A stretch of 64,000 nt of DNA from Patescibacteria group bacterium (lineage in GTDB: Bacteria; Bacillota; UBA4882; JAAYXC01). The notes below the pieces were generated by a model. It was not told the DNA's origin and did no database searches. It worked only from the letters and a program-made list of their open reading frames with translations. Each line of letters opens with the position of its first letter. Position 1 is the stretch's first letter. Made by a program: the position numbers and the translations under genes. Positions 1 through 64,000 of this stretch are shown piece by piece. The stretch lies in contig JBLNBS010000042.1 in the NCBI GenBank assembly GCA_050260175.1, positions 1,544 through 65,543 on the forward strand. Reading direction: 5' to 3'.

Positions 1-2024
1 ACGATCAGGTCGTCCAGCTTCGTGGCGCCGGATTCCGCCGCGCACCGCCGCGCTTTCCGCATGTTCTCTTGGGCTCCCTCCAGGTCGCCCTGGGCCTGCC
101 TGACCCGGGCCAATGCAATGTACCCGTCCACCGCCACCAGCGGGGTCCATGCCCCGGCCAGTTCGATTCCTCGGGACAACTGCGCGGCCGCGTTCTCCAG
201 GTCGTTTCGCTCGCGCGCCAGATCTCCGAGGCCGATCAGGGCCATGCCCGCGATGGGTTCCGCGCCGCCCGCCAGGGTCCGCGCCAATACCTCCTCGTAT
301 CGTGCCTGCGCTTCGCCGAGCATGCCCTCGATGATGGAGATCTCCGCCCGCTGGCACTGGGCCATGGCTGTGAGCACCCGGTTGCCGGCTCTCCGCCCAA
401 ACTCGGCTGACTCCTCGAACGCGCGGCTCGCCTCATCCACATCGCCCTGCATGATCGCGGCGGTGCCCAGGTTGATCGCGGCGAGGCTGCGAAAGATCAG
501 ATCCTCCGGGGGCAGGATCCGGAGGGCCGCGCGCGACAGCTCGCCGCCCCGGCCAACGTCCCCCTGGAAACTGGCGAGCATGCCCCGGAGGGCTGTCCGG
601 GCCCCGGCGACACGCGCCGGCTCTTGTCCGCACGAGGCTTCCAGCAGGGCTTCGATCTCGTCCGGGGAACTGGAGCCCAAAAGAAGCACGGCGGCCTGAT
701 AGATAGGGAGGAGCGGCCGGGAGTGGAGCGCCTCAGCGGTCAGGGCTTCCAGCCAGCGGGCCAGGGTGGCCAGTTCGCCGCTGAAGATGGTATTCTCGGC
801 GGCCCGCTCGATCAGGTCCGCCGCTCGCTCCCGGTCTCCGGCGGCCAAGGCGTGCTCGATCGCTTCCCCGGTCAGGCCGTGCCATTCATACCAAGCGCTG
901 GCCTTGCGATGCAATGCCGCGAGGCCTTCCGCGCCCGCCTGTCGTAATAACCTCTCGCGGAGCGAATCCGCGAAGAGTTGATGATATCTGTACCATCTCC
1001 CCTCGTCGTCCAGGGGGAGGAGGAAGAGATTGGCCCGCGCCAATCCTTCCAGCATGGCCTGGCCCGTCCTCCCGGCCCCGAACCGGGATGGGGCCTCTTT
1101 TTCCTCTTCCCCTTCCCCCGCGAGCAGGAATTCGCAGAGTGGGCCGCAGAGCCGGTCGAGGATAGAGGTACGGAGCAGGAAGGTCTGAACGTCCTCGCGC
1201 TGCCGCGCGAGGACCTCTTCAGCCAGGTATGCCGAGACGTACAGGTTGCCGCCCGAGAAGGACCGGATGAACCCGGCCGCCTCCGGCTGTCCCGCAAGGG
1301 AAATGGCGGCCATCTGGAGCCCAGCCGCCCAGCCTTCCACCCGGCCGGCCAAGGCGGCGGCCTCGTCCGCGCTCAGGCTCGGTCCGCCCGCATTCCGGAT
1401 GAAGGCGGCGGTCTCCTCGGCGGTGAAGCAGAGATCGTCCCTATGGATCTGGCCGAGTTCCCCCCGGGCGCGCCAGCGCGCCAGGGGCAGAGGCGGCTCG
1501 GCCCGCCCGGCGAGCAACGGATGGAGCGTGGGCGGCAACCGCTCGAAGAAGAAGGCCAGGTCGTCGAGGAGCGCGGGCTCGGCGAGGAGATGGAAATCGT
1601 CCAGGGCCATCAGGACCGGGCGCGACAGGGCGGCGAGTTCGTTCAGCAGATCCACCAGGAGGGCCTCGCGGGGAAAGCCGCGCCCTAGGCGGGTGCCGCC
1701 GAGCATGGAGAAGCCGGCCAGGTACGCCAGGGGAGCATCGCCGAAACCGGGGACGGCGGCGGCCAGGGAAGCAAGGAAATGGCGCCAGAATCGCACCCGA
1801 TCGTTATCCGCCTCGTCCAAGGCGAGCCAGGCGCCGGTACACTCGCTCTCCGCCAGCCAGGAGCGGAGCAGGGTCGTCTTACCGTAGCCGGCCGGGGCGG
1901 CGATCAGCGTCAGGCGCCGGAGGGCCAGACTTTCCCGGAGCTTTTCCAGCAACCGGGGGCGCCGGACCAAGGACGGCCGCAGGGGTGGAGGAAAGATCTT
2001 GGTCTGCAGGATGGCATCGGGCAC
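1..2024 (-). CDS. MalT/LuxR-family STAND (NB-ARC/AAA) ATPase transcriptional regulator with TPR-like C-terminal repeats; partial, C-terminus lies beyond window start
   Basis: Minus-strand frame is open from GTG at 2022-2024 (RBS AGGGAGAGGA 6 nt upstream) to coordinate 1 with no stop. The translation contains Walker A LTLIAAPAGYGKTTLL about 45 aa from the start, then an alpha-helical TPR-like region, as in MalT-like regulators. It is absent from the ORF track because no stop codon lies in the window. Confidence 0.65.
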   Translation of the reverse strand, partial: MPDAILQTKIFPPPLRPSLVRRPRLLEKLRESLALRRLTLIAAPAGYGKTTLLRSWLAESECTGAWLALDEADNDRVRFWRHFLASLAAAVPGFGDAPLAYLAGFSMLGGTRLGRGFPREALLVDLLNELAALSRPVLMALDDFHLLAEPALLDDLAFFFERLPPTLHPLLAGRAEPPLPLARWRARGELGQIHRDDLCFTAEETAAFIRNAGGPSLSADEAAALAGRVEGWAAGLQMAAISLAGQPEAAGFIRSFSGGNLYVSAYLAEEVLARQREDVQTFLLRTSILDRLCGPLCEFLLAGEGEEEKEAPSRFGAGRTGQAMLEGLARANLFLLPLDDEGRWYRYHQLFADSLRERLLRQAGAEGLAALHRKASAWYEWHGLTGEAIEHALAAGDRERAADLIERAAENTIFSGELATLARWLEALTAEALHSRPLLPIYQAAVLLLGSSSPDEIEALLEASCGQEPARVAGARTALRGMLASFQGDVGRGGELSRAALRILPPEDLIFRSLAAINLGTAAIMQGDVDEASRAFEESAEFGRRAGNRVLTAMAQCQRAEISIIEGMLGEAQARYEEVLARTLAGGAEPIAGMALIGLGDLARERNDLENAAAQLSRGIELAGAWTPLVAVDGYIALARVRQAQGDLEGAQENMRKARRCAAESGATKLDDLI

Positions 2025-2492
2025 GGTCGATCCTCTCCCTGGCGCGAAGCGGCGGTCGTCGCCCCGCTTGCGCTCAAATTCCTGCCGAGAGCTCGGGATC
2101 GATGCATCGGATTCCGCGCGGAAATCGCAAATCCTCCCGGAAAGGGGAAGCCCGTAGTGTGGCTGGAGGTCGGATTCCCTTCTTGTTGTTGAGAAGGAGG
2201 GGAAGGAAGGAAAATAGAGAACTATCGTAATTGATGGTAGTGTTCAGTCTGGCGCACGGTCGGAGCTTGACGCCACAAGATAAAGCACATCCTCGACCAA
2301 TCCTCTCGCGAATTTCGCGACTTTTGCAGCCCCGACAAGGAGGACCCGCACATGCCCTCCACCCCGACCAACGCCTACCTCGTCTGCAGCAAACACGTCA
2401 GTCAGATTGCGATTGCTCGAAGTCACGGGACAGGAGCCGTTCGTTCTGACCAAGGCGGATTTTGAGGAATCCAGTATATCGGCGGAAGGATA

Positions 2493-3050
2493 GTGCGTGC
2501 CATGCTGTTCATGCACAATGTGGGTGAACCGGTCGTCCAGCCGCTCACCGCACGGAACCTCCGGCAAGCGGCGGCACTCATGGTGCGATTGAGACCAGAC
2601 TGGTGGGACATGGAGGGAGCGCTCGGCCAACTCGATTCGGGAACAGGCTGGGCGCTCCTGAATAATGACGGCCGCGTGGCCGGCTGGTTGCTCGCCAATC
2701 TCTTTTCCGGCTACCGAACCCTGCAGATCGAATGCCTCGGTTATGACCAGGACGGGACCCTGGTCATCAACGAGCAACTCCGCCCCTTGCTGATCGCGAG
2801 CGAGGAATGGGCCAAGGGACAGGACTGCGTCAATATCAGGTTTATCAGCGGGTCCGCCGGCACCTCCTGCCACGGAATGGTCATCGAGAGGCCGTGGGAA
2901 GTGTTGAGGGATTTCGCTTCGCTGGAAAATGAGACGATCGAATGGTTCATGTCCATGGGTTACTTACCGTCAGGCCTCCTTCCGGACATCTATGGGCGGG
3001 GCTGCCACGGCATCATGCTGATCAAGCGGTTGTGGACCGGTCAGCGATGA
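2493..3050 (+). CDS. hypothetical protein (possibly acetyltransferase-like); lower-GC gene
   Basis: 185-aa ORF with protein-like composition in a ~58% GC patch. It is preferred over the overlapping 2244..2873 minus ORF, whose translation is low-complexity. Confidence 0.35.
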   Translation: MRAMLFMHNVGEPVVQPLTARNLRQAAALMVRLRPDWWDMEGALGQLDSGTGWALLNNDGRVAGWLLANLFSGYRTLQIECLGYDQDGTLVINEQLRPLLIASEEWAKGQDCVNIRFISGSAGTSCHGMVIERPWEVLRDFASLENETIEWFMSMGYLPSGLLPDIYGRGCHGIMLIKRLWTGQR

Positions 3051-3199
3051 TATACGTCCTGGAGTAACACAAGAGCGTGTGTCGACGATTGGGGCCTCCG
3101 AAGCCAAGGTACCGGTCTTGTCGAGGGGATTCTGGCAGATTTTGCCCCGAAAGGCTTCGCGTATTTGGCGATCTCAATGAAAAAGGAGGATGCCCGCAG

Positions 3200-3463
3200 A
3201 TGTCCAATGAGGAATTGACCGTGGCCCTGGAAAACGCCCAGCGTCAGATCGAATCCTTGCGGAACGAATTGGCTTCGTTCAAGCAGTCGGTCCGTGAGCA
3301 TAGGCACGAATACCATACCAATCTGATGAGCGATAAATTCCTTACCAGGGCCTTCGCGGTCTTGGGGCATTACATGGTGGCCGGTTTGATCGTTGCTGCG
3401 CCTTTCTACATCATTGCCATCATTATCGGCATAATCGCCGGCATTGCCGGCAGTATCCACTGA
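3200..3463 (+). CDS. small membrane protein (N-terminal coiled coil, C-terminal hydrophobic helix)
   Basis: ATG at 3200 is preceded by AAAAGGAGGA. The C-terminus AGLIVAAPFYIIAIIIGIIAGIAG is a clear transmembrane segment. The upstream part of ORF 3077 is probably untranslated. Confidence 0.4.
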   Translation: MSNEELTVALENAQRQIESLRNELASFKQSVREHRHEYHTNLMSDKFLTRAFAVLGHYMVAGLIVAAPFYIIAIIIGIIAGIAGSIH

Positions 3464-3477
3464 CAGCTTGCGGCGCC

Positions 3478-4053
3478 ATGAAAGAACCGGCACTGATCGA
3501 ACCAGCGGCGGAATACGAGGCGGAATACCTGGCGATGCTCGCGGAGTGGCGGGCCACGGGCGAGAAGCTCACTCCCTTCGTGCTCAAGATGGACCCGAGC
3601 GATTTCCCGGGTCTGGTGGCCAAACTCAAGCGCTACAGTAGGGGCGAGGGCATCCCCGCGTCGTTCGTCCCGCACGAGACCTATTGGCTGGTGGACGAGG
3701 ACCGCCGGATCCTGGGCGTGGTCAATATCCGGCCCCGGCTCAACGAGAGCTTGATGGTACGCGGCGGGCACATCGGCTACGGCGTGCGGCCGAGCGAGCG
3801 CGGCAAGGGCTGCGCCACGGAGATGCTCCGGCTGGCCCTGGAAAAGACGAAAGCCATGGGACTGGAGCGCGTATTGCTGACATGTGACAAGGAGAATACC
3901 GCCTCGGCGCGGGTGATCGTGAAGAACGGCGGCGTTCTGGAATCCGAGATCCACCTGGATGGCGCGATCGTCCAGAGGTACTGGATCGAGCTACATCCTC
4001 CCCGCGCCGCGGCCGAAAGGAAATCCATCGATGCAATCGTTCCTTCTGAATGA
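3478..4053 (+). CDS. GNAT family N-acetyltransferase
   Basis: GNAT core motif HIGYGVRPSERGKGCATEMLRLALEKTKAMGLERVLLTCDKENTASARVIVKNGG. Confidence 0.75.
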   Translation: MKEPALIEPAAEYEAEYLAMLAEWRATGEKLTPFVLKMDPSDFPGLVAKLKRYSRGEGIPASFVPHETYWLVDEDRRILGVVNIRPRLNESLMVRGGHIGYGVRPSERGKGCATEMLRLALEKTKAMGLERVLLTCDKENTASARVIVKNGGVLESEIHLDGAIVQRYWIELHPPRAAAERKSIDAIVPSE

Positions 4054-4816
4054 GTACGGTGCTTACCTATGTTATCACGACCTGCCCGGCGCCGAGCCGG
4101 CCCGGGTCTTCATCCACGGCCTCGGTTCGGCATCCTCCGCTGAGTTCGTCTGGACGGCCGCGCACCCGCTCTTGCGCGATAACCGTTCGATTCTCCTGGA
4201 TCTCCCGGGTTTCGGTTACAGCGACCGCCCGCGGCGTTTCGGTTATTCCTTGGAGGACCATGCGCTCTGCGCGGCCAGGCTCCTCGACCACCTGCAACTA
4301 AAGCGTTGCGACCTCATCGGGCACAGCATGGGCGGATCGGTGGCCATCACGCTGGCGGCCCTGCGGCCGGATCTCGTCGGCCGCTTAGTCGTGGCCGAGG
4401 GCAACCTGGATCCCGGGGGAGGGTCCGTCAGCACCCCCATCGCCCAGCAGCCCGGCTGGCTTTTCGCGCTGGCGGGACACCGCCTGATGCTGCGCCGGCT
4501 CAAAAAGGGCGCCTTCGAGGGGAGCGCGGGCGTTGTCTCATATCACGCCACCGTCCGGGCCTGCGCCTCCCGGTCGCTGCACCGCAGCGCCGTCGGCCTG
4601 GTGCGGGGAACGCGTCCCACCATGCGGGAAAGGTTCTTGAACTTAGACATCCCGCGGGCCTTCATCTTCGGCCAGCGTTCCCTGCCAGATCCGGACCTCG
4701 CGTTTCTTGAGCAGAGGGGTGTACGGGTCTTCGTCGTCCCTGACGCCGGGCACGCCATGATGGATGACAACCCGGAGGGCTTCGCAAGGGCGGTGGCTGA
4801 GGCGCTTGAAGGATGA
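4031..4816 (+). CDS. alpha/beta-fold hydrolase
   Basis: Nucleophile elbow GHSMGG and an HGLGSASS oxyanion region. ATG at 4031 (MQSFLLNEYG...) is the likely true start within ORF 3959..4816. Confidence 0.7.
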   Translation: MQSFLLNEYGAYLCYHDLPGAEPARVFIHGLGSASSAEFVWTAAHPLLRDNRSILLDLPGFGYSDRPRRFGYSLEDHALCAARLLDHLQLKRCDLIGHSMGGSVAITLAALRPDLVGRLVVAEGNLDPGGGSVSTPIAQQPGWLFALAGHRLMLRRLKKGAFEGSAGVVSYHATVRACASRSLHRSAVGLVRGTRPTMRERFLNLDIPRAFIFGQRSLPDPDLAFLEQRGVRVFVVPDAGHAMMDDNPEGFARAVAEALEG

Positions 4817-4902
4817 GGGAACAAAAGGGTAATAATCGCGCGCGGCGTACAAGGATGCGCCGAAGCCGCCTCTCTGCGGGATAATCTGTTTTTCACACCC
4901 CG

Positions 4903-5943
4903 CTAGGGGAGGGGATTCTTTGGCGTCAGCTCGCCGCGCAGATTTTCCCCGACCAGCCGCCGCACCTCGGCCGGGGAGTAGCCTTTTTTGAAGAGGTAAA
5001 AGAGCTTGGTCAGCGCGGCCTCGGCGGTCATGTCCAGGCCGCTGACCACGCCCGCCTCCAGGAGCACGCGGCCGGTGGCGTAAATCTCCAGGTTCGCGGA
5101 GCCGTAGAGGGGCTGGGGCACGTCCACGATGACCACGCCGCGGTCGGCGGCGGCGCGCAGCGCCTCGAGAAAGGGCTTGTTCCGATCGGGCGCGTTGCCC
5201 GCGCCGTAGCACTCCAGCACTATCCCCTGGACCGGTGGCGCCAGGATGTTCTCGAGGTACTCCGCCTTGAGCCCGGGAAAGAGCCTGATGGCCGCGATCG
5301 TGGCCTCGCCCATCTCGACCACTGCCGGCGCGCCGCTCATGGCGGGCGGGGGAGGCACCAGACCCCAGTTGATGACGATATTGATCCCCGCCGTGCCCAC
5401 GGGAGGGAACTTGGGCGAGGCGAAGGCGGCGAAGCCGCCCGCGTCGATCTTGGTGGCGCGGGTGCCGCGCAGGAGCTGGTTGGCGAAGTAGAGGTAGACT
5501 CCGGGCAGGCGGGCGTGGAACTGATCCAGGATCAAAAGAGAGGTCAGGAGGTTTTCCTCCGCGTCGTTGCGCGTCTCCTCCAGCGGCAACTGGGCGCCGG
5601 TCAGGATGACGGGCTTGCCCAGCCCCTCCAGCATAAAGGAGAGGGCCGCGGCGGTAAAGGCCATGGTGTCCGTGCCGTGCAGGACAAGAAACCCGTCATA
5701 ATCGCGGTAATAAGCCTGGATGATCCGGGCGATCCGCACCCAGTCCTCCGGGGTCATATTGGCGCTGTCGAGCAGGGGCTCACACTCGCGGATCTCGTAG
5801 TCGGGCAGATCGGCGGCGTGAAACCGCGGATTGCGCGCGAGCAGATCCGGCAGGCAGCCCGGCACCGGCCGGTAGCCCTGGGGCGTCCGCTTCATGCCGA
5901 TGGTGCCGCCGGTGTAAGCGATTAGAATCCGGGCTCGGGGCAT
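4903..5943 (-). CDS. ansA: L-asparaginase, type I
   Basis: N-terminal ILIAYTGGTIGM threonine-containing active-site motif and full-length similarity to cytoplasmic asparaginases. Confidence 0.85.
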   Translation of the reverse strand: MPRARILIAYTGGTIGMKRTPQGYRPVPGCLPDLLARNPRFHAADLPDYEIRECEPLLDSANMTPEDWVRIARIIQAYYRDYDGFLVLHGTDTMAFTAAALSFMLEGLGKPVILTGAQLPLEETRNDAEENLLTSLLILDQFHARLPGVYLYFANQLLRGTRATKIDAGGFAAFASPKFPPVGTAGINIVINWGLVPPPPAMSGAPAVVEMGEATIAAIRLFPGLKAEYLENILAPPVQGIVLECYGAGNAPDRNKPFLEALRAAADRGVVIVDVPQPLYGSANLEIYATGRVLLEAGVVSGLDMTAEAALTKLFYLFKKGYSPAEVRRLVGENLRGELTPKNPLP

Positions 5944-6050
5944 AATCTCCCTTCCTCGCAGGGGGATTCATTCTTTCCATAGTAGTTTGACAGGGAGGCG
6001 CAACGGTATATAAGGGGAATGGCTTAACTGGATTTGCCCATGTCTTCCTC

Positions 6051-6824
6051 CTATTCCCCCAGCCGGTCGCAGTAAACATGCATCGCCTCCCGCAGGAACG
6101 CGGCCAGGCCCGGTTTGACCTTGTCGATGTTCTCGGTGAAGCGGTGGTCGTTCACATACAAATCCCCGAGGCCGCGGAAGATCTCCGGCGTGCATGCGTA
6201 AAAACTATTTGTGATGTGTTCCCGCCACTCCGTCACCGCGGCCTGGACCTCCGGGTCCGCCGGCCCGCGCTCCATCGCGTCGGCGATGCGCCGGTAGATC
6301 TCGTTGCCCCGGGCGAGGATGGCCGCCCAGTCCTCCTTGGTGTACCTGGCGGTCTTGCGCTCGCACTCCGCCACGACCTTTGGATCGTACTTTTGCCGGA
6401 CCTCGTCGGCATATTTCGCTTGATGTTTCTCGATCTCCGCCATGTCAAAGCCCTCGAACATCTCTTTCTTTTCCATGCTGCGCCCCTCCTCCATCGCTTT
6501 CAGGGTCCTGTCCACGGTCCGGATGATCTCCTCGAGCCGCCTTTTCTTCTCCGTGAGCAGCTCCCTGTGGGCCCGCAAGGCGCGTCCCCGGTCAAAGTCC
6601 GGCCGGTCGAGGATCCCCCGGATTTCCTCGAGGTTGAAGCCGATCTCACGAAAGAAGAGGATCTGCTGCAGCCTCTGGAGGTCGCGGTCGGAGTACTGCC
6701 GGTACCCGGACGGGGTCACGGCCTCGGGCTTCAAGAGCCCGATCCGGTCGTAATGGTGCAGCGCGCGTACGCTGATCCCCGCCATGCCGGCCACTTCCTT
6801 TACCCAGTACGGCAATTCCGCCAC
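6051..6824 (-). CDS. MerR-family transcriptional regulator with TipAS/Mta-like effector domain
   Basis: N-terminal MerR HTH (GISVRALHHYDRIGLL), coiled-coil linker and a C-terminal TipAS-like domain. Confidence 0.8.
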   Translation of the reverse strand: MAELPYWVKEVAGMAGISVRALHHYDRIGLLKPEAVTPSGYRQYSDRDLQRLQQILFFREIGFNLEEIRGILDRPDFDRGRALRAHRELLTEKKRRLEEIIRTVDRTLKAMEEGRSMEKKEMFEGFDMAEIEKHQAKYADEVRQKYDPKVVAECERKTARYTKEDWAAILARGNEIYRRIADAMERGPADPEVQAAVTEWREHITNSFYACTPEIFRGLGDLYVNDHRFTENIDKVKPGLAAFLREAMHVYCDRLGE

Positions 6825-6906
6825 CTCCCGATCACGATCATAAACCCTGACGCAGCGTGAGGGTCAAGAGGGAAATTCCTGTAGGCGTTATGACGCGGCG
6901 CCGGGA

Positions 6907-8325
6907 TCAACAGGACATTTCACGGTCCGACCGGTGATGTAAAGCCATGGCGTGTTCCCATGCGCCAGAGCGAAAACGCAGATAAACAACGGTCGCCCTG
7001 GTATACTGGTCCAGTACCAGGGCGATCCAGGCGCCGTTCAATCCCCAGTGGAAGATGTTGACGAACGCGTAAGCCGCGGCGACTCGAAACCCCCAGATGC
7101 CGATGACGGACGCATAGAGGGGATACATGGTGTCGCCGGCTCCACGGAGCGCCCCGGCCAGAGTGAGCTGTGTGGACTGGCCCGGCTGGGCGAGCGCCAG
7201 GATCTTGAGAATGACGCCGGCCAGAGCCGCGGCGGCCAGGTCGGAGGTGTATAAACGGGCCAAAGGATGCGAAAAGAGAATAAAGATCGCGCCCGTAAAG
7301 CAGGCCGTGCCCATTGCCATTTTGTGGATCGCGCGGGCGTAGCGCCGCGCTTTTTCCGCATCATGCGCGCCAAGGCTCTGACCGACCAGGGTCGTGGCGG
7401 CGACCCCAAAAGCCATGCTGGGCGCAAAAGATATTCCGCTGATGTTCAGGCCGATCTGATGCGCGGCAAAGTTCAGCGTGCCGAGCCCCGACACCGTCCT
7501 GGCAAACAGCATCAGACCGCTTTGCAGCACGAATTGTTCCAGGGCCGCCGGCAGGCCGATGGAGAAAACTTTTTTGACGGTGGGCCAATCAGGACGATAA
7601 TCACCCTTGAAGCGCAGGGCGAGGATGGTCTGGCGCGAGCGAAAGAGTATGTACAGCCCCGCCAGGCAGGCAACGAACCTGGCAAGAGTGGTGGAAGCGG
7701 CGGCGCCCGCCACTCCCCAGCGGGGGAAGCCAAACTTGCCGTAGATTAAGACGTAATTGCCGAAGACGTTCAGGAGGTTGCTGCCCACGTTGTAGAGCAT
7801 CGGCGCCGTGGTCTCCCCGGCGCCCCTCAAGGAGGCGGTAATACCCATCGTCACGGCCTGAAACAGCAGCCCGGCGGCGACAATCTGGAAATAGGCGGTG
7901 GCGTCCTTTACCGTATCCGGCCCCGCACCCATGAACAAGACCACCGGGCGGGCGGCCAGCACCCCCAGCAGGCCGATCGCCGTCCCCAGGATCGCGTTGA
8001 CGACCAGAACCTGGCGGGTGATGGAACGCGCCTTCCTGAGATGGCTGCCCCCGATATTCCAGGCGACGAGCGTGGTCGTGCCGACATTGACCGCGGCGAA
8101 GATGGCCAAAAGCAGCATGAACGGCTGGCCGGTCAGGCCCACGGAGGCGATGGCCGCGGGGCTCAGCCGGCCGACCATGATCATATCGACCATGCCAAAG
8201 AGAGTGGACATGACCAGTTCGACAAAGGCCGGCCAGGTAATGGCCGCGATCTCCCGCCACATGGGATTGAGGCGGGAGCGAGGCGCGCCGGCCTCGCCGA
8301 TCGTGGATGTACCGATGCGTCGCAA
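6907..8325 (-). CDS. MATE family multidrug efflux transporter
   Basis: 472 aa with 12 predicted TM helices and a MATE-type N-terminus (AITWPAFVELVMSTLFGMVDMIMVGRL). Confidence 0.85.
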   Translation of the reverse strand: MRRIGTSTIGEAGAPRSRLNPMWREIAAITWPAFVELVMSTLFGMVDMIMVGRLSPAAIASVGLTGQPFMLLLAIFAAVNVGTTTLVAWNIGGSHLRKARSITRQVLVVNAILGTAIGLLGVLAARPVVLFMGAGPDTVKDATAYFQIVAAGLLFQAVTMGITASLRGAGETTAPMLYNVGSNLLNVFGNYVLIYGKFGFPRWGVAGAAASTTLARFVACLAGLYILFRSRQTILALRFKGDYRPDWPTVKKVFSIGLPAALEQFVLQSGLMLFARTVSGLGTLNFAAHQIGLNISGISFAPSMAFGVAATTLVGQSLGAHDAEKARRYARAIHKMAMGTACFTGAIFILFSHPLARLYTSDLAAAALAGVILKILALAQPGQSTQLTLAGALRGAGDTMYPLYASVIGIWGFRVAAAYAFVNIFHWGLNGAWIALVLDQYTRATVVYLRFRSGAWEHAMALHHRSDREMSC

Positions 8326-8583
8326 AAGGCATCCTTCTTTGAACCGGAATTTTGAAAACTAAAGCCTTATAGGCAGCCTGCTGCGCCTTTGGCGCGCGGT
8401 AGGCGACACCGTATGCATTCTTCGAGCTTCGGGGTCTTTTTCCTTTCCGCATCCACGATCCTGTTCATGCTGGCCATTAATAGCGTACCGAGGGAGGATT
8501 CGTGCATCCGCCCGGGAAATTCCAGAAAAACATCATCTATATCACCCGGGGCGGGCTCATAACGAAAAAAAGAGGAGTGAAGA

Positions 8584-9252
8584 GTGATGCATGAAAGGGA
8601 GTGCTTGAGGATGAGCTCCGCCAGGGGCGGTGGCCGCGGGAAACGGCCCGAGCGGGCGGCGGGAATCCCGGCCGTTCTTTTACTCTTGACGGTGCTCATC
8701 AGCCCTCTTCATGCCTCCGCCGGGCCCCGTTACGACAAGGAGACGGGCACGATCGTCCTGGCCGAGCCCATGATGGCCGCCCTGCGCAGGTTCAACCCGC
8801 GCTTCAAGCCTTGGGCGCTCAAGGATTACGCGCCGACCATCCTGGAGCGATTCGCCGGGGACGAGGCGCCCGGTCCGCCGTTTGCCGTCATCACCGATGC
8901 CAATCGGGACGGCGCGCCCGATGTCATCCTGGACGGGCATGACGGCGCGAGGTCGCTTTTGCTTGCCGTGGTCTCCGATCGGAGCGCGTACGAGGTGGTG
9001 GTCATCGAGGAAAAGGCGAAGGTCGATCCCGCTGTCCTGGAAAATGAATTCGAGGGGAAAAAGGAGAAGGGATTGGCGGCTTACCTCTGGCCCGTGAACG
9101 ACGACAAGGAGACGGGCGACAGAGTGGAAGTCTTTATCCGCCTGTTTCCGCAGCAGACCAACGCAGCCGGCGAGCTCGTGAATGACGGGGGATTTGTCGA
9201 GTACAGTTACTGGAAAGGCAGGTTCTTCATCTCGGGGGAGTTTGTCGCGTAG
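8584..9252 (+). CDS. hypothetical exported protein
   Basis: Signal-peptide-like stretch PAVLLLLTVLISPLHASA. No recognisable domain. The start is uncertain. Confidence 0.4.
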   Translation: MMHERECLRMSSARGGGRGKRPERAAGIPAVLLLLTVLISPLHASAGPRYDKETGTIVLAEPMMAALRRFNPRFKPWALKDYAPTILERFAGDEAPGPPFAVITDANRDGAPDVILDGHDGARSLLLAVVSDRSAYEVVVIEEKAKVDPAVLENEFEGKKEKGLAAYLWPVNDDKETGDRVEVFIRLFPQQTNAAGELVNDGGFVEYSYWKGRFFISGEFVA

Positions 9253-9338
9253 GAGTACCCTGTCCGACGGTAATGAGAGTGGAAGCCGTGCAGGGAAGAG
9301 AATGGAGGGGTGCCGTCGCAAAACCTACCGTCCCGCCC

Positions 9339-9818
9339 TCATCCCCGCCCGATCTCCAGCCTCATCTTCTGGGCGTAGGCCGTAAATCCCACGCTCCGCC
9401 AGAAGGCCGTCGCTTCCGGATTGGCCAGGTAGACGTGGATGTCCAGGGCGTTGATACCACGGCAGGCGAACCAGTCGCGCATGGCGAAAAAGAGCAGGCG
9501 GCCCAGGCCGTGGCGGCGGCGCGCGGGGTCGACGAAGAGGTCGACGATGTAGCCCAACCTCCCCGGCTCGAGCACCGGGGTGAGCTGCTGGACGAGGCCA
9601 AAGATGAAACCTGCGGGCCGGCCGTCCGCGTAGGCGGCAAAGACGGCCCCCTCCCCGGAGAGGAGCGAGGCCGTGGCCCGCTGCAGCCAAGCCTTTTCTC
9701 CGCCGGCGGCGGGGTGAAAGAATGGAATGAGGGCGGCATGATGCGCCATCCCCTCCCGCCAGAGCGGCAGGAGGGCCGGGAGTCCGGCGGCCGTGACCTC
9801 CCGGATCGCGGCGCGCAT
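9339..9818 (-). CDS. GNAT family N-acetyltransferase
   Basis: GNAT motif region RRHGLGRLLFFAMRDWFACRGINALDIHV. Its start abuts the lepA stop codon (9818/9819), suggesting co-transcription. Confidence 0.7.
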   Translation of the reverse strand: MRAAIREVTAAGLPALLPLWREGMAHHAALIPFFHPAAGGEKAWLQRATASLLSGEGAVFAAYADGRPAGFIFGLVQQLTPVLEPGRLGYIVDLFVDPARRRHGLGRLLFFAMRDWFACRGINALDIHVYLANPEATAFWRSVGFTAYAQKMRLEIGRG

Positions 9819-11618
9819 CTACTCCTCCAGCCGCAGCACGGCCAGGAAGGCCTCCTGCGGCACCTCCACGAGCCCCACCTGTTTCAACCGCTTCTTGCCT
9901 TCCCGCTGTTTCTCCAGGAGCTTGCGCTTGCGCGTGACGTCGCCGCCGTAGCATTTGGCCAGGACGTCCTTGCGCAGGGGCTTGATGGTCTCGCGGGCGA
10001 TGACCCGGCTGCCTATGGCGGCCTGGATCGGGATCTCGAACAGCTGGCGCGGGATCAGCTCTCGCAGGCGGTTGACGAGCGCCTTGCCGCGGGTGTAGGC
10101 CCTCTCCCGGTGGATGACCGCCGAGAGGGCGTCCACCGGCTTGCCGCCGAGGAGAATGTCCAGCTTGACCAGGTCCGCCTCCTCGTGGCCGGCGTACTCG
10201 TAGTCCAGCGAGGCGTAACCGCGGGTGCGCGACTTGAGCTTGTCGTAAAAATCGACCAGGATCTCGGCCAGGGGGAGCGTATAGGTGAGCATGGCGCGGG
10301 CGGCCGAGAGGTAGGTAAGGTCCTCGAAACGCCCCCGCGCCTCCTGGCACAGCTCCATGATCGGGCCGATGTATTCCGCGGGCGCGATGACGGTCGCCTT
10401 GACCACGGGCTCCTCGATGCGCTCGATACGGCCGGCGTCCGGCATCTCGGCCGGATTGCTCACCTCGATCTGCGAGCCGTCCGTGAGGTGGACGCGGTGG
10501 GAGACCCCGGGCGCGGTAAAGATGAGCTCCAGGCCGTACTCACGTTCCAGCCTTTCCTGGACGATCTCCATGTGCAAGAGGCCCAGGAAACCGCAGCGAA
10601 AGCCGAAACCCAGGGCGGCCGAGGTCTCGGGCTCGAACCGCAGCGCCGCGTCGTTGAGCTGCAGCTTGCCCAGGGAATCGCGCAGCCGCTCGTAGTCGTC
10701 GCTGTCCGAGGGGTAGAGCCCCGCGAAGACCATGGACTGGACGCGCCTGTAGCCCGGCAGGGGCTCGGCGGCGGGCGCGGCCGCGGCCGTGACGGTGTCG
10801 CCCACCCTTGTGTCGCGGACGTCCTTGATGCCCGCGATGAGGTAACCCACTTCGCCCGGACCCAGGGAGGCCGCGGGGGTCATCTCCGGGGTAAAGAAGC
10901 CCAGCTCGTCCAGGTCAAAGTCGCGGCCCGAGGCCATGAGCCTGATCTTCATCCCCCGCCGCAGCTCGCCATCGACCACACGGACGTAAGCGATGACCCC
11001 GCGGTAGGGGTCGTAGTGCGAGTCAAAGATCAGGGCCCGCAGGGGGGCGGCGCGCTCGGCGGGCGGCGGCGGCAGGCGGCGTACCACCGCTTCCAGAACC
11101 TCGGCCGTACCGAAGCCCGTCTTGGCGCTGATCGCGATCGTCCCGCCCGGATCCAGACCGGCGACCTCCTCCAGCTCGCGCATGGTCCCCGCCGGATCCG
11201 CGGCGGGCAGGTCGATCTTGTTGATCACGGGGATGATGCGGAGGTCGTGTTCGAGCGCCAGGTAGAGGTTGGCGATGGTCTGGGCCTCGATGCCCTGCGT
11301 GGCGTCGACCACCAGGAGCGCGCCCTCGCAGGCGGCCAGGGAGCGGCTCACCTCGTAGCTGAAATCGACGTGGCCCGGCGTGTCGATGAGGTTCAGGACA
11401 TAGTCCAGCCCGTCCGCGGCGCGGTAGTTGAGGCGGACGGCGCGCAGCTTGATGGTGATCCCCCGCTCGCGCTCGAGATCCATGGAGTCCAGGACCTGGT
11501 CGGTCATGTCGCGGGGCGAGACGGCTCCGGTGGCCTCGAGCAGGCGATCGGCCAAGGTGGACTTGCCGTGGTCGATATGGGCGATGATGGAAAAATTCCT
11601 GATCCTGGACGGATCCAA
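9819..11618 (-). CDS. lepA: elongation factor 4 (LepA)
   Basis: [23 protein letters not shown]-domain, DTPGHVDF, and a C-terminal LepA-specific domain. TTG start at 11618 with AAGGAGGA RBS is preferred over the upstream in-frame start at 11681. Confidence 0.9.
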
Positions 11619-11693
11619 GGGCGCTCCTCCTTGCCGCGGGGACACAGGTCCAATTATAGCACCGGCGCCGGTACGCGGCAAGGAGGGGTTATT

Positions 11694-13637
11694 TCAGGCG
11701 CGGCGGGCTTTCAGGCAGCCGCAGCCCATGGCGACTTCGGCCACGTGGAGGACGGCTCCCAGGTTCAGCTCGAGCGCCATCCGGCCGGAGAGGAGGGATC
11801 CCGAGCCGGTCCTGGCGATGGCCGCGTCGGGTTGGATCTCGTCCAGCTCCAGTTCGAGCAGGTCCACGATCTCGAGGAGCGAGCGCCGGCCGTCGGCCCA
11901 ATAGGCGAGGCGGAAGAAGACGAGGTCCAACTCGTTCCCGTACAGGGCGGAGAGGAAGGCGCGGGCCTCCGCGGGGGGCAGCCTGATCTCGGGGGGCATG
12001 GTCATGCCCAGCGTGGCGCGGGAGAGGACGAGGGACGAGGCGGCCTCCAGATCGCTCCTCGCGGCGCGGCGGGGTGCCTCGCGAGGAAAGCTCATGCGCC
12101 GGCGCTCGCACCAGGCCTCGACCTGGGCCGCAAGTTCCTCAGCCAGCGCCGCGCACTCGGGCTCCGGCAAACCGAATCGCCGCAGTGAAGCGCAGAGGAT
12201 GCCAAAGCGCAGGTTGAACCAGCGCTTTGTCCGTTCGAGGCCGAAGGGCCAGGAACCCCCGAGCAGCCTCAGCTCCGTCCGGAAAAGCCTCTCCCGGCAG
12301 GCGGCGGCGGCCACGGCAGCCAGGTATCGCGCCTCGCGGGGGCCGGCATCGGCCAGGAAATAGAGGTGGGTGGCGCAGAGATTGCCCACGGCCTCCATCA
12401 CATCCGCGTCGAGCGTATCCGGGCGGTCGGAGGAGGCGTGGTAGTGGCGGGCTGGGTACTGGATGAGGGTCGGCAACGGGATACCGATATTGGGATCGGC
12501 CGTGACCGCGTCATTGATGATCTCGGCCCGGTCCGCCACGGATTTCCAGCGCAGGGCCGGCGAGAGGATTTCGCGGCAGAGGTGTTCCGCCAGGTAGCCG
12601 ACGCAGGACTCGCCCGCGGCCGGCGGCATGAATAGATGCAGGACCGACCTTCCCTCCGCCTGGTTCACGCCGATCTCGTCGATATTGATCCCGCCCAGGA
12701 AGCGCGGGATGCTCTCCCGGTGCGCGTGGACCCAGGCCAGGAGGCCGAATCCCTCCCAGCCCAGCAGGAAACGGATGCCGCGGCGGGGCCGGGGGATCGT
12801 GCCTCCTTCGATGGCGGCGTTGAGGCCGCGCGCGATCTCCAGCGCCAGCCCTGCTCCGGACGCGTTGTCGTTGGCGCCGGGCTCGAAGAGGTGGGAGATG
12901 AGCAAGACCTCCCCCGCGTCGGGATCGGCGCCGGGGATGTGGGCGGTGGCCGATTTCATGACGCCGTCGTAGAGGCGGGTCCTGACCTCCGCCCTCAGGC
13001 GCACCGGCCCCTGTGCCAGCATCTCCCGCAGCATGGCGCCCTGGCGGGGCGTGAGCATAAAGCCCCAGTGCTCGCCGGGATAAGGCTTGAAGGCAAAATT
13101 CTCCCAGCGCACCGCGTCGGGGAGGTCGAAGGCGTCGCGCACGCCGGGCAGCGTGCCGAGGAAATCCGAGACGATGCCCTTGATGCCCAGGGCGCGCATC
13201 TCCGGCAGGACATCCATGATGCGCCGCCGCGTAAAGGGGATCTTGCCCGCCGGCGGGGCGGGCGTCTCCCCGTTCCATTCCACGAGCTCGCCCTCGCAGG
13301 CGCACGACCCGGAGTACATGACGAGGGTTTCGGGCGTGATTGACCAGTCGGCCAGGATCCTGCGCTCGGGGTGTACCATGGCGAGGACGGCCGAATCCAC
13401 GTCCCAGGCCTGCATGGCCCGCCAGCCGGACCAGGCTGTGCGCCCGTCGGCGGGAAAGACCTCGGTACGTGCTTCGGCCAGCCCGGCCCTTGCCAGTTCC
13501 TCCCGGCAGTAGTCGGCGGATTGTTCAAAACGCGGGAAGGTAAAGAAGCGTTCGAGGCGATTGAGCTCCGCCGCCTGCCGCGCGGCGCGCCGTCCATGGA
13601 GCGAACCGGCAAAGCGCGCGAAGAATGACCTCCACAT
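11694..13637 (-). CDS. M28-like (DUF4910-type) aminopeptidase-like domain protein with C-terminal extension
   Basis: ISHLFEPGANDNASGAGLALEIARGL metallopeptidase-like core. Divergently transcribed from the catabolic locus. Confidence 0.5.
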   Translation of the reverse strand: MWRSFFARFAGSLHGRRAARQAAELNRLERFFTFPRFEQSADYCREELARAGLAEARTEVFPADGRTAWSGWRAMQAWDVDSAVLAMVHPERRILADWSITPETLVMYSGSCACEGELVEWNGETPAPPAGKIPFTRRRIMDVLPEMRALGIKGIVSDFLGTLPGVRDAFDLPDAVRWENFAFKPYPGEHWGFMLTPRQGAMLREMLAQGPVRLRAEVRTRLYDGVMKSATAHIPGADPDAGEVLLISHLFEPGANDNASGAGLALEIARGLNAAIEGGTIPRPRRGIRFLLGWEGFGLLAWVHAHRESIPRFLGGINIDEIGVNQAEGRSVLHLFMPPAAGESCVGYLAEHLCREILSPALRWKSVADRAEIINDAVTADPNIGIPLPTLIQYPARHYHASSDRPDTLDADVMEAVGNLCATHLYFLADAGPREARYLAAVAAAACRERLFRTELRLLGGSWPFGLERTKRWFNLRFGILCASLRRFGLPEPECAALAEELAAQVEAWCERRRMSFPREAPRRAARSDLEAASSLVLSRATLGMTMPPEIRLPPAEARAFLSALYGNELDLVFFRLAYWADGRRSLLEIVDLLELELDEIQPDAAIARTGSGSLLSGRMALELNLGAVLHVAEVAMGCGCLKARRA

Positions 13638-14020
13638 CCGGACGTCCCCCTTTCCCTTCGATTATCAATCTCGGATGGCCGCGGAGCAAGGGTTCCTCTT
13701 CCGCCCCTGGGCCGTCCCGCGTCCCATTGGCGGCAAATACGGGGCATGTGCGGAGGTGGATGCAGCGAGAGGGCGGTTATTTAACTTTCTCCCAGAATGA
13801 AAGAAATAGACCCTTGTCCTGGCGGGCAAATGGACACACGCTGATTTACCAGGGAAAATAAGTTCGAACAGGCAGGAATCGTCCTTTGAGGCCAGAACAT
13901 GTTTGATAATCGTTGCAGAGCGTGAAGTTCTCTTCCAATTATTTCAACCAGATAGAAAGAAAAAGGTACCATCCCCTGTACGGCTTGGCATGGCGAAAAC
14001 TCCCGGGGAGGTCTTGGCAA

Positions 14021-15391
14021 GTGGCCTGGGCACGGAAGGATACCTGGCGCAAGGAAGCCGCACTCGTCGAGCAGGTTCTCGAGGCGGCACCGCCCATAGA
14101 CCGCCATCTCCGCATCGGGAGGGAGGAATTCGAGGCGCGCCGGCGCAAGGTCGTCGCGGCGCTGGCCCGGCGGGGGCTGGACGCGGGCGTGGTGTATTGC
14201 GACGCGCATTACAACGGCGACGTGCCCTACCTCGGCGGCAACACCAACATCACCATCGAACCCGTGGCCGGTGTGGTCGGTCCCGGTGGATTCCACATCC
14301 TGGCCGGCCTCGAGGGCGGCTACGTGGTCGAGCAGCTTGCCAAGAGGTCCGGCGCGATCGTGCACAAGGTCGAGATGCTCAAACTCGCGGACGAGAACTA
14401 TCCCATCGAGGCTGAGCGGGTGGAGGACGTCATCGCCGCGGCGGCCGGCGGGCGCCCGTCGCGCATTGGCCTTCTTACCCCGCGGCAGGTGCTGCCGGCC
14501 AGTTTCTATCAGTTCCTGGCCGGCTATACGGGCTCTCCGGACGGCGCCGGGGTCATCGACGTCCAGGAGGATTACTACCGTATCAAATACCTCAAGTCAG
14601 ACGCGGAGATGCGCCTCATCGGCGAGGCCAGCAAGATCGCTGACGTGATGATCCGGGCCATGCTGGCGGTGCTCAAACCCGACATGCTCGAGACGGAGGT
14701 CGCCGCCTGGGGGTGTCTCGTGGCCAAGGAACTGGGCGCGGAGGAGATGGGCTGGGATGTGATGGTCACGGCCAACACGGCCAACCGCACCCTGATCGGC
14801 AAGGCGCTCAACCGGCCCATCAACCGGGGCGACATGGTGCATATCGGCGTCGCGCCCAAGTGCGACGGCCTCAATTCCTGCGAGCGCGTCTCCGTGGCCG
14901 CGGTGGCCGATCCCGCGGAGGTCACGCCCGCGCAGCGTTACTGGTTGGATTTCGTGGGCCGGGCCTTCGAGGCGGGCCTCGCGGCCTACCGCCGGGTGGC
15001 GGCCGAAAATCTCCCCGCCAGGCTGCAGGAGCAGGCACTGGTGGACTACTTTGCCGCCAGATCGGCCGAGGTCTCGGCCCGTGTGGGCCGCCCGGTGGAC
15101 ATGACCAGGCAAAAGCCGTATACGGGCACGCACAACGGCGGCTACACCGAGTGCCAGGAGTTCTACGGCGCCATCACGCTCGATTCGGAGGAGCCGCTCG
15201 GCGGGCAGATCGTCACCATGCTCGACGTGGCCGTGCGCGGGGTGGGCGACAGTTTTGACGACGTGATCATCCCGGATCTGGACTACGTCGTGGTCGAAAA
15301 GACCCTGGGCAAATACGGCCCCAGGGTGGAGGTGCTCAACAAGCTACCCGTGGACGTGCAGCACCTGGTGGGGCACGCCGGCGGGGTGTGA
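14021..15391 (+). CDS. creatinase/prolidase-like M24 family peptidase (paralog 1)
   Basis: Creatinase_N-like plus M24 'pita-bread' domains. About 65% identical to the paralog at 26056..27411. GTG at 14021 (RBS GGGGAGG) aligns with the N-terminus of paralog 2; ORF track gives 13913. Confidence 0.65.
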   Translation: MAWARKDTWRKEAALVEQVLEAAPPIDRHLRIGREEFEARRRKVVAALARRGLDAGVVYCDAHYNGDVPYLGGNTNITIEPVAGVVGPGGFHILAGLEGGYVVEQLAKRSGAIVHKVEMLKLADENYPIEAERVEDVIAAAAGGRPSRIGLLTPRQVLPASFYQFLAGYTGSPDGAGVIDVQEDYYRIKYLKSDAEMRLIGEASKIADVMIRAMLAVLKPDMLETEVAAWGCLVAKELGAEEMGWDVMVTANTANRTLIGKALNRPINRGDMVHIGVAPKCDGLNSCERVSVAAVADPAEVTPAQRYWLDFVGRAFEAGLAAYRRVAAENLPARLQEQALVDYFAARSAEVSARVGRPVDMTRQKPYTGTHNGGYTECQEFYGAITLDSEEPLGGQIVTMLDVAVRGVGDSFDDVIIPDLDYVVVEKTLGKYGPRVEVLNKLPVDVQHLVGHAGGV

Positions 15392-15410
15392 CGCAAAGGG
15401 GGATTTCATC

Positions 15411-16130
15411 ATGGGTGACGAGGCAAGGATTACCGTCCTGGCGCTGGGGGCGCATCCCGACGACCTGGAGTTCATGGCCGGCGGGACCCTGGCCAATTTC
15501 GCCCGGGCGGGCCACCGGGTGGTGATGGCCACGGCCACCAACGGGAACCAGGGGCACATGGTGATCATGCCGCCGGAACTGGCCGCGATCCGCCGCGAGG
15601 AGGCAGCCAGGGGCGCGGCGGTCATCGGCGCTGCTTACGAGGGGCTGGGGATCGACGACGAGTTCCTCACGGACTCTCTGGAGGACCGGATGAAGGTCAT
15701 CGAGCTTTTCCGGCGGGTACAGCCGGATCTCGTCATCACCAATCCGCCCGATGATTACCATCCCGATCACCGCGCCTGTTTCCAGCTCGTCTTCGACGCC
15801 AGCTTCGTGGCCACCGTGCCGCACATCAGCGATTCCCCGCGCCTCAAGGCCGTGCCGCAGATCTATACCATGACGCCGGTGGGCGGGATCGACGCCCAGC
15901 CGGAGTTCTACATCGACATCACCGAGACGATCGGGATCAAGCTGGAGGCCCTGGGCAAGCACGAGAGCCAGGTCGTCTGGCTCAAGGAGCACGACAATTT
16001 CGATCTGGTGGCGACCGCCCGGGCCGAGGCGGCCCATACCGGTTTCAAATGCGGCGTGGCCTATGCCGAGGGCTTCAGGCGCGTGCATCGCTATCCCGGC
16101 ATTAGGGCGCAGAGGCTCCTGCCTTACTAG
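15411..16130 (+). CDS. PIG-L (LmbE-like) family N-acetylglucosaminyl deacetylase
   Basis: LALGAHPDDLEF and PDDYHPDH zinc-binding signature motifs. Confidence 0.8.
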   Translation: MGDEARITVLALGAHPDDLEFMAGGTLANFARAGHRVVMATATNGNQGHMVIMPPELAAIRREEAARGAAVIGAAYEGLGIDDEFLTDSLEDRMKVIELFRRVQPDLVITNPPDDYHPDHRACFQLVFDASFVATVPHISDSPRLKAVPQIYTMTPVGGIDAQPEFYIDITETIGIKLEALGKHESQVVWLKEHDNFDLVATARAEAAHTGFKCGVAYAEGFRRVHRYPGIRAQRLLPY

Positions 16131-16280
16131 ATTCCACAGGCTTGACGCGGAAGGGGGTGGGCGGAGGGCCCGGAGCCTGTATCGGTCTTTGCGGTACGGC
16201 ACGGCGCGGAAATGCACGAAAGCGGTCTTTCTGGCTTGAGCTTCGCCTTCAGGGATGAATTTCGAAAGGTGGGCGAGATT

Positions 16281-17615
16281 GTGAAGGGGAAACGGCTGAT
16301 CGGTCTCTTGCTCGTGGCTTCGGTGCTGTTGGCCACCTGGACGTGCACCACGGCGCTGGCGGCCAAGAGGGAGCTCGAGGTGGCTATCTTCGAGTGCGCT
16401 TACGGCATGGATTTTCTCAAGACCCTGGCCGCCGGGTATGAGAAGGAACATCCCGACGTCAAGGTCAACGCCTGGGGCAATCCCCGGGTCTGGGAGCAGC
16501 TGCGGCCGCGGTTCATCGAGGGGAATCCGCCCGATCTGATGATCCCGGGCTGGGGCTTTTCCACCTGGCCGGCCATTGCCGAAAACCAGATCCTGGCCCT
16601 GGACGAGGCCCTGGCGGGCAAGTCATACGACAAGAAGAGCGTGTGGAAGAACACCCTGCAGCAGTTGGAGAGCTTCCAATACAAGGGCAAGACCTACGGC
16701 GTGCCCTATTTCCTCGACGTCTTCGGCTGGTGGTACAACGAGGCTCTTTTCAAACAAAAAGGCTGGAAGGTGCCGAAGACCTGGGACGAGCTCTGGAAAC
16801 TCTGCGACAAGATGAAGAGCGCCGGCATCGCGCCCTTTGCCACCTGCGGCCTGACGCCCGACTACATCGTCTACTGGCGCTGGGGTGTCTTTGAATACTA
16901 CGTGCAGCGGCTCGGCGGTATCAAGGTGCTGGAGGACGCCCTGAACATGGTGCCCGGCGCCTGGAAGCACGAGGCCATCCTCAAGGCGGCCGATATCGCA
17001 CAAAAGGTCAACCGCGACGGCTACTTCCTCCAGGGTACGCTCGGGCTCTCCCACACCGACTCCCAGGTCATGTTCTTTACCGGCAAGGCGGCCATGATCC
17101 CGGTCGGTTCCTGGGTGCAGGTCGAGAGCCAGGATGTCATCCCCAAGGACTTCAAGCTCCGCTTCATGGTTCCGCCGGCGATCAAGGGCGGCAAGGGCGA
17201 CCAGACCGCCATCCACGTACAGAGCAACACCTCGGCCTCCTGGTTCGTGCCGGCCAAGGCCAAGAATCCAGACTTGGCCATCGATTTCCTCAAGTACGCG
17301 ACGAGCCTCAAGAATGCCATGCAGAGCACCAAGCTCGGCGCTTCAGCCGTGGCCGTGAACGGGGCCTTCAAGGCGGTCACCGCCGCGAGCGTCCTCTCCT
17401 CCTGGAACGCGGTGGCCAAGGCCAAGACCACTTTCAACAGCAGGGTCTGGGAGACCAGGTACCCGCCGTTCGACAAGGACTACAACATCGCTATCTACGA
17501 CCTCGTCACCATGAAGAAGACGCCGCAGCAGTTCGCCGCGTATATGGAGGAAGCGGCCGAGAAGATCAGGCAGGACAAGAACACCGTCTGGTTCCCGGTC
17601 AAGCTCTCCAAGTAA
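16281..17615 (+). CDS. ABC transporter extracellular solute-binding protein (family 1, carbohydrate-type)
   Basis: GTG start with RBS GAAAGGTGG. Signal/lipobox-like N-terminus LLVASVLLATWTCTTALA. SBP_bac_1-like composition. Confidence 0.75.
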   Translation: MKGKRLIGLLLVASVLLATWTCTTALAAKRELEVAIFECAYGMDFLKTLAAGYEKEHPDVKVNAWGNPRVWEQLRPRFIEGNPPDLMIPGWGFSTWPAIAENQILALDEALAGKSYDKKSVWKNTLQQLESFQYKGKTYGVPYFLDVFGWWYNEALFKQKGWKVPKTWDELWKLCDKMKSAGIAPFATCGLTPDYIVYWRWGVFEYYVQRLGGIKVLEDALNMVPGAWKHEAILKAADIAQKVNRDGYFLQGTLGLSHTDSQVMFFTGKAAMIPVGSWVQVESQDVIPKDFKLRFMVPPAIKGGKGDQTAIHVQSNTSASWFVPAKAKNPDLAIDFLKYATSLKNAMQSTKLGASAVAVNGAFKAVTAASVLSSWNAVAKAKTTFNSRVWETRYPPFDKDYNIAIYDLVTMKKTPQQFAAYMEEAAEKIRQDKNTVWFPVKLSK

Positions 17616-17700
17616 GCCGATGATTTCCAGCGGGCGGGGGTGGGAATCCACCCCGCCCGCCGCCGGCCCGCCATAGCCTGTCTAAAAGGTGGGATAGCGT

Positions 17701-18774
17701 TTGACTCCGCGCGAAAGGTTGCGCGCCACCCTGGACTTTTCGACCCCCGATCGGATACCCTGGACGCTCGATATCGGGGGTATTGGCGGTTTCTCCCCCA
17801 TGCTCCTCGAGAGGTTCAGGCGCGAGACCGGCATCGAGGATCCAGCCGCCCACTTCGATTACGATTACAGGCAGATCGGTACGGTCTACCGGCCGCTGGC
17901 CCTCGATCGCGAGCGCTACCTGCCGGACCTGCCCCCCGAGGGCAGCATCAACGAGTGGGGCATAGGGATCGTGCCCTGGCCGGACAATCCCGGTTTTACC
18001 CAGGTGGTGCATCCCTTCCGGCGCTTCGAGGATCCGGCGGAGGTGGACGCCTTTCCCAGGTCCGAGGTGGATCTCGACGCCATGCGGCACGCCGCCGCCG
18101 CCGTACATGCGGCGGGGCGCTTGGCCGTCGCCCACTCCGGCAGCATCTACGAGCTGGCCCGCTGGTACCGTTCGATGGAGGAATTCCTGGTCGACCTGGC
18201 GATCCGCCCGGAGATGGCAAACCGCATCCTGGACATGTGCGCGGAGCTGACCCTGGGGATCAGCCTGGCCCTGGCCGCGGCGGGCGTGGATATCCTGGCC
18301 TTTTACGACGATTTTGGCATGCAGACCGGGTTGCAGATCAGCCCGGTGATGTGGCGGGCATACGTCAAGCCGCGTTGGGCCGCTGTTTTGGGAGCCATCA
18401 GAAGCGCATACCCGGGGGCCCTCTTCTTTCTCCATACCTGCGGCAGGATCGAGGAGATCGTGGACGACCTCGTCGAGCTGGGTTTTGACCTCCTCCATCC
18501 CCTGCAGCCCGAATGCAACGACCTCGAGGCAGTCGCCGCGCGGGTGAGGGGCAGGTTGACGGTCTGGGGCACCATCAGCAACCAGAGGACGCTGCCTTTT
18601 GGGAGTAGAGACGATCTGCGCCGGGAGATCGAGCAGCGGATCGCGCTGTTCGGCCGCCGGGGCGGGCTCGTCCTCTCGCCGTCGAACATCATGGGACCCG
18701 AGATCCCGGTGGCCAACGTGCTCGCCCTGGCGGAATTGTGCGCGGAGTTGTGCGGTAGCGGGAGTGGAGGTTGA
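17701..18774 (+). CDS. uroporphyrinogen decarboxylase (URO-D/MtaA) family protein
   Basis: N-terminal ERLRATLDFSTPDRIPW (URO-D family start) and TIM-barrel length. Paralogous to 28458..29597. Confidence 0.75.
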   Translation: MTPRERLRATLDFSTPDRIPWTLDIGGIGGFSPMLLERFRRETGIEDPAAHFDYDYRQIGTVYRPLALDRERYLPDLPPEGSINEWGIGIVPWPDNPGFTQVVHPFRRFEDPAEVDAFPRSEVDLDAMRHAAAAVHAAGRLAVAHSGSIYELARWYRSMEEFLVDLAIRPEMANRILDMCAELTLGISLALAAAGVDILAFYDDFGMQTGLQISPVMWRAYVKPRWAAVLGAIRSAYPGALFFLHTCGRIEEIVDDLVELGFDLLHPLQPECNDLEAVAARVRGRLTVWGTISNQRTLPFGSRDDLRREIEQRIALFGRRGGLVLSPSNIMGPEIPVANVLALAELCAELCGSGSGG

Positions 18775-18780
18775 TCCGTC

Positions 18781-19671
18781 TTGGGCGTGGTTGCGAACGA
18801 GCGAAGAAAACTGATCCTGGCCTTCCTGGCGCCAGCCACGGCGCTCTATCTTCTTTTAGTGGTCTATCCCGTGCTGCGCGCCTTCCAGTACAGCCTCTTT
18901 TTCTGGCGCGGGATCTCGGCCAACATGCGCTTTGTCGGCCTGGAGAACTTTGCGCGCATCATCACGCGCGACAGGGACTTTTGGGGCTGCCTGGGCAACA
19001 ACGCCCAGTACATGCTCATCACGTGCCTGGTCATCCTCCCCCTGAGCCTGCTCATCGCCGTGCTGCTCGCCAAGAAAGGCAGGGGATCGCGCGTCTATCC
19101 CGTGATCTTTTTCGGCCCTAATGTCCTTTCCCTGGCCACCGTAGCCATCCTCTGGATGTTCATCTATAATCCCATCCTCGGGCTCCTCAACGGTTTCCTC
19201 AGGCTGATCGGCCTTGGTTCCTGGGCGTACACGTGGCTCGTCGACCCGATCAAGGCCCTGCCCGCCATCTCGGTTGCCGAGATCTGGCGCCTGACCGGTT
19301 TTTACATGCTCCTCTTCCTGGCCGGCATCAAGAACATCCCCGCGGATCTGTACGAATCGGCACGCATCGACGGGGCTTCGGAGATCAAACAGTTCTTTCA
19401 CATCACCCTTCCCATGCTGACGGAGATGATCCAGATCGCCACCGTCTTTCTCGTCATCAACGGCCTGAACGTCTTCGTGCTGCCTCAGATCATGACAGAC
19501 GGCGGACCGGGCAGGCATACCCAGACGGCCGCGCTCTACATGTACGAGCAGGCCTTCAAGAACTCCAACTTCGGCTACGCTTCGGCCATGGGATTGATTA
19601 TGTTCGCCATCGTCATGCTGGCCTCGGTCATTTCTCTGCGGCTCACGAGGAGGGACTCGATTGAATACTAG
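18781..19671 (+). CDS. ABC transporter permease (MalF/UgpA-like)
   Basis: Six TM helices and the EAA-loop region IDGASEIKQFFHITLPM. Confidence 0.8.
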   Translation: MGVVANERRKLILAFLAPATALYLLLVVYPVLRAFQYSLFFWRGISANMRFVGLENFARIITRDRDFWGCLGNNAQYMLITCLVILPLSLLIAVLLAKKGRGSRVYPVIFFGPNVLSLATVAILWMFIYNPILGLLNGFLRLIGLGSWAYTWLVDPIKALPAISVAEIWRLTGFYMLLFLAGIKNIPADLYESARIDGASEIKQFFHITLPMLTEMIQIATVFLVINGLNVFVLPQIMTDGGPGRHTQTAALYMYEQAFKNSNFGYASAMGLIMFAIVMLASVISLRLTRRDSIEY

Positions 19672-20533
19672 AACGGCGGCGGCCAAGAAACACGGGCTTC
19701 GCCCCGGGCGGCTCCTGCCCGGCCTGTTGAAACACCTCTTCCTCGCGGGCTACGCGGTGGTTGTGATCTATCCTGTGCTCTGGGTCATCACGAGCTCGCT
19801 CAAGGACACCCTGGAGATCTTTGCCAGCCCGTGGAAACTCCCGACCATGCTGCGTTTTGAGAACTACGCGCGGGCCTGGATCGAGGCCCAGCTCGGCCGC
19901 TACTTCCTGAACAGCATCTTCGTGACCGTCATCACCCTGCTCTTCGTGACCTACATCGGCGCCATGGCCGCTTATGTCATCGCCCGCATCCCCTTTTGGG
20001 GGCAAAAGTTCTTTTATTACTTCTTCACCTCGGGCCTGGTTTTCACGGTCTTCCTGGTGCTGGTGCCGCTTTTCATCCTCCTGAAGGATCTCAGGATGTT
20101 AGACACTTACTACGGCTTGATCTCAGCCTACGTGGCCTACAGCCTGGCCTTCACCATCTTTGTGCTCGTCGGCTTTTTTCGCACCGTGCCGGGCGAGATG
20201 GCGGAGGCCGCACGGGTCGACGGCTGTTCGGAGTTCGCCATCTTTTGGCGCGTGATGCTGCCGATCGCCAGGTCGGGCCTGATCACGGCCACGATCTTCA
20301 ACGCCTTGGGCATCTGGAACGAGTTCATCCTGGCCATGATCATCATCGCCCGCAACGAGCTGCGCACCCTGCCCATCGGCCTTGCGGCCATGCTCAACCG
20401 CAACCAGTACCGGACCGATTGGCCGGCCCTCTTTGCCGGCCTGGTGATCGTCATCGTTCCCACGTTCATGGCCTACGCGTTCTTTCAGCGGCAGCTGACG
20501 GAGAACGTCACTGCCGGGGCGATCAAGGGATAA
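19661..20533 (+). CDS. ABC transporter permease (MalG/UgpE-like)
   Basis: EAA motif region EAARVDGCSEFAIFWRVMLPI. Overlaps the previous permease gene. Confidence 0.8.
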   Translation: MNTRTAAAKKHGLRPGRLLPGLLKHLFLAGYAVVVIYPVLWVITSSLKDTLEIFASPWKLPTMLRFENYARAWIEAQLGRYFLNSIFVTVITLLFVTYIGAMAAYVIARIPFWGQKFFYYFFTSGLVFTVFLVLVPLFILLKDLRMLDTYYGLISAYVAYSLAFTIFVLVGFFRTVPGEMAEAARVDGCSEFAIFWRVMLPIARSGLITATIFNALGIWNEFILAMIIIARNELRTLPIGLAAMLNRNQYRTDWPALFAGLVIVIVPTFMAYAFFQRQLTENVTAGAIKG

Positions 20534-20546
20534 GGAGCGAGGGCGC

Positions 20547-21593
20547 ATGCTGTACCGTCCCGATGTCGACGAGGTCGTCGAACGTTACCGCCGCTACTGG
20601 GCGGGAGAGATGCGTGACCAGGTGCTGATCCTGGCCACCCTGGCCGGTGAGGATATCTTCGCCTCGTGGCTGGGCTGGCCTTCGTACGAGGACACTTTCG
20701 CCAGGTTCGACGCGTTCTTCCAACACCGGCTGGGGATAGAGGACGATACGATCCCCGTGGCCCTGCCCGGTTTGGGCCTCGGGCCTTGGGGCGGGATGTT
20801 CGGCGCCGAGGTGACGCTCATGCCGAGCGCCAGTTCCAGCATCCCCTTCCCCTCCATCCAGGCCGTCCTGGACCTGGTCCTGGACAAGGAGAACTATTGG
20901 GTCAAGCGCCAGCTCGATTCCGTGGCTTATTTCTGCGAACACGCCAAGGGCAGGTTCGCCGTGGCGCCGGCCGAGACCATCTCGGGGGTGAACGTCCTGT
21001 ATGCCCTCAGGGGATCCGAGGTCTTCGCCGACCTGGCCGAGGATCCCGAGGCCTGCCTGAAGGTGATCGATCTCGTGCGCCCGATCGGCATCTGGATGGC
21101 CGAGGAACAGAAAAAGATGACCGGCTCCTACCGGGGCGGCGTCTTCGATCACTGGCAGGTCTGGCTCCCCGGCAATCCCGTCTGGTTCTCCGTGGACATG
21201 AACTCCCTTTGCTCCCCGGCTTATTACGACCGGTTCGGCTTCCACGACACCCAGGCTTTCCTGGACCATTTCGGGGGCGGCTTCATCCACGTGCACAAGC
21301 CCACGGGTCTCTATCTCCTGCCGCAGCTCGTCAAGCACAGGCATGTCGCGGGATTCGAGTTCTACCACGACCTCGGCTCGCTCGAGACCTGTTTCACCGG
21401 CTTGCGCGAGATCAGGGACATGGTGGGCACGGGCCTCCTGGTGGACTGCGACTTCGCCCAATTCACCGCCCAACTCGAGCAAAAGACCCTGCCGGGCGGC
21501 ATCATCTACGAGGTCAAGAACTGCCCGGGGGCGGCCGCCGCCAACGAACTCGTGGCCAGAGCGCGGGCGTACAGGGATCCCGGCGTGGACTGA
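20547..21593 (+). CDS. hypothetical protein (unassigned fold) in catabolic operon
   Basis: 348-aa ORF with coding-like composition and an RBS. No motif recognised. Confidence 0.4.
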   Translation: MLYRPDVDEVVERYRRYWAGEMRDQVLILATLAGEDIFASWLGWPSYEDTFARFDAFFQHRLGIEDDTIPVALPGLGLGPWGGMFGAEVTLMPSASSSIPFPSIQAVLDLVLDKENYWVKRQLDSVAYFCEHAKGRFAVAPAETISGVNVLYALRGSEVFADLAEDPEACLKVIDLVRPIGIWMAEEQKKMTGSYRGGVFDHWQVWLPGNPVWFSVDMNSLCSPAYYDRFGFHDTQAFLDHFGGGFIHVHKPTGLYLLPQLVKHRHVAGFEFYHDLGSLETCFTGLREIRDMVGTGLLVDCDFAQFTAQLEQKTLPGGIIYEVKNCPGAAAANELVARARAYRDPGVD

Positions 21594-21670
21594 AAGTCAC
21601 TTTAAGTCGCATAGCCCGAAAGGCATGACTCACATCCCGTTTCGTTTGTTGCAGGGGGGGGGGCGAAACG

Positions 21671-22759
21671 ATGCCGGCATATCGCCCGGGCCGCCATTAC
21701 GGGTGCCGCGTGATCCTGGATGCGACCATCGGGGGTTTTCGCGCGGTCTTTCTGGAGAACGAGCAGCTCCGTGTGACCGTCTTGGCCGACAAGGGCGCCG
21801 ATATACAGGAGTTCCTGCACAAGCCCACGGACACGGATTTTCTCTGGCGGTCGCCCATGGGCCTGCGCCATCCGACCCTGAACGTCTCACCCCCCAGCGC
21901 GAACGGCGGGGAGTGGCTCGACTATTACGAGGGCGGCTGGCAAGATCTCTTTCCCAGCGGCAGTTCCGCGTCCAGTTACAAAGGGGCGGACTTCGGCTTC
22001 CACGGCGAGTCCTCGACCGCGCCGTGGCAGGTCGATCTCGTCACCGACAGCCCGGAGGAGGTGGCGGTCAGGTTCTCCCTCTATACCTGCCGCTCGCCTT
22101 TTTATGCCGAACGCGTCCTCAGCCTGCGCCGGGGCGAGCCGGTCCTGCGCGTCGATGAGACCCTGACCAACCTGGGCCGCGAGGAGATGGACCTCATGTG
22201 GGGCCATCACCCGGCCCTCGGCGCGCCCTTTCTCTCCGGCGACTGCGCGATCGATCTGCCTACGGTGGGCCGCGTCTGGGTGGGGCCTGAGCCATACTTT
22301 GAAAGGCAGCGGGTCAAGCCCGGGGGCGGGGCGGAGTGGCCCTGGGCCGAGGGGCGGTTAGGCGGTCGGGTGGACATGTCCCTGGTGCCGGGGCCGGAGG
22401 TGGAGACCGCCGACGTGCTGGGCCTGACCGGCCTGGCAGCCGGCTGGTACGCGGTGACGGATCGGCGCCGCAGGATCAGCTTTGGCCTCGCCTGGCCGGT
22501 GGAGGTCATGCCGTGGCTCTGGTTCTGGCAGGTCTGCCACGGCGCGTATGGCTATCCCTGGTACGGCCGAGCCTACGTCATGGCCCTGGAGCCCTGGACC
22601 ACCCCGCCCGGGCCCGGGCTCGGCTGGGCCGCGGCCAACGGCACGGCGGCCAAGGTACCGGCCGGCGGCAGCATCAGCGCGCGGATCATGGCCGTCGCGG
22701 CCGCGGGTTACACCCGCGTCACGGGCATCGACGCCGACGGGCGGGTCAGTGGGGAATGA
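21671..22759 (+). CDS. aldose-1-epimerase/mutarotase-like (DUF4432-like) protein
   Basis: Beta-rich sequence with a galactose-mutarotase-like N-terminus (LENEQLRVTVLADKGADIQEF). The assignment is tentative. Confidence 0.35.
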   Translation: MPAYRPGRHYGCRVILDATIGGFRAVFLENEQLRVTVLADKGADIQEFLHKPTDTDFLWRSPMGLRHPTLNVSPPSANGGEWLDYYEGGWQDLFPSGSSASSYKGADFGFHGESSTAPWQVDLVTDSPEEVAVRFSLYTCRSPFYAERVLSLRRGEPVLRVDETLTNLGREEMDLMWGHHPALGAPFLSGDCAIDLPTVGRVWVGPEPYFERQRVKPGGGAEWPWAEGRLGGRVDMSLVPGPEVETADVLGLTGLAAGWYAVTDRRRRISFGLAWPVEVMPWLWFWQVCHGAYGYPWYGRAYVMALEPWTTPPGPGLGWAAANGTAAKVPAGGSISARIMAVAAAGYTRVTGIDADGRVSGE

Positions 22760-23143
22760 CAGTATGGGTTCGCGTGTTTCCCGCGGCGGGCTCGATACAC
22801 AGGAACTCCTGCCCCGCGGCGCGCCCGGGGCGATCAGGGCCGAGGTGAAAAGGCTGTCGAGTCTGATGGCCGCGGTCTGCGGCGGGCATCGACATTATCG
22901 GGCCGGAATGCGCCATACCGCTTCGCACGGGCAGGGCGGGCCTGGCCGCCATCTCAGCGCGGGTCCGCCGGGACGGCCCGGCGCGGGCAGGAGGCCGCGG
23001 CGGGGGCCGCGAATAACCGTTTGGCGTTTATAACCATTTTCTTATGTAAGAGGCCTTTATAAGGCCGTGCCGTTTTCCTCCATCACGGCCCGGCTGAAAG
23101 CGGTGATGCCTTGGTGCAACGGCGGCCTTCGGATCCGCGCGCC

Positions 23144-24364
23144 ATGCGCGAACACAATACCCTGGCCATCCTGGACACGATCCGCAAACACGGCCCCCTC
23201 ACCCGCGCCGAGACGGCGGAACGTTCTGGGCTCAGCCTGCCCACCGTCTGCCGGATCGTGGACGACCTGGTCCTGCGCGGCGCCGTGCTGGAGACGGGCA
23301 AGGGGGATTCCAGCGGGGGCCGCCGGCCCATGGTGCTCAAATACGATGCCCGGCAGGCGGCCGTGGTGGGTATCTTTGCCGGGGACGTCAGCATCGCGGT
23401 CGCCCTGGCCGATCTGGACGGCGAGATTGTGGCCCGCACGTCGTTTCCCATCGCAGAGGCGGGATTGGGGAGCGCCATCATCGCCAGGATAGCCCGGGCG
23501 ATTTACGATCTCTTCAGCGAGGCGGGCATGCGGCTGGATAGCCTGGCCGGCATCGGCCTCGCCCTGCACGGCACGACCGATCCCGCCTGCCAGGTCGTGA
23601 ACGAGGCGCCCTTCCTGACCGGCTGGGACAACCTGGCCGTGAGGGAGATCTTCGGCCAAGCCTTTCCCGTGCCCATCGTGCTGGACAACGAGGCCAATCT
23701 GGCTGTGCTGGCCGAGCATTGGCGGGGGTCGGCCAAGGGCGCGGACAACATCCTCTACATCACCATCAGCGCAGGCATCGGCGGCGGCATTATGATCGGC
23801 GGTTCCATCTACCGCGGCAACACCGGCCGCGCCGCGGAGATCGGGTTCATTACCGTGGGGCGCCCCGCGCGGGACGACAAGGCCGATCGGCTGGGGTACC
23901 TGGAGTCGCATTACGGCACCGAGGCGGTGGTCAACCGGATCCGGGCAGAGCTTGCCGCAGGCAGGCCCTCCATCCTTCAGGCGCCCTTTGCCGCCGGGGG
24001 CGGCGTCCTCACCAGGGCGCAGGTCTGGGAGGCGGCCCGGAACGGCGACGCACTGGCCCGGGAGGCGGTGCTGGAAACCGCTGAATACTGGGGATTGGCC
24101 ATCGCCAATGCCGCCGCCATCGTCGATCCTGAACTGATCGTGGTCGGCGGTGATGCCAACAGTATCTGGGAGGTGGTGGCGGAGGTTATAACCAACACGG
24201 TCGGCAGGTTCATACCCAAATCGCCGCCGATCGTCCTCTCCTCGTTGGGCTGGGACGCCCAGCTGTATGGAGCGATCAAGTCGGTACTGATCAAGGTGGG
24301 CTACGATTTCGTCCTTAAACCAAGGAAGCCAAGCCGTCACGTCGCAGGCGGCCGGAACGCTTGA
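23144..24364 (+). CDS. ROK family transcriptional regulator (NagC/XylR-like)
   Basis: N-terminal wHTH (LTRAETAERSGLSLPTVCRIVDDLV) followed by a ROK sugar-kinase-like domain with glycine-rich ITISAGIGGGIMIGG. Confidence 0.8.
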   Translation: MREHNTLAILDTIRKHGPLTRAETAERSGLSLPTVCRIVDDLVLRGAVLETGKGDSSGGRRPMVLKYDARQAAVVGIFAGDVSIAVALADLDGEIVARTSFPIAEAGLGSAIIARIARAIYDLFSEAGMRLDSLAGIGLALHGTTDPACQVVNEAPFLTGWDNLAVREIFGQAFPVPIVLDNEANLAVLAEHWRGSAKGADNILYITISAGIGGGIMIGGSIYRGNTGRAAEIGFITVGRPARDDKADRLGYLESHYGTEAVVNRIRAELAAGRPSILQAPFAAGGGVLTRAQVWEAARNGDALAREAVLETAEYWGLAIANAAAIVDPELIVVGGDANSIWEVVAEVITNTVGRFIPKSPPIVLSSLGWDAQLYGAIKSVLIKVGYDFVLKPRKPSRHVAGGRNA

Positions 24365-24439
24365 TACAGTGTCAGTTGCCCGTCGCAGCATAGAAAAGCG
24401 GGAGTCCCAGGACACAAGAATTACCACGGAGGGTCTGAC

Positions 24440-25141
24440 ATGAACGTGTTGGGGATCGGTGCTCATCCGGATGACCTGGAGCTCATGGCGGGAGGCACGC
24501 TTAGAAAGTACGTAGAGCAAGGCGCCGCGGTCACCATGAGCTATCTCACCAATGGCGACATGGGACATGCCGTCATCCAACCCGGGGAATTGGCCGGGAT
24601 CCGTAAAGCCGAAGCAAAGGCCGCGACCGAGGTGATCGGAGCAGGCTTCGAGTGGCTCGGGATTAGCGACGAATGGCTGTTCGCAGACGAGCCGACACGC
24701 CGCAAGGTAGTGGACTTGATCCGCAAGGCCCAGCCGGATGTCATTCTCACCCATGCGCCGAACGACTATCACCCCGACCACCGCAACGCTCACCACCTGG
24801 TCTTCGATGCGAGCTTTCTCGCGACCGTGCCGCATATCGGTGGCGACTATCCCACCCTGGGCAAAGTCCCGGAAATATACTGCCTCGACACACTCGGGGG
24901 CCTGGAAACGGAGCCCACTCATTACGTGGACATCACCCCCGTGTACGAAACCAAGGTCGAAGCCTTGCGGCGGCACGCCAGCCAGTTGCAATGGATGCTC
25001 GATCATGACGGCATAGATTTTGTCGACTGGATGCGCATCATGGCCGAATTTCGCGGCCTTCAAAGTGGATGCAGATATGCGGAGGCATTCACGCTCGTAA
25101 GGAGGTGGCCTGCGGTTTCCACAAAACGGGTGCTACCGTGA
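24440..25141 (+). CDS. PIG-L (LmbE-like) family deacetylase (paralog 2)
   Basis: GIGAHPDDLEL and PNDYHPDH motifs. Confidence 0.8.
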   Translation: MNVLGIGAHPDDLELMAGGTLRKYVEQGAAVTMSYLTNGDMGHAVIQPGELAGIRKAEAKAATEVIGAGFEWLGISDEWLFADEPTRRKVVDLIRKAQPDVILTHAPNDYHPDHRNAHHLVFDASFLATVPHIGGDYPTLGKVPEIYCLDTLGGLETEPTHYVDITPVYETKVEALRRHASQLQWMLDHDGIDFVDWMRIMAEFRGLQSGCRYAEAFTLVRRWPAVSTKRVLP

Positions 25142-25171
25142 TCAACCATGAAAAACAAGGAGGTTTAATTC

Positions 25172-25954
25172 ATGTATGACGAGAAATTCGCGGCCCAATA
25201 CCCCACAAAGGACAAGGATTTCCTGACGATCTGCAAGGAGTTCCTTGAGAAAATCGAGGAAACGGAGCGCGAAAACTTCATCAAGGCCGGCAAGGTCCTG
25301 GGCGACAGGATTATGCAGGACGAGGTCTTTTACTGCGTGGGCACGGGCGGCCATACCTATGTGCCCGCCATGGACATGACCCATCGCGCCGGGGCTTTCG
25401 CTTGCGCCAGCCCCACCTTCGACGTGAGCACGAGTCCCTTTGCCGGCGGCACCCGCAGCATCAGGCTGGAGCGTGTCGAGGGCTACTTCAGAGTCCTTAT
25501 GGAGTACTACAAGATCAAAAAAGGCGACGTCGTCCTCATCTTCAACAACATCGGCGTCAACGCCGGGTGCATTGACGCCGCCCTGGCCTGCAAAGAGAAG
25601 GGCGCAACGGTGATCGCCGTCAGCAGCAGGGTCTGGCAGAAACAGATCCCAATGGACCATTTCACGCGCCACTCCAGCAAGAAGAACCTTTTTGACATCG
25701 CCGACATCTGCATCGACGATTACAACCCCATGGGCGACAGTGTCATGATGATGGATGGCATGGACGTCCCGTTTGGCCCCATCTCCACCGTCACCGATGC
25801 CTACATCGTGCGCCGCATCGAGCAGGAAGCCATCAGGTACATGGTGAGCAAAGGCTTTACACCGCCGGTGTACAGCAGCGGTAACCAGGTTGGCGGCATG
25901 GAACGCAACGCTGCCCTGGAGAACAAGTATTTCTACCGCATCAAAGTGCTCTAG
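25172..25954 (+). CDS. SIS-like (UPF0309-type) sugar-phosphate-binding domain protein
   Basis: FYCVGTGGHTYVPAMD and VVLIFNNIGVNAG resemble phosphosugar-binding SIS folds. Tentative. Confidence 0.4.
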   Translation: MYDEKFAAQYPTKDKDFLTICKEFLEKIEETERENFIKAGKVLGDRIMQDEVFYCVGTGGHTYVPAMDMTHRAGAFACASPTFDVSTSPFAGGTRSIRLERVEGYFRVLMEYYKIKKGDVVLIFNNIGVNAGCIDAALACKEKGATVIAVSSRVWQKQIPMDHFTRHSSKKNLFDIADICIDDYNPMGDSVMMMDGMDVPFGPISTVTDAYIVRRIEQEAIRYMVSKGFTPPVYSSGNQVGGMERNAALENKYFYRIKVL

Positions 25955-26055
25955 GAGCGCGGGAGTATAGGCCATCTAGGATCAACAGCGGGCGGCGGGG
26001 CTTTCCGGGCCGAACGGGGGCCCCGAGCCCGTCCGTCAAGGCGGAGGTTCTTTAC

Positions 26056-27411
26056 ATGTGGACACGGAACGTCCAATGGCGGCGTGAAGCCGACCTCGTG
26101 GCAAAGGTGCTCGAAAGGGCACCAGCGGTGGATCCGAAGAAATCTCTCGGGCTGGAGGAGTTCCGTGAGCGGCAGCGGAGGGTAATCGAGGCCATCCGTT
26201 CCGCCGGGTTGGATGCGGCGGTCGTATACTCGGACGAGCTTTACGATGGGGACGTCCCCTATCTGGCGGGGAACACCAATATCAGCATCGAGCCCGTCGC
26301 CGCCGTTATCGGCCCGAACGGGCTGCACGTCTTGGCCGGTTTGGAAGGCGGTTACGTGGTGGAACAACTGGCGGGCCGGTCGGGCGCAAAGGTTCACAAG
26401 GTCGAAATGCTAAAGCTGGCGGATGAGAACTACCCGATCAAGGCAGAGCGCGTCGAGGATGTCATTGAAGAAGCCGCCGGCAAGAAGCCCCTGAGAATAG
26501 GTCTCCTGACCCCGCGGCAGGTCCTGCCGGTCTCAATCCACGAGTTCCTCGCCTCTTATGTGGGTGATGCCGGGGAAATCGTCGACGCTCAGGAACTCTA
26601 TTATCGCATCAAATATGAAAAATCCGATCTGGAGATGGACCTCCTGGCGGACGCGGGCAAGATTGCCGACACAATGATGCGCGGGATGCTCGCGGTGCTC
26701 AAGCCCGGCATCCTCGAGACCCAGGTCGCGCAGTGGGGGTACGCCATCGCCCGGGAGATGGGCGCTGAAGAGATGGGTTTTGATGTCATGGTTACGGCCA
26801 ACGAGGCGAACAGAACCCTGATCGGTAAGGCGTTGAACCGCACGATTCACGAGGGCGACTGGGTTCACCTCGGCGTCGCCCCAAAGCGGGACGGGCTTAC
26901 CTCCTGCGTCCGGAGTTCGGTGGTGGCGGTGCCCGAACCAGGCGCGATGACGGCGGATCAGCGGTATTGGCTTAGCTTCGTGGAAGAAGCTTTTGAAGTT
27001 GGATTGTCCGCCTATCGCCGGGTTGCCGCCGAGGGTCTACCGGCCAAGCTCCAGGAAGAAGCATTGGTTGAATACTTCCGCTCCCGGTCCGACGAGGTGG
27101 GGAAGCGGATAGGCCGTCCGATCCGGCTGGAGGATCAAAAGCCTTATACCGGCACCCATAACGCCGGCTATACGGAATGCCAGGAGTTCTTCGGAGCCAT
27201 TACGCTCGATTCCGAGGAGCCCCTGGGCCGCCAAATCGTGACTATGCTCGATGTGGCGATCCGCGGGATCGGGGATGGTTGGCACGACGTGGTCATTCCC
27301 GGCCTGGACTACGTGGTCGTCGAGCGAACGCTCGGCAAATATGGCAGGGAGGTTCGGCTGCTCACCGAACTGCCCGTCAAGGTACAGGGCCTGGTGGGTA
27401 AGATCGAATGA
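26056..27411 (+). CDS. creatinase/prolidase-like M24 family peptidase (paralog 2)
   Basis: Collinear similarity to 14021..15391 (e.g. VVYSDELYDGDVPYLAGNTNISIEPVA vs VVYCDAHYNGDVPYLGGNTNITIEPVA). Confidence 0.65.
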   Translation: MWTRNVQWRREADLVAKVLERAPAVDPKKSLGLEEFRERQRRVIEAIRSAGLDAAVVYSDELYDGDVPYLAGNTNISIEPVAAVIGPNGLHVLAGLEGGYVVEQLAGRSGAKVHKVEMLKLADENYPIKAERVEDVIEEAAGKKPLRIGLLTPRQVLPVSIHEFLASYVGDAGEIVDAQELYYRIKYEKSDLEMDLLADAGKIADTMMRGMLAVLKPGILETQVAQWGYAIAREMGAEEMGFDVMVTANEANRTLIGKALNRTIHEGDWVHLGVAPKRDGLTSCVRSSVVAVPEPGAMTADQRYWLSFVEEAFEVGLSAYRRVAAEGLPAKLQEEALVEYFRSRSDEVGKRIGRPIRLEDQKPYTGTHNAGYTECQEFFGAITLDSEEPLGRQIVTMLDVAIRGIGDGWHDVVIPGLDYVVVERTLGKYGREVRLLTELPVKVQGLVGKIE

Positions 27412-28418
27412 ACGGCCAAGCCGGAAACCCGGGATTACTGCATGAGATTCGCAGTTTTCTCCAGGGCGACGGCGGCGGAGAATGTAAAGGGGCGTTTATT
27501 TTGCGTTTCGATTACGATCTCGCCAAGTTCATTCCCTTTCGGGACAGGGAGGCCTGCGCCAGGGTAAGGGCGATCAAAAAAACGGAAATCTGCCGTCATC
27601 CCAATCCCGATTTCCGCATCCGGATAATCGAGGATAAACAGGTTTTTTATACTGAATTCGCCCTGGACATCGTCACCAGGATCAAACGCGCGCTGGAGGA
27701 GGGCCGGCGCTTCGTGGGGATCTTCCCCGTCGGCCCCATGCCCCAGTATGCCATAGCGGCCAGGATCATCAACGAGTTGGGCTTGTCCTGCCGCCATGTG
27801 CACACCTTCAATATGGACGAGTACGCGGACGAGAACGGTAATACGGCTCCCGCGACCTGGCCCGGTTCCTTCCAAAAGGCAATGATGGAGCAGTTCTTTC
27901 AGCGCATCGAGGAAAAGCTGAGGCCCCCGCTCTCTCAGATCCACTTTCCCACCCGGGAAGCGCTGCCCGATTATGGGCGGATGCTCGAGGATCTGGGCGG
28001 AGCCGATGTCTGTTACGGCGGGATCGGTTGGTGTGGACATATCGCCTTTTGGGAGGCAGATCTGGGCCTCGAATTCGGCGGCGACCTGGAAGCGTTCATG
28101 CAGGCCGGCCCACGCTGCGTGGAACTGTCCCCCATGACCATTATGCAGAACGCGTTACATTCCTTTGGCGGTGACTGGTCGTGGGTGCCGCCCAGGGCCA
28201 ACACCATCGGCCCCCGCCAGATCGTGAGCGCCAGGGATCGCAGTTTCTGGCTGGACGGTTATCTCGGCGGCGGCGTCAGCTGGCAGCGGTTCATTGCCCG
28301 GCTGGTGGCGCACGGCCCAGTAACACCCCTGGTGCCTGGTTCGATCCTGCAGACGTTGCCCGGTACTTTTAACATCCTCGGCGGGGTCGCGGACGACGTG
28401 GAGATCGAGATGAGTTAA
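27408..28418 (+). CDS. glucosamine-6-phosphate deaminase/isomerase-like (NagB/6-PGL superfamily) protein
   Basis: CYGGIGWCGHIAFWE matches the GIGxDGHIAFNEP active-site region of NagB-family enzymes. Diverged. Confidence 0.55.
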   Translation: MNGQAGNPGLLHEIRSFLQGDGGGECKGAFILRFDYDLAKFIPFRDREACARVRAIKKTEICRHPNPDFRIRIIEDKQVFYTEFALDIVTRIKRALEEGRRFVGIFPVGPMPQYAIAARIINELGLSCRHVHTFNMDEYADENGNTAPATWPGSFQKAMMEQFFQRIEEKLRPPLSQIHFPTREALPDYGRMLEDLGGADVCYGGIGWCGHIAFWEADLGLEFGGDLEAFMQAGPRCVELSPMTIMQNALHSFGGDWSWVPPRANTIGPRQIVSARDRSFWLDGYLGGGVSWQRFIARLVAHGPVTPLVPGSILQTLPGTFNILGGVADDVEIEMS

Positions 28419-28457
28419 GAACTCGTGCATCCAATTTCTTTCGAGGTTGGTGTCCAG

Positions 28458-29597
28458 ATGTTGAAACCCAGAGAACGCATGGCCCTGGCCCTGGACCATC
28501 GCAACCCGGACCGGGTGCCGCTCGACTTCGGCAGCAGCATCACTTCGATCACGGTCGAGGCCTATGAGAATCTCAAAAGACATCTCGGCGTAAGCCTGCC
28601 AACCCGTATCATAGGCAAGGCCCTGGAAACCGCCGAGGTCGACGAGGAAGTGCTGGGACTGCTCGGAATCGACACCCGCTATCTCCGGCCGATACTCCAT
28701 GGCCCCCTGGCCACGGAGGTGCTCGTTGACGAGGGCTATACCGACGAGTGGGGGATTCGTTGGCGGAGGTCGGCGGGCGGCCGTTACTACGACATCGTGG
28801 CGTCCCCGCTGAGGGATGCCGATCTTGTCGACCTGTCACGGTACCGCTGGCCAGCGACGCACGATCCCGAAGCCCTGCGCGAGGTCAAGGCCGAGGCCAA
28901 AAGGCTTTTAGAACAGACGGACTACGCCTTGGTGGCCGATCCCCTGGCACCCGCCATTTTTGAACCCGCGTGGTATCTCAGGGGCCTGGACCAGTTCCTG
29001 ACCGATCTGGTGCTCGATCGCGCCTTCGCCGACAGGCTCCTGGGCAACATCCTCCAGCATAGGCTCGAGTTTTTCGAGGCTTTCCTCGACGCTGTCGGCA
29101 ATTCTGTCCAGGTCGTAGTCCTCGGAGACGACCTGGGCATGCAGGATCGCCCCCTGCTTTCACCCTCGCTCTACCGGGAGATGATCAAACCTCGGCACAG
29201 GGAACTATTCCAGTTCATCAAGTCCAGGACGAAGGCAAAGATCTTTCTTCATAGCTGCGGCTCGATTATCGATCTCATCGATGACCTCCTGGATGCCGGC
29301 GTGGACATCCTGCACCCTCTACAGACAACCGCGGCGCGCATGGAGCCGGAGGAACTCAAACGAAGGTTCGGCGACAGGCTCGTTTTCTGGGGCGCCGTGG
29401 ATATCCAAAGGGTATTGCCAGCGGCGAATGATGCCGAATTCGAGGCTTACCTGCAAAGGATCATCGGGTCACTCGGCAGGCAGGGAGGTTTCGTCCTGGC
29501 GCCGGGGCACAACATCCAGGCCGACACGTCGGCGGAACGCATCGTCAGCCTGTTTCGGACGGCCATGCGTTTTGGCGAATACGGACGAGATAACTGA
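28458..29597 (+). CDS. uroporphyrinogen decarboxylase (URO-D/MtaA) family protein (paralog 2)
   Basis: MLKPRERMALALDHRNPDRVPLDF N-terminus parallels 17701..18774. ATG at 28458 is the likely start. Confidence 0.75.
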   Translation: MLKPRERMALALDHRNPDRVPLDFGSSITSITVEAYENLKRHLGVSLPTRIIGKALETAEVDEEVLGLLGIDTRYLRPILHGPLATEVLVDEGYTDEWGIRWRRSAGGRYYDIVASPLRDADLVDLSRYRWPATHDPEALREVKAEAKRLLEQTDYALVADPLAPAIFEPAWYLRGLDQFLTDLVLDRAFADRLLGNILQHRLEFFEAFLDAVGNSVQVVVLGDDLGMQDRPLLSPSLYREMIKPRHRELFQFIKSRTKAKIFLHSCGSIIDLIDDLLDAGVDILHPLQTTAARMEPEELKRRFGDRLVFWGAVDIQRVLPAANDAEFEAYLQRIIGSLGRQGGFVLAPGHNIQADTSAERIVSLFRTAMRFGEYGRDN

Positions 29598-29773
29598 ACG
29601 GTTTTGCGCCGGAACGGGCTGGAATAGCCGTAAGCCGGGCGCGACGGGGAGGTGATGCCGGGCGGAAGGACGGACTCCGTTTTCAGGAAGGAGTGGTCCC
29701 TTCCCTTAATGGGTTCATCATGGCGACACGGACGATGAACACAAGGAGATCAAAGATCAAGGAGGTCAGAATC

Positions 29774-31108
29774 GTGAAGAGGAATCGACGGCGTCTGGGT
29801 ATGTTCGTGATGGCAGTCACCGTCATGATTCTGCTGGTTACCTTCGCCACGGGCCAGGCCGCAAAAACGATCACTTTGACCTTTTGGCACCATGAGGCAC
29901 CCGCCCATCGGGTCGCGGCCATGCAAAAGGTCATCCAGATGTTCGAGAAGGCCCATCCCAACATCAAGCTCAATCAGCAGGTGGTGATGTGGGGCGACGC
30001 GTGGCCTAAGACCATCGCCTCCATCCAGGCCGGCAACACCCCCGATTTTCAGATGTCCCTGCCTGAGCTGACCCTGGTCGGCAACCGCATGGGCGCCGCC
30101 CTGCCGGTGGACGATCTCATCAAGGAACTCGACAAAAAGTACAAGTTCATCAAGTCGCAGCTGGCGCCGTATTACTACGAAAAGCACCACTGGGGCGTGC
30201 CAATCTGGACTATGCCAATGACCATCCTCACGTACAGGCCGAGTTACCTCGAGAAGTATGCCGGCACCTCCGAGCCTCCCAAGACCTGGGATGAGCTGCT
30301 GGCCATGGCCAAGAAGCTTACGGTCGACACCGATAACGACGGTAAGATCGATATTTACGGCATCGGTCTCACCGCCGGCAACAACCTCTGCACGCAGGAG
30401 CAGGTCTACACCTTCATGGCGGCCGCTGGAGCCACGATGTTCGACGCCAAAGGCAACCTGACCTTTAACAGCGCGCAGACGAAGAAGGCCATCCAGTTCT
30501 ACGCCGATCTCTTCAAGTTCGCTCCGCCGGGTGCCACCGGTTGGCTCTGGGGCGAACTGGAGCTGAACTTCGGCGCAGGCAGCGTGGCCATGATGCCGTA
30601 TTTCGGCACCCTGCAAAAACGCTTCTACGACATGAAGAGCTTTGACTATGCAGCCGTGCCCATGCCATACCCCGCGGGAGGCAAGTCGGCGGGCCTCATC
30701 TATCCCAACGACATCACGATCTACAAGGCCGCCCAGAAACGCGGCCATCTCAAGGCCGTCAAGGACTTCGTCCGCTTCGTTTCCCGTCCCGATATCAATG
30801 CCATCCTGACCGCGGGCGCCGAGCCGGGCGGATTCGTGCCCGTCACCGAGGCCGCGACCAAGGACAAGGCATACTGGAACAATCCGATCATCGCCAAGTT
30901 CAAGGAGCTTAACGAGACCATCATCTCCACGATCCCCAACGGCAAACTGTATGGCTTTGAGCATGGATCCCTGGCCAACTTTGGCGTGGGCGACATCTCC
31001 GGCGCCAACATCATCGCCGAGGCTGCCCAGAAGGTCGTGACGGGCAGCGCCACGGTGGATCAGGCGGTGGAATGGGCCACGGCCGAGATTAAAAAACTCA
31101 TGAAGTAA
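29774..31108 (+). CDS. ABC transporter extracellular solute-binding protein (family 1)
   Basis: GTG start after GGAGG. Signal peptide MFVMAVTVMILLVTFATGQAA. SBP_bac_1-like. Confidence 0.75.
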   Translation: MKRNRRRLGMFVMAVTVMILLVTFATGQAAKTITLTFWHHEAPAHRVAAMQKVIQMFEKAHPNIKLNQQVVMWGDAWPKTIASIQAGNTPDFQMSLPELTLVGNRMGAALPVDDLIKELDKKYKFIKSQLAPYYYEKHHWGVPIWTMPMTILTYRPSYLEKYAGTSEPPKTWDELLAMAKKLTVDTDNDGKIDIYGIGLTAGNNLCTQEQVYTFMAAAGATMFDAKGNLTFNSAQTKKAIQFYADLFKFAPPGATGWLWGELELNFGAGSVAMMPYFGTLQKRFYDMKSFDYAAVPMPYPAGGKSAGLIYPNDITIYKAAQKRGHLKAVKDFVRFVSRPDINAILTAGAEPGGFVPVTEAATKDKAYWNNPIIAKFKELNETIISTIPNGKLYGFEHGSLANFGVGDISGANIIAEAAQKVVTGSATVDQAVEWATAEIKKLMK

Positions 31109-31229
31109 CCAAAACGGGCGTGCTGCGGAGCACGCCAGGCCCAAAACAGCCGGGGGCTCCGGGGCATCCCGGACGCCTCCGGCCTGAAGACCGCAAGGCG
31201 GGGTAAATCAGGGTTGTGGATGTGATGCA

Positions 31230-32111
31230 ATGCTAAAGCACGGGCAACATGCCGCCTACCTGTTATTGATGCCGATCATCCTGCTTCTTCTGGTCCTGAT
31301 CGTCATTCCGGTGATCTGGACGTTTTATCTGTCCCTGCACAACACGCCCTTCGGCTTCGGAGACATGAAGTTCGTGGGTCTAGGCAATTATCTTCAGCTC
31401 CTTGCCGATCCGGTTTTCTGGGGATCGTTCAAGATCTGGATACTCTGGGGCTTTGGCAATCTGGTCCTGCAGATGACGATACCTCTGGGCATCGCCCTGC
31501 TGCTTAACCGGCATTTCCCCGGCAACAACCTGGCCCGCATGCTCGTCGTCATCCCATGGATTATCCCCATGGCTGTCATCGCCATCCTGACGCGCTGGAT
31601 GTTCGAGCCGACTCTAGGCATTATCAACGAACTCCTGTTGACGACGGGCCTCTCGAGCCAGGCCGTGAACTTCCTCGGTTCGAATATGAACGCTCTGCCC
31701 GTGCTGATCATGGTCAATTCGTGGAAGTATCTGCCTTTTGGCACCATCATGATCCTGGCCGTGCTCCAGACCATCCCGGAAGAGCTCTACGAGGCGGCCA
31801 CGGTCGACGGTGCCTCCGGTTTCCAGCAGTTCAAGCATATCACGTTCCCACTGCTCGGGACGGTGGTCTGGTTTGTTGCCTTCCTGGCATTTGCCTGGAG
31901 CATGAATGCATTTGACCTGATCTGGCTGACGACGGAGGGCGGACCTGGCAATTCCACCATGACGCTACCGGTCATGATCTACAAAAGGGCCTTCAAGACA
32001 TTCTCAGCCGGGACAGCCTCGGCCATTGCCATATTCATCACGATGTTTTTAACTGTTACGGGTGTCTTCTACTTTAAATACCTCAGCCCAAAAAAGGATG
32101 ACGGCAGATGA
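31230..32111 (+). CDS. ABC transporter permease (MalF-like)
   Basis: TM helices and the EAA loop EAATVDGASGFQQFKHITFPL. Confidence 0.8.
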   Translation: MLKHGQHAAYLLLMPIILLLLVLIVIPVIWTFYLSLHNTPFGFGDMKFVGLGNYLQLLADPVFWGSFKIWILWGFGNLVLQMTIPLGIALLLNRHFPGNNLARMLVVIPWIIPMAVIAILTRWMFEPTLGIINELLLTTGLSSQAVNFLGSNMNALPVLIMVNSWKYLPFGTIMILAVLQTIPEELYEAATVDGASGFQQFKHITFPLLGTVVWFVAFLAFAWSMNAFDLIWLTTEGGPGNSTMTLPVMIYKRAFKTFSAGTASAIAIFITMFLTVTGVFYFKYLSPKKDDGR

Positions 32112-32965
32112 AGAAATTCCCGGTGAGAGGCTTTCCTGGCGGAACCGCGCTTCAGATGCTGATCGTGGCGGCGGTGCTTGCCGTCATGCTGTTTCCGTTT
32201 TATTGGATCTTTTCTTCATCTTTTAAACCGATCGGCGAGATCATGACCACCCACCCGTCGCTCGTGCCCAGACAGCCGACTCTCCGGAATTATCTGGAGA
32301 TTTTCTTGTCCATCAGTCCCGTGCGCAACTTCCCGCGTTTCCTACTGAACAGCCTGATCGTGTCCCTGGCGACGGCTGTGATCTCGACACTGATTGCCAT
32401 TGCGGGAGGTTATGCCCTGGCACGTTACTCTTTTCCCGGCAAGACCGCTCTCTCGCGCTGCCTGCTCTTCGTCTACGTCTTTCCCACAGTCCTGCTCCTG
32501 GTGCCGATCTATCAGATCATGACCAAACTCGGTTTGCTGGACAAGTGGATCAGCCTGGTCATCGTCTATACGACCCTGGTGGCGCCCTTTTGTGCCTGGC
32601 TCTTGAGCGGTTTTTTCCGGTCAATCCCGATCGAACTGGAGGAATCGGGCCGGGTCGACGGCGCCAGCAGGTTCGGTATTCTATTTCGAATCCTCCTGCC
32701 CATCGCCGCCCCCGGCGTGGTGACCGCCGCCGTCTATGCCTTCGTCACCTCCTGGGGTGAGTATATGTTCGCGTTGCTTCTGATGTTTTCCAATGAGATG
32801 AAAACCGCGCCGCTCGGCCTCTCAAGTTTCATGGCCGAGCAGTACATCGAATGGGGGCCGCTGCTGAGTGGATCGGTCCTGGTAATCCTCCCAATAACCA
32901 TCTTTTTCCTGCCGTTTGCCAAGTATTTCGTCAAGGGGCTTGCCTCAGGTGCGGTGAAAGGCTAG
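32108..32965 (+). CDS. ABC transporter permease (MalG-like)
   Basis: EAA loop ESGRVDGASRFGILFRILLPI. 4-nt overlap with the upstream permease. Confidence 0.8.
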   Translation: MKKFPVRGFPGGTALQMLIVAAVLAVMLFPFYWIFSSSFKPIGEIMTTHPSLVPRQPTLRNYLEIFLSISPVRNFPRFLLNSLIVSLATAVISTLIAIAGGYALARYSFPGKTALSRCLLFVYVFPTVLLLVPIYQIMTKLGLLDKWISLVIVYTTLVAPFCAWLLSGFFRSIPIELEESGRVDGASRFGILFRILLPIAAPGVVTAAVYAFVTSWGEYMFALLLMFSNEMKTAPLGLSSFMAEQYIEWGPLLSGSVLVILPITIFFLPFAKYFVKGLASGAVKG

Positions 32966-32987
32966 AAACTCTGATCGGGAGGGTGAA

Positions 32988-34331
32988 TTGGACGTGAAAA
33001 AGGGACTAAGACGGTTAGCCGTTTTGTGCGCCGTCTTCCTGGCTGTGGCCGGCTTTGTACCGTACGAGACCGGGGCTTTTGATAAGATCCAGGAGGACGC
33101 TCCTTGCACGGTGGAGGTCGTCAAGGAGTATATGCTCCCGGTCTGTGAACTGGCATCCACCCTGACCGAGCCGGAGGTCATCAAGCTGGCCAACGGACTG
33201 GTCGAAGTCTCCCTTGTACCTAACCGCGGGCGGGTCCTCTTTGAATATCTCTATAAACCGACCGGCGTCAATTATCTATACGCCTCCAGGCAGCCGATCC
33301 CCTTCGAGACGGCGGACGGTTATATCGCTGAATTCGGGGGTTACTACCTGAGTCTCCCATGGAACACCCGCGACCGGCAACCTTACGATCTGGAACGGGA
33401 GATCGTGGCCAAAAGCGGCGATGAAGCCTCAGTGAGACTCTGGGCGCGCGATCCCGCCACCGAACTGATGGCTGAGATTCTGATCAGTCTGCGCAAAGGT
33501 TCCTCCCGGGTGGAGATCAGCAGTGTGCTGAAGAACGACCAGTCCCGAACAGCGGCCTTTATCCCGGGCGATCATTGCGTCATGGCCTACCCGGCGGCAG
33601 GGAAGCCCACGACCCTCTGGCTGCCCGCGGAGAAGGTGGTGCCGGGGGAAAACCAGGGCGGCTGGATGGGCCCGGCCGGGCAGTCAAAACCATGGCCTCA
33701 ACCATGGCTTCTTTCCAGTTCCTTTCGTGCCAAGGGCGAATTTGCCGTTCCGCGCCTCGAAGCTCCGTTCTTTGCCGTCGCCGGTGCAGGGGCGGGTTTC
33801 GTGCGCAGCTGGTCTCCGGCGGATATCTACGATACCCTCAAGGTTTTTGCCTGGGGCACCAGATACGGGGATGAACTGGGAGGAGAGCGATACGCGCATT
33901 TCGTCGCCGGCGGGCCCAAACGGGAATTACCAGCCGGCGGGAGCATGAAGACGACAACCTACCTCTATGCTGCGTCAAAGCTTGAAAACATCATCGCAGC
34001 CAACGGCGAGGCGTGCGTCTCCGCCATTTGGGATGCGGCCAAGAAGCAGGCCAGGTTCGCCGTGGCTCGCCCCGCCGTTAATGGGGAGGCGGTGCGTCTG
34101 ACCTTGACCCTGGCTGCTCCTGACGGCAAGATACTGGGCTCGGCAACTAGCGGGGAACTGGCGGGAGTCGGTCCGAACATGCCCGCATTCGGCGGTTTGT
34201 CTCTGCCTATCGCACCCAAGGACCTTGCCGCCCAAAGCCTGCGATTGGTGGTTGTGGTCGAGGATTCGTCAGGCGGCAGGCTGCTTGAGCAGACCGTCCC
34301 AGCTGCGCTGATCTTGCCGCTCAAGCGCTAG
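32988..34331 (+). CDS. exported mutarotase-like/unknown-function protein, last gene of module 2
   Basis: N-terminal signal/anchor LAVLCAVFLAVAGFVP. Beta-rich and distantly similar in layout to 21671..22759. Confidence 0.4.
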   Translation: MDVKKGLRRLAVLCAVFLAVAGFVPYETGAFDKIQEDAPCTVEVVKEYMLPVCELASTLTEPEVIKLANGLVEVSLVPNRGRVLFEYLYKPTGVNYLYASRQPIPFETADGYIAEFGGYYLSLPWNTRDRQPYDLEREIVAKSGDEASVRLWARDPATELMAEILISLRKGSSRVEISSVLKNDQSRTAAFIPGDHCVMAYPAAGKPTTLWLPAEKVVPGENQGGWMGPAGQSKPWPQPWLLSSSFRAKGEFAVPRLEAPFFAVAGAGAGFVRSWSPADIYDTLKVFAWGTRYGDELGGERYAHFVAGGPKRELPAGGSMKTTTYLYAASKLENIIAANGEACVSAIWDAAKKQARFAVARPAVNGEAVRLTLTLAAPDGKILGSATSGELAGVGPNMPAFGGLSLPIAPKDLAAQSLRLVVVVEDSSGGRLLEQTVPAALILPLKR

Positions 34332-34441
34332 GTCAGTTTGCCGGACTCCCGCGCGTATTCCAGGGAGTGCGCCAAGTCAGGCACACCCTTGGGATAATCG
34401 AAGGATCGCACGCCAGGGACGGCGTCGTCATGGAGGACGAA

Positions 34442-34484
34442 AGGTTCGGCGGGCGCAAGGATAGCGGCCCGCCGAACCTTTTTC
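34442..34484 (+). terminator. rho-independent terminator after module 2
   Basis: Perfect 13-bp stem AGGTTCGGCGGGC / GCCCGCCGAACCT with a 12-nt loop, followed by TTTTT. Confidence 0.7.
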
Positions 34485-34568
34485 CCGTGACACCGTGCAG
34501 CGCGGAACTGTTTTGGCTTGCCGGATCGCACTTGGCGAGAGAGATCTCCCGCCCCTGCCTTTTCATGC

Positions 34569-34967
34569 TCAATCCCTTACTTCCGCTTCAGGCGCCTCTT
34601 CCCGTTGCCCCATGACCCGGAACGCCATGGCGCAGTGCGGGCAGACGGCGGTGTACCCCTGTTCGCGCAGGGGCGCGCGCATGCGTCCGTCGCAGCGGGG
34701 GCATTGGAGGATCAGGCTTTCGCCCGGCGCGAGAGGCGCGCGGGCAGGTTCCGCGGCGCCGGGCCGGACGGGGTTACCGCAGCAATTGCAGGCATACCCC
34801 GTTTCAGGCCGGCCGACCGGAAAGACTGGCACGAAAAAAAGCGTGAAATAGCTGCGCGCGGTGATCCGTTCCAGGTTGCGCAGATCGCCGCATACCGGGC
34901 AGAATCCCCTGCCGTCCGTCCCCTCCCGTTTTACGACCGGCCGGATGCCGCAGATGATGAAAAACAA
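34569..34967 (-). CDS. zinc-ribbon domain protein
   Basis: CPVCG...CNCCG and CPRC...CPHC cysteine pairs. Confidence 0.35.
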   Translation of the reverse strand: MFFIICGIRPVVKREGTDGRGFCPVCGDLRNLERITARSYFTLFFVPVFPVGRPETGYACNCCGNPVRPGAAEPARAPLAPGESLILQCPRCDGRMRAPLREQGYTAVCPHCAMAFRVMGQREEAPEAEVRD

Positions 34968-34988
34968 GATACGTGCCCCCCAATCTTC

Positions 34989-35705
34989 CTAGACCGGCCT
35001 CAACTCCCCGTTGACCCATTCCAAGCGGCGGTAAGCCTCGCCAAGCTTGGCCTTGATTCGCTTGCCGTATTCGGCCGCCGTGGCCCGCAAAGCGGTCTCG
35101 ATTCCGTCCCACCCCGCGCCCGTCTGGCTCGCGTGGCAGCGCAAGGCCTCGAGCTTTTGGGGAAAGACCTTGGTCACGTCATTGACGCGGCAGGGCTCGG
35201 GCAGGTTGGTGCCAAATAACAGGTAGCACGCGGGCGAGTCAGTCCATGCCTTTGGCTCATTTTCCGGGAAGTACCTGACGCAGGGATGCAGGTAGCCGGC
35301 CTCGAAGGCCACGCGGCCCACGGTGGTGTGATCGGGGTGCGGGTCCAGGCTCTGGGGATCAAAGGTGATGAGGACCTGGGGCTGGTAATTTCGCATGGCG
35401 CGGTACAGCCTGGCGCGGAGCGTGTTCAGGCTGGCGTATGCCAGATCGCCGTCGGGCAGGTCAAAGAAGATCGTCTCCTGGACGCCGGTGACGGCTGCGG
35501 CGGCCATCTGCTCCCGGCGCCGCGCGGCGGCCAGGGCCGTTTCGTCCACGCCGGGATCGCGGGTGCCCTTGTTCCCCGAGGTCGCGATGATGTGCACGAC
35601 GCGGTTCCTGCGCGCGAGCTGGCAGATGGTCCCCCCAAAGAGCCACTCCAGGTCGTCCGGGTGGGCGGTGACGGCCAGGATGGTGCGATCGGTGAATTCA
35701 AGCAT
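34989..35705 (-). CDS. PIG-L (LmbE-like) family deacetylase (paralog 3)
   Basis: AVTAHPDDLEW and DPHPDH motifs. Confidence 0.8.
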   Translation of the reverse strand: MLEFTDRTILAVTAHPDDLEWLFGGTICQLARRNRVVHIIATSGNKGTRDPGVDETALAAARRREQMAAAAVTGVQETIFFDLPDGDLAYASLNTLRARLYRAMRNYQPQVLITFDPQSLDPHPDHTTVGRVAFEAGYLHPCVRYFPENEPKAWTDSPACYLLFGTNLPEPCRVNDVTKVFPQKLEALRCHASQTGAGWDGIETALRATAAEYGKRIKAKLGEAYRRLEWVNGELRPV

Positions 35706-36046
35706 GGCTGCTCCCCCTCTGCCTGAGTTTACGTGCGTTGATTTCTGGATTAGCCGCCGCTTCCCCTCTTTGCATATCCCCTTTGCTCCGGAAATCTCAA
35801 ACTGCTTTTAACCTGGGTTTTCCCTCCATCTCCCCGCCCCTACGATATCCCGGTAGACCCAGGGTGAATAGGCCGCGCCGCCGCGATACGGCGCAAGCAG
35901 ATCGGATCCGGCCTCCCCCTCCTGTTGTAGCGGCAGGCGAACTCGTCGAGGTCGGCCTGGAGATGCTGTCACGAACAAATGCCGCAGTCAATGGGTTGCC
36001 GTGCCTGAGTTAGGGGGATACTCAAAAAAAGTCGGGCGGGGGGAGC

Positions 36047-36976
36047 CTAGAGGAAGAGCACGCTCACGGAGATATTCTGGTGGATGCGGCGGATGGCGTC
36101 GCCGAGCAGCGGGGCGACCGAGAGGACCTTGAGATTAGGGGGGGTTTGCTCGGGTTTGATGGCGATGGTGTTTGTCACGACGATCTCCCTGAGAGCCGGG
36201 TGGCCCAGCCGCTCCGCCGCCGGCGGCGAAAAGACGCCGTGCGTGGCCAGGATGTGGATCTCCGGCCTGGCGCCCCGCTGCAGCAGGGCCTCGACCACCT
36301 GGATCATGCTCCCGCCCGTGTCGATGATATCCTCGATGACGATGGGCGTGAGGTTCTCGACCTCGCCGATGAAATAGCTCACCTCGGCCACGTTGCGGGC
36401 CGGGCGGCGCTTGTACATCACGCCCAGCGGCAGATCCAAAAGATCGGCCAGTTTTTCGGCTTTTTTGACGCTGCCCGCATCGGGGGCGATGATGACGCCG
36501 TTCTGGATGGGCTTGTTCTTGATATACTGGGCCAGCATGGGCAGGGCCGTCATGTGATCCACGGGGATATTGAAGAAGCCCTGGATGGCGGGGGCGTGCA
36601 GGTCCATGGTGATGATGCGGTTGGCGCCGGCGGTGGTGATGATGTCCGCCACCATGCGGGCGGTGATGGGCTCCCTGGGGGCGGTCTTCTTTTCCTGCCG
36701 CGCGTACCCGTAATAGGGGATGACGGCGGTGATGCGCCCGGCCGAGGCCCGCTTGAGTGCGTCGATCATGATGAGCAGCTCGACCAGGTTCTCGTTGATC
36801 GGGGCCGAGAGGGGTTGGAGCACGAAGATGTCCGCACCCCTGACACTTTCCTCGTAACGCACGTAGATTTCCCCGCTGGCAAAACGCGAGATATCGACAC
36901 CGCCCAGGGATATGCCCAGGAAATCGGCCACTTCCTGACCGAGCCCAGGATTGGCGGTGCCGGTAAAGAGTTTCAT
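36047..36976 (-). CDS. prs: ribose-phosphate pyrophosphokinase
   Basis: MKLFTGTANPGLGQEVADFLG start. PRPP-binding motif VIIAPDAGSVKKA and a DIIDTGGS loop. The ORF-track upstream extension from 37096 was rejected. Confidence 0.85.
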   Translation of the reverse strand: MKLFTGTANPGLGQEVADFLGISLGGVDISRFASGEIYVRYEESVRGADIFVLQPLSAPINENLVELLIMIDALKRASAGRITAVIPYYGYARQEKKTAPREPITARMVADIITTAGANRIITMDLHAPAIQGFFNIPVDHMTALPMLAQYIKNKPIQNGVIIAPDAGSVKKAEKLADLLDLPLGVMYKRRPARNVAEVSYFIGEVENLTPIVIEDIIDTGGSMIQVVEALLQRGARPEIHILATHGVFSPPAAERLGHPALREIVVTNTIAIKPEQTPPNLKVLSVAPLLGDAIRRIHQNISVSVLFL

Positions 36977-37144
36977 CTGGTTGTTGTACGGCACAGGCTC
37001 CACTCCACAGCTCAACCTCTCGGGCCATCCGCCGGCGCTTTTAATATGCAACGAATTATATTTGAACCTATAGGTGGCGAAAACGCATAAATGCACTACA
37101 ATTTTGGCTTCAGCGCTATAATTAAATTCGCTGCATATAGGAGT

Positions 37145-37167
37145 AAAACGGCGAGCTCTCGCTCGCC
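37145..37167 (-). terminator. rho-independent terminator downstream of rpmB
   Basis: GGCGAGC-GAGA-GCTCGCC 7-bp stem followed, on the minus strand, by GTTTTAC. Confidence 0.55.
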
Positions 37168-37192
37168 TGTAGGGATGGCGGCGGTTCCCGTT

Positions 37193-37384
37193 TTACGCCT
37201 GGCGCTTGATCAGGCCCGAGCGCAGGCAGCGCGTGCATACCCGCAGGCGGCGCGGGGCGCCGTCCACGACCGCGTTGATGTTGCGCAGGTTTGGTTCCCA
37301 ACGGCGATGGGTCTTGATGTTGGAGTGACTGACGAGATTGCCGGCGAGCTTGCCCTTGCCGCAGACTTCGCATTGCTTGGCCAC
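37193..37384 (-). CDS. rpmB: 50S ribosomal protein L28
   Basis: VAKQCEVCGKGKLAGNLVSHSNIKTHRRWEPNL is the canonical L28 sequence. GTG at 37384 gives 63 aa. Confidence 0.85.
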   Translation of the reverse strand: MAKQCEVCGKGKLAGNLVSHSNIKTHRRWEPNLRNINAVVDGAPRRLRVCTRCLRSGLIKRQA

Positions 37385-37750
37385 TTTGCTTTTGATCCCC
37401 TTCCCAAACGACAGGAATGACATCGATCATTTTAACACATGCCCCGGACCGGCGCAAGGGCAAGACGGATCGCGGTTCGCCGCCGGGTCATGAAGGAAAA
37501 TGCCTCCTGCGCCACGAAGTCTCCCCGTCATCAAGCCGATAAATTATGCAGTGCGGATCGGTGAGGATCCAATCAGGGCGTCTAGCTCTGCCCACGATGG
37601 GCATAAAGCGAGCGACGTACATGGATGTACCAAAGCAGCTCAGCCGGGATTTCACGTACCACCAAAAAAGCAGGAATAATACCGTGATCCGAGAATAGTA
37701 ATGTGGTCTTCCCCGGTGGAGAAAAACTACCTCCCACAGGGGTGAATGGA

Positions 37751-38131
37751 TTGGCATTGGACAATGGGGCCGCTCGTTCCCTCGGGGAGATAAACGTATC
37801 ACCGGATGCCATCGCCACGGTCGCCGGTATAGCGGCGCTGGAATGCTACGGTGTCGTTGGCATGGCCTCCCGCAGCCTGCAGGACGGGATTGCCGAGCTC
37901 CTGCGCGGCAGGGACAACCTGGCCAAGGGGATCGAGGTCAGCATCGAGAACGATCGCGCCACCATCGATCTGTACGTGATCGTTGAATATGGCACGCGCA
38001 TCAGGGAAGTGGCCAGAAACGTCATCGAGAGGGTCAGGTACACGGTCGAATCGCACTTGGGCCTGTCTGTCGTGGATGTCAACGTCATCGTGCAGGGTGT
38101 GCGCACCGGGGTCAAGAACGCGAACCAGTAA
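37751..38131 (+). CDS. Asp23/Gls24 family envelope-stress protein (YloU-like)
   Basis: GEINVSPDAIATVAGIAA...DLYVIVEYGTRIREVARNV is a typical Asp23 family sequence. Starts at one of TTG 37751/37757 or GTG 37742; ORF track gives 37703. Confidence 0.7.
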   Translation: MALDNGAARSLGEINVSPDAIATVAGIAALECYGVVGMASRSLQDGIAELLRGRDNLAKGIEVSIENDRATIDLYVIVEYGTRIREVARNVIERVRYTVESHLGLSVVDVNVIVQGVRTGVKNANQ

Positions 38132-38305
38132 CCCGTTCGTTTCCCTCGCATTAGCCGGTATCCGTTTCATTTCGGATGGGACGGGACTTTCGAAACCCCA
38201 GGGGCTTATGCCCAAGCATACCGCGTCTTTGGCTCCGGCATGGCGACCAAAGCCGCGGGGGAGTAAGGTATTTCGAAATTCCGGGTTTAGAGGGGGTTTC
38301 GCTTT

Positions 38306-39961
38306 TTGCACGCCGACTTGGTGGATGGCGAACGGTTCTGGCAGATGCTGTCAGCCGGCACCGCCTTGCTTCACGAACGCAAAGAGGAGGTCGACGCCCT
38401 CAACGTTTTCCCGGTTCCCGACGGGGATACCGGTACGAACATGTACCTCACCCTGCTTGCCGCCTTGCGCGAGGTGGAAAAGACATCCCGCGCGCAACTC
38501 GGCCAGGTGGTGGACGCCGCGGCCCAGGGGGCGCTCATGGGGGCGCGCGGCAATTCGGGCGTTATCCTTTCCCAGCTGTTCCGGGGTTTTGCCAAGGCCG
38601 TGGCGGGGCTGGAAGCGCTTGACAAGCGCGCTCTGGCAAAGGGATTGACCGGCGCGGCCGTCGTGGCTTACCAGGCGGTGCGCAAACCCGTGGAGGGCAC
38701 GATCCTCACCGTGGTAAAGGAGGCCGCCAAAGCCGCCGAGGCGGCCGCCCAGCAGGAAGCGTCGTCGCTGGTGGGTTTTTTCGAGGAGATCTATGCCCAC
38801 GCCTCCATTACGCTCTCACGCACCCCGGAGATGCTTCCCACGCTCAAGCAGGCGGGGGTGGTGGACGCGGGGGGCAAGGGCTGGCTGATCATCCTCGAGG
38901 GTGCGATCAGGGCCCTGAAAGGCCAGCCCGTGAACGAGCCGGGCGAGATACGGGAAGCCGTACCCCGGGCGGATATGGCCGGTATCATGATCTCCGAGGA
39001 TGAACCGTTCAATATTAACTTCCAGTATTGCACGGAATTCCTCCTGCGGGGGACGAGCCTCAGCGTGGAGGAGATACAGGCTGATCTGGCGCCCCACGGC
39101 GATTCGCTGCTCGTGGTGGGAGACGAGCAGGTCGTCAAGATCCATCTGCATACCAACAACCCCGGACTCATCCTCGATTACGCGGTGCGCCTGGGCGAGC
39201 TGAGCGAGATCCAGATCAATAACATGATCGAGCAGAGCCGGGCCCGGCTGGACCGCATCAAGCAGGCCAAGGCCGCCGAGGCGCCCTCGGGCGAACTGAA
39301 GGAGATCGGCCTCGTGGCGGTGGCCATCGGCGACGGCCTGGCCCAGATCTTTCGCAGCCTGGGTGTGGACGAGATCGTCGAGGGCGGCCAGACCATGAAT
39401 CCGAGCACGGAGGACCTCCTGCGTGGGGTGCAAAGGGTCGCGGCCAAGCAGGTCCTCATCCTGCCCAACAACGGCAACGTCATCATGACCGCCGGGCAGG
39501 TCGGCGAGCTGACCGAGGTGCCGATCGCCGTGGTGCCGACAAAGTTCATCCCCCAAGGAATCGCGGCGCTCATGGCCTACAACCCCTTAGCCGATCTCCA
39601 GGAAAACGTGCTCGGCATGACGCGCGCCTGCGCGGAGATCAAGACGGGCGAGGTCACTTACGCCGTGAGGGCGTCGGCGGTCAACGGTTTCAAGATCGCC
39701 GAAGGGGACATCATCGGCCTCATGGACGGCGAATTGGTGGCCGTGGGCAAATCGGCCGAGGAGGTCCTGCGCGGGCTCCTGGCCAAGATGGTCCCCGGGG
39801 ACAAGGCCGATGTCCTGATCTCGCTCTACTACGGCCACGATGTCACCCAGGAGGAGGCCAAACGGGTTCTCTCGGCCACATCGGACCAGTGGCCCGAGGC
39901 GGACGTCGAACTGTACTACGGCGGGCAACCCCTCTACTACTATATACTTTCCGTCGAGTAA
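38306..39961 (+). CDS. fakA: DAK2-domain fatty acid kinase subunit FakA (YloV-like)
   Basis: LNVFPVPDGDTGTNM Dak2 signature. Conserved asp23-fakA order as in Bacillus yloU-yloV. Confidence 0.85.
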   Translation: MHADLVDGERFWQMLSAGTALLHERKEEVDALNVFPVPDGDTGTNMYLTLLAALREVEKTSRAQLGQVVDAAAQGALMGARGNSGVILSQLFRGFAKAVAGLEALDKRALAKGLTGAAVVAYQAVRKPVEGTILTVVKEAAKAAEAAAQQEASSLVGFFEEIYAHASITLSRTPEMLPTLKQAGVVDAGGKGWLIILEGAIRALKGQPVNEPGEIREAVPRADMAGIMISEDEPFNINFQYCTEFLLRGTSLSVEEIQADLAPHGDSLLVVGDEQVVKIHLHTNNPGLILDYAVRLGELSEIQINNMIEQSRARLDRIKQAKAAEAPSGELKEIGLVAVAIGDGLAQIFRSLGVDEIVEGGQTMNPSTEDLLRGVQRVAAKQVLILPNNGNVIMTAGQVGELTEVPIAVVPTKFIPQGIAALMAYNPLADLQENVLGMTRACAEIKTGEVTYAVRASAVNGFKIAEGDIIGLMDGELVAVGKSAEEVLRGLLAKMVPGDKADVLISLYYGHDVTQEEAKRVLSATSDQWPEADVELYYGGQPLYYYILSVE

Positions 39962-39971
39962 AAAACAGGGG

Positions 39972-40838
39972 GTGTCATGGAGCGTGTCCCAGAGACTGAG
40001 GATCGTCACCGACAGCACAGCCGATCTGCCGGCCAAGCTCATTACGGATTACGGTATCACGGTGGTCCCCCTGAACGTTCATTTCGGGGAGGAAGTGTTA
40101 AAGGACGGGGAGGATATCTGGGCGGAGGAATTCTACCACCGGCTCAAGAACGAGGTGCATCTCCCCAACACGTCCCAGCCGTCGCCTGCGGAATTCGCCC
40201 GCGTCTACGAACAGCTCGCGGGCGAGGCGGATTGCATCTTTTCCATCCATATCTCCGAGAAACTGAGCGGCACGCTCTCCTCGGCGCACATGGCCGCCGA
40301 GATGGTCAAGGACAAGGTCAAGGTCGTGGTCGTCGACTCGCAGGTAGTCTCCATGGGCCTCGGGCTCATCGCGCTCGCCGCGGCCAGGGCCGCGGCCGCG
40401 GGCGCGGATTCGGCGGCGGTCGAGGCTGAGATCAAGCGGGCGCAGGCCCAGTTGAGCCTTTATTTCACCGTGGAGACGCTGGCGCATCTGAACCGCACCG
40501 GCCGCATCGGCAAGGCCTCGGCCCTGCTCGGGAGCCTGCTCAACATCAGGCCCATCCTGAGCCTGGCGGATGGCACGATCATCCCCGCGGAAAAATACCG
40601 GGGAAGCTCGGCCAAGGCCAATGTCCGCCTGCTCGAGCTGCTCGGCGAGGACATGGCCGGACGGCCCTGCTGGGTGGCGCTGGTGCACGCGGACGCGCCG
40701 GCCGAGGCGGAACGCCTGAAAGGGTTAATCCCCTCCTATCTCGAGGCGCGGGAGACGCATATCTCGTTCGTCGGGCCCATCGTCGGCGTGCATGCGGGCC
40801 CGGGAACCATCGGCATCATGGCCCTGCCCGTCGCCTGA
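39972..40838 (+). CDS. DegV family fatty-acid-binding protein (FakB)
   Basis: RIVTDSTADLP N-terminus and DegV-type fold. GTG at 39972. Confidence 0.8.
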   Translation: MSWSVSQRLRIVTDSTADLPAKLITDYGITVVPLNVHFGEEVLKDGEDIWAEEFYHRLKNEVHLPNTSQPSPAEFARVYEQLAGEADCIFSIHISEKLSGTLSSAHMAAEMVKDKVKVVVVDSQVVSMGLGLIALAAARAAAAGADSAAVEAEIKRAQAQLSLYFTVETLAHLNRTGRIGKASALLGSLLNIRPILSLADGTIIPAEKYRGSSAKANVRLLELLGEDMAGRPCWVALVHADAPAEAERLKGLIPSYLEARETHISFVGPIVGVHAGPGTIGIMALPVA

Positions 40839-41392
40839 TGCGCGTCATCGCCGGGAGGTTCGGGGGGCGCAGGCTCAAGAGGCCGGTTCGCCTGGATCTG
40901 AGGCCCACCTCGGACAGGGTGCGCGAGTCGCTCTTCAATATTCTCGGCCCGCGGGTGGCCGGCGCCACGGTGCTTGATCTTTTTGCCGGCACGGGCGGCC
41001 TGGGCATCGAGGCCCTGAGCCGCGGGGCGTCCCGGGCCATCTTCGTGGAGAGGGATCGCCGGGCGGGGGACTTGATCCGGAGAAACCTCGCCATGCTGGG
41101 GCTCGGTTCCGGGGAGGCCGAGGTGCGCGGCGAGCCCGTGGCCGATGCCCTGGCGGCGTTGGCCGCGTGCGGGTGCCGGTTTGACCTTGTTTTGGCCGAT
41201 CCGCCTTACGGGGCGGGAGCCGCGCGGGACACGCTCGCGTCGCTGGCCCGCGGGGGGCTTGTTTCCCCGGGCGGCCTGGCGGTGTTGGAACACGCGGCAA
41301 AGGAAAGCATACCCGCGCCGGACGGCATGATCCTCGTGGACAGGCGCGGCTATGGCGATACCGCTCTCAGTTTTTTCAAGCCCGCGCCTTGA
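40838..41392 (+). CDS. rsmD: 16S rRNA (guanine966-N2)-methyltransferase RsmD
   Basis: [23 protein letters not shown] motif I and a DPPY motif IV. Confidence 0.75.
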
Positions 41393-41405
41393 ATCGGAGG
41401 GACTC

Positions 41406-41894
41406 ATGGGTAACGAGCTGGCCATCTGCCCCGGGAGCTTCGATCCCGTGACCTTGGGGCATCTCGACATCATCGAACGCATGGCGGCCATCTTTTCCCG
41501 TGCCATCGTGGCGGTCCTGGACAACCCGGCCAAGGCACCGCTTTTTTCCACGCTCGAGCGGTGCACCCTCCTGCGCAAGGCCACCAGCCACCTGGCCAAC
41601 GTGGAGGTCAAGCACTTCGACGGCCTTTTGGTAGAATTCGCCCGCGCCGAAGGAGCCAGGGTGATCGTGCGGGGCCTGCGGGCATTGGCCGACTTCGAGG
41701 CCGAGTTCCAGATGGCGCTCACCAACAAACACCTGGCGCCCGAGATCGAGACCGTCTTTATGGTGACCAGGCCGGAGTTTTCCTTTTTGAGCTCGAGCGG
41801 TGTCAAGGAGATCGTCCGTTTTGGGGGCAATGTCACGGGCCTGGTCACGCCGGCCGTGGAGGAGGCCCTCCTGGCCAAACGCGACCTGCTTTAG
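41406..41894 (+). CDS. coaD: phosphopantetheine adenylyltransferase
   Basis: [18 protein letters not shown] contains the HxGH nucleotidyltransferase motif. Confidence 0.85.
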
Positions 41895-42110
41895 ACCGTT
41901 TTGACAGGATTAACATGATTTTTAGATTTACACGGATTCTTGTCTATCTATTAGATTGTCTTTGTTAATGAAGTTGGGCCTAGAATCCTGTTAATCCCGT
42001 TAATCATGTAAATCATGTGATATCATTCCCTGTTTTACATGATTAAAACCATTTTGACAGGATTAACATGTCTATCGGTTTAAGACGGTTTTATACGCCG
42101 CTCTGGCGAG

Positions 42111-42569
42111 GTGAGACCCGTGGCCCGGCTCAGTGTCCTGATACTCCTCGACCGGTTGGAGGAAACCCTCAGCGGACGCTTTCGCCTGGGCGGGCGGGCC
42201 TGGGTGGATGGCGAAGCCGCCATGGAGCTCTTGCAGAAGATCCGCGCCGCCCTCCCGGACGAACTGCGCGAGGCCGAGTGGCTGACGAGCGAGAAAGACC
42301 GCCTGATCTACGAGGCGCAGGAGGAAGCGAAGCGGATCCTCCGCGACGCTGAAAATTACGGGGCCAAGCTGGTCCAGGACAGCCAGATCCTGCGCCAGGC
42401 CGAACAGAAGGCGGACGAGGTCATCGCCCAGGCCAGGCGCGAGGCGGCCGCCATCCAGGAGGACGGGCGCGCGTATGCGCGGCATGTCCTGGCCCAGCTC
42501 GAGGAGAACCTGGAAAAAGCCCTGCGCGTGGTGCGCAAGAGCCTGGACGACCTGGCCGGGCAGGAATGA
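42111..42569 (+). CDS. hypothetical coiled-coil protein (ATP-synthase-b/DivIVA-like heptads)
   Basis: Highly charged helical sequence. The true start may be the internal MELLQKIRAAL. Confidence 0.35.
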   Translation: MRPVARLSVLILLDRLEETLSGRFRLGGRAWVDGEAAMELLQKIRAALPDELREAEWLTSEKDRLIYEAQEEAKRILRDAENYGAKLVQDSQILRQAEQKADEVIAQARREAAAIQEDGRAYARHVLAQLEENLEKALRVVRKSLDDLAGQE

Positions 42570-43273
42570 AAATGGATCGCGGGATCAGGATCGCCATCGA
42601 CGGTCCCGCCGGTTCGGGCAAGGGGACCGCGGCCCGGCTCCTCGCGGCCAGGCTCGGGTATGTTCACATCGACACCGGCGCCATGTACCGCGCGATCACC
42701 CTCAAGGCCATGCGCGAGGGCATCGGGCCGGGCGAGGACGAAGCTCTCGCGGACTTGGCTGGACGGACGGAACTGCGTTTTGCCGGCGCGGAGCACGGAG
42801 TGGACGGCACTCCCGCCTGCCGCCTATTTATGGATGGCGAGGACGTGAGCGGGGAGATCCGCGGCGCCGCCGTGACGAATATGGTATCACCCGTCTCAGC
42901 CGTCCCCGGGGTGCGCAGGATTCTGGTCCGGCTCCAGCAGGAACTGGCCAGGGACGGCGGTGTGGTCATGGAGGGCCGAGACATCGGCTCGACGGTCCTG
43001 CCCGACGCCGAACTAAAGATTTACCTGGACGCGGACCCCGAGGAAAGGGCCAGGCGCCGGTGTCTCGAGGAGTCGAGGAAAGGCTTGCGCCCGGAAAAAG
43101 AGGAGATAAGAAGGCAGATCGAGCGCCGGGACCACCTGGACAGCCACCGGGCCGTCTCCCCGCTCAGGCCGGCACCGGGCGCGATCGTCATCGACACCAC
43201 GCAACTCTCTATCGACGAGGTCGTGGACCGTTTACTGGCCCTGGCCCGGGAAAGGGGCGCGCATGTTCTATAG
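42566..43273 (+). CDS. cmk: cytidylate kinase
   Basis: IAIDGPAGSGKGTAARLLA P-loop and a HIDTGAMYR motif. Confidence 0.85.
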   Translation: MKMDRGIRIAIDGPAGSGKGTAARLLAARLGYVHIDTGAMYRAITLKAMREGIGPGEDEALADLAGRTELRFAGAEHGVDGTPACRLFMDGEDVSGEIRGAAVTNMVSPVSAVPGVRRILVRLQQELARDGGVVMEGRDIGSTVLPDAELKIYLDADPEERARRRCLEESRKGLRPEKEEIRRQIERRDHLDSHRAVSPLRPAPGAIVIDTTQLSIDEVVDRLLALARERGAHVL

Positions 43274-43895
43274 GTTCATGGGTCTCATCATGCGTGCGAT
43301 CTTCGCCTCCCTGTACCGCTGGCGCGTGCGGGGCCGCGAGCATGTGCCGGCGGCGGGCGGGTGCGTTATCGTGGCGAACCACACCAATTTCGCCGATCCC
43401 CTGGTGCTGGGCAGCGCCATTCTCCCCGTGCGTGTCACCAGATTCATGGCCAAGGCCGAGATCTTTTCCTGGCCGGTCCTGGGCCTTCTGGCCCGCTGGC
43501 TGCAGGCCTTTCCGGTCCGCCGCGGCGTGGCGGATCGGCATGCCATCGCCACCGCCCTGCAGTTGGTCCGTGACGGCCAGGTGCTAGGCCTTTTCCCCGA
43601 GGGGACGAGGCACCGCGACGGGAGCCTGCACGAGTTGCGGAACGGCGCGGCCATGGTCCATCTCAATACCGGCGCTCCGATCGTGCCCGTGGGGCTCGCC
43701 GGCACGGAGCGGCTCAGGCTTTTCCGTTTCCCCCTCCTCTGCGTCCAGATCGGCCGCCCCCTGGCGCCGGTACGCACGGAGGGAATGTCGGATAAGGAGG
43801 CCATCGCCGCGGTCAACGCAGCCATCAGAGAGGGGCTCGAGGCGTCCATGGCCCAAGCGCGCGCCCTGCGCGCCGCAAGGGCGGGACGCGGCTGA
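43263..43895 (+). CDS. plsC: 1-acyl-sn-glycerol-3-phosphate acyltransferase
   Basis: NHTNFADP (HX4D) motif and a FPEGTR motif. Confidence 0.8.
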   Translation: MFYRFMGLIMRAIFASLYRWRVRGREHVPAAGGCVIVANHTNFADPLVLGSAILPVRVTRFMAKAEIFSWPVLGLLARWLQAFPVRRGVADRHAIATALQLVRDGQVLGLFPEGTRHRDGSLHELRNGAAMVHLNTGAPIVPVGLAGTERLRLFRFPLLCVQIGRPLAPVRTEGMSDKEAIAAVNAAIREGLEASMAQARALRAARAGRG

Positions 43896-44740
43896 TGCGG
43901 GTCACGCTGGCGCCCGGCGCCGGTTTCTGTTTCGGGGTCAGACGCGCGGTGGAACTGGCCGAAAAGACCGTGGCGCGCGCCGCGGGGCCGGTCGCCACCC
44001 TCGGCCCGCTCATCCACAACCCGACCGTGGTGCAGTCCCTGGCAAAAAGAGGGGTCAGGGCCGTGCGCACGCCGGAGGAGGCGGCCGGGGGAACGCTGAT
44101 CATCCGTTCGCACGGCGCCCCTCCGGAAGTTTTTGCGGCCGCGGCCCGGCTCGGGCTTACGGTGGTGGATGCCACCTGCCCCTTCGTCCGCAAGGCGCAG
44201 CGCTTGGCGCGCCGCCTGGCCGAAGGCGGCTACCAGGTGGTGATCGTGGGAGATCCCGAGCATCCAGAGATACAGGCTGTGGCGGCGGGCGCGGGGCCGG
44301 CGCTGGTGGCGGCCGATGCCGCCGATCTCCCCGCGTCGGATCTCAGGCCGAGGGTGGGCGTGGTCTGCCAGACCACCATGGCGCCGGAGCCCCTGGCGCG
44401 GGTGGCGGGAGCCCTTGCTCCGCGTTGCCGCGAGCTGGTGGTGCATAATACCATCTGCACGGCCACCTTTGACCGGCAGCGCGCTGCGGCCGAACTGGCA
44501 AAGAAGGTAGAGGTCATGGTCGTGGTGGGGGGCCGCGAGAGCGCCAACACAGCCCGCCTGGCCGGGATCTGCCGGGAGATCGTCCCGACATACCAGATCG
44601 AGGGACCGGAGGATCTTGACCCCGACTGGTTCAGGGGGGTCGGGGAAGTGGGCTTGGCCGCGGGCGCGTCCACGCCCGTTGAACAGATAGAGGCCACACG
44701 GAAGTATTTACAGGAGTTGACAGTGGAGGGAAGAGCATGA
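43895..44740 (+). CDS. ispH: 4-hydroxy-3-methylbut-2-enyl diphosphate reductase
   Basis: LytB/IspH family with conserved cysteines and HNP/SAN motifs. Found in the cmk-plsC-ispH-S1 arrangement common in Clostridia-like Firmicutes. Confidence 0.85.
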   Translation: MRVTLAPGAGFCFGVRRAVELAEKTVARAAGPVATLGPLIHNPTVVQSLAKRGVRAVRTPEEAAGGTLIIRSHGAPPEVFAAAARLGLTVVDATCPFVRKAQRLARRLAEGGYQVVIVGDPEHPEIQAVAAGAGPALVAADAADLPASDLRPRVGVVCQTTMAPEPLARVAGALAPRCRELVVHNTICTATFDRQRAAAELAKKVEVMVVVGGRESANTARLAGICREIVPTYQIEGPEDLDPDWFRGVGEVGLAAGASTPVEQIEATRKYLQELTVEGRA

Positions 44741-45963
44741 CGGACGAGAGGGACGATCTGGCGCTTGGGCCGCAAGCGGAGACCAAGGCGGATACCGGGG
44801 AAGAGGAGATGGATCTGTCCGCGCAGGAGATCAGGGACGGACTGCTCTCCGCGGCCAGGAGCTTTAGCGAGGGGGAGATCGTACCGGCCAGGGTGGTCCA
44901 GGTCCAGGACGACCTGGCCTTTGTGGATATCGGCGGGAAATCCGATCTGCCGATCCCCAGGGAGGAGCTGTCGCTGCAACCGGTCGCCTCGGCCAGGGAA
45001 GCGGTGGCCCCCGGGGACGAGATCCGGGTGATGGTGGTCAAGGCCGATGAGGACAAGGGGATCGAGCTCTCCAAGAAGCGCGCCGACCAGGAGGAACGCT
45101 GGCTCGCGCTGGAGAAGGCCCTCGCTGATGGCGGCGATGTCACCGGCCGCGTGACCGAGACCACCAAGGGCGGCCTGGTGGTGGATGTGGGCGTGCGGGG
45201 TTTCGTGCCCGCCTCCCAGGCCGCGCTGGGTTTCGTGCAGGATCTCGCGCCGATGGTGGGGGAGACCTGGGTGATGCGCCTCCTGGAGGTGGACCGGGCC
45301 GAGCGCCGGGTGGTGCTCTCGCGCCGGGCGATCCTCGCCGAGGAGCAGGCCAGGCGGGAGGCTGAGGCCTTCGCCAGGATCAAGGAGGGCGATGTCCTGC
45401 CCGGCCGCGTGGCGCGCCTGGCCGGTTTCGGGGCCTTCATCGATCTGGGCGGCGTGGAAGGCCTCCTCCATGTCTCGGAGATCGCCTGGGAACGGGTGAA
45501 CAACCCCGCCGACCGCCTGGCCGTGGGCGAGGAGCTCAAGGTCCAGGTCATCAAGGTCGATCCCGAGGCCAAGCGGATCTCCCTGAGCCTCAAGTCGCTG
45601 CAGCCCCACCCCTGGGCCGGCGTGGCCGACCGCTTTCCCGAAGGGTCGGTACACACCGGCAAGGTGGTGCGCATCGCCCCGTTCGGCGCCTTCGTGCGCC
45701 TGGCCGAGGGCATCGACGGCCTGGTCCATGTCTCGCAGATGGCCGAGAAACGCGTCAACCGGCCCGAGGATGTGGTCAGGACGGGCCAGGAGGTCGCCGT
45801 CAAGGTGCTCAAGGTGGACCAGGATCAGAAGAGGCTCAGCCTCTCCATGCGCGCCGTCTCCGAGGAGGCCGAAAAGGAGCAGGTCCAGTCCTACCTCAAC
45901 CGGCAGGACGAGACGGTCATCACCATCGGGGACCTGATCAGGGTCAAGAAGGAGAGGAAATGA
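44737..45963 (+). CDS. 30S ribosomal protein S1 homolog (four S1 domains)
   Basis: Repeated S1 RNA-binding domains (GxV...GFVP / GLLHVSE motifs). Confidence 0.8.
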   Translation: MTDERDDLALGPQAETKADTGEEEMDLSAQEIRDGLLSAARSFSEGEIVPARVVQVQDDLAFVDIGGKSDLPIPREELSLQPVASAREAVAPGDEIRVMVVKADEDKGIELSKKRADQEERWLALEKALADGGDVTGRVTETTKGGLVVDVGVRGFVPASQAALGFVQDLAPMVGETWVMRLLEVDRAERRVVLSRRAILAEEQARREAEAFARIKEGDVLPGRVARLAGFGAFIDLGGVEGLLHVSEIAWERVNNPADRLAVGEELKVQVIKVDPEAKRISLSLKSLQPHPWAGVADRFPEGSVHTGKVVRIAPFGAFVRLAEGIDGLVHVSQMAEKRVNRPEDVVRTGQEVAVKVLKVDQDQKRLSLSMRAVSEEAEKEQVQSYLNRQDETVITIGDLIRVKKERK

Positions 45964-46169
45964 CCTTCCTTCGCTGAGGCCAGGGAGGGTTATTGAACCT
46001 GACCCCCGGCGGCGATATGTTGATTACAGGGCTTTCGAAAGGTCTTTCAGGTGTAGCCCCGGGATTCATCTCCTACCCACGATGGGTAAAAGACTGCGAC
46101 GACCAAGGATGGTCCAAAGCAGCTCCCCGGGTTTAAAGAACGGGTTTTTCACACCGTTTTTAGATGTTG

Positions 46170-46198
46170 CGGCAGGCTATTAGCCTGCCGTGTTTTTC
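46170..46198 (+). terminator. rho-independent terminator
   Basis: GCGGCAGGC-TATTA-GCCTGCCG followed by TGTTTTT. Confidence 0.75.
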
Positions 46199-46402
46199 CA
46201 AGCATGGTCCGGACATACTTACCCAACCCTCCCCATGCTCCGGTCAAGTAATGATGAATTGAGAATTTAATTCTTTATTTTTCATTCTACATTCATCATT
46301 ATTTATCGCCGCAAGGCGTCCCCGCCCATCTCCTGCCATCTCTCCTCCCGCATACCCGCACCTCCCGCCGGCCATCCTAAGCCGGAAAGGTGGCGGGTTG
46401 CC

Positions 46403-47092
46403 TTGGCTCTCGGCCTGATCCTCCTCGCGGTCGTTTCCGTCCTGGTCCTTTTGGGCCTGGCCCACAGGGTGCTGGATCGGATGTACCTCTCGGACGGGGG
46501 GGCCCTGCTCTTCCTCGGCGGCATGATCGCGGGCAGCTTCATCGAGATCCCCCTCTTGCGCGGGCCGAATCCTGTTTCCATCAACGTCGGCGGGGCCATC
46601 CTCCCGGCGGGCCTGGCGGTGTATGTGCTGTCGCGGGCCGGCACGGCGTGGGAGAAATGGCGGGCCATTATCGCCGCCGTCGTGACAGCCGGGGCAGTCT
46701 ACGCGCTGGCGAAGTTCGTCAATTTTGGCGAAAAGCAGATGCCCCTCGATCCCCTCTACCTCTTTGCGATCCTGGCGGGGACCGTCGCCTATCTCGTCGG
46801 GCGGTCGCGCCGGACGGCCTTTATCTCCGCCACGCTGGGCCTGCTCCTCATGGATGTGGTCCATGTCTTCGAGGTGCGGGCCATGGGCACGCGGGCTGCC
46901 ACGCGGATCGGGGGAGCCGGGGCCTTTGACAGCATCATCCTGGCGGGATTGCTTGCCGTGGCGCTGACCGAGATCTTTGGCGAGACCAGGGAACGCCTGG
47001 GCGGCGGGCCGTACGACGCCGAACATAGGCCGGCGGGGCTGCGGCGGGAAGAGATCCTGGAACGCCTCGGCGACGACAGGGGAAAGAGGTGA
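46403..47092 (+). CDS. DUF1614-like integral membrane protein
   Basis: Multiple hydrophobic helices. TTG start with RBS GGAAAGGTGG. Confidence 0.5.
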   Translation: MALGLILLAVVSVLVLLGLAHRVLDRMYLSDGGALLFLGGMIAGSFIEIPLLRGPNPVSINVGGAILPAGLAVYVLSRAGTAWEKWRAIIAAVVTAGAVYALAKFVNFGEKQMPLDPLYLFAILAGTVAYLVGRSRRTAFISATLGLLLMDVVHVFEVRAMGTRAATRIGGAGAFDSIILAGLLAVALTEIFGETRERLGGGPYDAEHRPAGLRREEILERLGDDRGKR

Positions 47093-48249
47093 TCTCCATG
47101 CGCAGGGCTGTACTGTTCCTCGCCCTCCTCCTGGTCATTGCGGCCGTCACCCCGCCGGCGCTGGCCGAGGACGAACGGCGATCCGGGTACTTCACGCTCG
47201 TGGACATCGATACGGGCCGGGCCCTCTGCCGCACGGGGCACGTGGTCCGCGCAGGCGATCAATACATGACGGACGGCAACCTCCTCTACAGTGTCGTTCG
47301 CGTGCGCGGCGACAGTGCATACGCGCGGTTCGTGCGCCGGATCAACCTCGACCGCGCGCTGGCCAATGCCCGCCAGGGCTGGCTCGCCGGGATCTGGCGG
47401 GCGGCCGTCTCCTTCCTGGCCGGCGGTAGACCGACCGGCCCGGTGGCCATCTACCACACGCACGGCGACGAGTCGTACGTGCCCACGGACGGTACGGCGA
47501 GCAGGAAAGGGGAGGGCGGCATCTACCAGGTGGGGCGGTCGCTGGCGGCCCGGCTCCGCCGGCGGGGGCTGCCGGTCGAGCATTCCTACGCCAGCCATGA
47601 ACCGCATGACGGCATGGCTTACGAGCGTTCCCGGCGCACGGCCGCGTCGCTGTTGCGCAAGAACCCGGCGGCCCTCTTTGACATCCACCGCGACGCCGGC
47701 CCCCGTTCGGAGTATGCCTCGGTCGTGGACAACCAGGGCGTGACCAAGGTCCAGATCGTGCTCGGCCGCAGCAACCCGAACCTCAAGGCCAACGAGTCGT
47801 TCGCCTGGCGCCTCAAGTCGGTGGTGGACAAGAAGTACCCGGGGCTGATCAAGGGCATCTTTTACGGCTCGGGCAAGTACAATCAGGATCTCTCGCCCCG
47901 GGCGCTCCTTTTGGAACTGGGCACCGAGGCCAACAGCAAGCAGGCCGCGGAGCGGGGGGCCAGTATCTTCGGCGAGGCGGCCGTCAGCGTGATTGAGGCC
48001 GGGACGCGGGGCGGCGTCGCGGGCCGGTTCGGCGGCAACAGCGGCGCCTGGCGCGCGATTCTGTACGTCTTGGGCGGTGTGCTGGTCGTGGCCGTGTTCT
48101 TTCTCTTACTCAACGCCGGTTCGTTCAGAGGCGCCGCCAGTAATCTGGGCGGGTTCTTCCGGCGTGAATTCGCCAGCGCCATGGGCGACCGGAAACGCTC
48201 CAACCGGCGCAAGGAAGACAAGGGCGGCCGGCATCGAAACAGACGGTAA
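47089..48249 (+). CDS. spoIIP: stage II sporulation protein P (SpoIIP)
   Basis: N-terminal TM, IYHTHGDESY and DIHRDAG motifs characteristic of the SpoIIP amidase/peptidase family, and a basic tail. Confidence 0.75.
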   Translation: MISMRRAVLFLALLLVIAAVTPPALAEDERRSGYFTLVDIDTGRALCRTGHVVRAGDQYMTDGNLLYSVVRVRGDSAYARFVRRINLDRALANARQGWLAGIWRAAVSFLAGGRPTGPVAIYHTHGDESYVPTDGTASRKGEGGIYQVGRSLAARLRRRGLPVEHSYASHEPHDGMAYERSRRTAASLLRKNPAALFDIHRDAGPRSEYASVVDNQGVTKVQIVLGRSNPNLKANESFAWRLKSVVDKKYPGLIKGIFYGSGKYNQDLSPRALLLELGTEANSKQAAERGASIFGEAAVSVIEAGTRGGVAGRFGGNSGAWRAILYVLGGVLVVAVFFLLLNAGSFRGAASNLGGFFRREFASAMGDRKRSNRRKEDKGGRHRNRR

Positions 48250-48253
48250 CGGC

Positions 48254-48718
48254 GTGCGGATCGAGCGGATCGTCTATCAGTGCCGATCGGGCGCCCATGC
48301 GGCGCCCGTGGCCGCCGCCATCCACCTGGGCCTGCTGCCCGCCGGGCGCCGCCCGACCCGCCGGGAGATCGCCGCGGTGCCCGGCTTCGATCGCCTCGGC
48401 CCACACGATCTGGGTTTCCTCCATGCATGCGGGCGCGGCCCGGACGGATGCGAGGTCTTCGTCATGGGCGTGGGCCGGCACGCGGATCTGGCGCGCCGCG
48501 CGGCCGGCGCGGCGGGGAATCTGGCGGGGCTCGATCCCCTGAGTTTCGCCTTTGTGGATTGCTCGCGCGTCCCCGGCCCCCTATGGCAGGCGGCGGGGCG
48601 CCTGGTGCAATTGATCCTGGGCCGCGGAGCGCGGCGCGCTTTCCTGGCGGCGGCGCTCGCCAGGTCTTACCCAGTACTGGCCCGCATCGCTGGAGATGGG
48701 GGCCGGATCTCTCCGTGA
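48254..48718 (+). CDS. DUF3189-like protein (tandem paralog A)
   Basis: IVYQCRSGAHAAPVAAAIHLGLL. GTG start. Its stop overlaps the next gene's start (GTGA). Confidence 0.5.
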   Translation: MRIERIVYQCRSGAHAAPVAAAIHLGLLPAGRRPTRREIAAVPGFDRLGPHDLGFLHACGRGPDGCEVFVMGVGRHADLARRAAGAAGNLAGLDPLSFAFVDCSRVPGPLWQAAGRLVQLILGRGARRAFLAAALARSYPVLARIAGDGGRISP

Positions 48719-49176
48719 GGGTCTTTTACCAGTGTTTCGGCAGGGCGCACAGCTCCATCGCCGCTGCCCATCTGCACCTGGGGCATCTCAGCGCGCGGGG
48801 GGTGCCGAGCCTCGGGGAGATCATGGCTCTGCCCTATTTCGACCGGTCCGGCGTGGAGGATTTCGGCGTGCCTCTGGCCTTTGGCAAAGACGCGGCCGGC
48901 CACGAGATCTTCGCCCTGGGCCTGGGCATGGCGGCGCCGGCCGGATTGGGGGCTATCGCCAGCATGTTCCGCCTGGCCGGGGAGGAAGGCCCTTTGATCG
49001 TGGACACGCTGTCCGGCCTGGGGCTTTTGGCCCGCGTCGGCGGGGCCCTCTCGCGCCAGCTCGGCCTGGTGGCTCTGGGCCGGCCGTTGGTGGCTCACGG
49101 CTTGCGGCGGGCCTATCCCAGGCTCGTGGAGACGGTGGCCGGAGTCAAGCGTTTTCTGGAGGAAGTGACGGGATGA
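48715..49176 (+). CDS. DUF3189-like protein (tandem paralog B)
   Basis: VFYQCFGRAHSSIAAAHLHLGHL parallels paralog A. Confidence 0.5.
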   Translation: MRVFYQCFGRAHSSIAAAHLHLGHLSARGVPSLGEIMALPYFDRSGVEDFGVPLAFGKDAAGHEIFALGLGMAAPAGLGAIASMFRLAGEEGPLIVDTLSGLGLLARVGGALSRQLGLVALGRPLVAHGLRRAYPRLVETVAGVKRFLEEVTG

Positions 49177-49751
49177 CGGTCGAGGCGGGGATAAAAGAGG
49201 TCATCGTGGTCACCGACGGGGATGCCACGGCCCGGAGGGTGCTCGAGCGGGTGGCCGGCAACGTGGGGGGGCGCTGCATCTCGCTCTCGGCCGGCAATCC
49301 GACGGATGTGACGGGGGACAGGCTGGTTGACGCGATCAAGGAGGCCAAGGGCAATCCCGTCCTGGTCATGGTGGACGACGGCGGCAAACGCGGCGCCGGG
49401 CCGGGGGAACGGGCGCTGTCCGCCATCGCCGACGATCCGGCGATCCGGGTGATCGGGGCCATTGCGGTCGCCTCGGATACCAGCCGGGTCGAGGGCGTTG
49501 AGGTTGCCGCCTCCGTGGACCGGGAAGGCCGGATCATACCATCCCAGGCCGTGGACAAGAACGGCCTGCCCCGGACCTCGGACCGGATCAGCGGGGATAC
49601 GGTCGATGTCTTGAACCGCCTGCATGTGCCGGTGGTCATCGGCTTGGGCGATCTGGGCAAGATGGACGACGCGGACCGGGTGGAGGCCGGGGCGGAGATC
49701 ACCACCCGGGCGGTGCGGGAGATCCTGCGGAGGGCCGGCCGCCGTGGGTGA
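49173..49751 (+). CDS. small Toprim-like domain protein
   Basis: IKEVIVVTDGDATARRV...PVLVMVDDGG resembles Toprim (RNase M5/primase-like) acidic motifs. ATGA overlap with the upstream gene. Confidence 0.4.
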   Translation: MTVEAGIKEVIVVTDGDATARRVLERVAGNVGGRCISLSAGNPTDVTGDRLVDAIKEAKGNPVLVMVDDGGKRGAGPGERALSAIADDPAIRVIGAIAVASDTSRVEGVEVAASVDREGRIIPSQAVDKNGLPRTSDRISGDTVDVLNRLHVPVVIGLGDLGKMDDADRVEAGAEITTRAVREILRRAGRRG

Positions 49752-50679
49752 GCGCCTGCGCGTCGGCCTGCCCAGGGCACTGCTCTATTACTGGTACGCG
49801 CCGGCCTGGGAGGCCTTCCTGGCCGGCCTGGGCTTTGACCCGGTCGTTTCGCCGCCTACCAACAAGGAACTGCTTGCTCTAGGCCTGCGCGCCGCGCTGG
49901 ACGAGGTCTGCCTGCCGGTCAAGCTCTTCCTGGGCCATGCCGCCTACCTGGCGGCTGATTGCGACGTACTGCTCGTGCCCCATCTCGTCTCCGTGGAGCG
50001 GGGAGCATTCACCTGCCCAAAGTTCATGGGCCTGCCGGACCTGGTCCGCCAGGCGCTGCCGGGCCTGAAGACCGTGGTGGCCACGGTCGACGTCAAGGGC
50101 GGCGCCGCGTGGGAGGCGGCCGCCAGGGAGATCGCGGCGGGACTGGGCGGCGGCAGAGCCGGGGCGGCGCGGGCCTGGGCGCGCGCGCGCGCCAGGCAGG
50201 CCGGGTACGAGGAGGATCTGCGCGGGGGCCGGCTACCCGGGCTGGGGCCGCCGCGCGGCAACGGTCCCGTGCTGGCCGTGCTCGGCCACCCATACTGCCT
50301 TTATGACTCCTTTATCAACATGAATCTCCTGCCGCGTCTGGCGTCCATGGGGTGCAGAGCGGTCACGCCCGAGATGCTCCCCGGCGAGGCCATCTCCCAA
50401 GGCCTGGCCGAGCTGCCCAAGGAACTCTTCTGGACTTTTGGCCGCAAGCAGATCGGGGCGGCCTACCATCTCCTGGACGGGGGGCGCTGCCGGGGAGTGA
50501 TTCATACCACGGCCTTTGCCTGCGGGCCCGAGTCGCTGGTGGGCGAATTGATCGAGCGGGCGGCCGCGCGGCGCCGCATCCCCCTGCTCCGCCTCCACCT
50601 CGACGAGCACACGGGCGAGGCCGGGTTTCTGACCAGGCTCGAGGCTTTTCTCGACATGATCGGGAGGCGGCGCGCGTGA
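49744..50679 (+). CDS. acyl-CoA dehydratase/activase-associated (DUF2229-like) domain protein
   Basis: Similar to the uncharacterised partners of BadF/BcrA-type activases. GTG start overlapping the upstream stop. Confidence 0.5.
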   Translation: MGERLRVGLPRALLYYWYAPAWEAFLAGLGFDPVVSPPTNKELLALGLRAALDEVCLPVKLFLGHAAYLAADCDVLLVPHLVSVERGAFTCPKFMGLPDLVRQALPGLKTVVATVDVKGGAAWEAAAREIAAGLGGGRAGAARAWARARARQAGYEEDLRGGRLPGLGPPRGNGPVLAVLGHPYCLYDSFINMNLLPRLASMGCRAVTPEMLPGEAISQGLAELPKELFWTFGRKQIGAAYHLLDGGRCRGVIHTTAFACGPESLVGELIERAAARRRIPLLRLHLDEHTGEAGFLTRLEAFLDMIGRRRA

Positions 50680-51791
50680 AGGTCACTTTCCCCCACATGG
50701 GCACGGCCCACCTGGCCTTTGCCACCCTCCTCGCGGATCTGGGCCTGGAACCCGTGGTGCCGCCGCCCACGAGCCAGCGCACCATCGCCCTGGGCGTCCG
50801 GCATGCGCCGGAGTTCGCCTGTTTTCCCCTCAAGGTCAACCTGGGCAACTACCTCGAGGCGCTGGCCGCGGGCGCCGAGGCCATCCTCATGGTCGGCGGC
50901 GCGGGTCCCTGCCGGCTCGGGTATTACGCCGAGGTGCAGCGGGAGATCCTGCGCGGCCTGGGCCACGACATTGAACTCATCGCCCTGGAGCCGCCCAACC
51001 ACGGCATCGGCAGGCTCTGGCGGGCCGTGCGGCGGCTCATCCCCGGCATCAGCCCGGCAAAGCTGGCCCGCGCCCTCTTTTTTGCCCTGCGCAAGCTGGC
51101 CGCCCTGGACGAGCTGGAGCGCCTGGCCGCCGTGATCCGCCCGCGGGAGGCGCGCCGGGGGGAGGCGAGCGCGGTCTGGGCCGGCTGCCGCCGGGCCCTG
51201 GCCCCGGTCACGGACATGTCCGGCCTCCGCCAGGCGCTTTTGCAATGCAGGCAGGCCCTGGCGGCGGTGGCCGTCGAGCCGGAGAGGCCCGTGCTCCGCG
51301 TGGCGTTGGGCGGGGAGGTGTACATGGTCCTGGAGCCCGCGGTCAACCTGGATCTCGAGCGGGTCCTGGGCGAGCAGGGGGTGCTCGTGGACAGGAGGAT
51401 CTACCTCTCCTCGTGGATCAACGACCAGCTCATCAAGGGCTTCCTCTCGCGCCGCTGGTTCGACGGTATCCGCGATCTGGCCCGGCCCTATCTCGGCCAT
51501 TTCGTGGGCGGGCATGGGCTCGAGAGCGTGGCCCAGGCCGTGGACGCGGGCGTGAACAGGTACGACGGCCTCATCCAGCTGGCGCCCTTTACCTGCATGC
51601 CGGAGATCATCGCCCAGAGCGTCCTGCCCCGCGTAGGCAGGAACCTCGATCTCCCGATCATGACCCTCATCCTGGACGAACACTCAGGCGAGGCCGGAGT
51701 GCTGACGCGGGTCGAGGCCTTTCTCGATCTGCTCCGGCGCCGGCGCGCCAAGGAGGCGCTTTCTCTTGCCCCGGTGTTTTCTGGGCGTTGA
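50676..51791 (+). CDS. acyl-CoA dehydratase/activase-associated (DUF2229-like) domain protein, second copy
   Basis: Parallel ending motifs in the two proteins (LILDEHSGEAGVLTRVEAFLDLL vs LHLDEHTGEAGFLTRLEAFLDMI). GTGA overlap. Confidence 0.5.
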   Translation: MKVTFPHMGTAHLAFATLLADLGLEPVVPPPTSQRTIALGVRHAPEFACFPLKVNLGNYLEALAAGAEAILMVGGAGPCRLGYYAEVQREILRGLGHDIELIALEPPNHGIGRLWRAVRRLIPGISPAKLARALFFALRKLAALDELERLAAVIRPREARRGEASAVWAGCRRALAPVTDMSGLRQALLQCRQALAAVAVEPERPVLRVALGGEVYMVLEPAVNLDLERVLGEQGVLVDRRIYLSSWINDQLIKGFLSRRWFDGIRDLARPYLGHFVGGHGLESVAQAVDAGVNRYDGLIQLAPFTCMPEIIAQSVLPRVGRNLDLPIMTLILDEHSGEAGVLTRVEAFLDLLRRRRAKEALSLAPVFSGR

Positions 51792-52755
51792 CGTCGGCTC
51801 GGTCAGCACGAACCTGGCCGTCCTGGACGAGGACGGCGACCTCGTGCACAAGCTCTACCTGCGCACAAAGGGCGATCCCATCGGCGCGATCAAGGCGGGG
51901 CTCGAGGCCCTCGCCCCGCGCTGCGCCGCTCTGTCCGTGCGGGGGGTGGGCGCCACGGGTAGCGGCAGGCGGCTGGCAGGCGTCATGCTCGGCGCTGATG
52001 TGGTCAAGAACGAGATCACGGCCCACGCCGTGGCGGCGCAGCATGCGGTGCCGGATGTGCGCACGGTCGTGGAGATCGGCGGCCAGGACTCAAAGATCAT
52101 CATCCTGCGCGAGGGGGTGGTGGTCGACTTTGCCATGAACACGGTCTGCGCGGCCGGCACCGGTTCTTTCCTGGATCAGCAGGCGGCCAGACTCGGCATT
52201 CCCATCGAAGAGTTCGGAGGATACGCCCGCCTGAGTACGTCTCCCGTGCGGATCGCGGGGCGCTGCTCGGTCTTTGCCGAATCGGACATGATCCACAAGC
52301 AACAGGTGGGCCACGCGCTGCCCGACATCATCGCCGGCCTCTGCCAGGCCCTGGTGCGCAACTACGAGAACAACGTGGGCAAGGGCAAGGAGATCCTGCC
52401 GCCCGTCGTCTTTCAGGGCGGGGTGGCGGCCAACGCCGGCATCCGGGACGCCCTGAGCCAAGCCCTGGGTTTCCCCATCGTCGTCCCCGAGCACTATGAG
52501 GTCATGGGGGCCATCGGCGCGGCCCTACTGGCGGCCGAGGCGGCCCTCCTGGACCCGGATTCGGGGTCGGCTTTCCGCGGTTTTGGGCTGGCCGGCGAAG
52601 AGGTGCGGACCGCGGGCCGCGAATGCGCGGGCTGCCCCAACCAGTGCGAGATCGTGACCCTCAGCATCGGCGGGGAGGCCGTGGCGGCCTGGGGGGATCG
52701 GTGCGGCAAATGGAGCGGGGCGGGGGCTGGATGCCAGGCGCCGGTATTAGGCTGA
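51766..52755 (+). CDS. BadF/BadG/BcrA/BcrD-type ATPase (CoA-substrate-specific enzyme activase, HgdC-like)
   Basis: FLGVDVGSVSTNLAVLD actin-fold ATPase start. C-terminal CxxC (CAGCPNQC) [4Fe-4S] bridging motif. Confidence 0.7.
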   Translation: MPRCFLGVDVGSVSTNLAVLDEDGDLVHKLYLRTKGDPIGAIKAGLEALAPRCAALSVRGVGATGSGRRLAGVMLGADVVKNEITAHAVAAQHAVPDVRTVVEIGGQDSKIIILREGVVVDFAMNTVCAAGTGSFLDQQAARLGIPIEEFGGYARLSTSPVRIAGRCSVFAESDMIHKQQVGHALPDIIAGLCQALVRNYENNVGKGKEILPPVVFQGGVAANAGIRDALSQALGFPIVVPEHYEVMGAIGAALLAAEAALLDPDSGSAFRGFGLAGEEVRTAGRECAGCPNQCEIVTLSIGGEAVAAWGDRCGKWSGAGAGCQAPVLG

Positions 52756-52766
52756 GAGCTTCGAAT

Positions 52767-52796
52767 TTGACATCCCCTCCAGGCCGGGGTTATAAT
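52767..52796 (+). promoter_or_regulatory. sigma-A-type promoter of vapBC
   Basis: TTGACA at 52767-52772 and TATAAT at 52791-52796 (18-nt spacer), about 40 nt upstream of vapB. Confidence 0.55.
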
Positions 52797-52836
52797 AATC
52801 TTACAATCGTCTTACACGGCAATGGGAGGGGAAAAG

Positions 52837-53088
52837 GTGGTATACACGCGTCTGTCAAGCAAGGGACAGGTCGTGATCCCGGGAAGCATACGATCGGCGC
52901 ATGGCTGGGGTGCCGGGACGGAGCTTGTGGTCGAGGATCGCGGGGATGCAGTCATCCTCCGCGTGGCCCGGCCTTTTCCGCCGACCAGGGTTGACGAGGT
53001 CTGGGGTTGCACGGGTTACGGCGGTCCAAAGCGGACCCTGAAGGAGATGCGGTCGGCCATCGTCAAAGGAGCCCGCGAACGGCGATGA
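52837..53088 (+). CDS. vapB: AbrB/MazE-family antitoxin VapB
   Basis: VVYTRLSSKGQVVIPGSIR swapped-hairpin DNA-binding motif. GTG 52837 after GGGAGGGGAAAAG (ORF track gives ATG 52822). Confidence 0.75.
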   Translation: MVYTRLSSKGQVVIPGSIRSAHGWGAGTELVVEDRGDAVILRVARPFPPTRVDEVWGCTGYGGPKRTLKEMRSAIVKGARERR

Positions 53089-53477
53089 CAGCCGTGGATA
53101 CCAATGTGCTGGTCCGGTTGCTCACCGACGATGACCCGTCCCAGGCGGAACGCGCCGCCCGCCTGTTCCAGGACGGGTCCGTATTTATCGCCAAGACCGT
53201 GCTTTTGGAGACCGAGTGGGTGCTCCGTCATGCCTACGGCTTGAGCCGGGATGTATGCAACGCGGCTTTTGTCAAACTCTTGGGCCTGCCCGGTGTGAGC
53301 GTGGAGGACATGCCTGCGGCCGGTAAGGCCATGGCGTGGTACGCGGCGGGTTTGGATTTCGCCGACGCGCTCCACCTGGCCGCGGCTGGCGGCGCCGAAC
53401 GCTTCGTGACTTTCGACCGGGATTTCGTCAAACGGGCCGCAAAAGTCTCGGCCGATGTGGAAGTGCGGTTGGTATGA
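53085..53477 (+). CDS. vapC: PIN-domain toxin VapC
   Basis: MTAVDTNVLVRLLTDDD N-terminal PIN acidic motif. ATGA start/stop overlap with vapB. Confidence 0.8.
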   Translation: MTAVDTNVLVRLLTDDDPSQAERAARLFQDGSVFIAKTVLLETEWVLRHAYGLSRDVCNAAFVKLLGLPGVSVEDMPAAGKAMAWYAAGLDFADALHLAAAGGAERFVTFDRDFVKRAAKVSADVEVRLV

Positions 53478-53551
53478 TTGATGGACGTGCTCGCGTCCGG
53501 GCCTTCCTCCCTATCCTCCGGAGGGGGCATCTGTTGCGACAAAATCCGGGT

Positions 53552-53935
53552 TTAATTCATCATTCTACATTCATCATTCATCATTGCTCTTAGCAGCAGT
53601 CTCATCCCATCCAAAAAAGCCCTCTCCCCGAGCATCGCCGTCTCCAGGTAATGCGCCGATCCCAGGGCCTCGCTGTATTGGAGGAGCATCCTTTGGCCCT
53701 CCTCGGGCAGCATCTCCCGCAATTGCGCGTAGAGGCGGGAGGCCTTTTCCTGCTGCACATGGTACTCCTTCGGCGCTTGGCTCGTATCAACTCGGTCCAA
53801 GCGGGAGCAGATGAATTCCCTGAGATCGACCATGAAGTCGTCGTCGAAATAGGAACGGTCGCGGGCGAGGAGGGGGGAACGGGATGCGGGGGAAACCGGT
53901 AATTGGTAGAGCACGGTGATCGCGCCCTCTCTCAT
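53552..53935 (-). CDS. hypothetical protein
   Basis: 127-aa ORF with balanced composition. Its 3' end overlaps AT-rich repeat copy 2. Confidence 0.35.
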   Translation of the reverse strand: MREGAITVLYQLPVSPASRSPLLARDRSYFDDDFMVDLREFICSRLDRVDTSQAPKEYHVQQEKASRLYAQLREMLPEEGQRMLLQYSEALGSAHYLETAMLGERAFLDGMRLLLRAMMNDECRMMN

Positions 53936-54017
53936 GTTATTGCTTGGGTGTCTTTAGGTCAATTATAATCAATAAGTTATTGAATGTCAATAGATATACC
54001 CAACCCGTATTGACCCG

Positions 54018-54026
54018 TGGTATAAT
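54018..54026 (+). promoter_or_regulatory. extended -10 promoter element (TGgTATAAT)
   Basis: TGGTATAAT about 22 nt upstream of the RHH gene TTG start. Confidence 0.45.
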
Positions 54027-54047
54027 GCCAGCGGAGGGGGATGGCAG

Positions 54048-54221
54048 TTGGCGGTAGGAGCGGGGAAGAGGAACCAGACCGTGGTGCTGGACAAGGAGGT
54101 ATATGAGGTCGTCAACAATCTGGCCTGGGAGCAGCGGAGGAGCTTTAGCAACATGACCAACATGCTTTTGCGAGAGGTCCTGCAGGCGCGGGGCTTACTG
54201 GCAAAGGACTCTCAAAAATAA
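54048..54221 (+). CDS. ribbon-helix-helix (CopG-like) protein, putative orphan antitoxin/regulator
   Basis: TTG start after GGAGGGGGA. The translation LAVGAGKRNQTVVLDKEVYEVVNNLAWEQRRSFSNMTNMLLREVLQARGLL fits an RHH beta-strand plus two helices. 57 codons, so it fell below the ORF-track threshold. Confidence 0.5.
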   Translation: MAVGAGKRNQTVVLDKEVYEVVNNLAWEQRRSFSNMTNMLLREVLQARGLLAKDSQK

Positions 54222-54966
54222 CAGAGCCCATCTCGAGGATATTTTTTGTACTAACCAGCGAGGAAGTCTTGGTCACGTTACTCATTCTGCATTCTTCATT
54301 TATCATTGCCTTCATCCCGTGAACCGTTTGGCCAGGGAGCATCTTGAGTCCCGCGGCCTTTTGCGCAAGTGGGAACCGAGATCGTAAGCAAATGAGGCCA
54401 ATCGCTTCCAGCCACTCTTTATGTAAGAGAGCGGTGGTATCTCAACGCCAGGATGAGCGGCTGACTCGCGATCCGCCGACTCGTGACCAGCTTTTTTTCG
54501 GGCCGTCATTCTTTGACGGTCTCGTTTGTTACTCTTGACATATGGCGGGAGATTGGCAGGAATCGGGGAGCGGGTGGGCGAATTTTTGGATAGTGATGGC
54601 AATCACATTGGGGCGCCTGAGGCAGCGGTTTCCGTGGCTGGTGAATGTCCGGATGCGAGTGGTGGTGGAATAACGCCTACCGAGGACGCATTGATCGCGT
54701 TGCGCCGTATTCCGGCAGTTAATACTGATGATATTGAGTATTTAGCGAACCCAGCTCTACGCATGACCGATGGTCAAGTAATGGGTGAAGGTCATTTGCA
54801 CATAATACTAAAGACATAGGGTTTCATTCCTCTTCAAAATAGTTGGATAAAGTAAATAGGAAGAAGGTCGGCGGGTTCTGAAGAGGGTTTTAGCATATGT
54901 GGCGAAAATTTAAATACAGTTTATCTTTATCATGTAGAGTATAATCACTGAAGGCGAGGATGACCT

Positions 54967-56826
54967 TTGACCAATCAGCAGATAGGTCAATTTTTCCAAA
55001 CAACGAATGTCAATATCATGGATAATGCTTTTCTCCGTGAACCTCAGATCGGTGGCTATCAGGCAGCATGTGAGCATTTCTCCCGTAGCCGGGCGCATGC
55101 TATTTTGCAGATCCCTGTCGGTTGTGGTAAGACTGGGCTTATGAGTATTTTACCATTTGGTATGGCCGAAGGTCGTGTACTCATAATCGTCCCGAACCTA
55201 GAAATTCGCCGGGGGGTGGCGCATGAACTCGATATCACAAACAATCAATGTTTCTGGAATAAGGCCCATGTTCTTCGCGACTACTCTACTGGTCCCTATC
55301 GTGCAGAGCTCGATAGCGACGCCAATATTCATGATTGTCGAAGAGCGCATTTTGTAATCACAAATATCCACCAATTGGCAAATCGTGTTGACCGATGGTT
55401 GCCAAAATTTGAGGATAACTTTTTTGACCTTATCTTGGTTGACGAAGCTCACCATAATGCTGCAGAAAGTTGGCAACGTGTATTCGAAAGATTTCCTAAT
55501 GCCAAGGTCATAAGTTTAACCGCCACTCCCTTCCGTTCTGATGGACGTCCGGTTGAAGGACAATCAATTTACCGATATTCTTTCGCAGAAGCTATGCGTA
55601 ATGGATATATTAAGCAACTTCGTGTGGCTGATGCGCAACCTGCACAGATATATTTTACTTTTCAAGGTGATGAATATCACCACTCTCTTGAAGAAGTCCT
55701 TGCTCTTCGCGAAGAAGCGTGGTTCCGACTGGGGATTGCACTTTCTCGACCGACAAATGAGACAATTGTAAATTCGAGTCTGGAGTTACTTGATCGGTTA
55801 CGTTCAGCTGGTCGTCATCATCAGATCGTTGCAGCTGCATGTAGTATTAACCATGCACGTGATATAGCCTCTTTATATCGAGAACGTAATTACTCAGCAG
55901 ATGTGATATCTAGTGATATGCGTTCAGAGGAACGGGAGTCGGTTCTTCAACGCCTTAAGTGTAATCAACTCGATTGCATCGTTCAGGTAAACATTCTTGG
56001 TGAAGGATTCGATTGGCCTCAACTTAGCGTTGCGGCTATCTTTCGCCCTTTCCGTAGTCTTGCACCATATATCCAATTCGTCGGCCGAATCATGCGCGTC
56101 CTTGAGCAAAACGACCCATATCATCCAGATAACGAAGGTTGGGTGATTTCGCATATTGGTCTTCAACAGGATGAACGGTGGGAAGATTTCCAACGCTTTG
56201 ATGAGGATGACCAGGAACTCTTCCGGAACATAGCACATGGAAATGATCCTGGTCCGCGTGAAGGAAATGGTTCAGAGCGTCGACGCTTAAAACCAGATAT
56301 GCGGGTTATCAATGAAGTCCTTGATCGCCTTGTAACTCGGGATTTTCTTGATCCTACGGATGCCGGTGCGGTCGATGCCGTCTTAGCAGAAATGCGTCGT
56401 ACGTTAGGTGTAGAACCAGAAGAGATCGGGCTTTCGCGTGAAGAGCTAGCCGGCCGCCTTCTTCAAGCTCGTAGACGCGAGCAAGTCCACCCAAGACCTC
56501 GGCCAGTCCAACCTCAAGACCGTCGCCGTGAGCAACAGCGTCGCCTTGATGAAGCGGCTCGATCTGTAGCCGGTCGGATTCTTGAAGTCTTAGGTCTATC
56601 ACCTTCCGGTGTAGATATTATTAGGCGAATGCCTGAGCTTGCATCAGCCCATAACAACATCGGAGCGGCAATCCGCCTTATGCACCGTAAAGTGAACGAG
56701 AGTATGGGTTTCCAACCAGGCCATCGTCGTGAGCTTGATATTCCAGAACTAGAGCAAGCTCTAGAACATCTTGATGAATATGGGGATGTTTTAGAGGCGG
56801 AACTTCGTCATCAGCTAGGGAGGTAA
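54967..56826 (+). CDS. SF2 DEAH-box helicase (ResIII-type helicase core plus C-terminal helicase domain)
   Basis: Q-motif QIGGYQAACEHF, Walker A VGCGKTG, DEAH box LVDEAHH, motif III SLTATP. AT-rich codon usage. Confidence 0.75.
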   Translation: MTNQQIGQFFQTTNVNIMDNAFLREPQIGGYQAACEHFSRSRAHAILQIPVGCGKTGLMSILPFGMAEGRVLIIVPNLEIRRGVAHELDITNNQCFWNKAHVLRDYSTGPYRAELDSDANIHDCRRAHFVITNIHQLANRVDRWLPKFEDNFFDLILVDEAHHNAAESWQRVFERFPNAKVISLTATPFRSDGRPVEGQSIYRYSFAEAMRNGYIKQLRVADAQPAQIYFTFQGDEYHHSLEEVLALREEAWFRLGIALSRPTNETIVNSSLELLDRLRSAGRHHQIVAAACSINHARDIASLYRERNYSADVISSDMRSEERESVLQRLKCNQLDCIVQVNILGEGFDWPQLSVAAIFRPFRSLAPYIQFVGRIMRVLEQNDPYHPDNEGWVISHIGLQQDERWEDFQRFDEDDQELFRNIAHGNDPGPREGNGSERRRLKPDMRVINEVLDRLVTRDFLDPTDAGAVDAVLAEMRRTLGVEPEEIGLSREELAGRLLQARRREQVHPRPRPVQPQDRRREQQRRLDEAARSVAGRILEVLGLSPSGVDIIRRMPELASAHNNIGAAIRLMHRKVNESMGFQPGHRRELDIPELEQALEHLDEYGDVLEAELRHQLGR

Positions 56827-56830
56827 TTAC

Positions 56831-57085
56831 ATGTCCAGAGGACGTATAAAGAGCATTCTACATACCGCACATATTAGTCAAGCAAGTTTACGAGGGCGAC
56901 ATCGTATTTGCCGTGGAGATAGTAAAAATCATATTATTCCCTTTGGTGGTTGGTACCTTGGCATAAAGGACGGGTTGGAAGAAAAGAGTTACTGTTTAAA
57001 ATGTGCTCGTGCCATCTTGGAAAAAGGACAAATGAAGCTTGATATTCTTATTAAAAATCTCGAAAAAGCTGAACGTAATGCTTAG
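56831..57085 (+). CDS. small zinc-ribbon protein
   Basis: 84 aa with CRGD...CLKC cysteine pairs, 4 nt after the helicase stop. Confidence 0.4.
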   Translation: MSRGRIKSILHTAHISQASLRGRHRICRGDSKNHIIPFGGWYLGIKDGLEEKSYCLKCARAILEKGQMKLDILIKNLEKAERNA

Positions 57086-57191
57086 TAGATTATCAAAATC
57101 TCCAGTTCAATCGATTATTATAACTTTTATTGATATAGGAGATAAAGTACTGCTGGGTTTTGTATGTATCGGAAAGGAGTATTGATGGAAT

Positions 57192-59135
57192 ATGAGTCAA
57201 CAATTGCATCTCTTTCCTGATAGCTCTTTTTCATTTGGTCCGCGCTTTTTGCACGATCACGCAGGCCGCATCATTACTGATCCTCGTATTGCACTTGTTG
57301 AACTTGTTGCAAACTCGTATGATGCTGGTGCTTCACTCATTAAAATTCAATGGCCGGATAACATAGGTGGTATATTTCAAGTTGAAGATAACGGTACAGG
57401 AATGACAATGGATGAATTCAATAAAAGATGGAGGACGCTTTCGTATAGTCGAGTACTAGAACAGGGACCTTATGTTGAATATCCACCTGATGTAAAAGGA
57501 ACGAAACGGATAGCGTTTGGCCAAAATGGAAAAGGAAGATATAGTCCTTTTTGCTTTGCTGATGCATATGAGGTGGAGACCTGGAAAAACGGGAATAGTA
57601 TTGTGGCAAGGGTTGAACTCACTCAAGGTGGTATTGAACCATTTCACTGCGAAATCATAACTGAAGGAACTAGAAAAGGACATGGAACATGCATACGTGC
57701 AGCTATTGATCGTAATCAAATTTCAGTCGCTAGTGTATCTGAAGCAATAGGCTCCAAGTTTTTAGTTGATCCATTCTTTTCTGTTTTTATTAATGAAATT
57801 AAACTTGAACTTTTTTCGCTATCAGGCATCGCAAGTACTTCACTGCAATTGGATCCGTATGGTACTGTAGTAATTCATCAGATTGATGCACAAATGCAAG
57901 ACAGAACAATGTTCTTACGAGGAATTACATGGTGGGTTAACAAGCGAATGGTAGGTATCTCACCATCATGGGATGGATTAGATGGGCGTGGTGCAATTTT
58001 GGACGGGCGGACAGCACTTGCCAAGCGCTGTAGTTTCATTGTGGAAGTAGATTTTCTGAAAGAAGACGTAAAAGATGATTGGACTGGATTTCGTGACACG
58101 CCACGTGTCTTAGCAGTACGTGACACGGTCCGTAACTATGTGATTGAAGCACTCAATAAGCTCCTTGCAGAAAATCGAAGAGAGCGAAAACTTGAAGCAT
58201 TGGCTCAGAACAGAGAAGTCCTTGGCCGTCTTCCTACATTATCAAAACGTTTAGTTGGTCAATTTATTGATGAAGTTCAACAAAGTTGTCCCACCTTATC
58301 CCAAGGTGACTTAGAACGGGCAGTTACGATTTTTACAAAGATGGAAGCAGCTCGGAGTGGCTATGAACTCCTCGAAAAATTAGCCGCTTGTTCCCCAGAT
58401 GATTTGGATACATGGAATAAACTCATGGAAGAATGGACAGCAAGCAATGCAGAGATCATTCTTAGTGAATTAAAACGGCGTCTTGATCTTATTCAGCGTA
58501 TGCAACAACTCGTTAATGTCGCAACAACCGATGAACTTCATGAACTACAACCATTATTTGCCCGTGGTTTATGGATCTTTGGACCAGAATACGAATCAGT
58601 AGAATTTACCTCCAATCGAGCGATGGCAACAATCATCAATAATTATCTTGGGGGTACTTCAAATTCACTTTCCAATCGCCGACCAGATATAGTAGCTCTA
58701 CCTGACAGATCGATTTGTTGCTATACAGCAGATAAATTTGATGATAATGGTGAAGTGGATGGAATTAGAAAGGTTCTCATTGTCGAACTGAAAAAAGGTG
58801 GATTTATACTACGAACTACTGAGCTTCGCCAAGGTGAAGACTACGCTCAAGAATTACAAAAAGCTAATCTTGTAACAAAGAGCACAGAGATTATCGTATA
58901 TGTTTTGGGAGCTCGGTTGTCTGACGACGCAACCGAAGAACGTACAATTGGATCATCAATAAAGATTATACCCATGACCTATGATACAATATTGAAACGT
59001 GCGCACGCTCGGACGTTTAACTTACAGCGAAAATTACAGATTATCGAACCTGCTCCTACACATGATAGAGATGTTGAAGATATCATATCAGTACCTTTAT
59101 TTAAAAGTGTAACGATTGATAAAGCTATGACATAA
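57192..59135 (+). CDS. GHKL (HATPase_c, MORC/MutL-like) ATPase domain protein with uncharacterised C-terminal half
   Basis: Bergerat-fold motifs ELVANSYDAGAS (N-box) and VEDNGTGMTMDEF (G1 box) within the first 120 aa. Confidence 0.65.
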   Translation: MSQQLHLFPDSSFSFGPRFLHDHAGRIITDPRIALVELVANSYDAGASLIKIQWPDNIGGIFQVEDNGTGMTMDEFNKRWRTLSYSRVLEQGPYVEYPPDVKGTKRIAFGQNGKGRYSPFCFADAYEVETWKNGNSIVARVELTQGGIEPFHCEIITEGTRKGHGTCIRAAIDRNQISVASVSEAIGSKFLVDPFFSVFINEIKLELFSLSGIASTSLQLDPYGTVVIHQIDAQMQDRTMFLRGITWWVNKRMVGISPSWDGLDGRGAILDGRTALAKRCSFIVEVDFLKEDVKDDWTGFRDTPRVLAVRDTVRNYVIEALNKLLAENRRERKLEALAQNREVLGRLPTLSKRLVGQFIDEVQQSCPTLSQGDLERAVTIFTKMEAARSGYELLEKLAACSPDDLDTWNKLMEEWTASNAEIILSELKRRLDLIQRMQQLVNVATTDELHELQPLFARGLWIFGPEYESVEFTSNRAMATIINNYLGGTSNSLSNRRPDIVALPDRSICCYTADKFDDNGEVDGIRKVLIVELKKGGFILRTTELRQGEDYAQELQKANLVTKSTEIIVYVLGARLSDDATEERTIGSSIKIIPMTYDTILKRAHARTFNLQRKLQIIEPAPTHDRDVEDIISVPLFKSVTIDKAMT

Positions 59136-59253
59136 GTTTAAATAACGAACACTTTTTTTGATAATTAAGTAGATTATTCAAATTCTTGGCAGGATGTTCC
59201 CTCTAGGTGGCAAATTCTTGGCCCTATTCCCCAAAGACAGGAGATGCCGTTCC

Positions 59254-61893
59254 ATGCCTCCCAAACGCCGCCAGGATACGACCGCCGAGGCCTACGATCA
59301 CAAAGACCAGGAGGCCCTCCTCCGCCCGGACGTCGGCCTCCAAGCCCAGTTCAAGAAGAAGAAACTTCCGGTGAAGTACCGCTACGACCCTTCGCTCGAT
59401 CCAGAATTAAGCTGGGACATCAATGCCGATCGGGAGCGGGCCGAAGTCCTGATCGAGCAGATACGCACGGCCAGCACGCTTGAGGAGGCCAAGGCCGCCG
59501 CTGAGCAGCTCAAGCGAATGTCCCAGCCCTTCCTCAACTGGGCCGGTAAAGCCGAGCGGTCCGAATTCACCGTGCCCACGCTGCCGCTCTTTGTCCATGA
59601 GCGGCTCTCGACCAAGGCTATTCTGGAATCCGTCCGCACCAGGAAACGCATGATCGGTCTTTTTGCCGATCCCGAGCTGGCTATCGCCGATCGTGCGCTA
59701 AAGGCCTACGAGCACAAGACCGGCTGGGTCAACCGCCTCATTCTGGGCGACAGTCTTGTCGTCATGAATAGCCTCTTGCAGTATGAGGGTCTCGGCGGCC
59801 AGGTCCAGATGATCTATATGGACCCGCCGTATGGCGTAAAATTTGGGTCGAACTTCCAGCCATTCATTCGCCGGCGCGACGTCAAACACAACGATGACGA
59901 GGATATGACCCGGGAGCCGGAGATGGTGCAGGCGTATAGGGATACTTGGGAGCTTGGGCTACATTCATATCTTACGTATCTGCGTGACCGTTTGTGGCTT
60001 TGCCGTGAACTATTATCGCCAACAGGTTCAATATTCATCCAAATCAGTGACGATAACTTGCATATGATCCGTTGCTTGATGGATGAGGTTTTTGGTGCAG
60101 GTAATTATCTTAACACAATTGCCTTTGTAAAAACGAGTGGTGTTACCACTAAATTTTTACCTAGTCGGATTGACTTTTTAGTTTGGTATGCTCGAAATAA
60201 AGAGTATTCAAAATATCATCAAATTTACGTTACAAAATCAACAGAGATGGGTACAGCAGAAAACTACAACTGGATCGAGTTACCTGATGGTACAAGACGT
60301 GGTTTGACCGCAGCAGAAAGACGTGACCGAACTTTAGTTCCAAACAATGCAAAGATTTATAAACCAGATAACATAACTAGTCAGGGTAATCCAATTTTTG
60401 ACTTTGAATATCAGGGAAATGTTTATCGTCAGGCATGGAAAACAACCCCCGAAGGACTAAGAAGGCTTGCATCTGCAATGCGCCTACATGTAGCAAAAAA
60501 TTCACTGCAATATGTCAGGTATCTTACAGATTTTCCGTGTGTCCCAGCAACACAGCTTTGGGAAGATACTGGCACTGGTAGTTTCACTGATGATAAGATT
60601 TATGTAGTACAAACAGGGACAAAAGCCATTGAGCGGTGCATCCTCATGAGCACCGATCCCGGTGACCTCGTCCTCGACCCCACCTGCGGTAGCGGCACGA
60701 CGGCCTACGTTGCGGAGCAGTGGGGCCGGCGGTGGATCACCATCGACACGAGCCGCGTGCCGATCGCCCTGGCCAAGCAGAGGTTGTTGACCGCGACCTA
60801 CGACTATTACGAGCTGCGGGATGAGAAGGCCGGAGTCGCGGGCGGGTTCAAATACGAGCGTAAGCAGAACAAGAAAGGCGAGGAAATAGGCGGCATTGTG
60901 CCGCATATCACCCTAAAAAGCATCGCCAACAACGAGCCGCCGGAGGAAGAGGTCCTGGTGGACCGGCCCAACATCGTACCGGGCGTGGTGCGGGTGACCG
61001 GGCCCTTCGTTGTTGAGGCGACCATCCCGACACCGGTGGATATCGATGCCGACGGCGTCGAGGATTCCGGCGTCCCGGCCGGTGACCACTACCAGCGGAT
61101 GTTGGAGGTGCTGCGGCGTTCGCCCGTGCTGCGGTTGCCGGGCAACCGAACCGTCACATTCAAGAACGTCCGCCAGCCCGCGAAATCGCTCAACCTGCAC
61201 GCCGAGGCGATAATCGAGGGAAACGGCGAAAAGCCGGTGGCCTTCCTCTTTGGCCCCGAGAGCGGCGCGGTCAGTGAAAAGATGATCTATGAGGCGGCGC
61301 GCGAGGCCCATGGCAAGAGCTATGCCCATCTCTACATCATCGGCTTTGCCTGCCAGGATGCGGCTACCCGCTTGATCCGCGAATGTGAAAGCGTGATGGG
61401 TATCCCGGCCACTTTTGTCGCGGCCACCATGGACCTCGCCATGCACGACCTGCTCAAGACGAGCCGCGCTAGCCAGGTTTTTAGCGTCACGGGCGCGCCC
61501 GAGATCAAACTGCTCAAGCTCAAGCAAAAGGGGGCCAACGGCGAGGATCTCTATCAGGTCAAGCTGTTGGGCCTGGACGTCTTTGATCCCGTCACCATGG
61601 AGACCGATCACCTCCAGGGCGACGACGTTCCCGCGTGGTTCCTCGACACGGACTACAATGAGCTGTCCTTCCTGGTCGGCCAGGCGTTCTTTCCGCGCAC
61701 CTCTGCGTGGGACAGCCTCAAGCGGGAATTGAAGGGCGTTTACCTCGACAGCGTCTGGGAGCACCTGGCCGGCGATACGAGCGAGCCCTTTACCGCGGGC
61801 GACAACGGCAAGATCGCCGTCAAGGTCATCGACGAGCGGGGCAACGAACTGATGGTGGTCAAGCCCCTGGCCGAGGCGGAGGTGGAGGCATGA
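59254..61893 (+). CDS. mod: type III restriction-modification Mod subunit (beta-class N6-adenine/N4-cytosine DNA methyltransferase)
   Basis: Motif IV IYMDPPYG (around 59815) precedes motif I DPTCGSGTT (around 60680), with a variable middle region between them. ATG 59254 after AGGAG. The stop overlaps the res start. Confidence 0.8.
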   Translation: MPPKRRQDTTAEAYDHKDQEALLRPDVGLQAQFKKKKLPVKYRYDPSLDPELSWDINADRERAEVLIEQIRTASTLEEAKAAAEQLKRMSQPFLNWAGKAERSEFTVPTLPLFVHERLSTKAILESVRTRKRMIGLFADPELAIADRALKAYEHKTGWVNRLILGDSLVVMNSLLQYEGLGGQVQMIYMDPPYGVKFGSNFQPFIRRRDVKHNDDEDMTREPEMVQAYRDTWELGLHSYLTYLRDRLWLCRELLSPTGSIFIQISDDNLHMIRCLMDEVFGAGNYLNTIAFVKTSGVTTKFLPSRIDFLVWYARNKEYSKYHQIYVTKSTEMGTAENYNWIELPDGTRRGLTAAERRDRTLVPNNAKIYKPDNITSQGNPIFDFEYQGNVYRQAWKTTPEGLRRLASAMRLHVAKNSLQYVRYLTDFPCVPATQLWEDTGTGSFTDDKIYVVQTGTKAIERCILMSTDPGDLVLDPTCGSGTTAYVAEQWGRRWITIDTSRVPIALAKQRLLTATYDYYELRDEKAGVAGGFKYERKQNKKGEEIGGIVPHITLKSIANNEPPEEEVLVDRPNIVPGVVRVTGPFVVEATIPTPVDIDADGVEDSGVPAGDHYQRMLEVLRRSPVLRLPGNRTVTFKNVRQPAKSLNLHAEAIIEGNGEKPVAFLFGPESGAVSEKMIYEAAREAHGKSYAHLYIIGFACQDAATRLIRECESVMGIPATFVAATMDLAMHDLLKTSRASQVFSVTGAPEIKLLKLKQKGANGEDLYQVKLLGLDVFDPVTMETDHLQGDDVPAWFLDTDYNELSFLVGQAFFPRTSAWDSLKRELKGVYLDSVWEHLAGDTSEPFTAGDNGKIAVKVIDERGNELMVVKPLAEAEVEA

Positions 61894-64000
61894 GCCAGCT
61901 CCACGAGGTCGATCGGCCGATCATCAACAGCCCTTATGAGGAACCGACACAGTATTATGAGATCGTGCCCGGCGAGCCGCCAGTGCTCAAGCAGGGCCGC
62001 CGGCCGGCTTTTTACTACTATCGCCCCCCCGCGCGCAAACCGGGCCAGGATCCCACGGGTGATCCCGGCAGGCGCGAGGAATTGGCGCTCGTCAACGAAT
62101 TGCGCCGGCGGGTCAAGGAATGGCGGGAAAAGGACTACCCCGGCGTGACCAGGACCACGCTGGATCTACTAAACTACTGGCAAAAGCCTGATAGGGAGCT
62201 CGATCGGCGCCTCTTCTTTTGCCAGCGCGAGGCGGCGGAGACGGTCATCTTCTTAGTCGAGGCCAGGGCGGATCTCCGCCAGGGCCTGGAGATCCCCCGC
62301 GACGAGCCAGGCGATGACGGCAAGGCCAAGGGTTACACCGGTTTCGTCCGCTACGCCTGCAAGATGGCGACCGGCAGCGGCAAGACCACGGTCATGGCCA
62401 TGCTCGCGGCTTGGAGCATCCTGAACAAGATAAACAGTCGCAATGACGGGCGTTTCTCCGACGTGGTCCTCGTCCTCTGCCCCAACGTGACCATCCGCGA
62501 ACGCCTGGGTGAACTCGACCCGAACCTGGGCGAAAAGAGCATCTACCGTACGCGCGACCTGGTGCCGCCGGGCCTCATGGAACAGCTCCGCAAGGGTTTC
62601 GTCGTCGTCACCAACTGGCACGTACTCGAGCCTCGGGCCGGCAACCAGGTGAACGGCGAGAGCGCGCGCGTGGTCGATAAAGGACCGGAATCGGATACCG
62701 CCCTCGTCCAGCGAGTCATGGGCAGGCACGTCGGTGGCAAGCAAAACATCCTGGTCATGAACGATGAGGCCCATCATGCCTATCGACTCGGCAAGGGGGC
62801 AAACGGCGAAGACGAGGAGATGGAGGAAGAAGAGGCGGGGGAGGACGACGAGGAGCGCAAGGAGGCCACGGTCTGGATCGGCGGTCTGGACAAGATTCAC
62901 AAGGTGCGCGGGATCAATCTCTGCGTGGATCTCTCCGCCACCCCTTACTACCTCAACAACACGGGCAACGATCCCGGCCGGCCCTTCCCTTGGGTCGTCT
63001 CGGATTTCGGCCTCATCGACGCCATCGAGAGCGGCCTGGTCAAGATCCCGCAACTGCCGGTCCAGGACAGCACGGGCGAGATTATCCCGGCCTATTTCAA
63101 CGTCTGGAAATGGATCCTCGAAGAAAAGCTGACCAGCGCGGAAAGAGGCGGGCGCCGCGGCCAGATCAGTTCAAAGGCCGTGCTCAAATACGCCCAGGTG
63201 CCGATCGCGCAGTTGGCCGGGCTCTGGCGCGAGACCTTCAGGGAATGGCAGAAGGATCCGATGATCCACCCGACGCCGCCGGTCTTTATCATCGTCTGCC
63301 GGGACACGACCCTGGCCAAGGCGGTCTACAACTGGATCGCGAACGGCGAGGGCGAGACGGACAAGCTCATCGAGGAGTTCTTGAATCGCGACGGTAAACG
63401 GTACACGGAGAGAGTGGACTCAAAGGTGGCGGCGGAGATCTCATCCGGCACGACGAAGAGCAACGAGACAAAAAGGCTCCGCTTCGTGCTCGAAACCGTC
63501 GGCCGGACCACCTGGCCGGGCAACAAGCCGCCTGATGAATGGGTGAAACTCGCCGAGGAACTGGGCGTGGATCCTTTCATACCGCCCGGGCGCGACGTGC
63601 GCTGCATCATCTCCGTGGCTATGCTCACCGAGGGCTGGGACGCCCGCACGGTCACGCACATCGTGGGCCTACGGCCCTTTGAGTCGCAGCTCCTCTGCGA
63701 GCAGGTGGTGGGCCGCGGCCTGCGGCGGTCGCAATACCAGGATCTGACCATCGAGGAGGAGGCCAAGGTCTACGGCGTGCCGTTCGAGATCATCCCGTTC
63801 AAGGCGCCGCCGCGTGGTCCCGTGTCCCCGCCGCCCAAGACTCATCATGTCTATGCAATGCCCGAACGGGCGCATCTGGAGATCATCTTCCCTCGGGTGG
63901 AGAGTTACGCCTATGCCATCAGGAGCCGCATCACCGTTGACTGGGAGTGCGTGCCGCGGCTGATCATGGACCCGCTTGACGTCCCGCCCGATGTGCTGGT
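61890..64000 (+). CDS. res: type III restriction enzyme Res subunit (helicase-nuclease), partial, continues beyond window end
   Basis: ATGA overlap with mod. Walker A MATGSGKTTVMA, DEAH box VMNDEAHHA, and an open frame to position 64000. It is not in the ORF track because no stop lies in the window. Confidence 0.75.
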   Translation, partial: MSQLHEVDRPIINSPYEEPTQYYEIVPGEPPVLKQGRRPAFYYYRPPARKPGQDPTGDPGRREELALVNELRRRVKEWREKDYPGVTRTTLDLLNYWQKPDRELDRRLFFCQREAAETVIFLVEARADLRQGLEIPRDEPGDDGKAKGYTGFVRYACKMATGSGKTTVMAMLAAWSILNKINSRNDGRFSDVVLVLCPNVTIRERLGELDPNLGEKSIYRTRDLVPPGLMEQLRKGFVVVTNWHVLEPRAGNQVNGESARVVDKGPESDTALVQRVMGRHVGGKQNILVMNDEAHHAYRLGKGANGEDEEMEEEEAGEDDEERKEATVWIGGLDKIHKVRGINLCVDLSATPYYLNNTGNDPGRPFPWVVSDFGLIDAIESGLVKIPQLPVQDSTGEIIPAYFNVWKWILEEKLTSAERGGRRGQISSKAVLKYAQVPIAQLAGLWRETFREWQKDPMIHPTPPVFIIVCRDTTLAKAVYNWIANGEGETDKLIEEFLNRDGKRYTERVDSKVAAEISSGTTKSNETKRLRFVLETVGRTTWPGNKPPDEWVKLAEELGVDPFIPPGRDVRCIISVAMLTEGWDARTVTHIVGLRPFESQLLCEQVVGRGLRRSQYQDLTIEEEAKVYGVPFEIIPFKAPPRGPVSPPPKTHHVYAMPERAHLEIIFPRVESYAYAIRSRITVDWECVPRLIMDPLDVPPDVL

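Follow-up and report, generated by a model that had tools for sequence, protein, structure and literature searches.

The locus studied here raises the question of whether three genes carried by an AT-rich segment, directly upstream of a type III-like restriction-modification (R-M) system, form a single defence system or were brought together from separate units. In the window (the whole stretch of DNA analyzed, 64,000 nucleotides in length), positions 54830-59200 have a G+C content of 0.426 (42.6%), compared with a mean of 0.637 (sd 0.030, minimum 0.574; that is, 63.7 ± 3.0%) in 244 upstream windows of the same size within positions 1-53000, a deviation of z ~ −7. The drop proposed by the initial annotation is therefore confirmed: the segment is compositionally foreign, a genuine part of a defence island that was acquired by horizontal transfer. 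Within it lie three ORFs (54967-56826, 56831-57085, and 57192-59135), co-oriented and intact, whose limits agree with the initial annotation; next come the mod and res genes, which overlap. The G+C content at third codon positions (GC3) was 0.36 in the first ORF, which encodes a helicase, 0.28 in both the 84-aa ORF and the GHKL ATPase gene, 0.68 in mod and 0.83 in res. The upstream boundary is a ramp, with the G+C content falling from about 0.64 to 0.53 just downstream of a PIN-domain (VapC-like) toxin gene (53007-53477, forward strand; Pfam PIN, E 9e-12) and staying at 0.53 over 53478-54829. The toxin gene marks the upstream edge of this ramp and is context, outside the cassettes described below. 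The three genes share one orientation, the gaps between them measure 4 and 106 bp, and no terminator-like site was found there, so that their co-transcription is possible.

Downstream, the gene at 59254-61893 (forward strand) encodes a type III-like Mod methyltransferase of the N6/N4, beta class (Pfam N6_N4_Mtase, 2e-34; PADLOC MTase_III, 523 bits, 2.7e-157). Its ORF is open from 59194, although translation probably begins at 59254, the start called on contig L001, which is identical. The initial annotation had placed the end of the island exactly at the beginning of a GC-rich mod gene; the gene is in fact uneven, its G+C content going back down to 0.38-0.48 in the central part (59750-60500), where the target-recognition domain sits. 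The res gene (61890-64000, forward strand) starts just before the mod stop and continues past the end of the window; its translation shows GSGKT and DEAH helicase motifs and scored 29.4 bits with Pfam ResIII (cutoff 22.5), while no PADLOC model, including REase_III, matched at 1e-10. The pair resembles EcoP15I-like systems in the N6_N4_Mtase motifs of Mod (DPPY ... FxGxG) and its variable central part, in the ResIII motifs of Res and in the overlap of both genes; the endonuclease domain of Res would lie beyond the window. In composition it is unlike the genes upstream (GC3 of 0.68-0.83 against 0.28-0.36), and its history is accordingly separate from theirs.

The first gene of the segment (54967-56826, forward strand) encodes an SF2 helicase of 619 aa, with a TTG start codon preceded by the Shine-Dalgarno-like sequence GAAGGCGAGGA. 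The protein matched Pfam ResIII (4e-23) and Helicase_C (2e-14), and its RecA-like core (residues 23-380) keeps intact motifs (PVGCGKTG, DEAHH, TATP, and QFVGRIMR). This core matches RadD (6jde), SauUSI (7clg), a type I R subunit (3h1t) and XPB; however, the likeness to RadD, SauUSI, type I/III R subunits and XPB is limited to the core, with scores far under the family cutoffs. Unlike that comparison set, the helicase carries no PLD, PD-(D/E)xK or DUF3427 domain; its last ~220 aa are instead specific to the family, with no recognisable nuclease, and it has an obligatory Cys/His partner of about 80 aa in trans. A total of 3281 relatives were found, mostly of about 620 aa and conserved from end to end, some of them fused to MerR/HTH_17 domains.

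The partner is encoded by the second gene (56831-57085, forward strand), which begins 4 bp downstream of the helicase stop codon. This protein of 84 aa has a C-x6-H ... C-x2-C signature (C27, H34, C55, and C58) and a C-terminal amphipathic helix. Among 79 distinct partner sequences, C27 was conserved in 100%, H34 in 80%, C55 in 96% and C58 in 92%, a pattern which suggests a zinc-binding-type protein. The zinc character advanced by the initial annotation rests on these residues; no match was found in Pfam, PADLOC or NCBIfam. A small partner ORF directly follows the helicase gene in 83 of 88 loci, or in 83 of the 85 informative ones, since three of the five remaining are contig ends, and helicase stop and partner start overlap or lie a few bp apart across loci. 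Both proteins also co-evolve (Mantel r 0.73, reached by 0 of 999 permutations), and no third conserved neighbour was found in 48 dereplicated clusters. The helicase and the 84-aa protein are a tight, autonomous and widespread two-gene cassette, a pairing that the initial annotation had overlooked.

With respect to its distribution, this cassette was found on 91 plasmid records, including Col plasmids of about 6 kb, and on 18 IMG/VR contigs, while there were no matches in 50,697 phage genomes. In several loci it comes after hsdR, whose stop it overlaps, and in others after brxL, and it adjoins genes for DarT, HEPN-SNF2, Cas12b-like, TIR, AbiEii, HerA and Shedu proteins; its setting thus includes type I, type III, BREX, TIR and Abi genes, in agreement with the defence-related setting initially proposed. 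No PADLOC or NCBIfam system matched the pair, and it is the one interesting defence candidate of the island. As for its mode of action, the helicase, translationally coupled to its zinc-binding-type partner, may form a complex with it; this would be an ATP-driven translocase directed at invading DNA, with the small protein as its subunit for DNA binding or regulation. The module is carried on chromosomes and plasmids and lands beside R-M, BREX and other immune genes.

The third gene (57192-59135, forward strand; Pfam HATPase_c_3) encodes a GHKL ATPase-nuclease of paraMORC3 type, 647 aa in length. The GHKL domain spans residues 1-190 (E37, N41, D44, D66xGxG70, and G110xxGKG115) and is followed by an S5/transducer-like region (197-300), a helical region (304-465) and a C-terminal PD-(D/E)xK nuclease (478-615; E466, D499, E532, and K534), which the initial annotation had missed. 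The GHKL and E-D-ExK residues are all invariant, and the folds are consistent with this domain assignment. The relatives come mostly from Planctomycetota, Acidobacteriota, Verrucomicrobiota and Chloroflexota MAGs. In 49 full-length loci from GTDB species genomes, the neighbours of the gene vary and its G+C content is below that of the surroundings in 46.

The initial annotation was right in its domain assignments (SF2 helicase, GHKL ATPase and a neighbouring type III-like mod/res) and in its paraMORC lead for this gene, and its statement that no named system applied overlooked two precedents. The paraMORC3 proteins, in which a GHKL ATPase is joined to an RE-fold nuclease at the C terminus, were described in 2008, a large subset of them being stand-alone and a minority lying in methylase/helicase operons (Iyer, Abhiman & Aravind, Biol Direct 3:8; PMC2292703). 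Our protein shares with them the N-terminal GHKL domain, the S5-like domain, the RE-fold nuclease with E-D-ExK and a sporadic, laterally mobile distribution, the comparison being with the described architecture. In that paper the family is found mainly in Proteobacteria and Bacteroidetes (PMC2292703), unlike the relatives listed above, and the host here is a spore-forming Firmicute. The second precedent is VcSduA (Shedu type I-D), a validated single-gene defence that needs both active sites, E27 and K557 (Adams et al., 2025, Nat Microbiol, PMC12137116; see also Gu et al., bioRxiv 2023.08.10.552793). It likewise joins a GHKL ATPase, a middle/clamp domain and a C-terminal PD-(D/E)xK nuclease in one polypeptide, E37 and K534 being the equivalent residues in our protein. 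The Shedu-defining SduA_C/DUF4263 domain is not detected: it was found in 0 of 29 GHKL members at E ≤ 5 and in none of the relatives of a distant member, and hhalign comparisons with real Shedu proteins were insignificant; in L086, a canonical Shedu gene adjoins the GHKL gene as a separate protein. The GHKL gene is a stand-alone, single-gene module of the described paraMORC3 kind. By analogy with the GHKL clamps MutL, MORC and Hsp90 and with VcSduA, the protein may dimerise through its ATPase domain, with ATP binding and hydrolysis gating the C-terminal nuclease, which would then cut foreign DNA.

Two further systems were compared. The initial annotation had spoken of an Hma-type system, which did not hold: neither the helicase nor the GHKL protein of the window matched HmaA or HmaC (PADLOC-DB 2.0), although the HmaA model does match the SNF2 helicases beside GHKL relatives. 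The Hma methylase, HmaB, is of the m5C type (Payne et al., 2021, PMC8565338), in contrast to the N6/N4 type III Mod of this locus. Loosely taken, the likeness is that of a helicase, a methylase and an ATPase in one neighbourhood. Regarding class 1 DISARM, GHKL relatives lie beside drmD and drmMI (L018, L019, L025, and L042) or between them (L038), in keeping with the way in which defence genes are embedded within other systems; however, the window holds no DISARM gene and the association occurs in just ~10% of GHKL loci.

The region overall is an ordinary composite defence island, and we consider it likely that it was stacked from independently mobile modules (helicase cassette, GHKL gene and a type III mod/res pair that would be a third module of different composition) rather than being one three-gene system. 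Of the 49 GHKL loci, 0 carry the helicase of this family or the 84-aa ORF. The closest GHKL relatives (76, 72, and 70% identity) have unrelated neighbours, with neither ORF; on the other side, helicase relatives of 83, 82, and 59% identity retain the small ORF, after which come unrelated genes or no gene, and those of 82-83% have no GHKL gene. Moreover, the homology that the window shares with close helicase loci, by DNA as well as tblastx comparison, is confined to 54967-57085. That the trio works as one system, in which the helicase pair senses or translocates DNA and hands it to the nuclease, is highly improbable on this evidence, and the conserved trio of the initial annotation is not sustained, apart from one Rhizobium plasmid family, the sole other co-occurrence. 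These plasmids do keep helicase, small ORF, (a 154-aa ORF) and GHKL gene in the same order and orientation at just 45% (helicase) and 37% (GHKL) identity to the window proteins, a recurrence that for two rare families may exceed chance; the close spacing and co-orientation in the window and the general association of MORC/paraMORC with SFII helicases and methylases (Iyer et al., 2008, PMC2292703) point the same way. Nevertheless, only one of the 48 helicase clusters (L086) contains a GHKL gene, and the helicases neighbouring GHKL relatives belong to other families (DrmD-type SNF2, type I/III R).

It is also quite improbable that either cassette, or both, serves the adjacent type III system as an accessory, for example with the GHKL protein as an additional ATP-gated nuclease reading the methylation state set by Mod, in line with the paraMORC-in-R-M idea of Iyer et al. 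An N6-methylase-based system (type III-like or DISARM) does lie within 10 kb in ~30% of GHKL loci: L055 has the order mod-res-GHKL, an N6_N4 methylase is immediately upstream in L067 and L004, type III-like pairs are within 10 kb in L021, L027, L036 and L039, and the five DISARM loci cited above have drmD/drmMI flanking or enclosing the gene; Res homologues also follow the helicase pair in L158 and L149. Yet a methylase is missing from the surroundings of about 70% of GHKL loci and of most helicase loci, the composition of the cassettes indicates an origin separate from mod/res, and adjacency of defence genes is expected from defence islands and embedding. As regards the helicase pair alone, it is unlikely to be a non-immune module that serves mobile elements in DNA repair, replication or maintenance as a RadD-like helicase with its zinc module in trans. 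RadD is the closest solved relative of the core (6jde, E 3e-21) and the best NCBIfam match, but at 83 bits against a cutoff of 720; on the Col-type plasmids of ~6 kb, a Replicase/PriCT rep gene lies directly upstream and its stop overlaps the helicase start, but most loci have no rep gene. The MerR/HTH_17 fusions and the want of a recognisable nuclease or other toxic effector would suit such a role, while the recurrence of the cassette at the 3' end of hsd/BREX operons and among TIR, Abi and Shedu genes, its patchy distribution across phyla and on plasmids, and the lack of phage matches argue against it.

Finally, the GHKL gene is bracketed by a short imperfect direct repeat, with its left copy (TTAGTAGATTATCAAAAT) at 57081-57100 and its right copy (TTAAGTAGATTATTCAAAT) at 59165-59187, in the gap that separates the GHKL stop from the mod start. 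The repeat is confined to this window, not being seen in 44 other GHKL loci, and is itself marginal, with 14 of 16 bases matching where 30 shuffles gave at most 13; possibly it marks an insertion scar.

The island contains two cassettes with separate evolutionary histories, namely a helicase gene (54967-56826, 619 aa) with the 84-aa Cys/His ORF that follows it (56831-57085), and a GHKL ATPase gene (57192-59135, 647 aa). The catalytic motifs of both are all intact, and both occur in a mobile or defence setting. A new three-component defence system had been proposed for these genes in the initial annotation; the evidence points to a mosaic defence island, which as a whole is likely an ordinary composite.

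The trio as one module was not borne out when its co-occurrence across genomes was checked, since no conserved trio was found apart from one family of Rhizobium plasmids. A GTDB scan with one genome per species yielded 77 GHKL loci, 49 of them near full-length (36-72% identity), and at none of these 49 did tblastn detect the helicase or the 84-aa protein next to the GHKL gene. The helicase pair was also absent beside the closest GHKL relatives, P0002 (76% identity), which neighbours an antitoxin and a PycTM gene, P0004 (72%), which lies in non-defence surroundings, and P0005 (70%), which has a PDDEXK/RNase H gene upstream. The helicase relatives at loci L079, L080/81 and L082 (83, 82 and 59% identity) all retain a 72-84-aa ORF 4 bp downstream, beyond which lie unrelated genes (234 aa, 283 aa) or no co-oriented gene at all. 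Outside 54967-57085, blastn and tblastx found no homology between the window and these loci, so that homology ends at 57085. In the only exception (NZ_CP072166 and two relatives), the order is helicase (45% identity), small ORF, 154-aa ORF, GHKL gene (37%) and canonical Shedu gene, within a defence island that carries ABC-3C, VapC, HD and radical-SAM genes and IS elements. On one such plasmid (L086, 11452-14857), the canonical Shedu gene (PF14082) starts 11 bp after the GHKL-nuclease gene. Even with this arrangement on its side, a true three-gene system is very unlikely.

With respect to the first cassette, the helicase gene has a TTG start codon (54967) with an SD-like GAAGGCGAGGA ahead of it, and its N-terminus (MTNQQIGQFF) agrees with the family consensus. 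Pfam identified ResIII and Helicase_C, which supports the SF2 helicase previously annotated. There were 3281 database relatives and those listed are mostly of ~620 aa, with full-length conservation including the C-terminal 220 residues. A MerR or HTH_17 DNA-binding domain is fused N-terminally to a subset of relatives of 676-709 aa (P0217, P0220, P0221, P0224, P0230-P0233, P0236, P0237, P0239 and P0240). Likeness to known proteins was confined to the helicase core (RadD 6jde, SauUSI 7clg, type I R and XPB), and PADLOC likewise gave only core-level matches, to mREase_IV, PbeA and REase_I/III. No nuclease domain was recognisable in the helicase. It is not a RadD equivalog, the NF053632 score being 82.9 bits, over the core only, against a cutoff of 720. 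It also differs from the SauUSI type (PLD, helicase and DUF3427), given that Pfam found neither PLD nor DUF3427 and that the PADLOC mREase_IV match is limited to profile positions 235-553 of 945 (the helicase core).

The 84-aa ORF had no Pfam match. By means of an HMM of this small protein, the partner was located directly downstream of the helicase in 83 out of 88 loci (80 from metagenomes, four contig look-ups and four plasmids), and three of the five loci without it are contig ends. The helicase stop and the partner start overlap or lie within a few bp of each other. Over 79 distinct sequences, conservation was 100% for C27, 96% for C55, 92% for C58 and 80% for H34; a further Cys at position 42 was present in 78% and is replaced by Y in the window. 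An amphipathic helix follows the Cys/His core. The pairwise identities of helicase and partner were correlated (Mantel r 0.73, a value reached by 0/999 permutations). It must be noted that a phmmer search with the 84-aa protein gave only 14 hits among 1.84 billion representatives, including two repeat-protein artefacts (P0331 and P0339), a number from which family size cannot be read because small ORFs are under-called. The two proteins may associate, in a complex to which the small, zinc-type subunit would contribute a DNA-binding or regulatory module. These linkage statistics are unusually clean, and the tightly linked, co-evolving pair, with thousands of helicase relatives on chromosomes and small plasmids, is the part worth following up and a cheap, well-defined candidate for experiments. 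No description matching a two-gene system of helicase and zinc ribbon was found in the searchable literature, and within the reach of PADLOC 2.0, NCBIfam, Pfam and that literature the pair is an unnamed candidate, neither PADLOC 2.0 nor NCBIfam having a name for it.

After dereplication of the helicase loci into 48 clusters, no third gene was conserved with the pair, and the largest neighbour cluster was present in at most 12/88 loci. A conserved gene after the pair was considered and rejected, as L079, L080 and the window have downstream genes that are unrelated to one another. Neighbours over the 48 clusters include HsdS/M/R, Eco57I-type methylases, TIR, AbiEii, HerA, integrases and resolvases. 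The pair recurs at the 3' ends of type I R-M and BREX operons; several loci of the larger set have a helicase start that overlaps the hsdR stop, or else the gene comes after brxL. Downstream of it were found UvrD-like, DarT and ADP-ribosylglycohydrolase genes, HEPN-SNF2 and sacsin-like genes, and elsewhere Cas12b-like, Shedu and Res homologues. The Cas12b-like cases (L090, L091 and L116, one clade of metagenomic loci) have a protein of ~1490 aa with a C2c1/Cas12b RuvC-like domain right after the pair (e.g., L116, 10090-14559). A Shedu gene (PF14082) follows the pair in L141 (3097-4482). Res homologues follow it in L149 and L158. The one in L158 (1343-5309), with 38% identity to the window Res over residues 7-487, lies directly after the pair with no mod between, and the contig ends inside it.

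The helicase was found on 91 plasmid records, including Col-type plasmids of ~6 kb, on which the rep stop overlaps the helicase start and the pair is virtually the only cargo. The Hafnia plasmid NZ_OX460966 (L084, 3263-6176) carries rep (Replicase and PriCT_1), helicase and small ORF in that order, and the same arrangement was seen on 6-7 kb plasmids of Serratia, Salmonella and Erwinia. A search of 50,697 phage genomes did not reveal the helicase; it was present on 18 IMG/VR contigs, often at contig ends.

Several readings of the pair differ in probability. That it constitutes by itself a new two-gene defence system is a reasonable possibility, somewhat short of an even chance. A non-immune role in repair or replication, which would also fit a composite island, is unlikely; the RadD-like core and the close apposition to rep on Col-type plasmids can be cited for it, and the recurrent defence neighbours against it. 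Slightly less probable still is that the pair is a widespread anti-MGE module of a new kind, serving as a portable motor or sensor that works together with an adjacent nuclease or effector. The effectors would then be the paraMORC3-type protein here and on the Rhizobium plasmids, Shedu in L141, and Res in L158 and L149; if this were true, the window trio would be one case of a helicase pair with a swappable effector. That one or both cassettes serve as accessories of the type III system is about as improbable. Type III-like mod/res or N6_N4 methylase genes do lie within 10 kb of the GHKL gene in L004, L021, L027, L036, L039, L055 (in the order mod-res-GHKL) and L067, and together with the DISARM loci they thus place roughly 30% of GHKL loci near an N6-methylase-based system. 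This fits the R-M association reported in 2008 (Iyer et al., 2008, PMC2292703), yet it is far from obligate. In the composite island that we favor, the type III system would work on its own.

The GHKL protein of the second cassette matched HATPase_c_3 (3e-13), as did 29/29 relatives in the alignment, in which E37, N41 and D44, D66xGxG70, G110xxGKG115 and G165-T166 are invariant, including D66, G68, G70, G110, G113, K114 and G115 of the conserved ATP motifs. The assignment as a GHKL ATPase was therefore upheld. Also invariant was a C-terminal signature formed by E466, D499, E532 and K534, the E-D-ExK of a PD-(D/E)xK nuclease of RE fold. The AF2 model (pLDDT 77) comprised the GHKL domain (1-190), a beta-rich second domain (197-300), a helical region (304-465) and an alpha/beta domain (478-615). 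Foldseek with the whole model retrieved Hsp90/TRAP1, MORC2/3/4, MutL LN40 and GyrB/ParE over 350-480 columns. The second domain resembles S5/transducer domains at fold level only, through MutL LN40 (1nhh, TMt 0.47), MORC3/4 and Hsp90 (350-400 columns), the matched structures consisting of GHKL plus second domain. By likeness to MutL, MORC and Hsp90, the protein may dimerise via its ATPase domains.

This architecture is shared with paraMORC3, described as GHKL, S5 and a C-terminal RE-fold nuclease with E-D-ExK, a subset of which are stand-alone genes whose neighbours are not conserved (Iyer et al., 2008, PMC2292703), so the paraMORC lead of the initial annotation holds for this gene. It is also shared with VcSduA, a single-gene anti-phage protein inactivated by the mutations E27A and K557A (Adams et al., 2025, PMC12137116), and so the GHKL protein would by analogy work like VcSduA, with ATP gating the nuclease activity against foreign DNA, as has been suggested for the latter. 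VcSduA owes its place in Shedu type I-D to DUF4263. Like that type, the window protein is encoded by a single gene and combines an N-terminal sensor or enzymatic domain with a nuclease, and no conserved neighbour of the gene was found over 49 loci. PF14082 (SduA_C/DUF4263) was detected in 0/29 members even at E <= 5, nor was it found in the isolated C-terminal region or in the relatives of a distant member (Sulfurimonas); true Shedu genes at the collected loci score 61-73 bits. Alignment of the GHKL family by hhalign against one and three Shedu sequences was insignificant, and the family profile against PDB sequences gave negative or insignificant results as a route to Shedu. In view of the missing PF14082 and the hhalign result, Shedu membership proper is unsupported; paraMORC3-type is the best designation for the protein, the Shedu label being unproven. 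The type II enzymes BbrUII/HgiDII are different, with NF050001 scoring 85.5 bits against a cutoff of 550 and its best stretch in the GHKL domain. As a new member of a kind already described, the GHKL-nuclease extends the stand-alone GHKL-nucleases (paraMORC3/VcSduA-like), a class for which phage defence has only just been demonstrated, by one example from a Firmicute and by a large clade that is mostly uncultured.

The GHKL gene had a lower GC than its surroundings in 46/49 loci. Its 82 immediate neighbours were heterogeneous, with seven ResIII/SNF2 helicases, a few methylases, and resolvases, integrases, AIPR, AbiEii and RhuM proteins, RecA and metabolic genes. The large helicase and methylase neighbours were DISARM class 1 DrmD (1385-1405 bits) and DrmMI (1693-1738 bits). 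The GHKL gene is embedded between drmD and drmMI in L038 (6756-16185) and lies beside them in L018 (10001-19279), L019, L025 and L042. In L065 (10001-11856), a Shedu gene (PF14082) follows a GHKL fragment.

The suggested likeness to Hma was excluded. Hma consists of the SNF2/DEAD helicase HmaA, the m5C methylase HmaB and the ATPase HmaC (Payne et al., 2021, PMC8565338). With PADLOC-DB 2.0, HmaA did not match the window helicase at E <= 0.01, although the model is functional (260-325 bits on SNF2 helicases beside GHKL relatives in L018, L038 and L053). Instead of an m5C enzyme, the adjacent methylase belongs to N6_N4_Mtase/MTase_III. HmaC did not match the GHKL protein, whose sole PADLOC match was REase_II (PDLC03419), over the GHKL domain.

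The type III domain calls downstream were confirmed. Mod matched N6_N4_Mtase (2e-34), with an insertion of roughly 100 residues relative to the profile, as in an N6/N4 Mod with a central target-recognition domain, and PADLOC MTase_III (523 bits). The mod stop and res start overlap in ATGA (61890-61893). The product of the co-operonic res, which runs off the window at 64000, has the GSGKT and DEAH motifs of an SF2 helicase and a ResIII score of 29.4 bits against a cutoff of 22.5. The centre of mod (59750-60500) has 38-48% GC and the remainder of the gene 57-63%. This low-GC centre, flanked by the DPPY and FxGxG motifs, coincides with the position of the target-recognition domain, which suggests that the specificity domain was swapped.

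The GC content of 54830-59200 was 42.6%, and that of 244 same-size windows in 1-53000 averaged 63.7% (sd 3.0, minimum 57.4), which gives z ~ -7. GC3 was 0.28-0.36 in the trio genes, 0.68 in mod and 0.83 in res. Hence the AT-rich island was real and its three ORFs were intact where annotated; its borders were less clear-cut than described. Upstream, the edge is a ramp and not sharp, with 53% GC over 53478-54829. At the downstream edge, mod is a mosaic in place of a GC-rich gene, and it probably starts at 59254 according to the gene call on an identical 6.5-kb Logan contig (L001). The ramp directly follows a PIN-domain toxin gene (53007-53477), whose start is overlapped by an 88-aa ORF, possibly a small antitoxin (52822-53088). 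Since GC begins to fall at the PIN gene, the acquired region may begin ~1.8 kb farther upstream than initially annotated. No tRNA was found within the window and no Rfam family in the island-border search, and integrase or recombinase families were absent among the Pfam matches of the ORFs upstream of the island. Promoter and terminator counts were not above those of shuffles. The imperfect direct repeat TTAGTAGATTATCAAAAT (57081-57100)/TTAAGTAGATTATTCAAAT (59165-59187) brackets the GHKL gene exactly; it was rejected as a signature of the cassette, as with 14/16 matching bases it is barely above shuffles and as it is absent at 44 other loci. The sole tandem repeat, of 18 nt and 2.7 copies, lies within res (62808-62855) and encodes the acidic Glu/Asp-rich EDEEMEEEEAGEDDEE.

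Finally, the window between 1 and 53000 (64% GC) encodes the sporulation proteins SpoVAE (2.6e-68) and SpoIIP (8e-55), as well as ABC sugar transporters. The sporulation proteins and the GC content therefore indicate a high-GC spore-forming Firmicute as host, and the NCBI MAG name "Patescibacteria group bacterium" seems to stem from mis-binning or mislabelling.

Follow-up and report, generated by a model that had tools for sequence, protein, structure and literature searches.

An AT-rich central cassette in the mod gene of a GC-rich Type III-like restriction-modification operon and its probable origin by recombination

Why should the centre of a DNA methyltransferase gene in a GC-rich genome have the base composition of a far more AT-rich one? 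The question is raised by the mod gene near the end of the stretch of 64,000 nucleotides analysed here (the window), which is followed by a res gene and preceded by an AT-rich island (Table 1). An initial annotation had proposed that a specificity domain was swapped into mod from a low-GC donor, possibly along with the island. Our analysis favours, with a probability of about 0.8, the replacement of a central cassette by recombination from a diverged low-GC mod allele, giving a chimeric Mod.

Table 1. Coordinates of the features discussed, in positions of the window.
Feature	Position	Strand	Remarks
Upstream AT-rich island	54700..59238	+	Neighbour, not shown to be part of the mod-res system; GC 0.33-0.48, gene GC3 0.28-0.36
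SF2 helicase (island)	54967-56826	+	Pfam ResIII and Helicase_C
84-aa ORF (island)	56831-57085	+	
GHKL/MORC-like ATPase (island)	57192-59135	+	Pfam HATPase_c_3
mod	59254..61893	+	Beta-class N6-adenine DNA methyltransferase, 879 aa from ATG 59254
5' backbone of mod	59254..59934	+	Host-like composition; includes motif IV DPPY; within the 755-nt L001/L002 match
Left crossover zone	59914..59991	+	Within the near-invariant motif EPEMVQAYRDTWELGLHSYLTYLRDR
AT-rich exchange cassette	59935..60630	+	696 nt, aa 248-479; GC3 breakpoint fit
Right crossover zone	60601..60681	+	YVVQT to TDPGDLVLDP, just 5' of motif I (60676-60702)
3' backbone of mod	60631..61893	+	Motifs X and I-III, C-terminal extension of ~370 aa; GC 0.63
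res	61890..64000	+	ATG overlaps the mod stop (ATGA, 61890-61893); open at the window end after 703 codons

The mod-res operon and the composition of its centre

The deposited product of mod (P0001) has 879 aa, and the gene is preceded by a ribosome-binding site (GGAG at 59240, 14 nt before the ATG), where the homology to the related locus L002 begins. The mechanical open reading frame starts 60 nt upstream of the ATG, at 59194, and the amino acid numbers used for mod, for the cassette as for the motifs, count from that position. Mod matches Pfam PF01555 over aa 204-527 (2.2e-34) and the PADLOC model MTase_III PDLC03632 with 524 bits, and its motifs stand in the permuted order of beta-class Type III enzymes, with motif IV (DPPY, 59821-59832, aa 210-213) followed by the target-recognition domain (TRD) and then by motif I (DPTCGSGTT, 60676-60702, aa 495-503), where the initial annotation had placed them. 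Among solved structures, phmmer matched Mod to the 6k0w Mod (1e-16) and to the EcoP15I Mod of 4zcf (3.4e-12), and three solved Type III Mods (4zcf, 6k0w and 7dsu) were the top Foldseek matches of its AlphaFold model, with low TM scores and an identity of no more than about 14-17% when the folds are aligned. This model was poor overall (mean pLDDT 62, pTM 0.42) and served only for the rank order of the fold matches and for local confidence, the pLDDT across the cassette being 75-91 in most 10-residue blocks and 60 in one.

The Res sequence ends in the window at residue 703 of about 974, with no stop codon. The truncated protein matches NCBIfam NF046055 (BPTD_3080 family restriction endonuclease) at 800.4 bits (E 2.2e-240; cutoff 800) over model positions 2-708 of 970, and a Planktothrix homologue carries the name of that family in RefSeq. 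The SF2 helicase motifs GSGKT and DEAH were read directly in the sequence, and res supplies the helicase-type ATPase that a Type III system has immediately 3' of mod. Pfam ResIII matches the full-length Res of locus L001 weakly (1.5e-06), and the Pfam scan of this one relative reported no nuclease domain, where a Type III Res would be expected to have a C-terminal PD-(D/E)xK nuclease. The GC3 of res is 0.825. Together, mod and res constitute a restriction-modification operon of Type III-like organization whose composition fits the GC-rich genome around it. Systems of Type III hemimethylate a short asymmetric site, and their ATP-dependent cleavage needs two such sites in inverse orientation. 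The Mod/Res family to which the operon belongs has at least 8000 homologues, and no biochemistry of this Mod with a BPTD_3080-family Res was found in the literature searched.

A two-breakpoint maximum-likelihood fit on the GC3 of mod (59254-61893) delimited the cassette, in which GC3 is 0.293 (232 codons) versus 0.813 in the rest of the gene, with a log-likelihood ratio of 101.7 and a maximum of 13.3 among 100 permutations. In 200-nt steps, total GC is 0.53-0.62 over 59200-59999, drops to values of 0.345-0.43 over 60000-60599 and is again 0.60-0.66 from 60600 on, and no 691-nt segment across positions 1-54000 falls below 0.534 (mean 0.639, sd 0.046). The 38 probable genes elsewhere in the window have a mean GC3 of 0.814 (sd 0.053, minimum 0.694), and codon usage in the cassette correlates negatively with that of its own flanks (r -0.54) and of res (r -0.53). 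The composition of the cassette is foreign both to the genome and to the rest of mod.

The initial annotation had located the AT-rich block at 59935-60625, within five nucleotides of the fit (59935-60630), and its value of about 40% GC agrees with the 0.394 measured for that interval, while the 65-70% GC that it gave for the flanks was overstated (0.60 and 0.63). It had also equated the block with the TRD. The TRD proper does lie inside (~60206-60615), but judging from the alignments the exchanged block is larger and includes the catalytic motifs V-VIII, which occupy the start of the cassette (aa 248-338, to about 60205) and align to the EcoP15I Mod; the Mods of EcoP15I and 6k0w align up to aa 338 and then again from aa 476.

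Discordant relatives and the crossover zones

The flanks and the cassette of mod have different closest relatives. P0002, the closest backbone relative (two independent assemblies), is 94%, 93% and 93% identical in the flanks and only 47-48% identical in the cassette at the protein level, the DNA identity of the cassette being about 51-54%. DNA homology to loci L001 and L002 (87%) is confined to 59239-59993 and 60520-64000, ending near 59940-59990 and resuming near 60520-60630, with 87% DNA and 94% protein identity in the 5' backbone and 87% and 93% in the 3' backbone. The cassette of the closest backbone relative is also AT-rich and has the same boundaries as that of the window. Besides, when the cassette was compared separately from the flanks, as the initial annotation had advised, the best relatives were indeed discordant, since the nearest cassette relatives (P0033, P0028, P0043, P0005 and P0014) share 70-74% identity in the cassette and 50-67% in the N-terminal and far C-terminal flanks. 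Conserved ends of mod around a divergent centre, with discordant relationships of flanks and centre, are the pattern by which allelic TRD/DRD shuffling is recognized. The same cassette type occurs in L003 and L004 (73-74% identity) with a GC3 of 0.70 in a GC-rich backbone, and therefore AT-richness is not intrinsic to this type of TRD.

Neither a donor nor a near-identical cassette was found in any of the collections searched, where the best match reached 74% protein and 66% DNA identity. The metagenome contigs gave 74% at best, the genome contigs 62-63% (Anaerolineales and Gemmata genomes assembled from metagenomes), the plasmids 63% (Planktothrix agardhii plasmid p3) and the phages only distant methylases (25%). 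With blastn against all fetched loci the best value was 66%. When the cassette by itself was used as a protein query, all matches were short proteins of at most 385 aa, and their identity over the greater part of the query did not exceed 64%. The exchange that the initial annotation had proposed is thus upheld by flanks of 93-94% identity around a centre of 47-48%, while a low-GC donor, with the best match at 74%, is suggested by the composition of the cassette.

At the left edge, the cassette begins in the invariant EPEMVQAYRDTWELGLH motif. Here the protein equals P0002 over aa 225-266 (the alignment starting at aa 225), yet DNA identity falls from 0.93 to 0.58-0.71; over aa 246-266 the two proteins are identical and their codons differ, and GC3 drops from about 59930 in both genes. 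At the right edge, DNA identity to L002 recovers to 0.78-0.91 at aa 480 and beyond. GC3 climbs as well, being 0.47 in the interval that starts at aa 470, then 0.73, and 0.87 once aa 480 is reached. The edges in composition and in identity agree within a few codons.

The source is a metagenome-assembled contig and both junctions fall in conserved motifs, as might be expected if mod reads from a low-GC organism had been joined into a GC-rich mod at those motifs during assembly. Such a chimera is highly improbable, given that Logan contig L164 (SRR24035586), produced by a second assembler from the same sample, is 100% identical over the 6572 nt of 54502-61073, both junctions included. An artefact would also need two in-frame switches, the same architecture is found in L001 and L002 (two assemblies, with 4.5x and 204x coverage), and mosaicism is the rule across the Mod family.

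According to the recombination model that we favour, the central 696 nt of mod, comprising motifs V-VIII and the TRD, would have been replaced en bloc by the counterpart from a diverged allele, which probably came from a much lower-GC background. Two crossovers would be required, both in DNA encoding near-invariant methyltransferase motifs, the left one in EPEMVQAYRDTWELGLH and the right one just before TDPGDLVLDPTCGSG. The Mod protein, chimeric on this model, is intact and in frame and keeps all family-invariant residues. It presumably methylates, and guides Res to, a different sequence than its closest relatives, which may have changed what the cell restricts. The swap may be recent, and the lineage of the window, that of P0002 or both may have swapped last.

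Cassette shuffling and the AT shift across the family

Cassette shuffling extends to the whole family. Of 673 homologue pairs whose flanks are at least 85% identical, 593 fall below 60% identity in the cassette, and 119 Mod proteins fall into 45 cassette clusters. In ten further pairs with similar backbones and different cassettes, the breakpoints lie at aa 296-306 and 465-486. The composition of the cassette also has a counterpart in the family, as its GC3 is below that of the flanks in 138 of 146 genes, including those of low-GC hosts, with a trough at aa 285-485 that is independent of residue conservation. Uniformly AT-rich TRDs in the relatives, together with concordant phylogenies of flanks and TRD, had been named in the initial annotation as a result that would speak against a swap; the cassette is lower in GC3 in those 138 genes, and flanks and cassettes are discordant in the 593 pairs. 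Codon bias dependent on conservation was rejected as the cause of the dip by comparing GC3 at conserved and at variable columns, the shift being -0.18 at cassette columns conserved to at least 90% and only -0.02 at flank columns conserved to less than 40%.

It could be argued from this that no recent import took place in the window, and that its AT-rich centre reflects a standing synonymous AT bias in an ancestral cassette, with a swap only in the P0002 lineage. The bias in nearly all family genes, the trough unrelated to residue conservation, the dip seen even in Planktothrix (0.19 versus 0.35) and a polarity that the comparison with P0002 does not determine would all agree with this explanation. 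We find it quite unlikely, because the family dip is 0.15-0.23 versus 0.51 in the window mod (regression residual z -3.1), because long residence in a genome of GC3 0.81 should have brought a cassette close to 0.63 (the mean of its bin), and because the dip nearly vanishes in lineages whose cassettes are stably co-inherited (median 0.05); the coincidence of the composition and identity edges also speaks against it. Moreover, the dip is larger in loci with discordant cassettes (median 0.24) than in those with concordant ones (0.05; Mann-Whitney p 0.0005, the loci being non-independent), and the window mod and the P0002 gene are the two extreme cases. Nonetheless, a moderate AT shift is a property of the cassette throughout the family, so that a portion of the dip does not specifically favour a low-GC donor, and only the excess of ~0.33 in GC3 over the family norm argues for a source of much lower GC.

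A tentative extension of these observations is that the family cassette (aa about 300-485) may form a horizontally circulating pool with an AT-shifted synonymous composition of its own, spread over many bacterial phyla and some archaea. If so, the size of the GC3 dip could be read like a clock that gives the time since a lineage last changed its restriction specificity, with the window and P0002 as the freshest switches seen, and an AT bias independent of host GC and of conservation would need its own explanation, for which transit via AT-rich mobile DNA and a lack of GC-biased gene conversion in non-homologous cassettes are candidates. Together with its association with discordant cassettes, the synonymous AT shift could offer a means of detecting changes of specificity in metagenomes and of dating them roughly. 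Annotation and specificity prediction for this Mod family should rest on the cassette and not on whole-gene similarity.

The upstream island and comparison with known systems

The AT-rich island stops abruptly some 15 nt upstream of the mod start, at the point where the L002 homology begins. One possibility is that island (54.7-59.2 kb) and cassette arrived together from one low-GC element with its own mod allele. The GC3 of the island genes resembles that of the cassette (0.28-0.36 versus 0.29), the RSCU of the cassette correlates with that of the GHKL gene (r 0.75) and of the helicase (0.59), and only about 700 nt separate island from cassette. About 680 of these nucleotides (59254-59934) are, however, host-like, GC-rich mod within the 87% match to L001/L002 at 59239-59993, so that at least two separate recombination tracts would be needed, and the similarity in RSCU is largely an effect of GC3. 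In addition, homologues of the island genes were found in none of 160 related mod loci, and those of the GHKL protein (72-76% identity) stand alone elsewhere, with neither helicase nor mod, on which grounds a functional link of the island genes to the Mod family was also rejected. The AT-rich cargo upstream of P0002 is a different one, an OLD-like AAA_15/AAA_21 ATPase, and its cassette differs too, which points to two independent variable slots. A single import is accordingly unlikely, and the joint transfer suggested in the initial annotation is not supported. No tRNA gene marking an integration site was found. The inverted-repeat end of a small mobile element in L002 is absent from the window, where one match with 3 mismatches was obtained and 3 of 100 shuffled sequences also matched; the counts of the promoter and terminator scans were close to shuffled expectation.

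Local switching was also considered. Tandem Repeats Finder detected no phase-variable repeat tract in mod of the kind that marks a phasevarion, the only tandem arrays in 54000-64000 being those at 57289-57309 and at 62808-62855, of which the second lies in res and keeps the reading frame with its unit of 18 nt. Shufflon-like switching by site-specific inversion or from silent cassettes, as in Type I hsdS, goes with silent partial copies of the gene, inverted repeats on either side of the variable segment and a recombinase close by. A repeat search of 52000-64000 gave no meaningful direct or inverted repeats in mod or its surroundings, and neither another copy of mod nor a silent cassette exists in the window. 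Phase variation and switching from local silent cassettes were therefore rejected.

TRD swapping and a lower GC of the recognition domain have already been published for modA and for Helicobacter pylori, and no new mechanism is described here; what the window offers is a clean and strongly contrasted case of a change in restriction-modification specificity by a swap of the cassette and not of the whole gene. According to Gawthorne et al. (2012, PMC3311624), modA gains its recognition domain en bloc, and this domain is lower in GC than the 5' and 3' regions, a difference that for modA12 was taken to indicate horizontal transfer. Some recognition domains of modA and modB in Neisseria and Haemophilus influenzae came from other species (PMC3311624; Bayliss et al., 2006, PMC1557822). 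The window mod resembles these genes in its conserved 5' and 3' ends, its hypervariable centre and its probable en bloc replacement by homologous recombination. Unlike it, modA and modB are phase-variable via simple repeats, and their Mods are smaller and belong to EcoP15I-like systems of host-adapted pathogens, whereas the window Mod, with its C-terminal extension and its BPTD_3080-family Res, represents a family of environmental bacteria and archaea; its GC3 contrast is also far larger, and the exchanged block includes motifs V-VIII.

Furuta et al. (2014, PMC3983042, citing Furuta and Kobayashi, 2012) state that the TRDs of Type III mod genes are moved by recombination in stretches of DNA that encode conserved methyltransferase motifs, and the window breakpoints lie in exactly such motifs. 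The movement in Helicobacter pylori stays inside a single species, which is naturally competent and has numerous mod loci, in contrast to an exchange that in the present family spans many phyla and to a window with a single mod.

Compared with EcoP15I (Mod2Res, PDB 4zcf), the window system shares a beta-class Mod in which the TRD is preceded by motif IV and followed by motif I, similarity in sequence to the 4zcf and 6k0w Mods on both sides of the TRD, and a downstream, translationally coupled res with SF2 helicase motifs. It differs in the extra N- and C-terminal regions of Mod, in the low identity of the fold alignments noted above, and in a Res that NCBIfam places in a family of its own (BPTD_3080) and that has only a weak match to Pfam ResIII.

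Mod gene and its AT-rich central block

Judged from sequence, mod and res are predicted to form a Type III-like operon, since Mod matches Type III Mods and the adjoining ORF encodes a BPTD_3080-type Res. The Mod protein gave a PADLOC MTase_III match of 524 bits and aligned to the solved Type III Mods 6k0w and EcoP15I (4zcf) on either side of its centre (residues 142-318 and 456-487 in 879-aa numbering; all other residue numbers follow the 899-aa frame counted from 59194). P0001, the deposited protein, is 879 aa long, and the ATG at 59254 is almost certainly the true start; a GGAG ribosome-binding site at 59240 lies where homology to the closest relative starts. The AlphaFold model was poor overall (mean pLDDT 62), the central block being mostly confident (10-residue block means of 75-91, one at 60), and its best fold matches were 4zcf, 6k0w and the Mbo45V Mod (7dsu). 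Despite being cut, the Res product scored 800.4 bits against the curated cutoff of 800 for NCBIfam NF046055 (BPTD_3080 family restriction endonuclease), and full-length Res of a relative matched Pfam ResIII.

Features of the mod locus and upstream island
Feature	Position	Strand	Remarks
Island	~54.7-59.2 kb (54700-59238)	+	0.33-0.48 GC
SF2 helicase	54967-56826	+	ResIII + Helicase_C
84-aa ORF	56831-57085	+	without family match
GHKL ATPase, MORC-like	57192-59135	+	HATPase_c_3; weak similarity to BbrUII/HgiDII-type restriction enzymes
mod ORF	59194-61893	+	PF01555 N6/N4 DNA methyltransferase
DPPY	59821-59832	+	motif in mod
Motif I	60676-60702	+	motif in mod
res	start 61890	+	overlaps mod stop as ATGA; cut by window end

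The Mod family is very large (at least 8000 matches), with hosts among Nitrospira, Acidobacteriota, Planctomycetota, Chloroflexota, Proteobacteria, Cyanobacteria, Actinomycetota, Bacteroidota and Methanoperedens, and with a member on a Planktothrix plasmid. A tandem-repeat scan of 54000-64000 found no phase-variation repeat tract in mod, and no silent cassettes or inverted repeats were found around or within it (52000-64000). Within res, an imperfect 18-nt in-frame tandem repeat (62808-62855; 2.7 copies, 76% matches) codes for an acidic segment rich in Glu and Asp.

In 200-nt windows, GC falls from about 0.6 to 0.35-0.43 across 60000-60600 and returns to 0.60-0.66, while GC in 691-nt windows is at least 0.534 throughout the first 54 kb. 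The contrast is much stronger at third codon positions (GC3) than in total GC: a maximum-likelihood two-breakpoint fit placed the block at 59935-60630, with GC3 of 0.293 inside versus 0.813 outside (log-likelihood ratio 101.7; permutation maximum 13.3, n=100), and GC3 of probable genes elsewhere in the window is 0.814 +/- 0.053. The dip described in the initial annotation is therefore real, and its block coordinates (59935-60625) and both motif positions were accurate; the 65-70% GC given for the flanks was too high, the measured values being 0.60 and 0.63. An assembly chimera is highly improbable as the origin of these junctions, because a Logan contig of the same sample from a second assembly (L164) is 100% identical over 54502-61073, both junctions included.

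Probable exchange of the central block

P0002, which has the most similar backbone and occurs in two assemblies (L001 and L002), shares 94% N-terminal, 93% post-cassette and 93% C-terminal identity with the window Mod but only 48% at aa 250-470. At the DNA level, 87% homology to L001/L002 spans 59239-59993 and 60520-64000, with nothing between. Residues 246-266 are identical in both proteins, yet DNA identity drops from 0.93 to 0.58-0.71 at ~59930-59945, returning to at least 0.78 at ~60631 in the codon alignment. Conversely, the best cassette matches (P0033, 74%; P0043, P0028, P0005, P0014, P0034 and P0071, 70-72%) are only 50-67% identical to the window Mod in their N- and far C-terminal flanks, so that best hits are discordant between cassette and flanks, the sign of a swap that the initial annotation had proposed to look for. 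Among 119 full-length homologues, 673 pairs had flanks that were ≥85% identical, and in 593 of these the cassettes shared less than 60% identity; the cassettes formed 45 clusters at 60% identity.

In ten further locus pairs with similar backbones and different cassettes, the breakpoints fall at aa 296-306 and 465-486, which makes the right crossover zone common to the family. In the window/P0002 pair, the left crossover falls within the near-invariant motif EPEMVQAYRDTWELGLH, ~50 codons upstream of that in the other pairs, and for this reason the exchanged block is larger than the target-recognition domain (TRD), taking in catalytic motifs V-VIII (aa 248-338), a segment that aligns to EcoP15I Mod. 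The proposed swap of the centre was accordingly upheld, its restriction to the TRD was not. All family-invariant residues inside the block are kept by the window Mod, and therefore the chimera is probably functional.

The best explanation is that the recognition cassette was replaced en bloc through homologous or homeologous recombination whose crossovers fell in DNA encoding conserved methyltransferase motifs; such a swap would alter the sequence methylated by Mod and targeted by Res. Recognition domains of Neisseria and Haemophilus modA were acquired en bloc, with the modA12 domain lower in GC than the 5' and 3' regions (PMC3311624), and Helicobacter pylori Type III TRDs move between mod genes via recombination at conserved-motif DNA (PMC3983042). 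The mechanism and its signature are thus already published for these genes; what is new here is the large Mod + BPTD_3080-type Res family in environmental lineages, the magnitude of the contrast and the family-wide quantification.

Family-wide shift and source of the cassette

Of 146 distinct family genes in a codon alignment, 138 had lower GC3 in the cassette than in the segments flanking it (Wilcoxon p 4e-25). The mean dip (flank minus cassette GC3) was 0.15-0.23 whatever the host-GC class, and all 14 genes with flank GC3 <0.55 showed the dip (Planktothrix, 0.19 versus 0.35). Averaged over the family, the trough is sharply bounded at aa 285 and 485. Residue conservation was ruled out as its cause, since the shift was -0.18 in cassette columns conserved at ≥90% and only -0.02 in flank columns conserved at <40%. 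Two findings link the dip with exchange: its median was 0.05 (n=13) where the cassette was concordant with the nearest backbone neighbour versus 0.24 (n=14) in discordant loci (Mann-Whitney p 0.0005, the loci being phylogenetically non-independent), and the same cassette type (73-74% identity) has GC3 of 0.70 in the GC-rich L003/L004 backbone. The family-wide shift itself would fit a standing regional AT bias of the cassette without import, which we consider quite unlikely. Of the pattern that the initial annotation had set against a swap, the AT-rich TRDs in relatives hold in part, whereas concordant flank and TRD phylogenies do not. Across loci L001-L163, the shift edges coincide with recombination breakpoints (aa 285-485), and the shift is smaller where cassette and backbone co-diverged.

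Of 121 loci, the window (dip 0.51) and L001 (dip 0.63) deviate most (regression residuals z -3.1 and -4.1), and the window cassette GC3 (0.29) equals the mean cassette GC3 (0.28) of members with backbone GC3 <0.55. AT-richness is partly evidence for a low-GC donor, as previously suggested: the extreme dip speaks for it, the family-wide shift and the missing donor against it, searches of proteins, metagenome and genome contigs, plasmids, phages and fetched loci giving at best 74% protein and 66% DNA identity. We infer that import was probably fairly recent, its source being a genome or element with a GC content near 40-45%. Because the P0002 cassette is likewise AT-rich, unameliorated and has the same boundaries, its comparison with the window gives no order of events between the lineages.

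Upstream island and related loci

The island is probably a separate defence module. It ends ~15 nt before the mod start, the exact point where L002 homology begins. Its GC3 (0.28-0.36) and codon usage (RSCU r 0.59-0.75) resemble those of the cassette, as one joint import of both, raised by the initial annotation, would have it. This is nonetheless unlikely: island and cassette are separated by ~680 nt of mod sequence with host-like composition (59254-59934), which falls within the 87%-identical L001/L002 match (59239-59993), 160 related mod loci contained no homologue of any of the three island genes, and 72-76%-identical GHKL homologues stand alone, without the helicase, among unrelated or defence-like genes. 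At the same position, the P0002 locus carries different AT-rich cargo, an OLD-like AAA_15/AAA_21/DUF2813 ATPase. These loci are most simply read as a defence island with two variable slots that are independent of each other, one directly upstream of mod and the other within the gene.

Ahead of the island, where GC declines from ~0.7 to ~0.5, a PIN-domain protein is encoded at 53007-53477; it is probably the toxin of a toxin-antitoxin pair. No tRNA genes were found in the whole window.

Accessory genes near this mod-res pair vary among loci: the OLD-like AAA_15/AAA_21 ATPase lies upstream of mod in L001/L002, L167 has an AAA_21/AAA_15 ATPase gene (3418-5070) inserted between its mod and res, and a hypothetical gene occupies that place on the Planktothrix plasmid (L163, 9016-10080), with an integrase just upstream. 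L002 has three ~225-230-nt element copies (962-1186, 7994-8222 and 8875-9104; one inverted) with terminal inverted repeats GTTGAGATCTCCACATAC ... GTATGTGGAGATTTCAAC, absent from these sites in the otherwise 99.98-100% identical L001 and absent from the window. The element looks like a MITE (small non-autonomous mobile element) polymorphic between assemblies, and one copy disrupts the OLD-like ATPase gene. The window has 60-70% GC over 54 kb, and its source contig was deposited as part of a metagenome-assembled 'Patescibacteria group bacterium' genome; the most similar Mod backbones are those of Terriglobales, Nitrospira and similar lineages, and the Patescibacteria label may reflect mis-binning.
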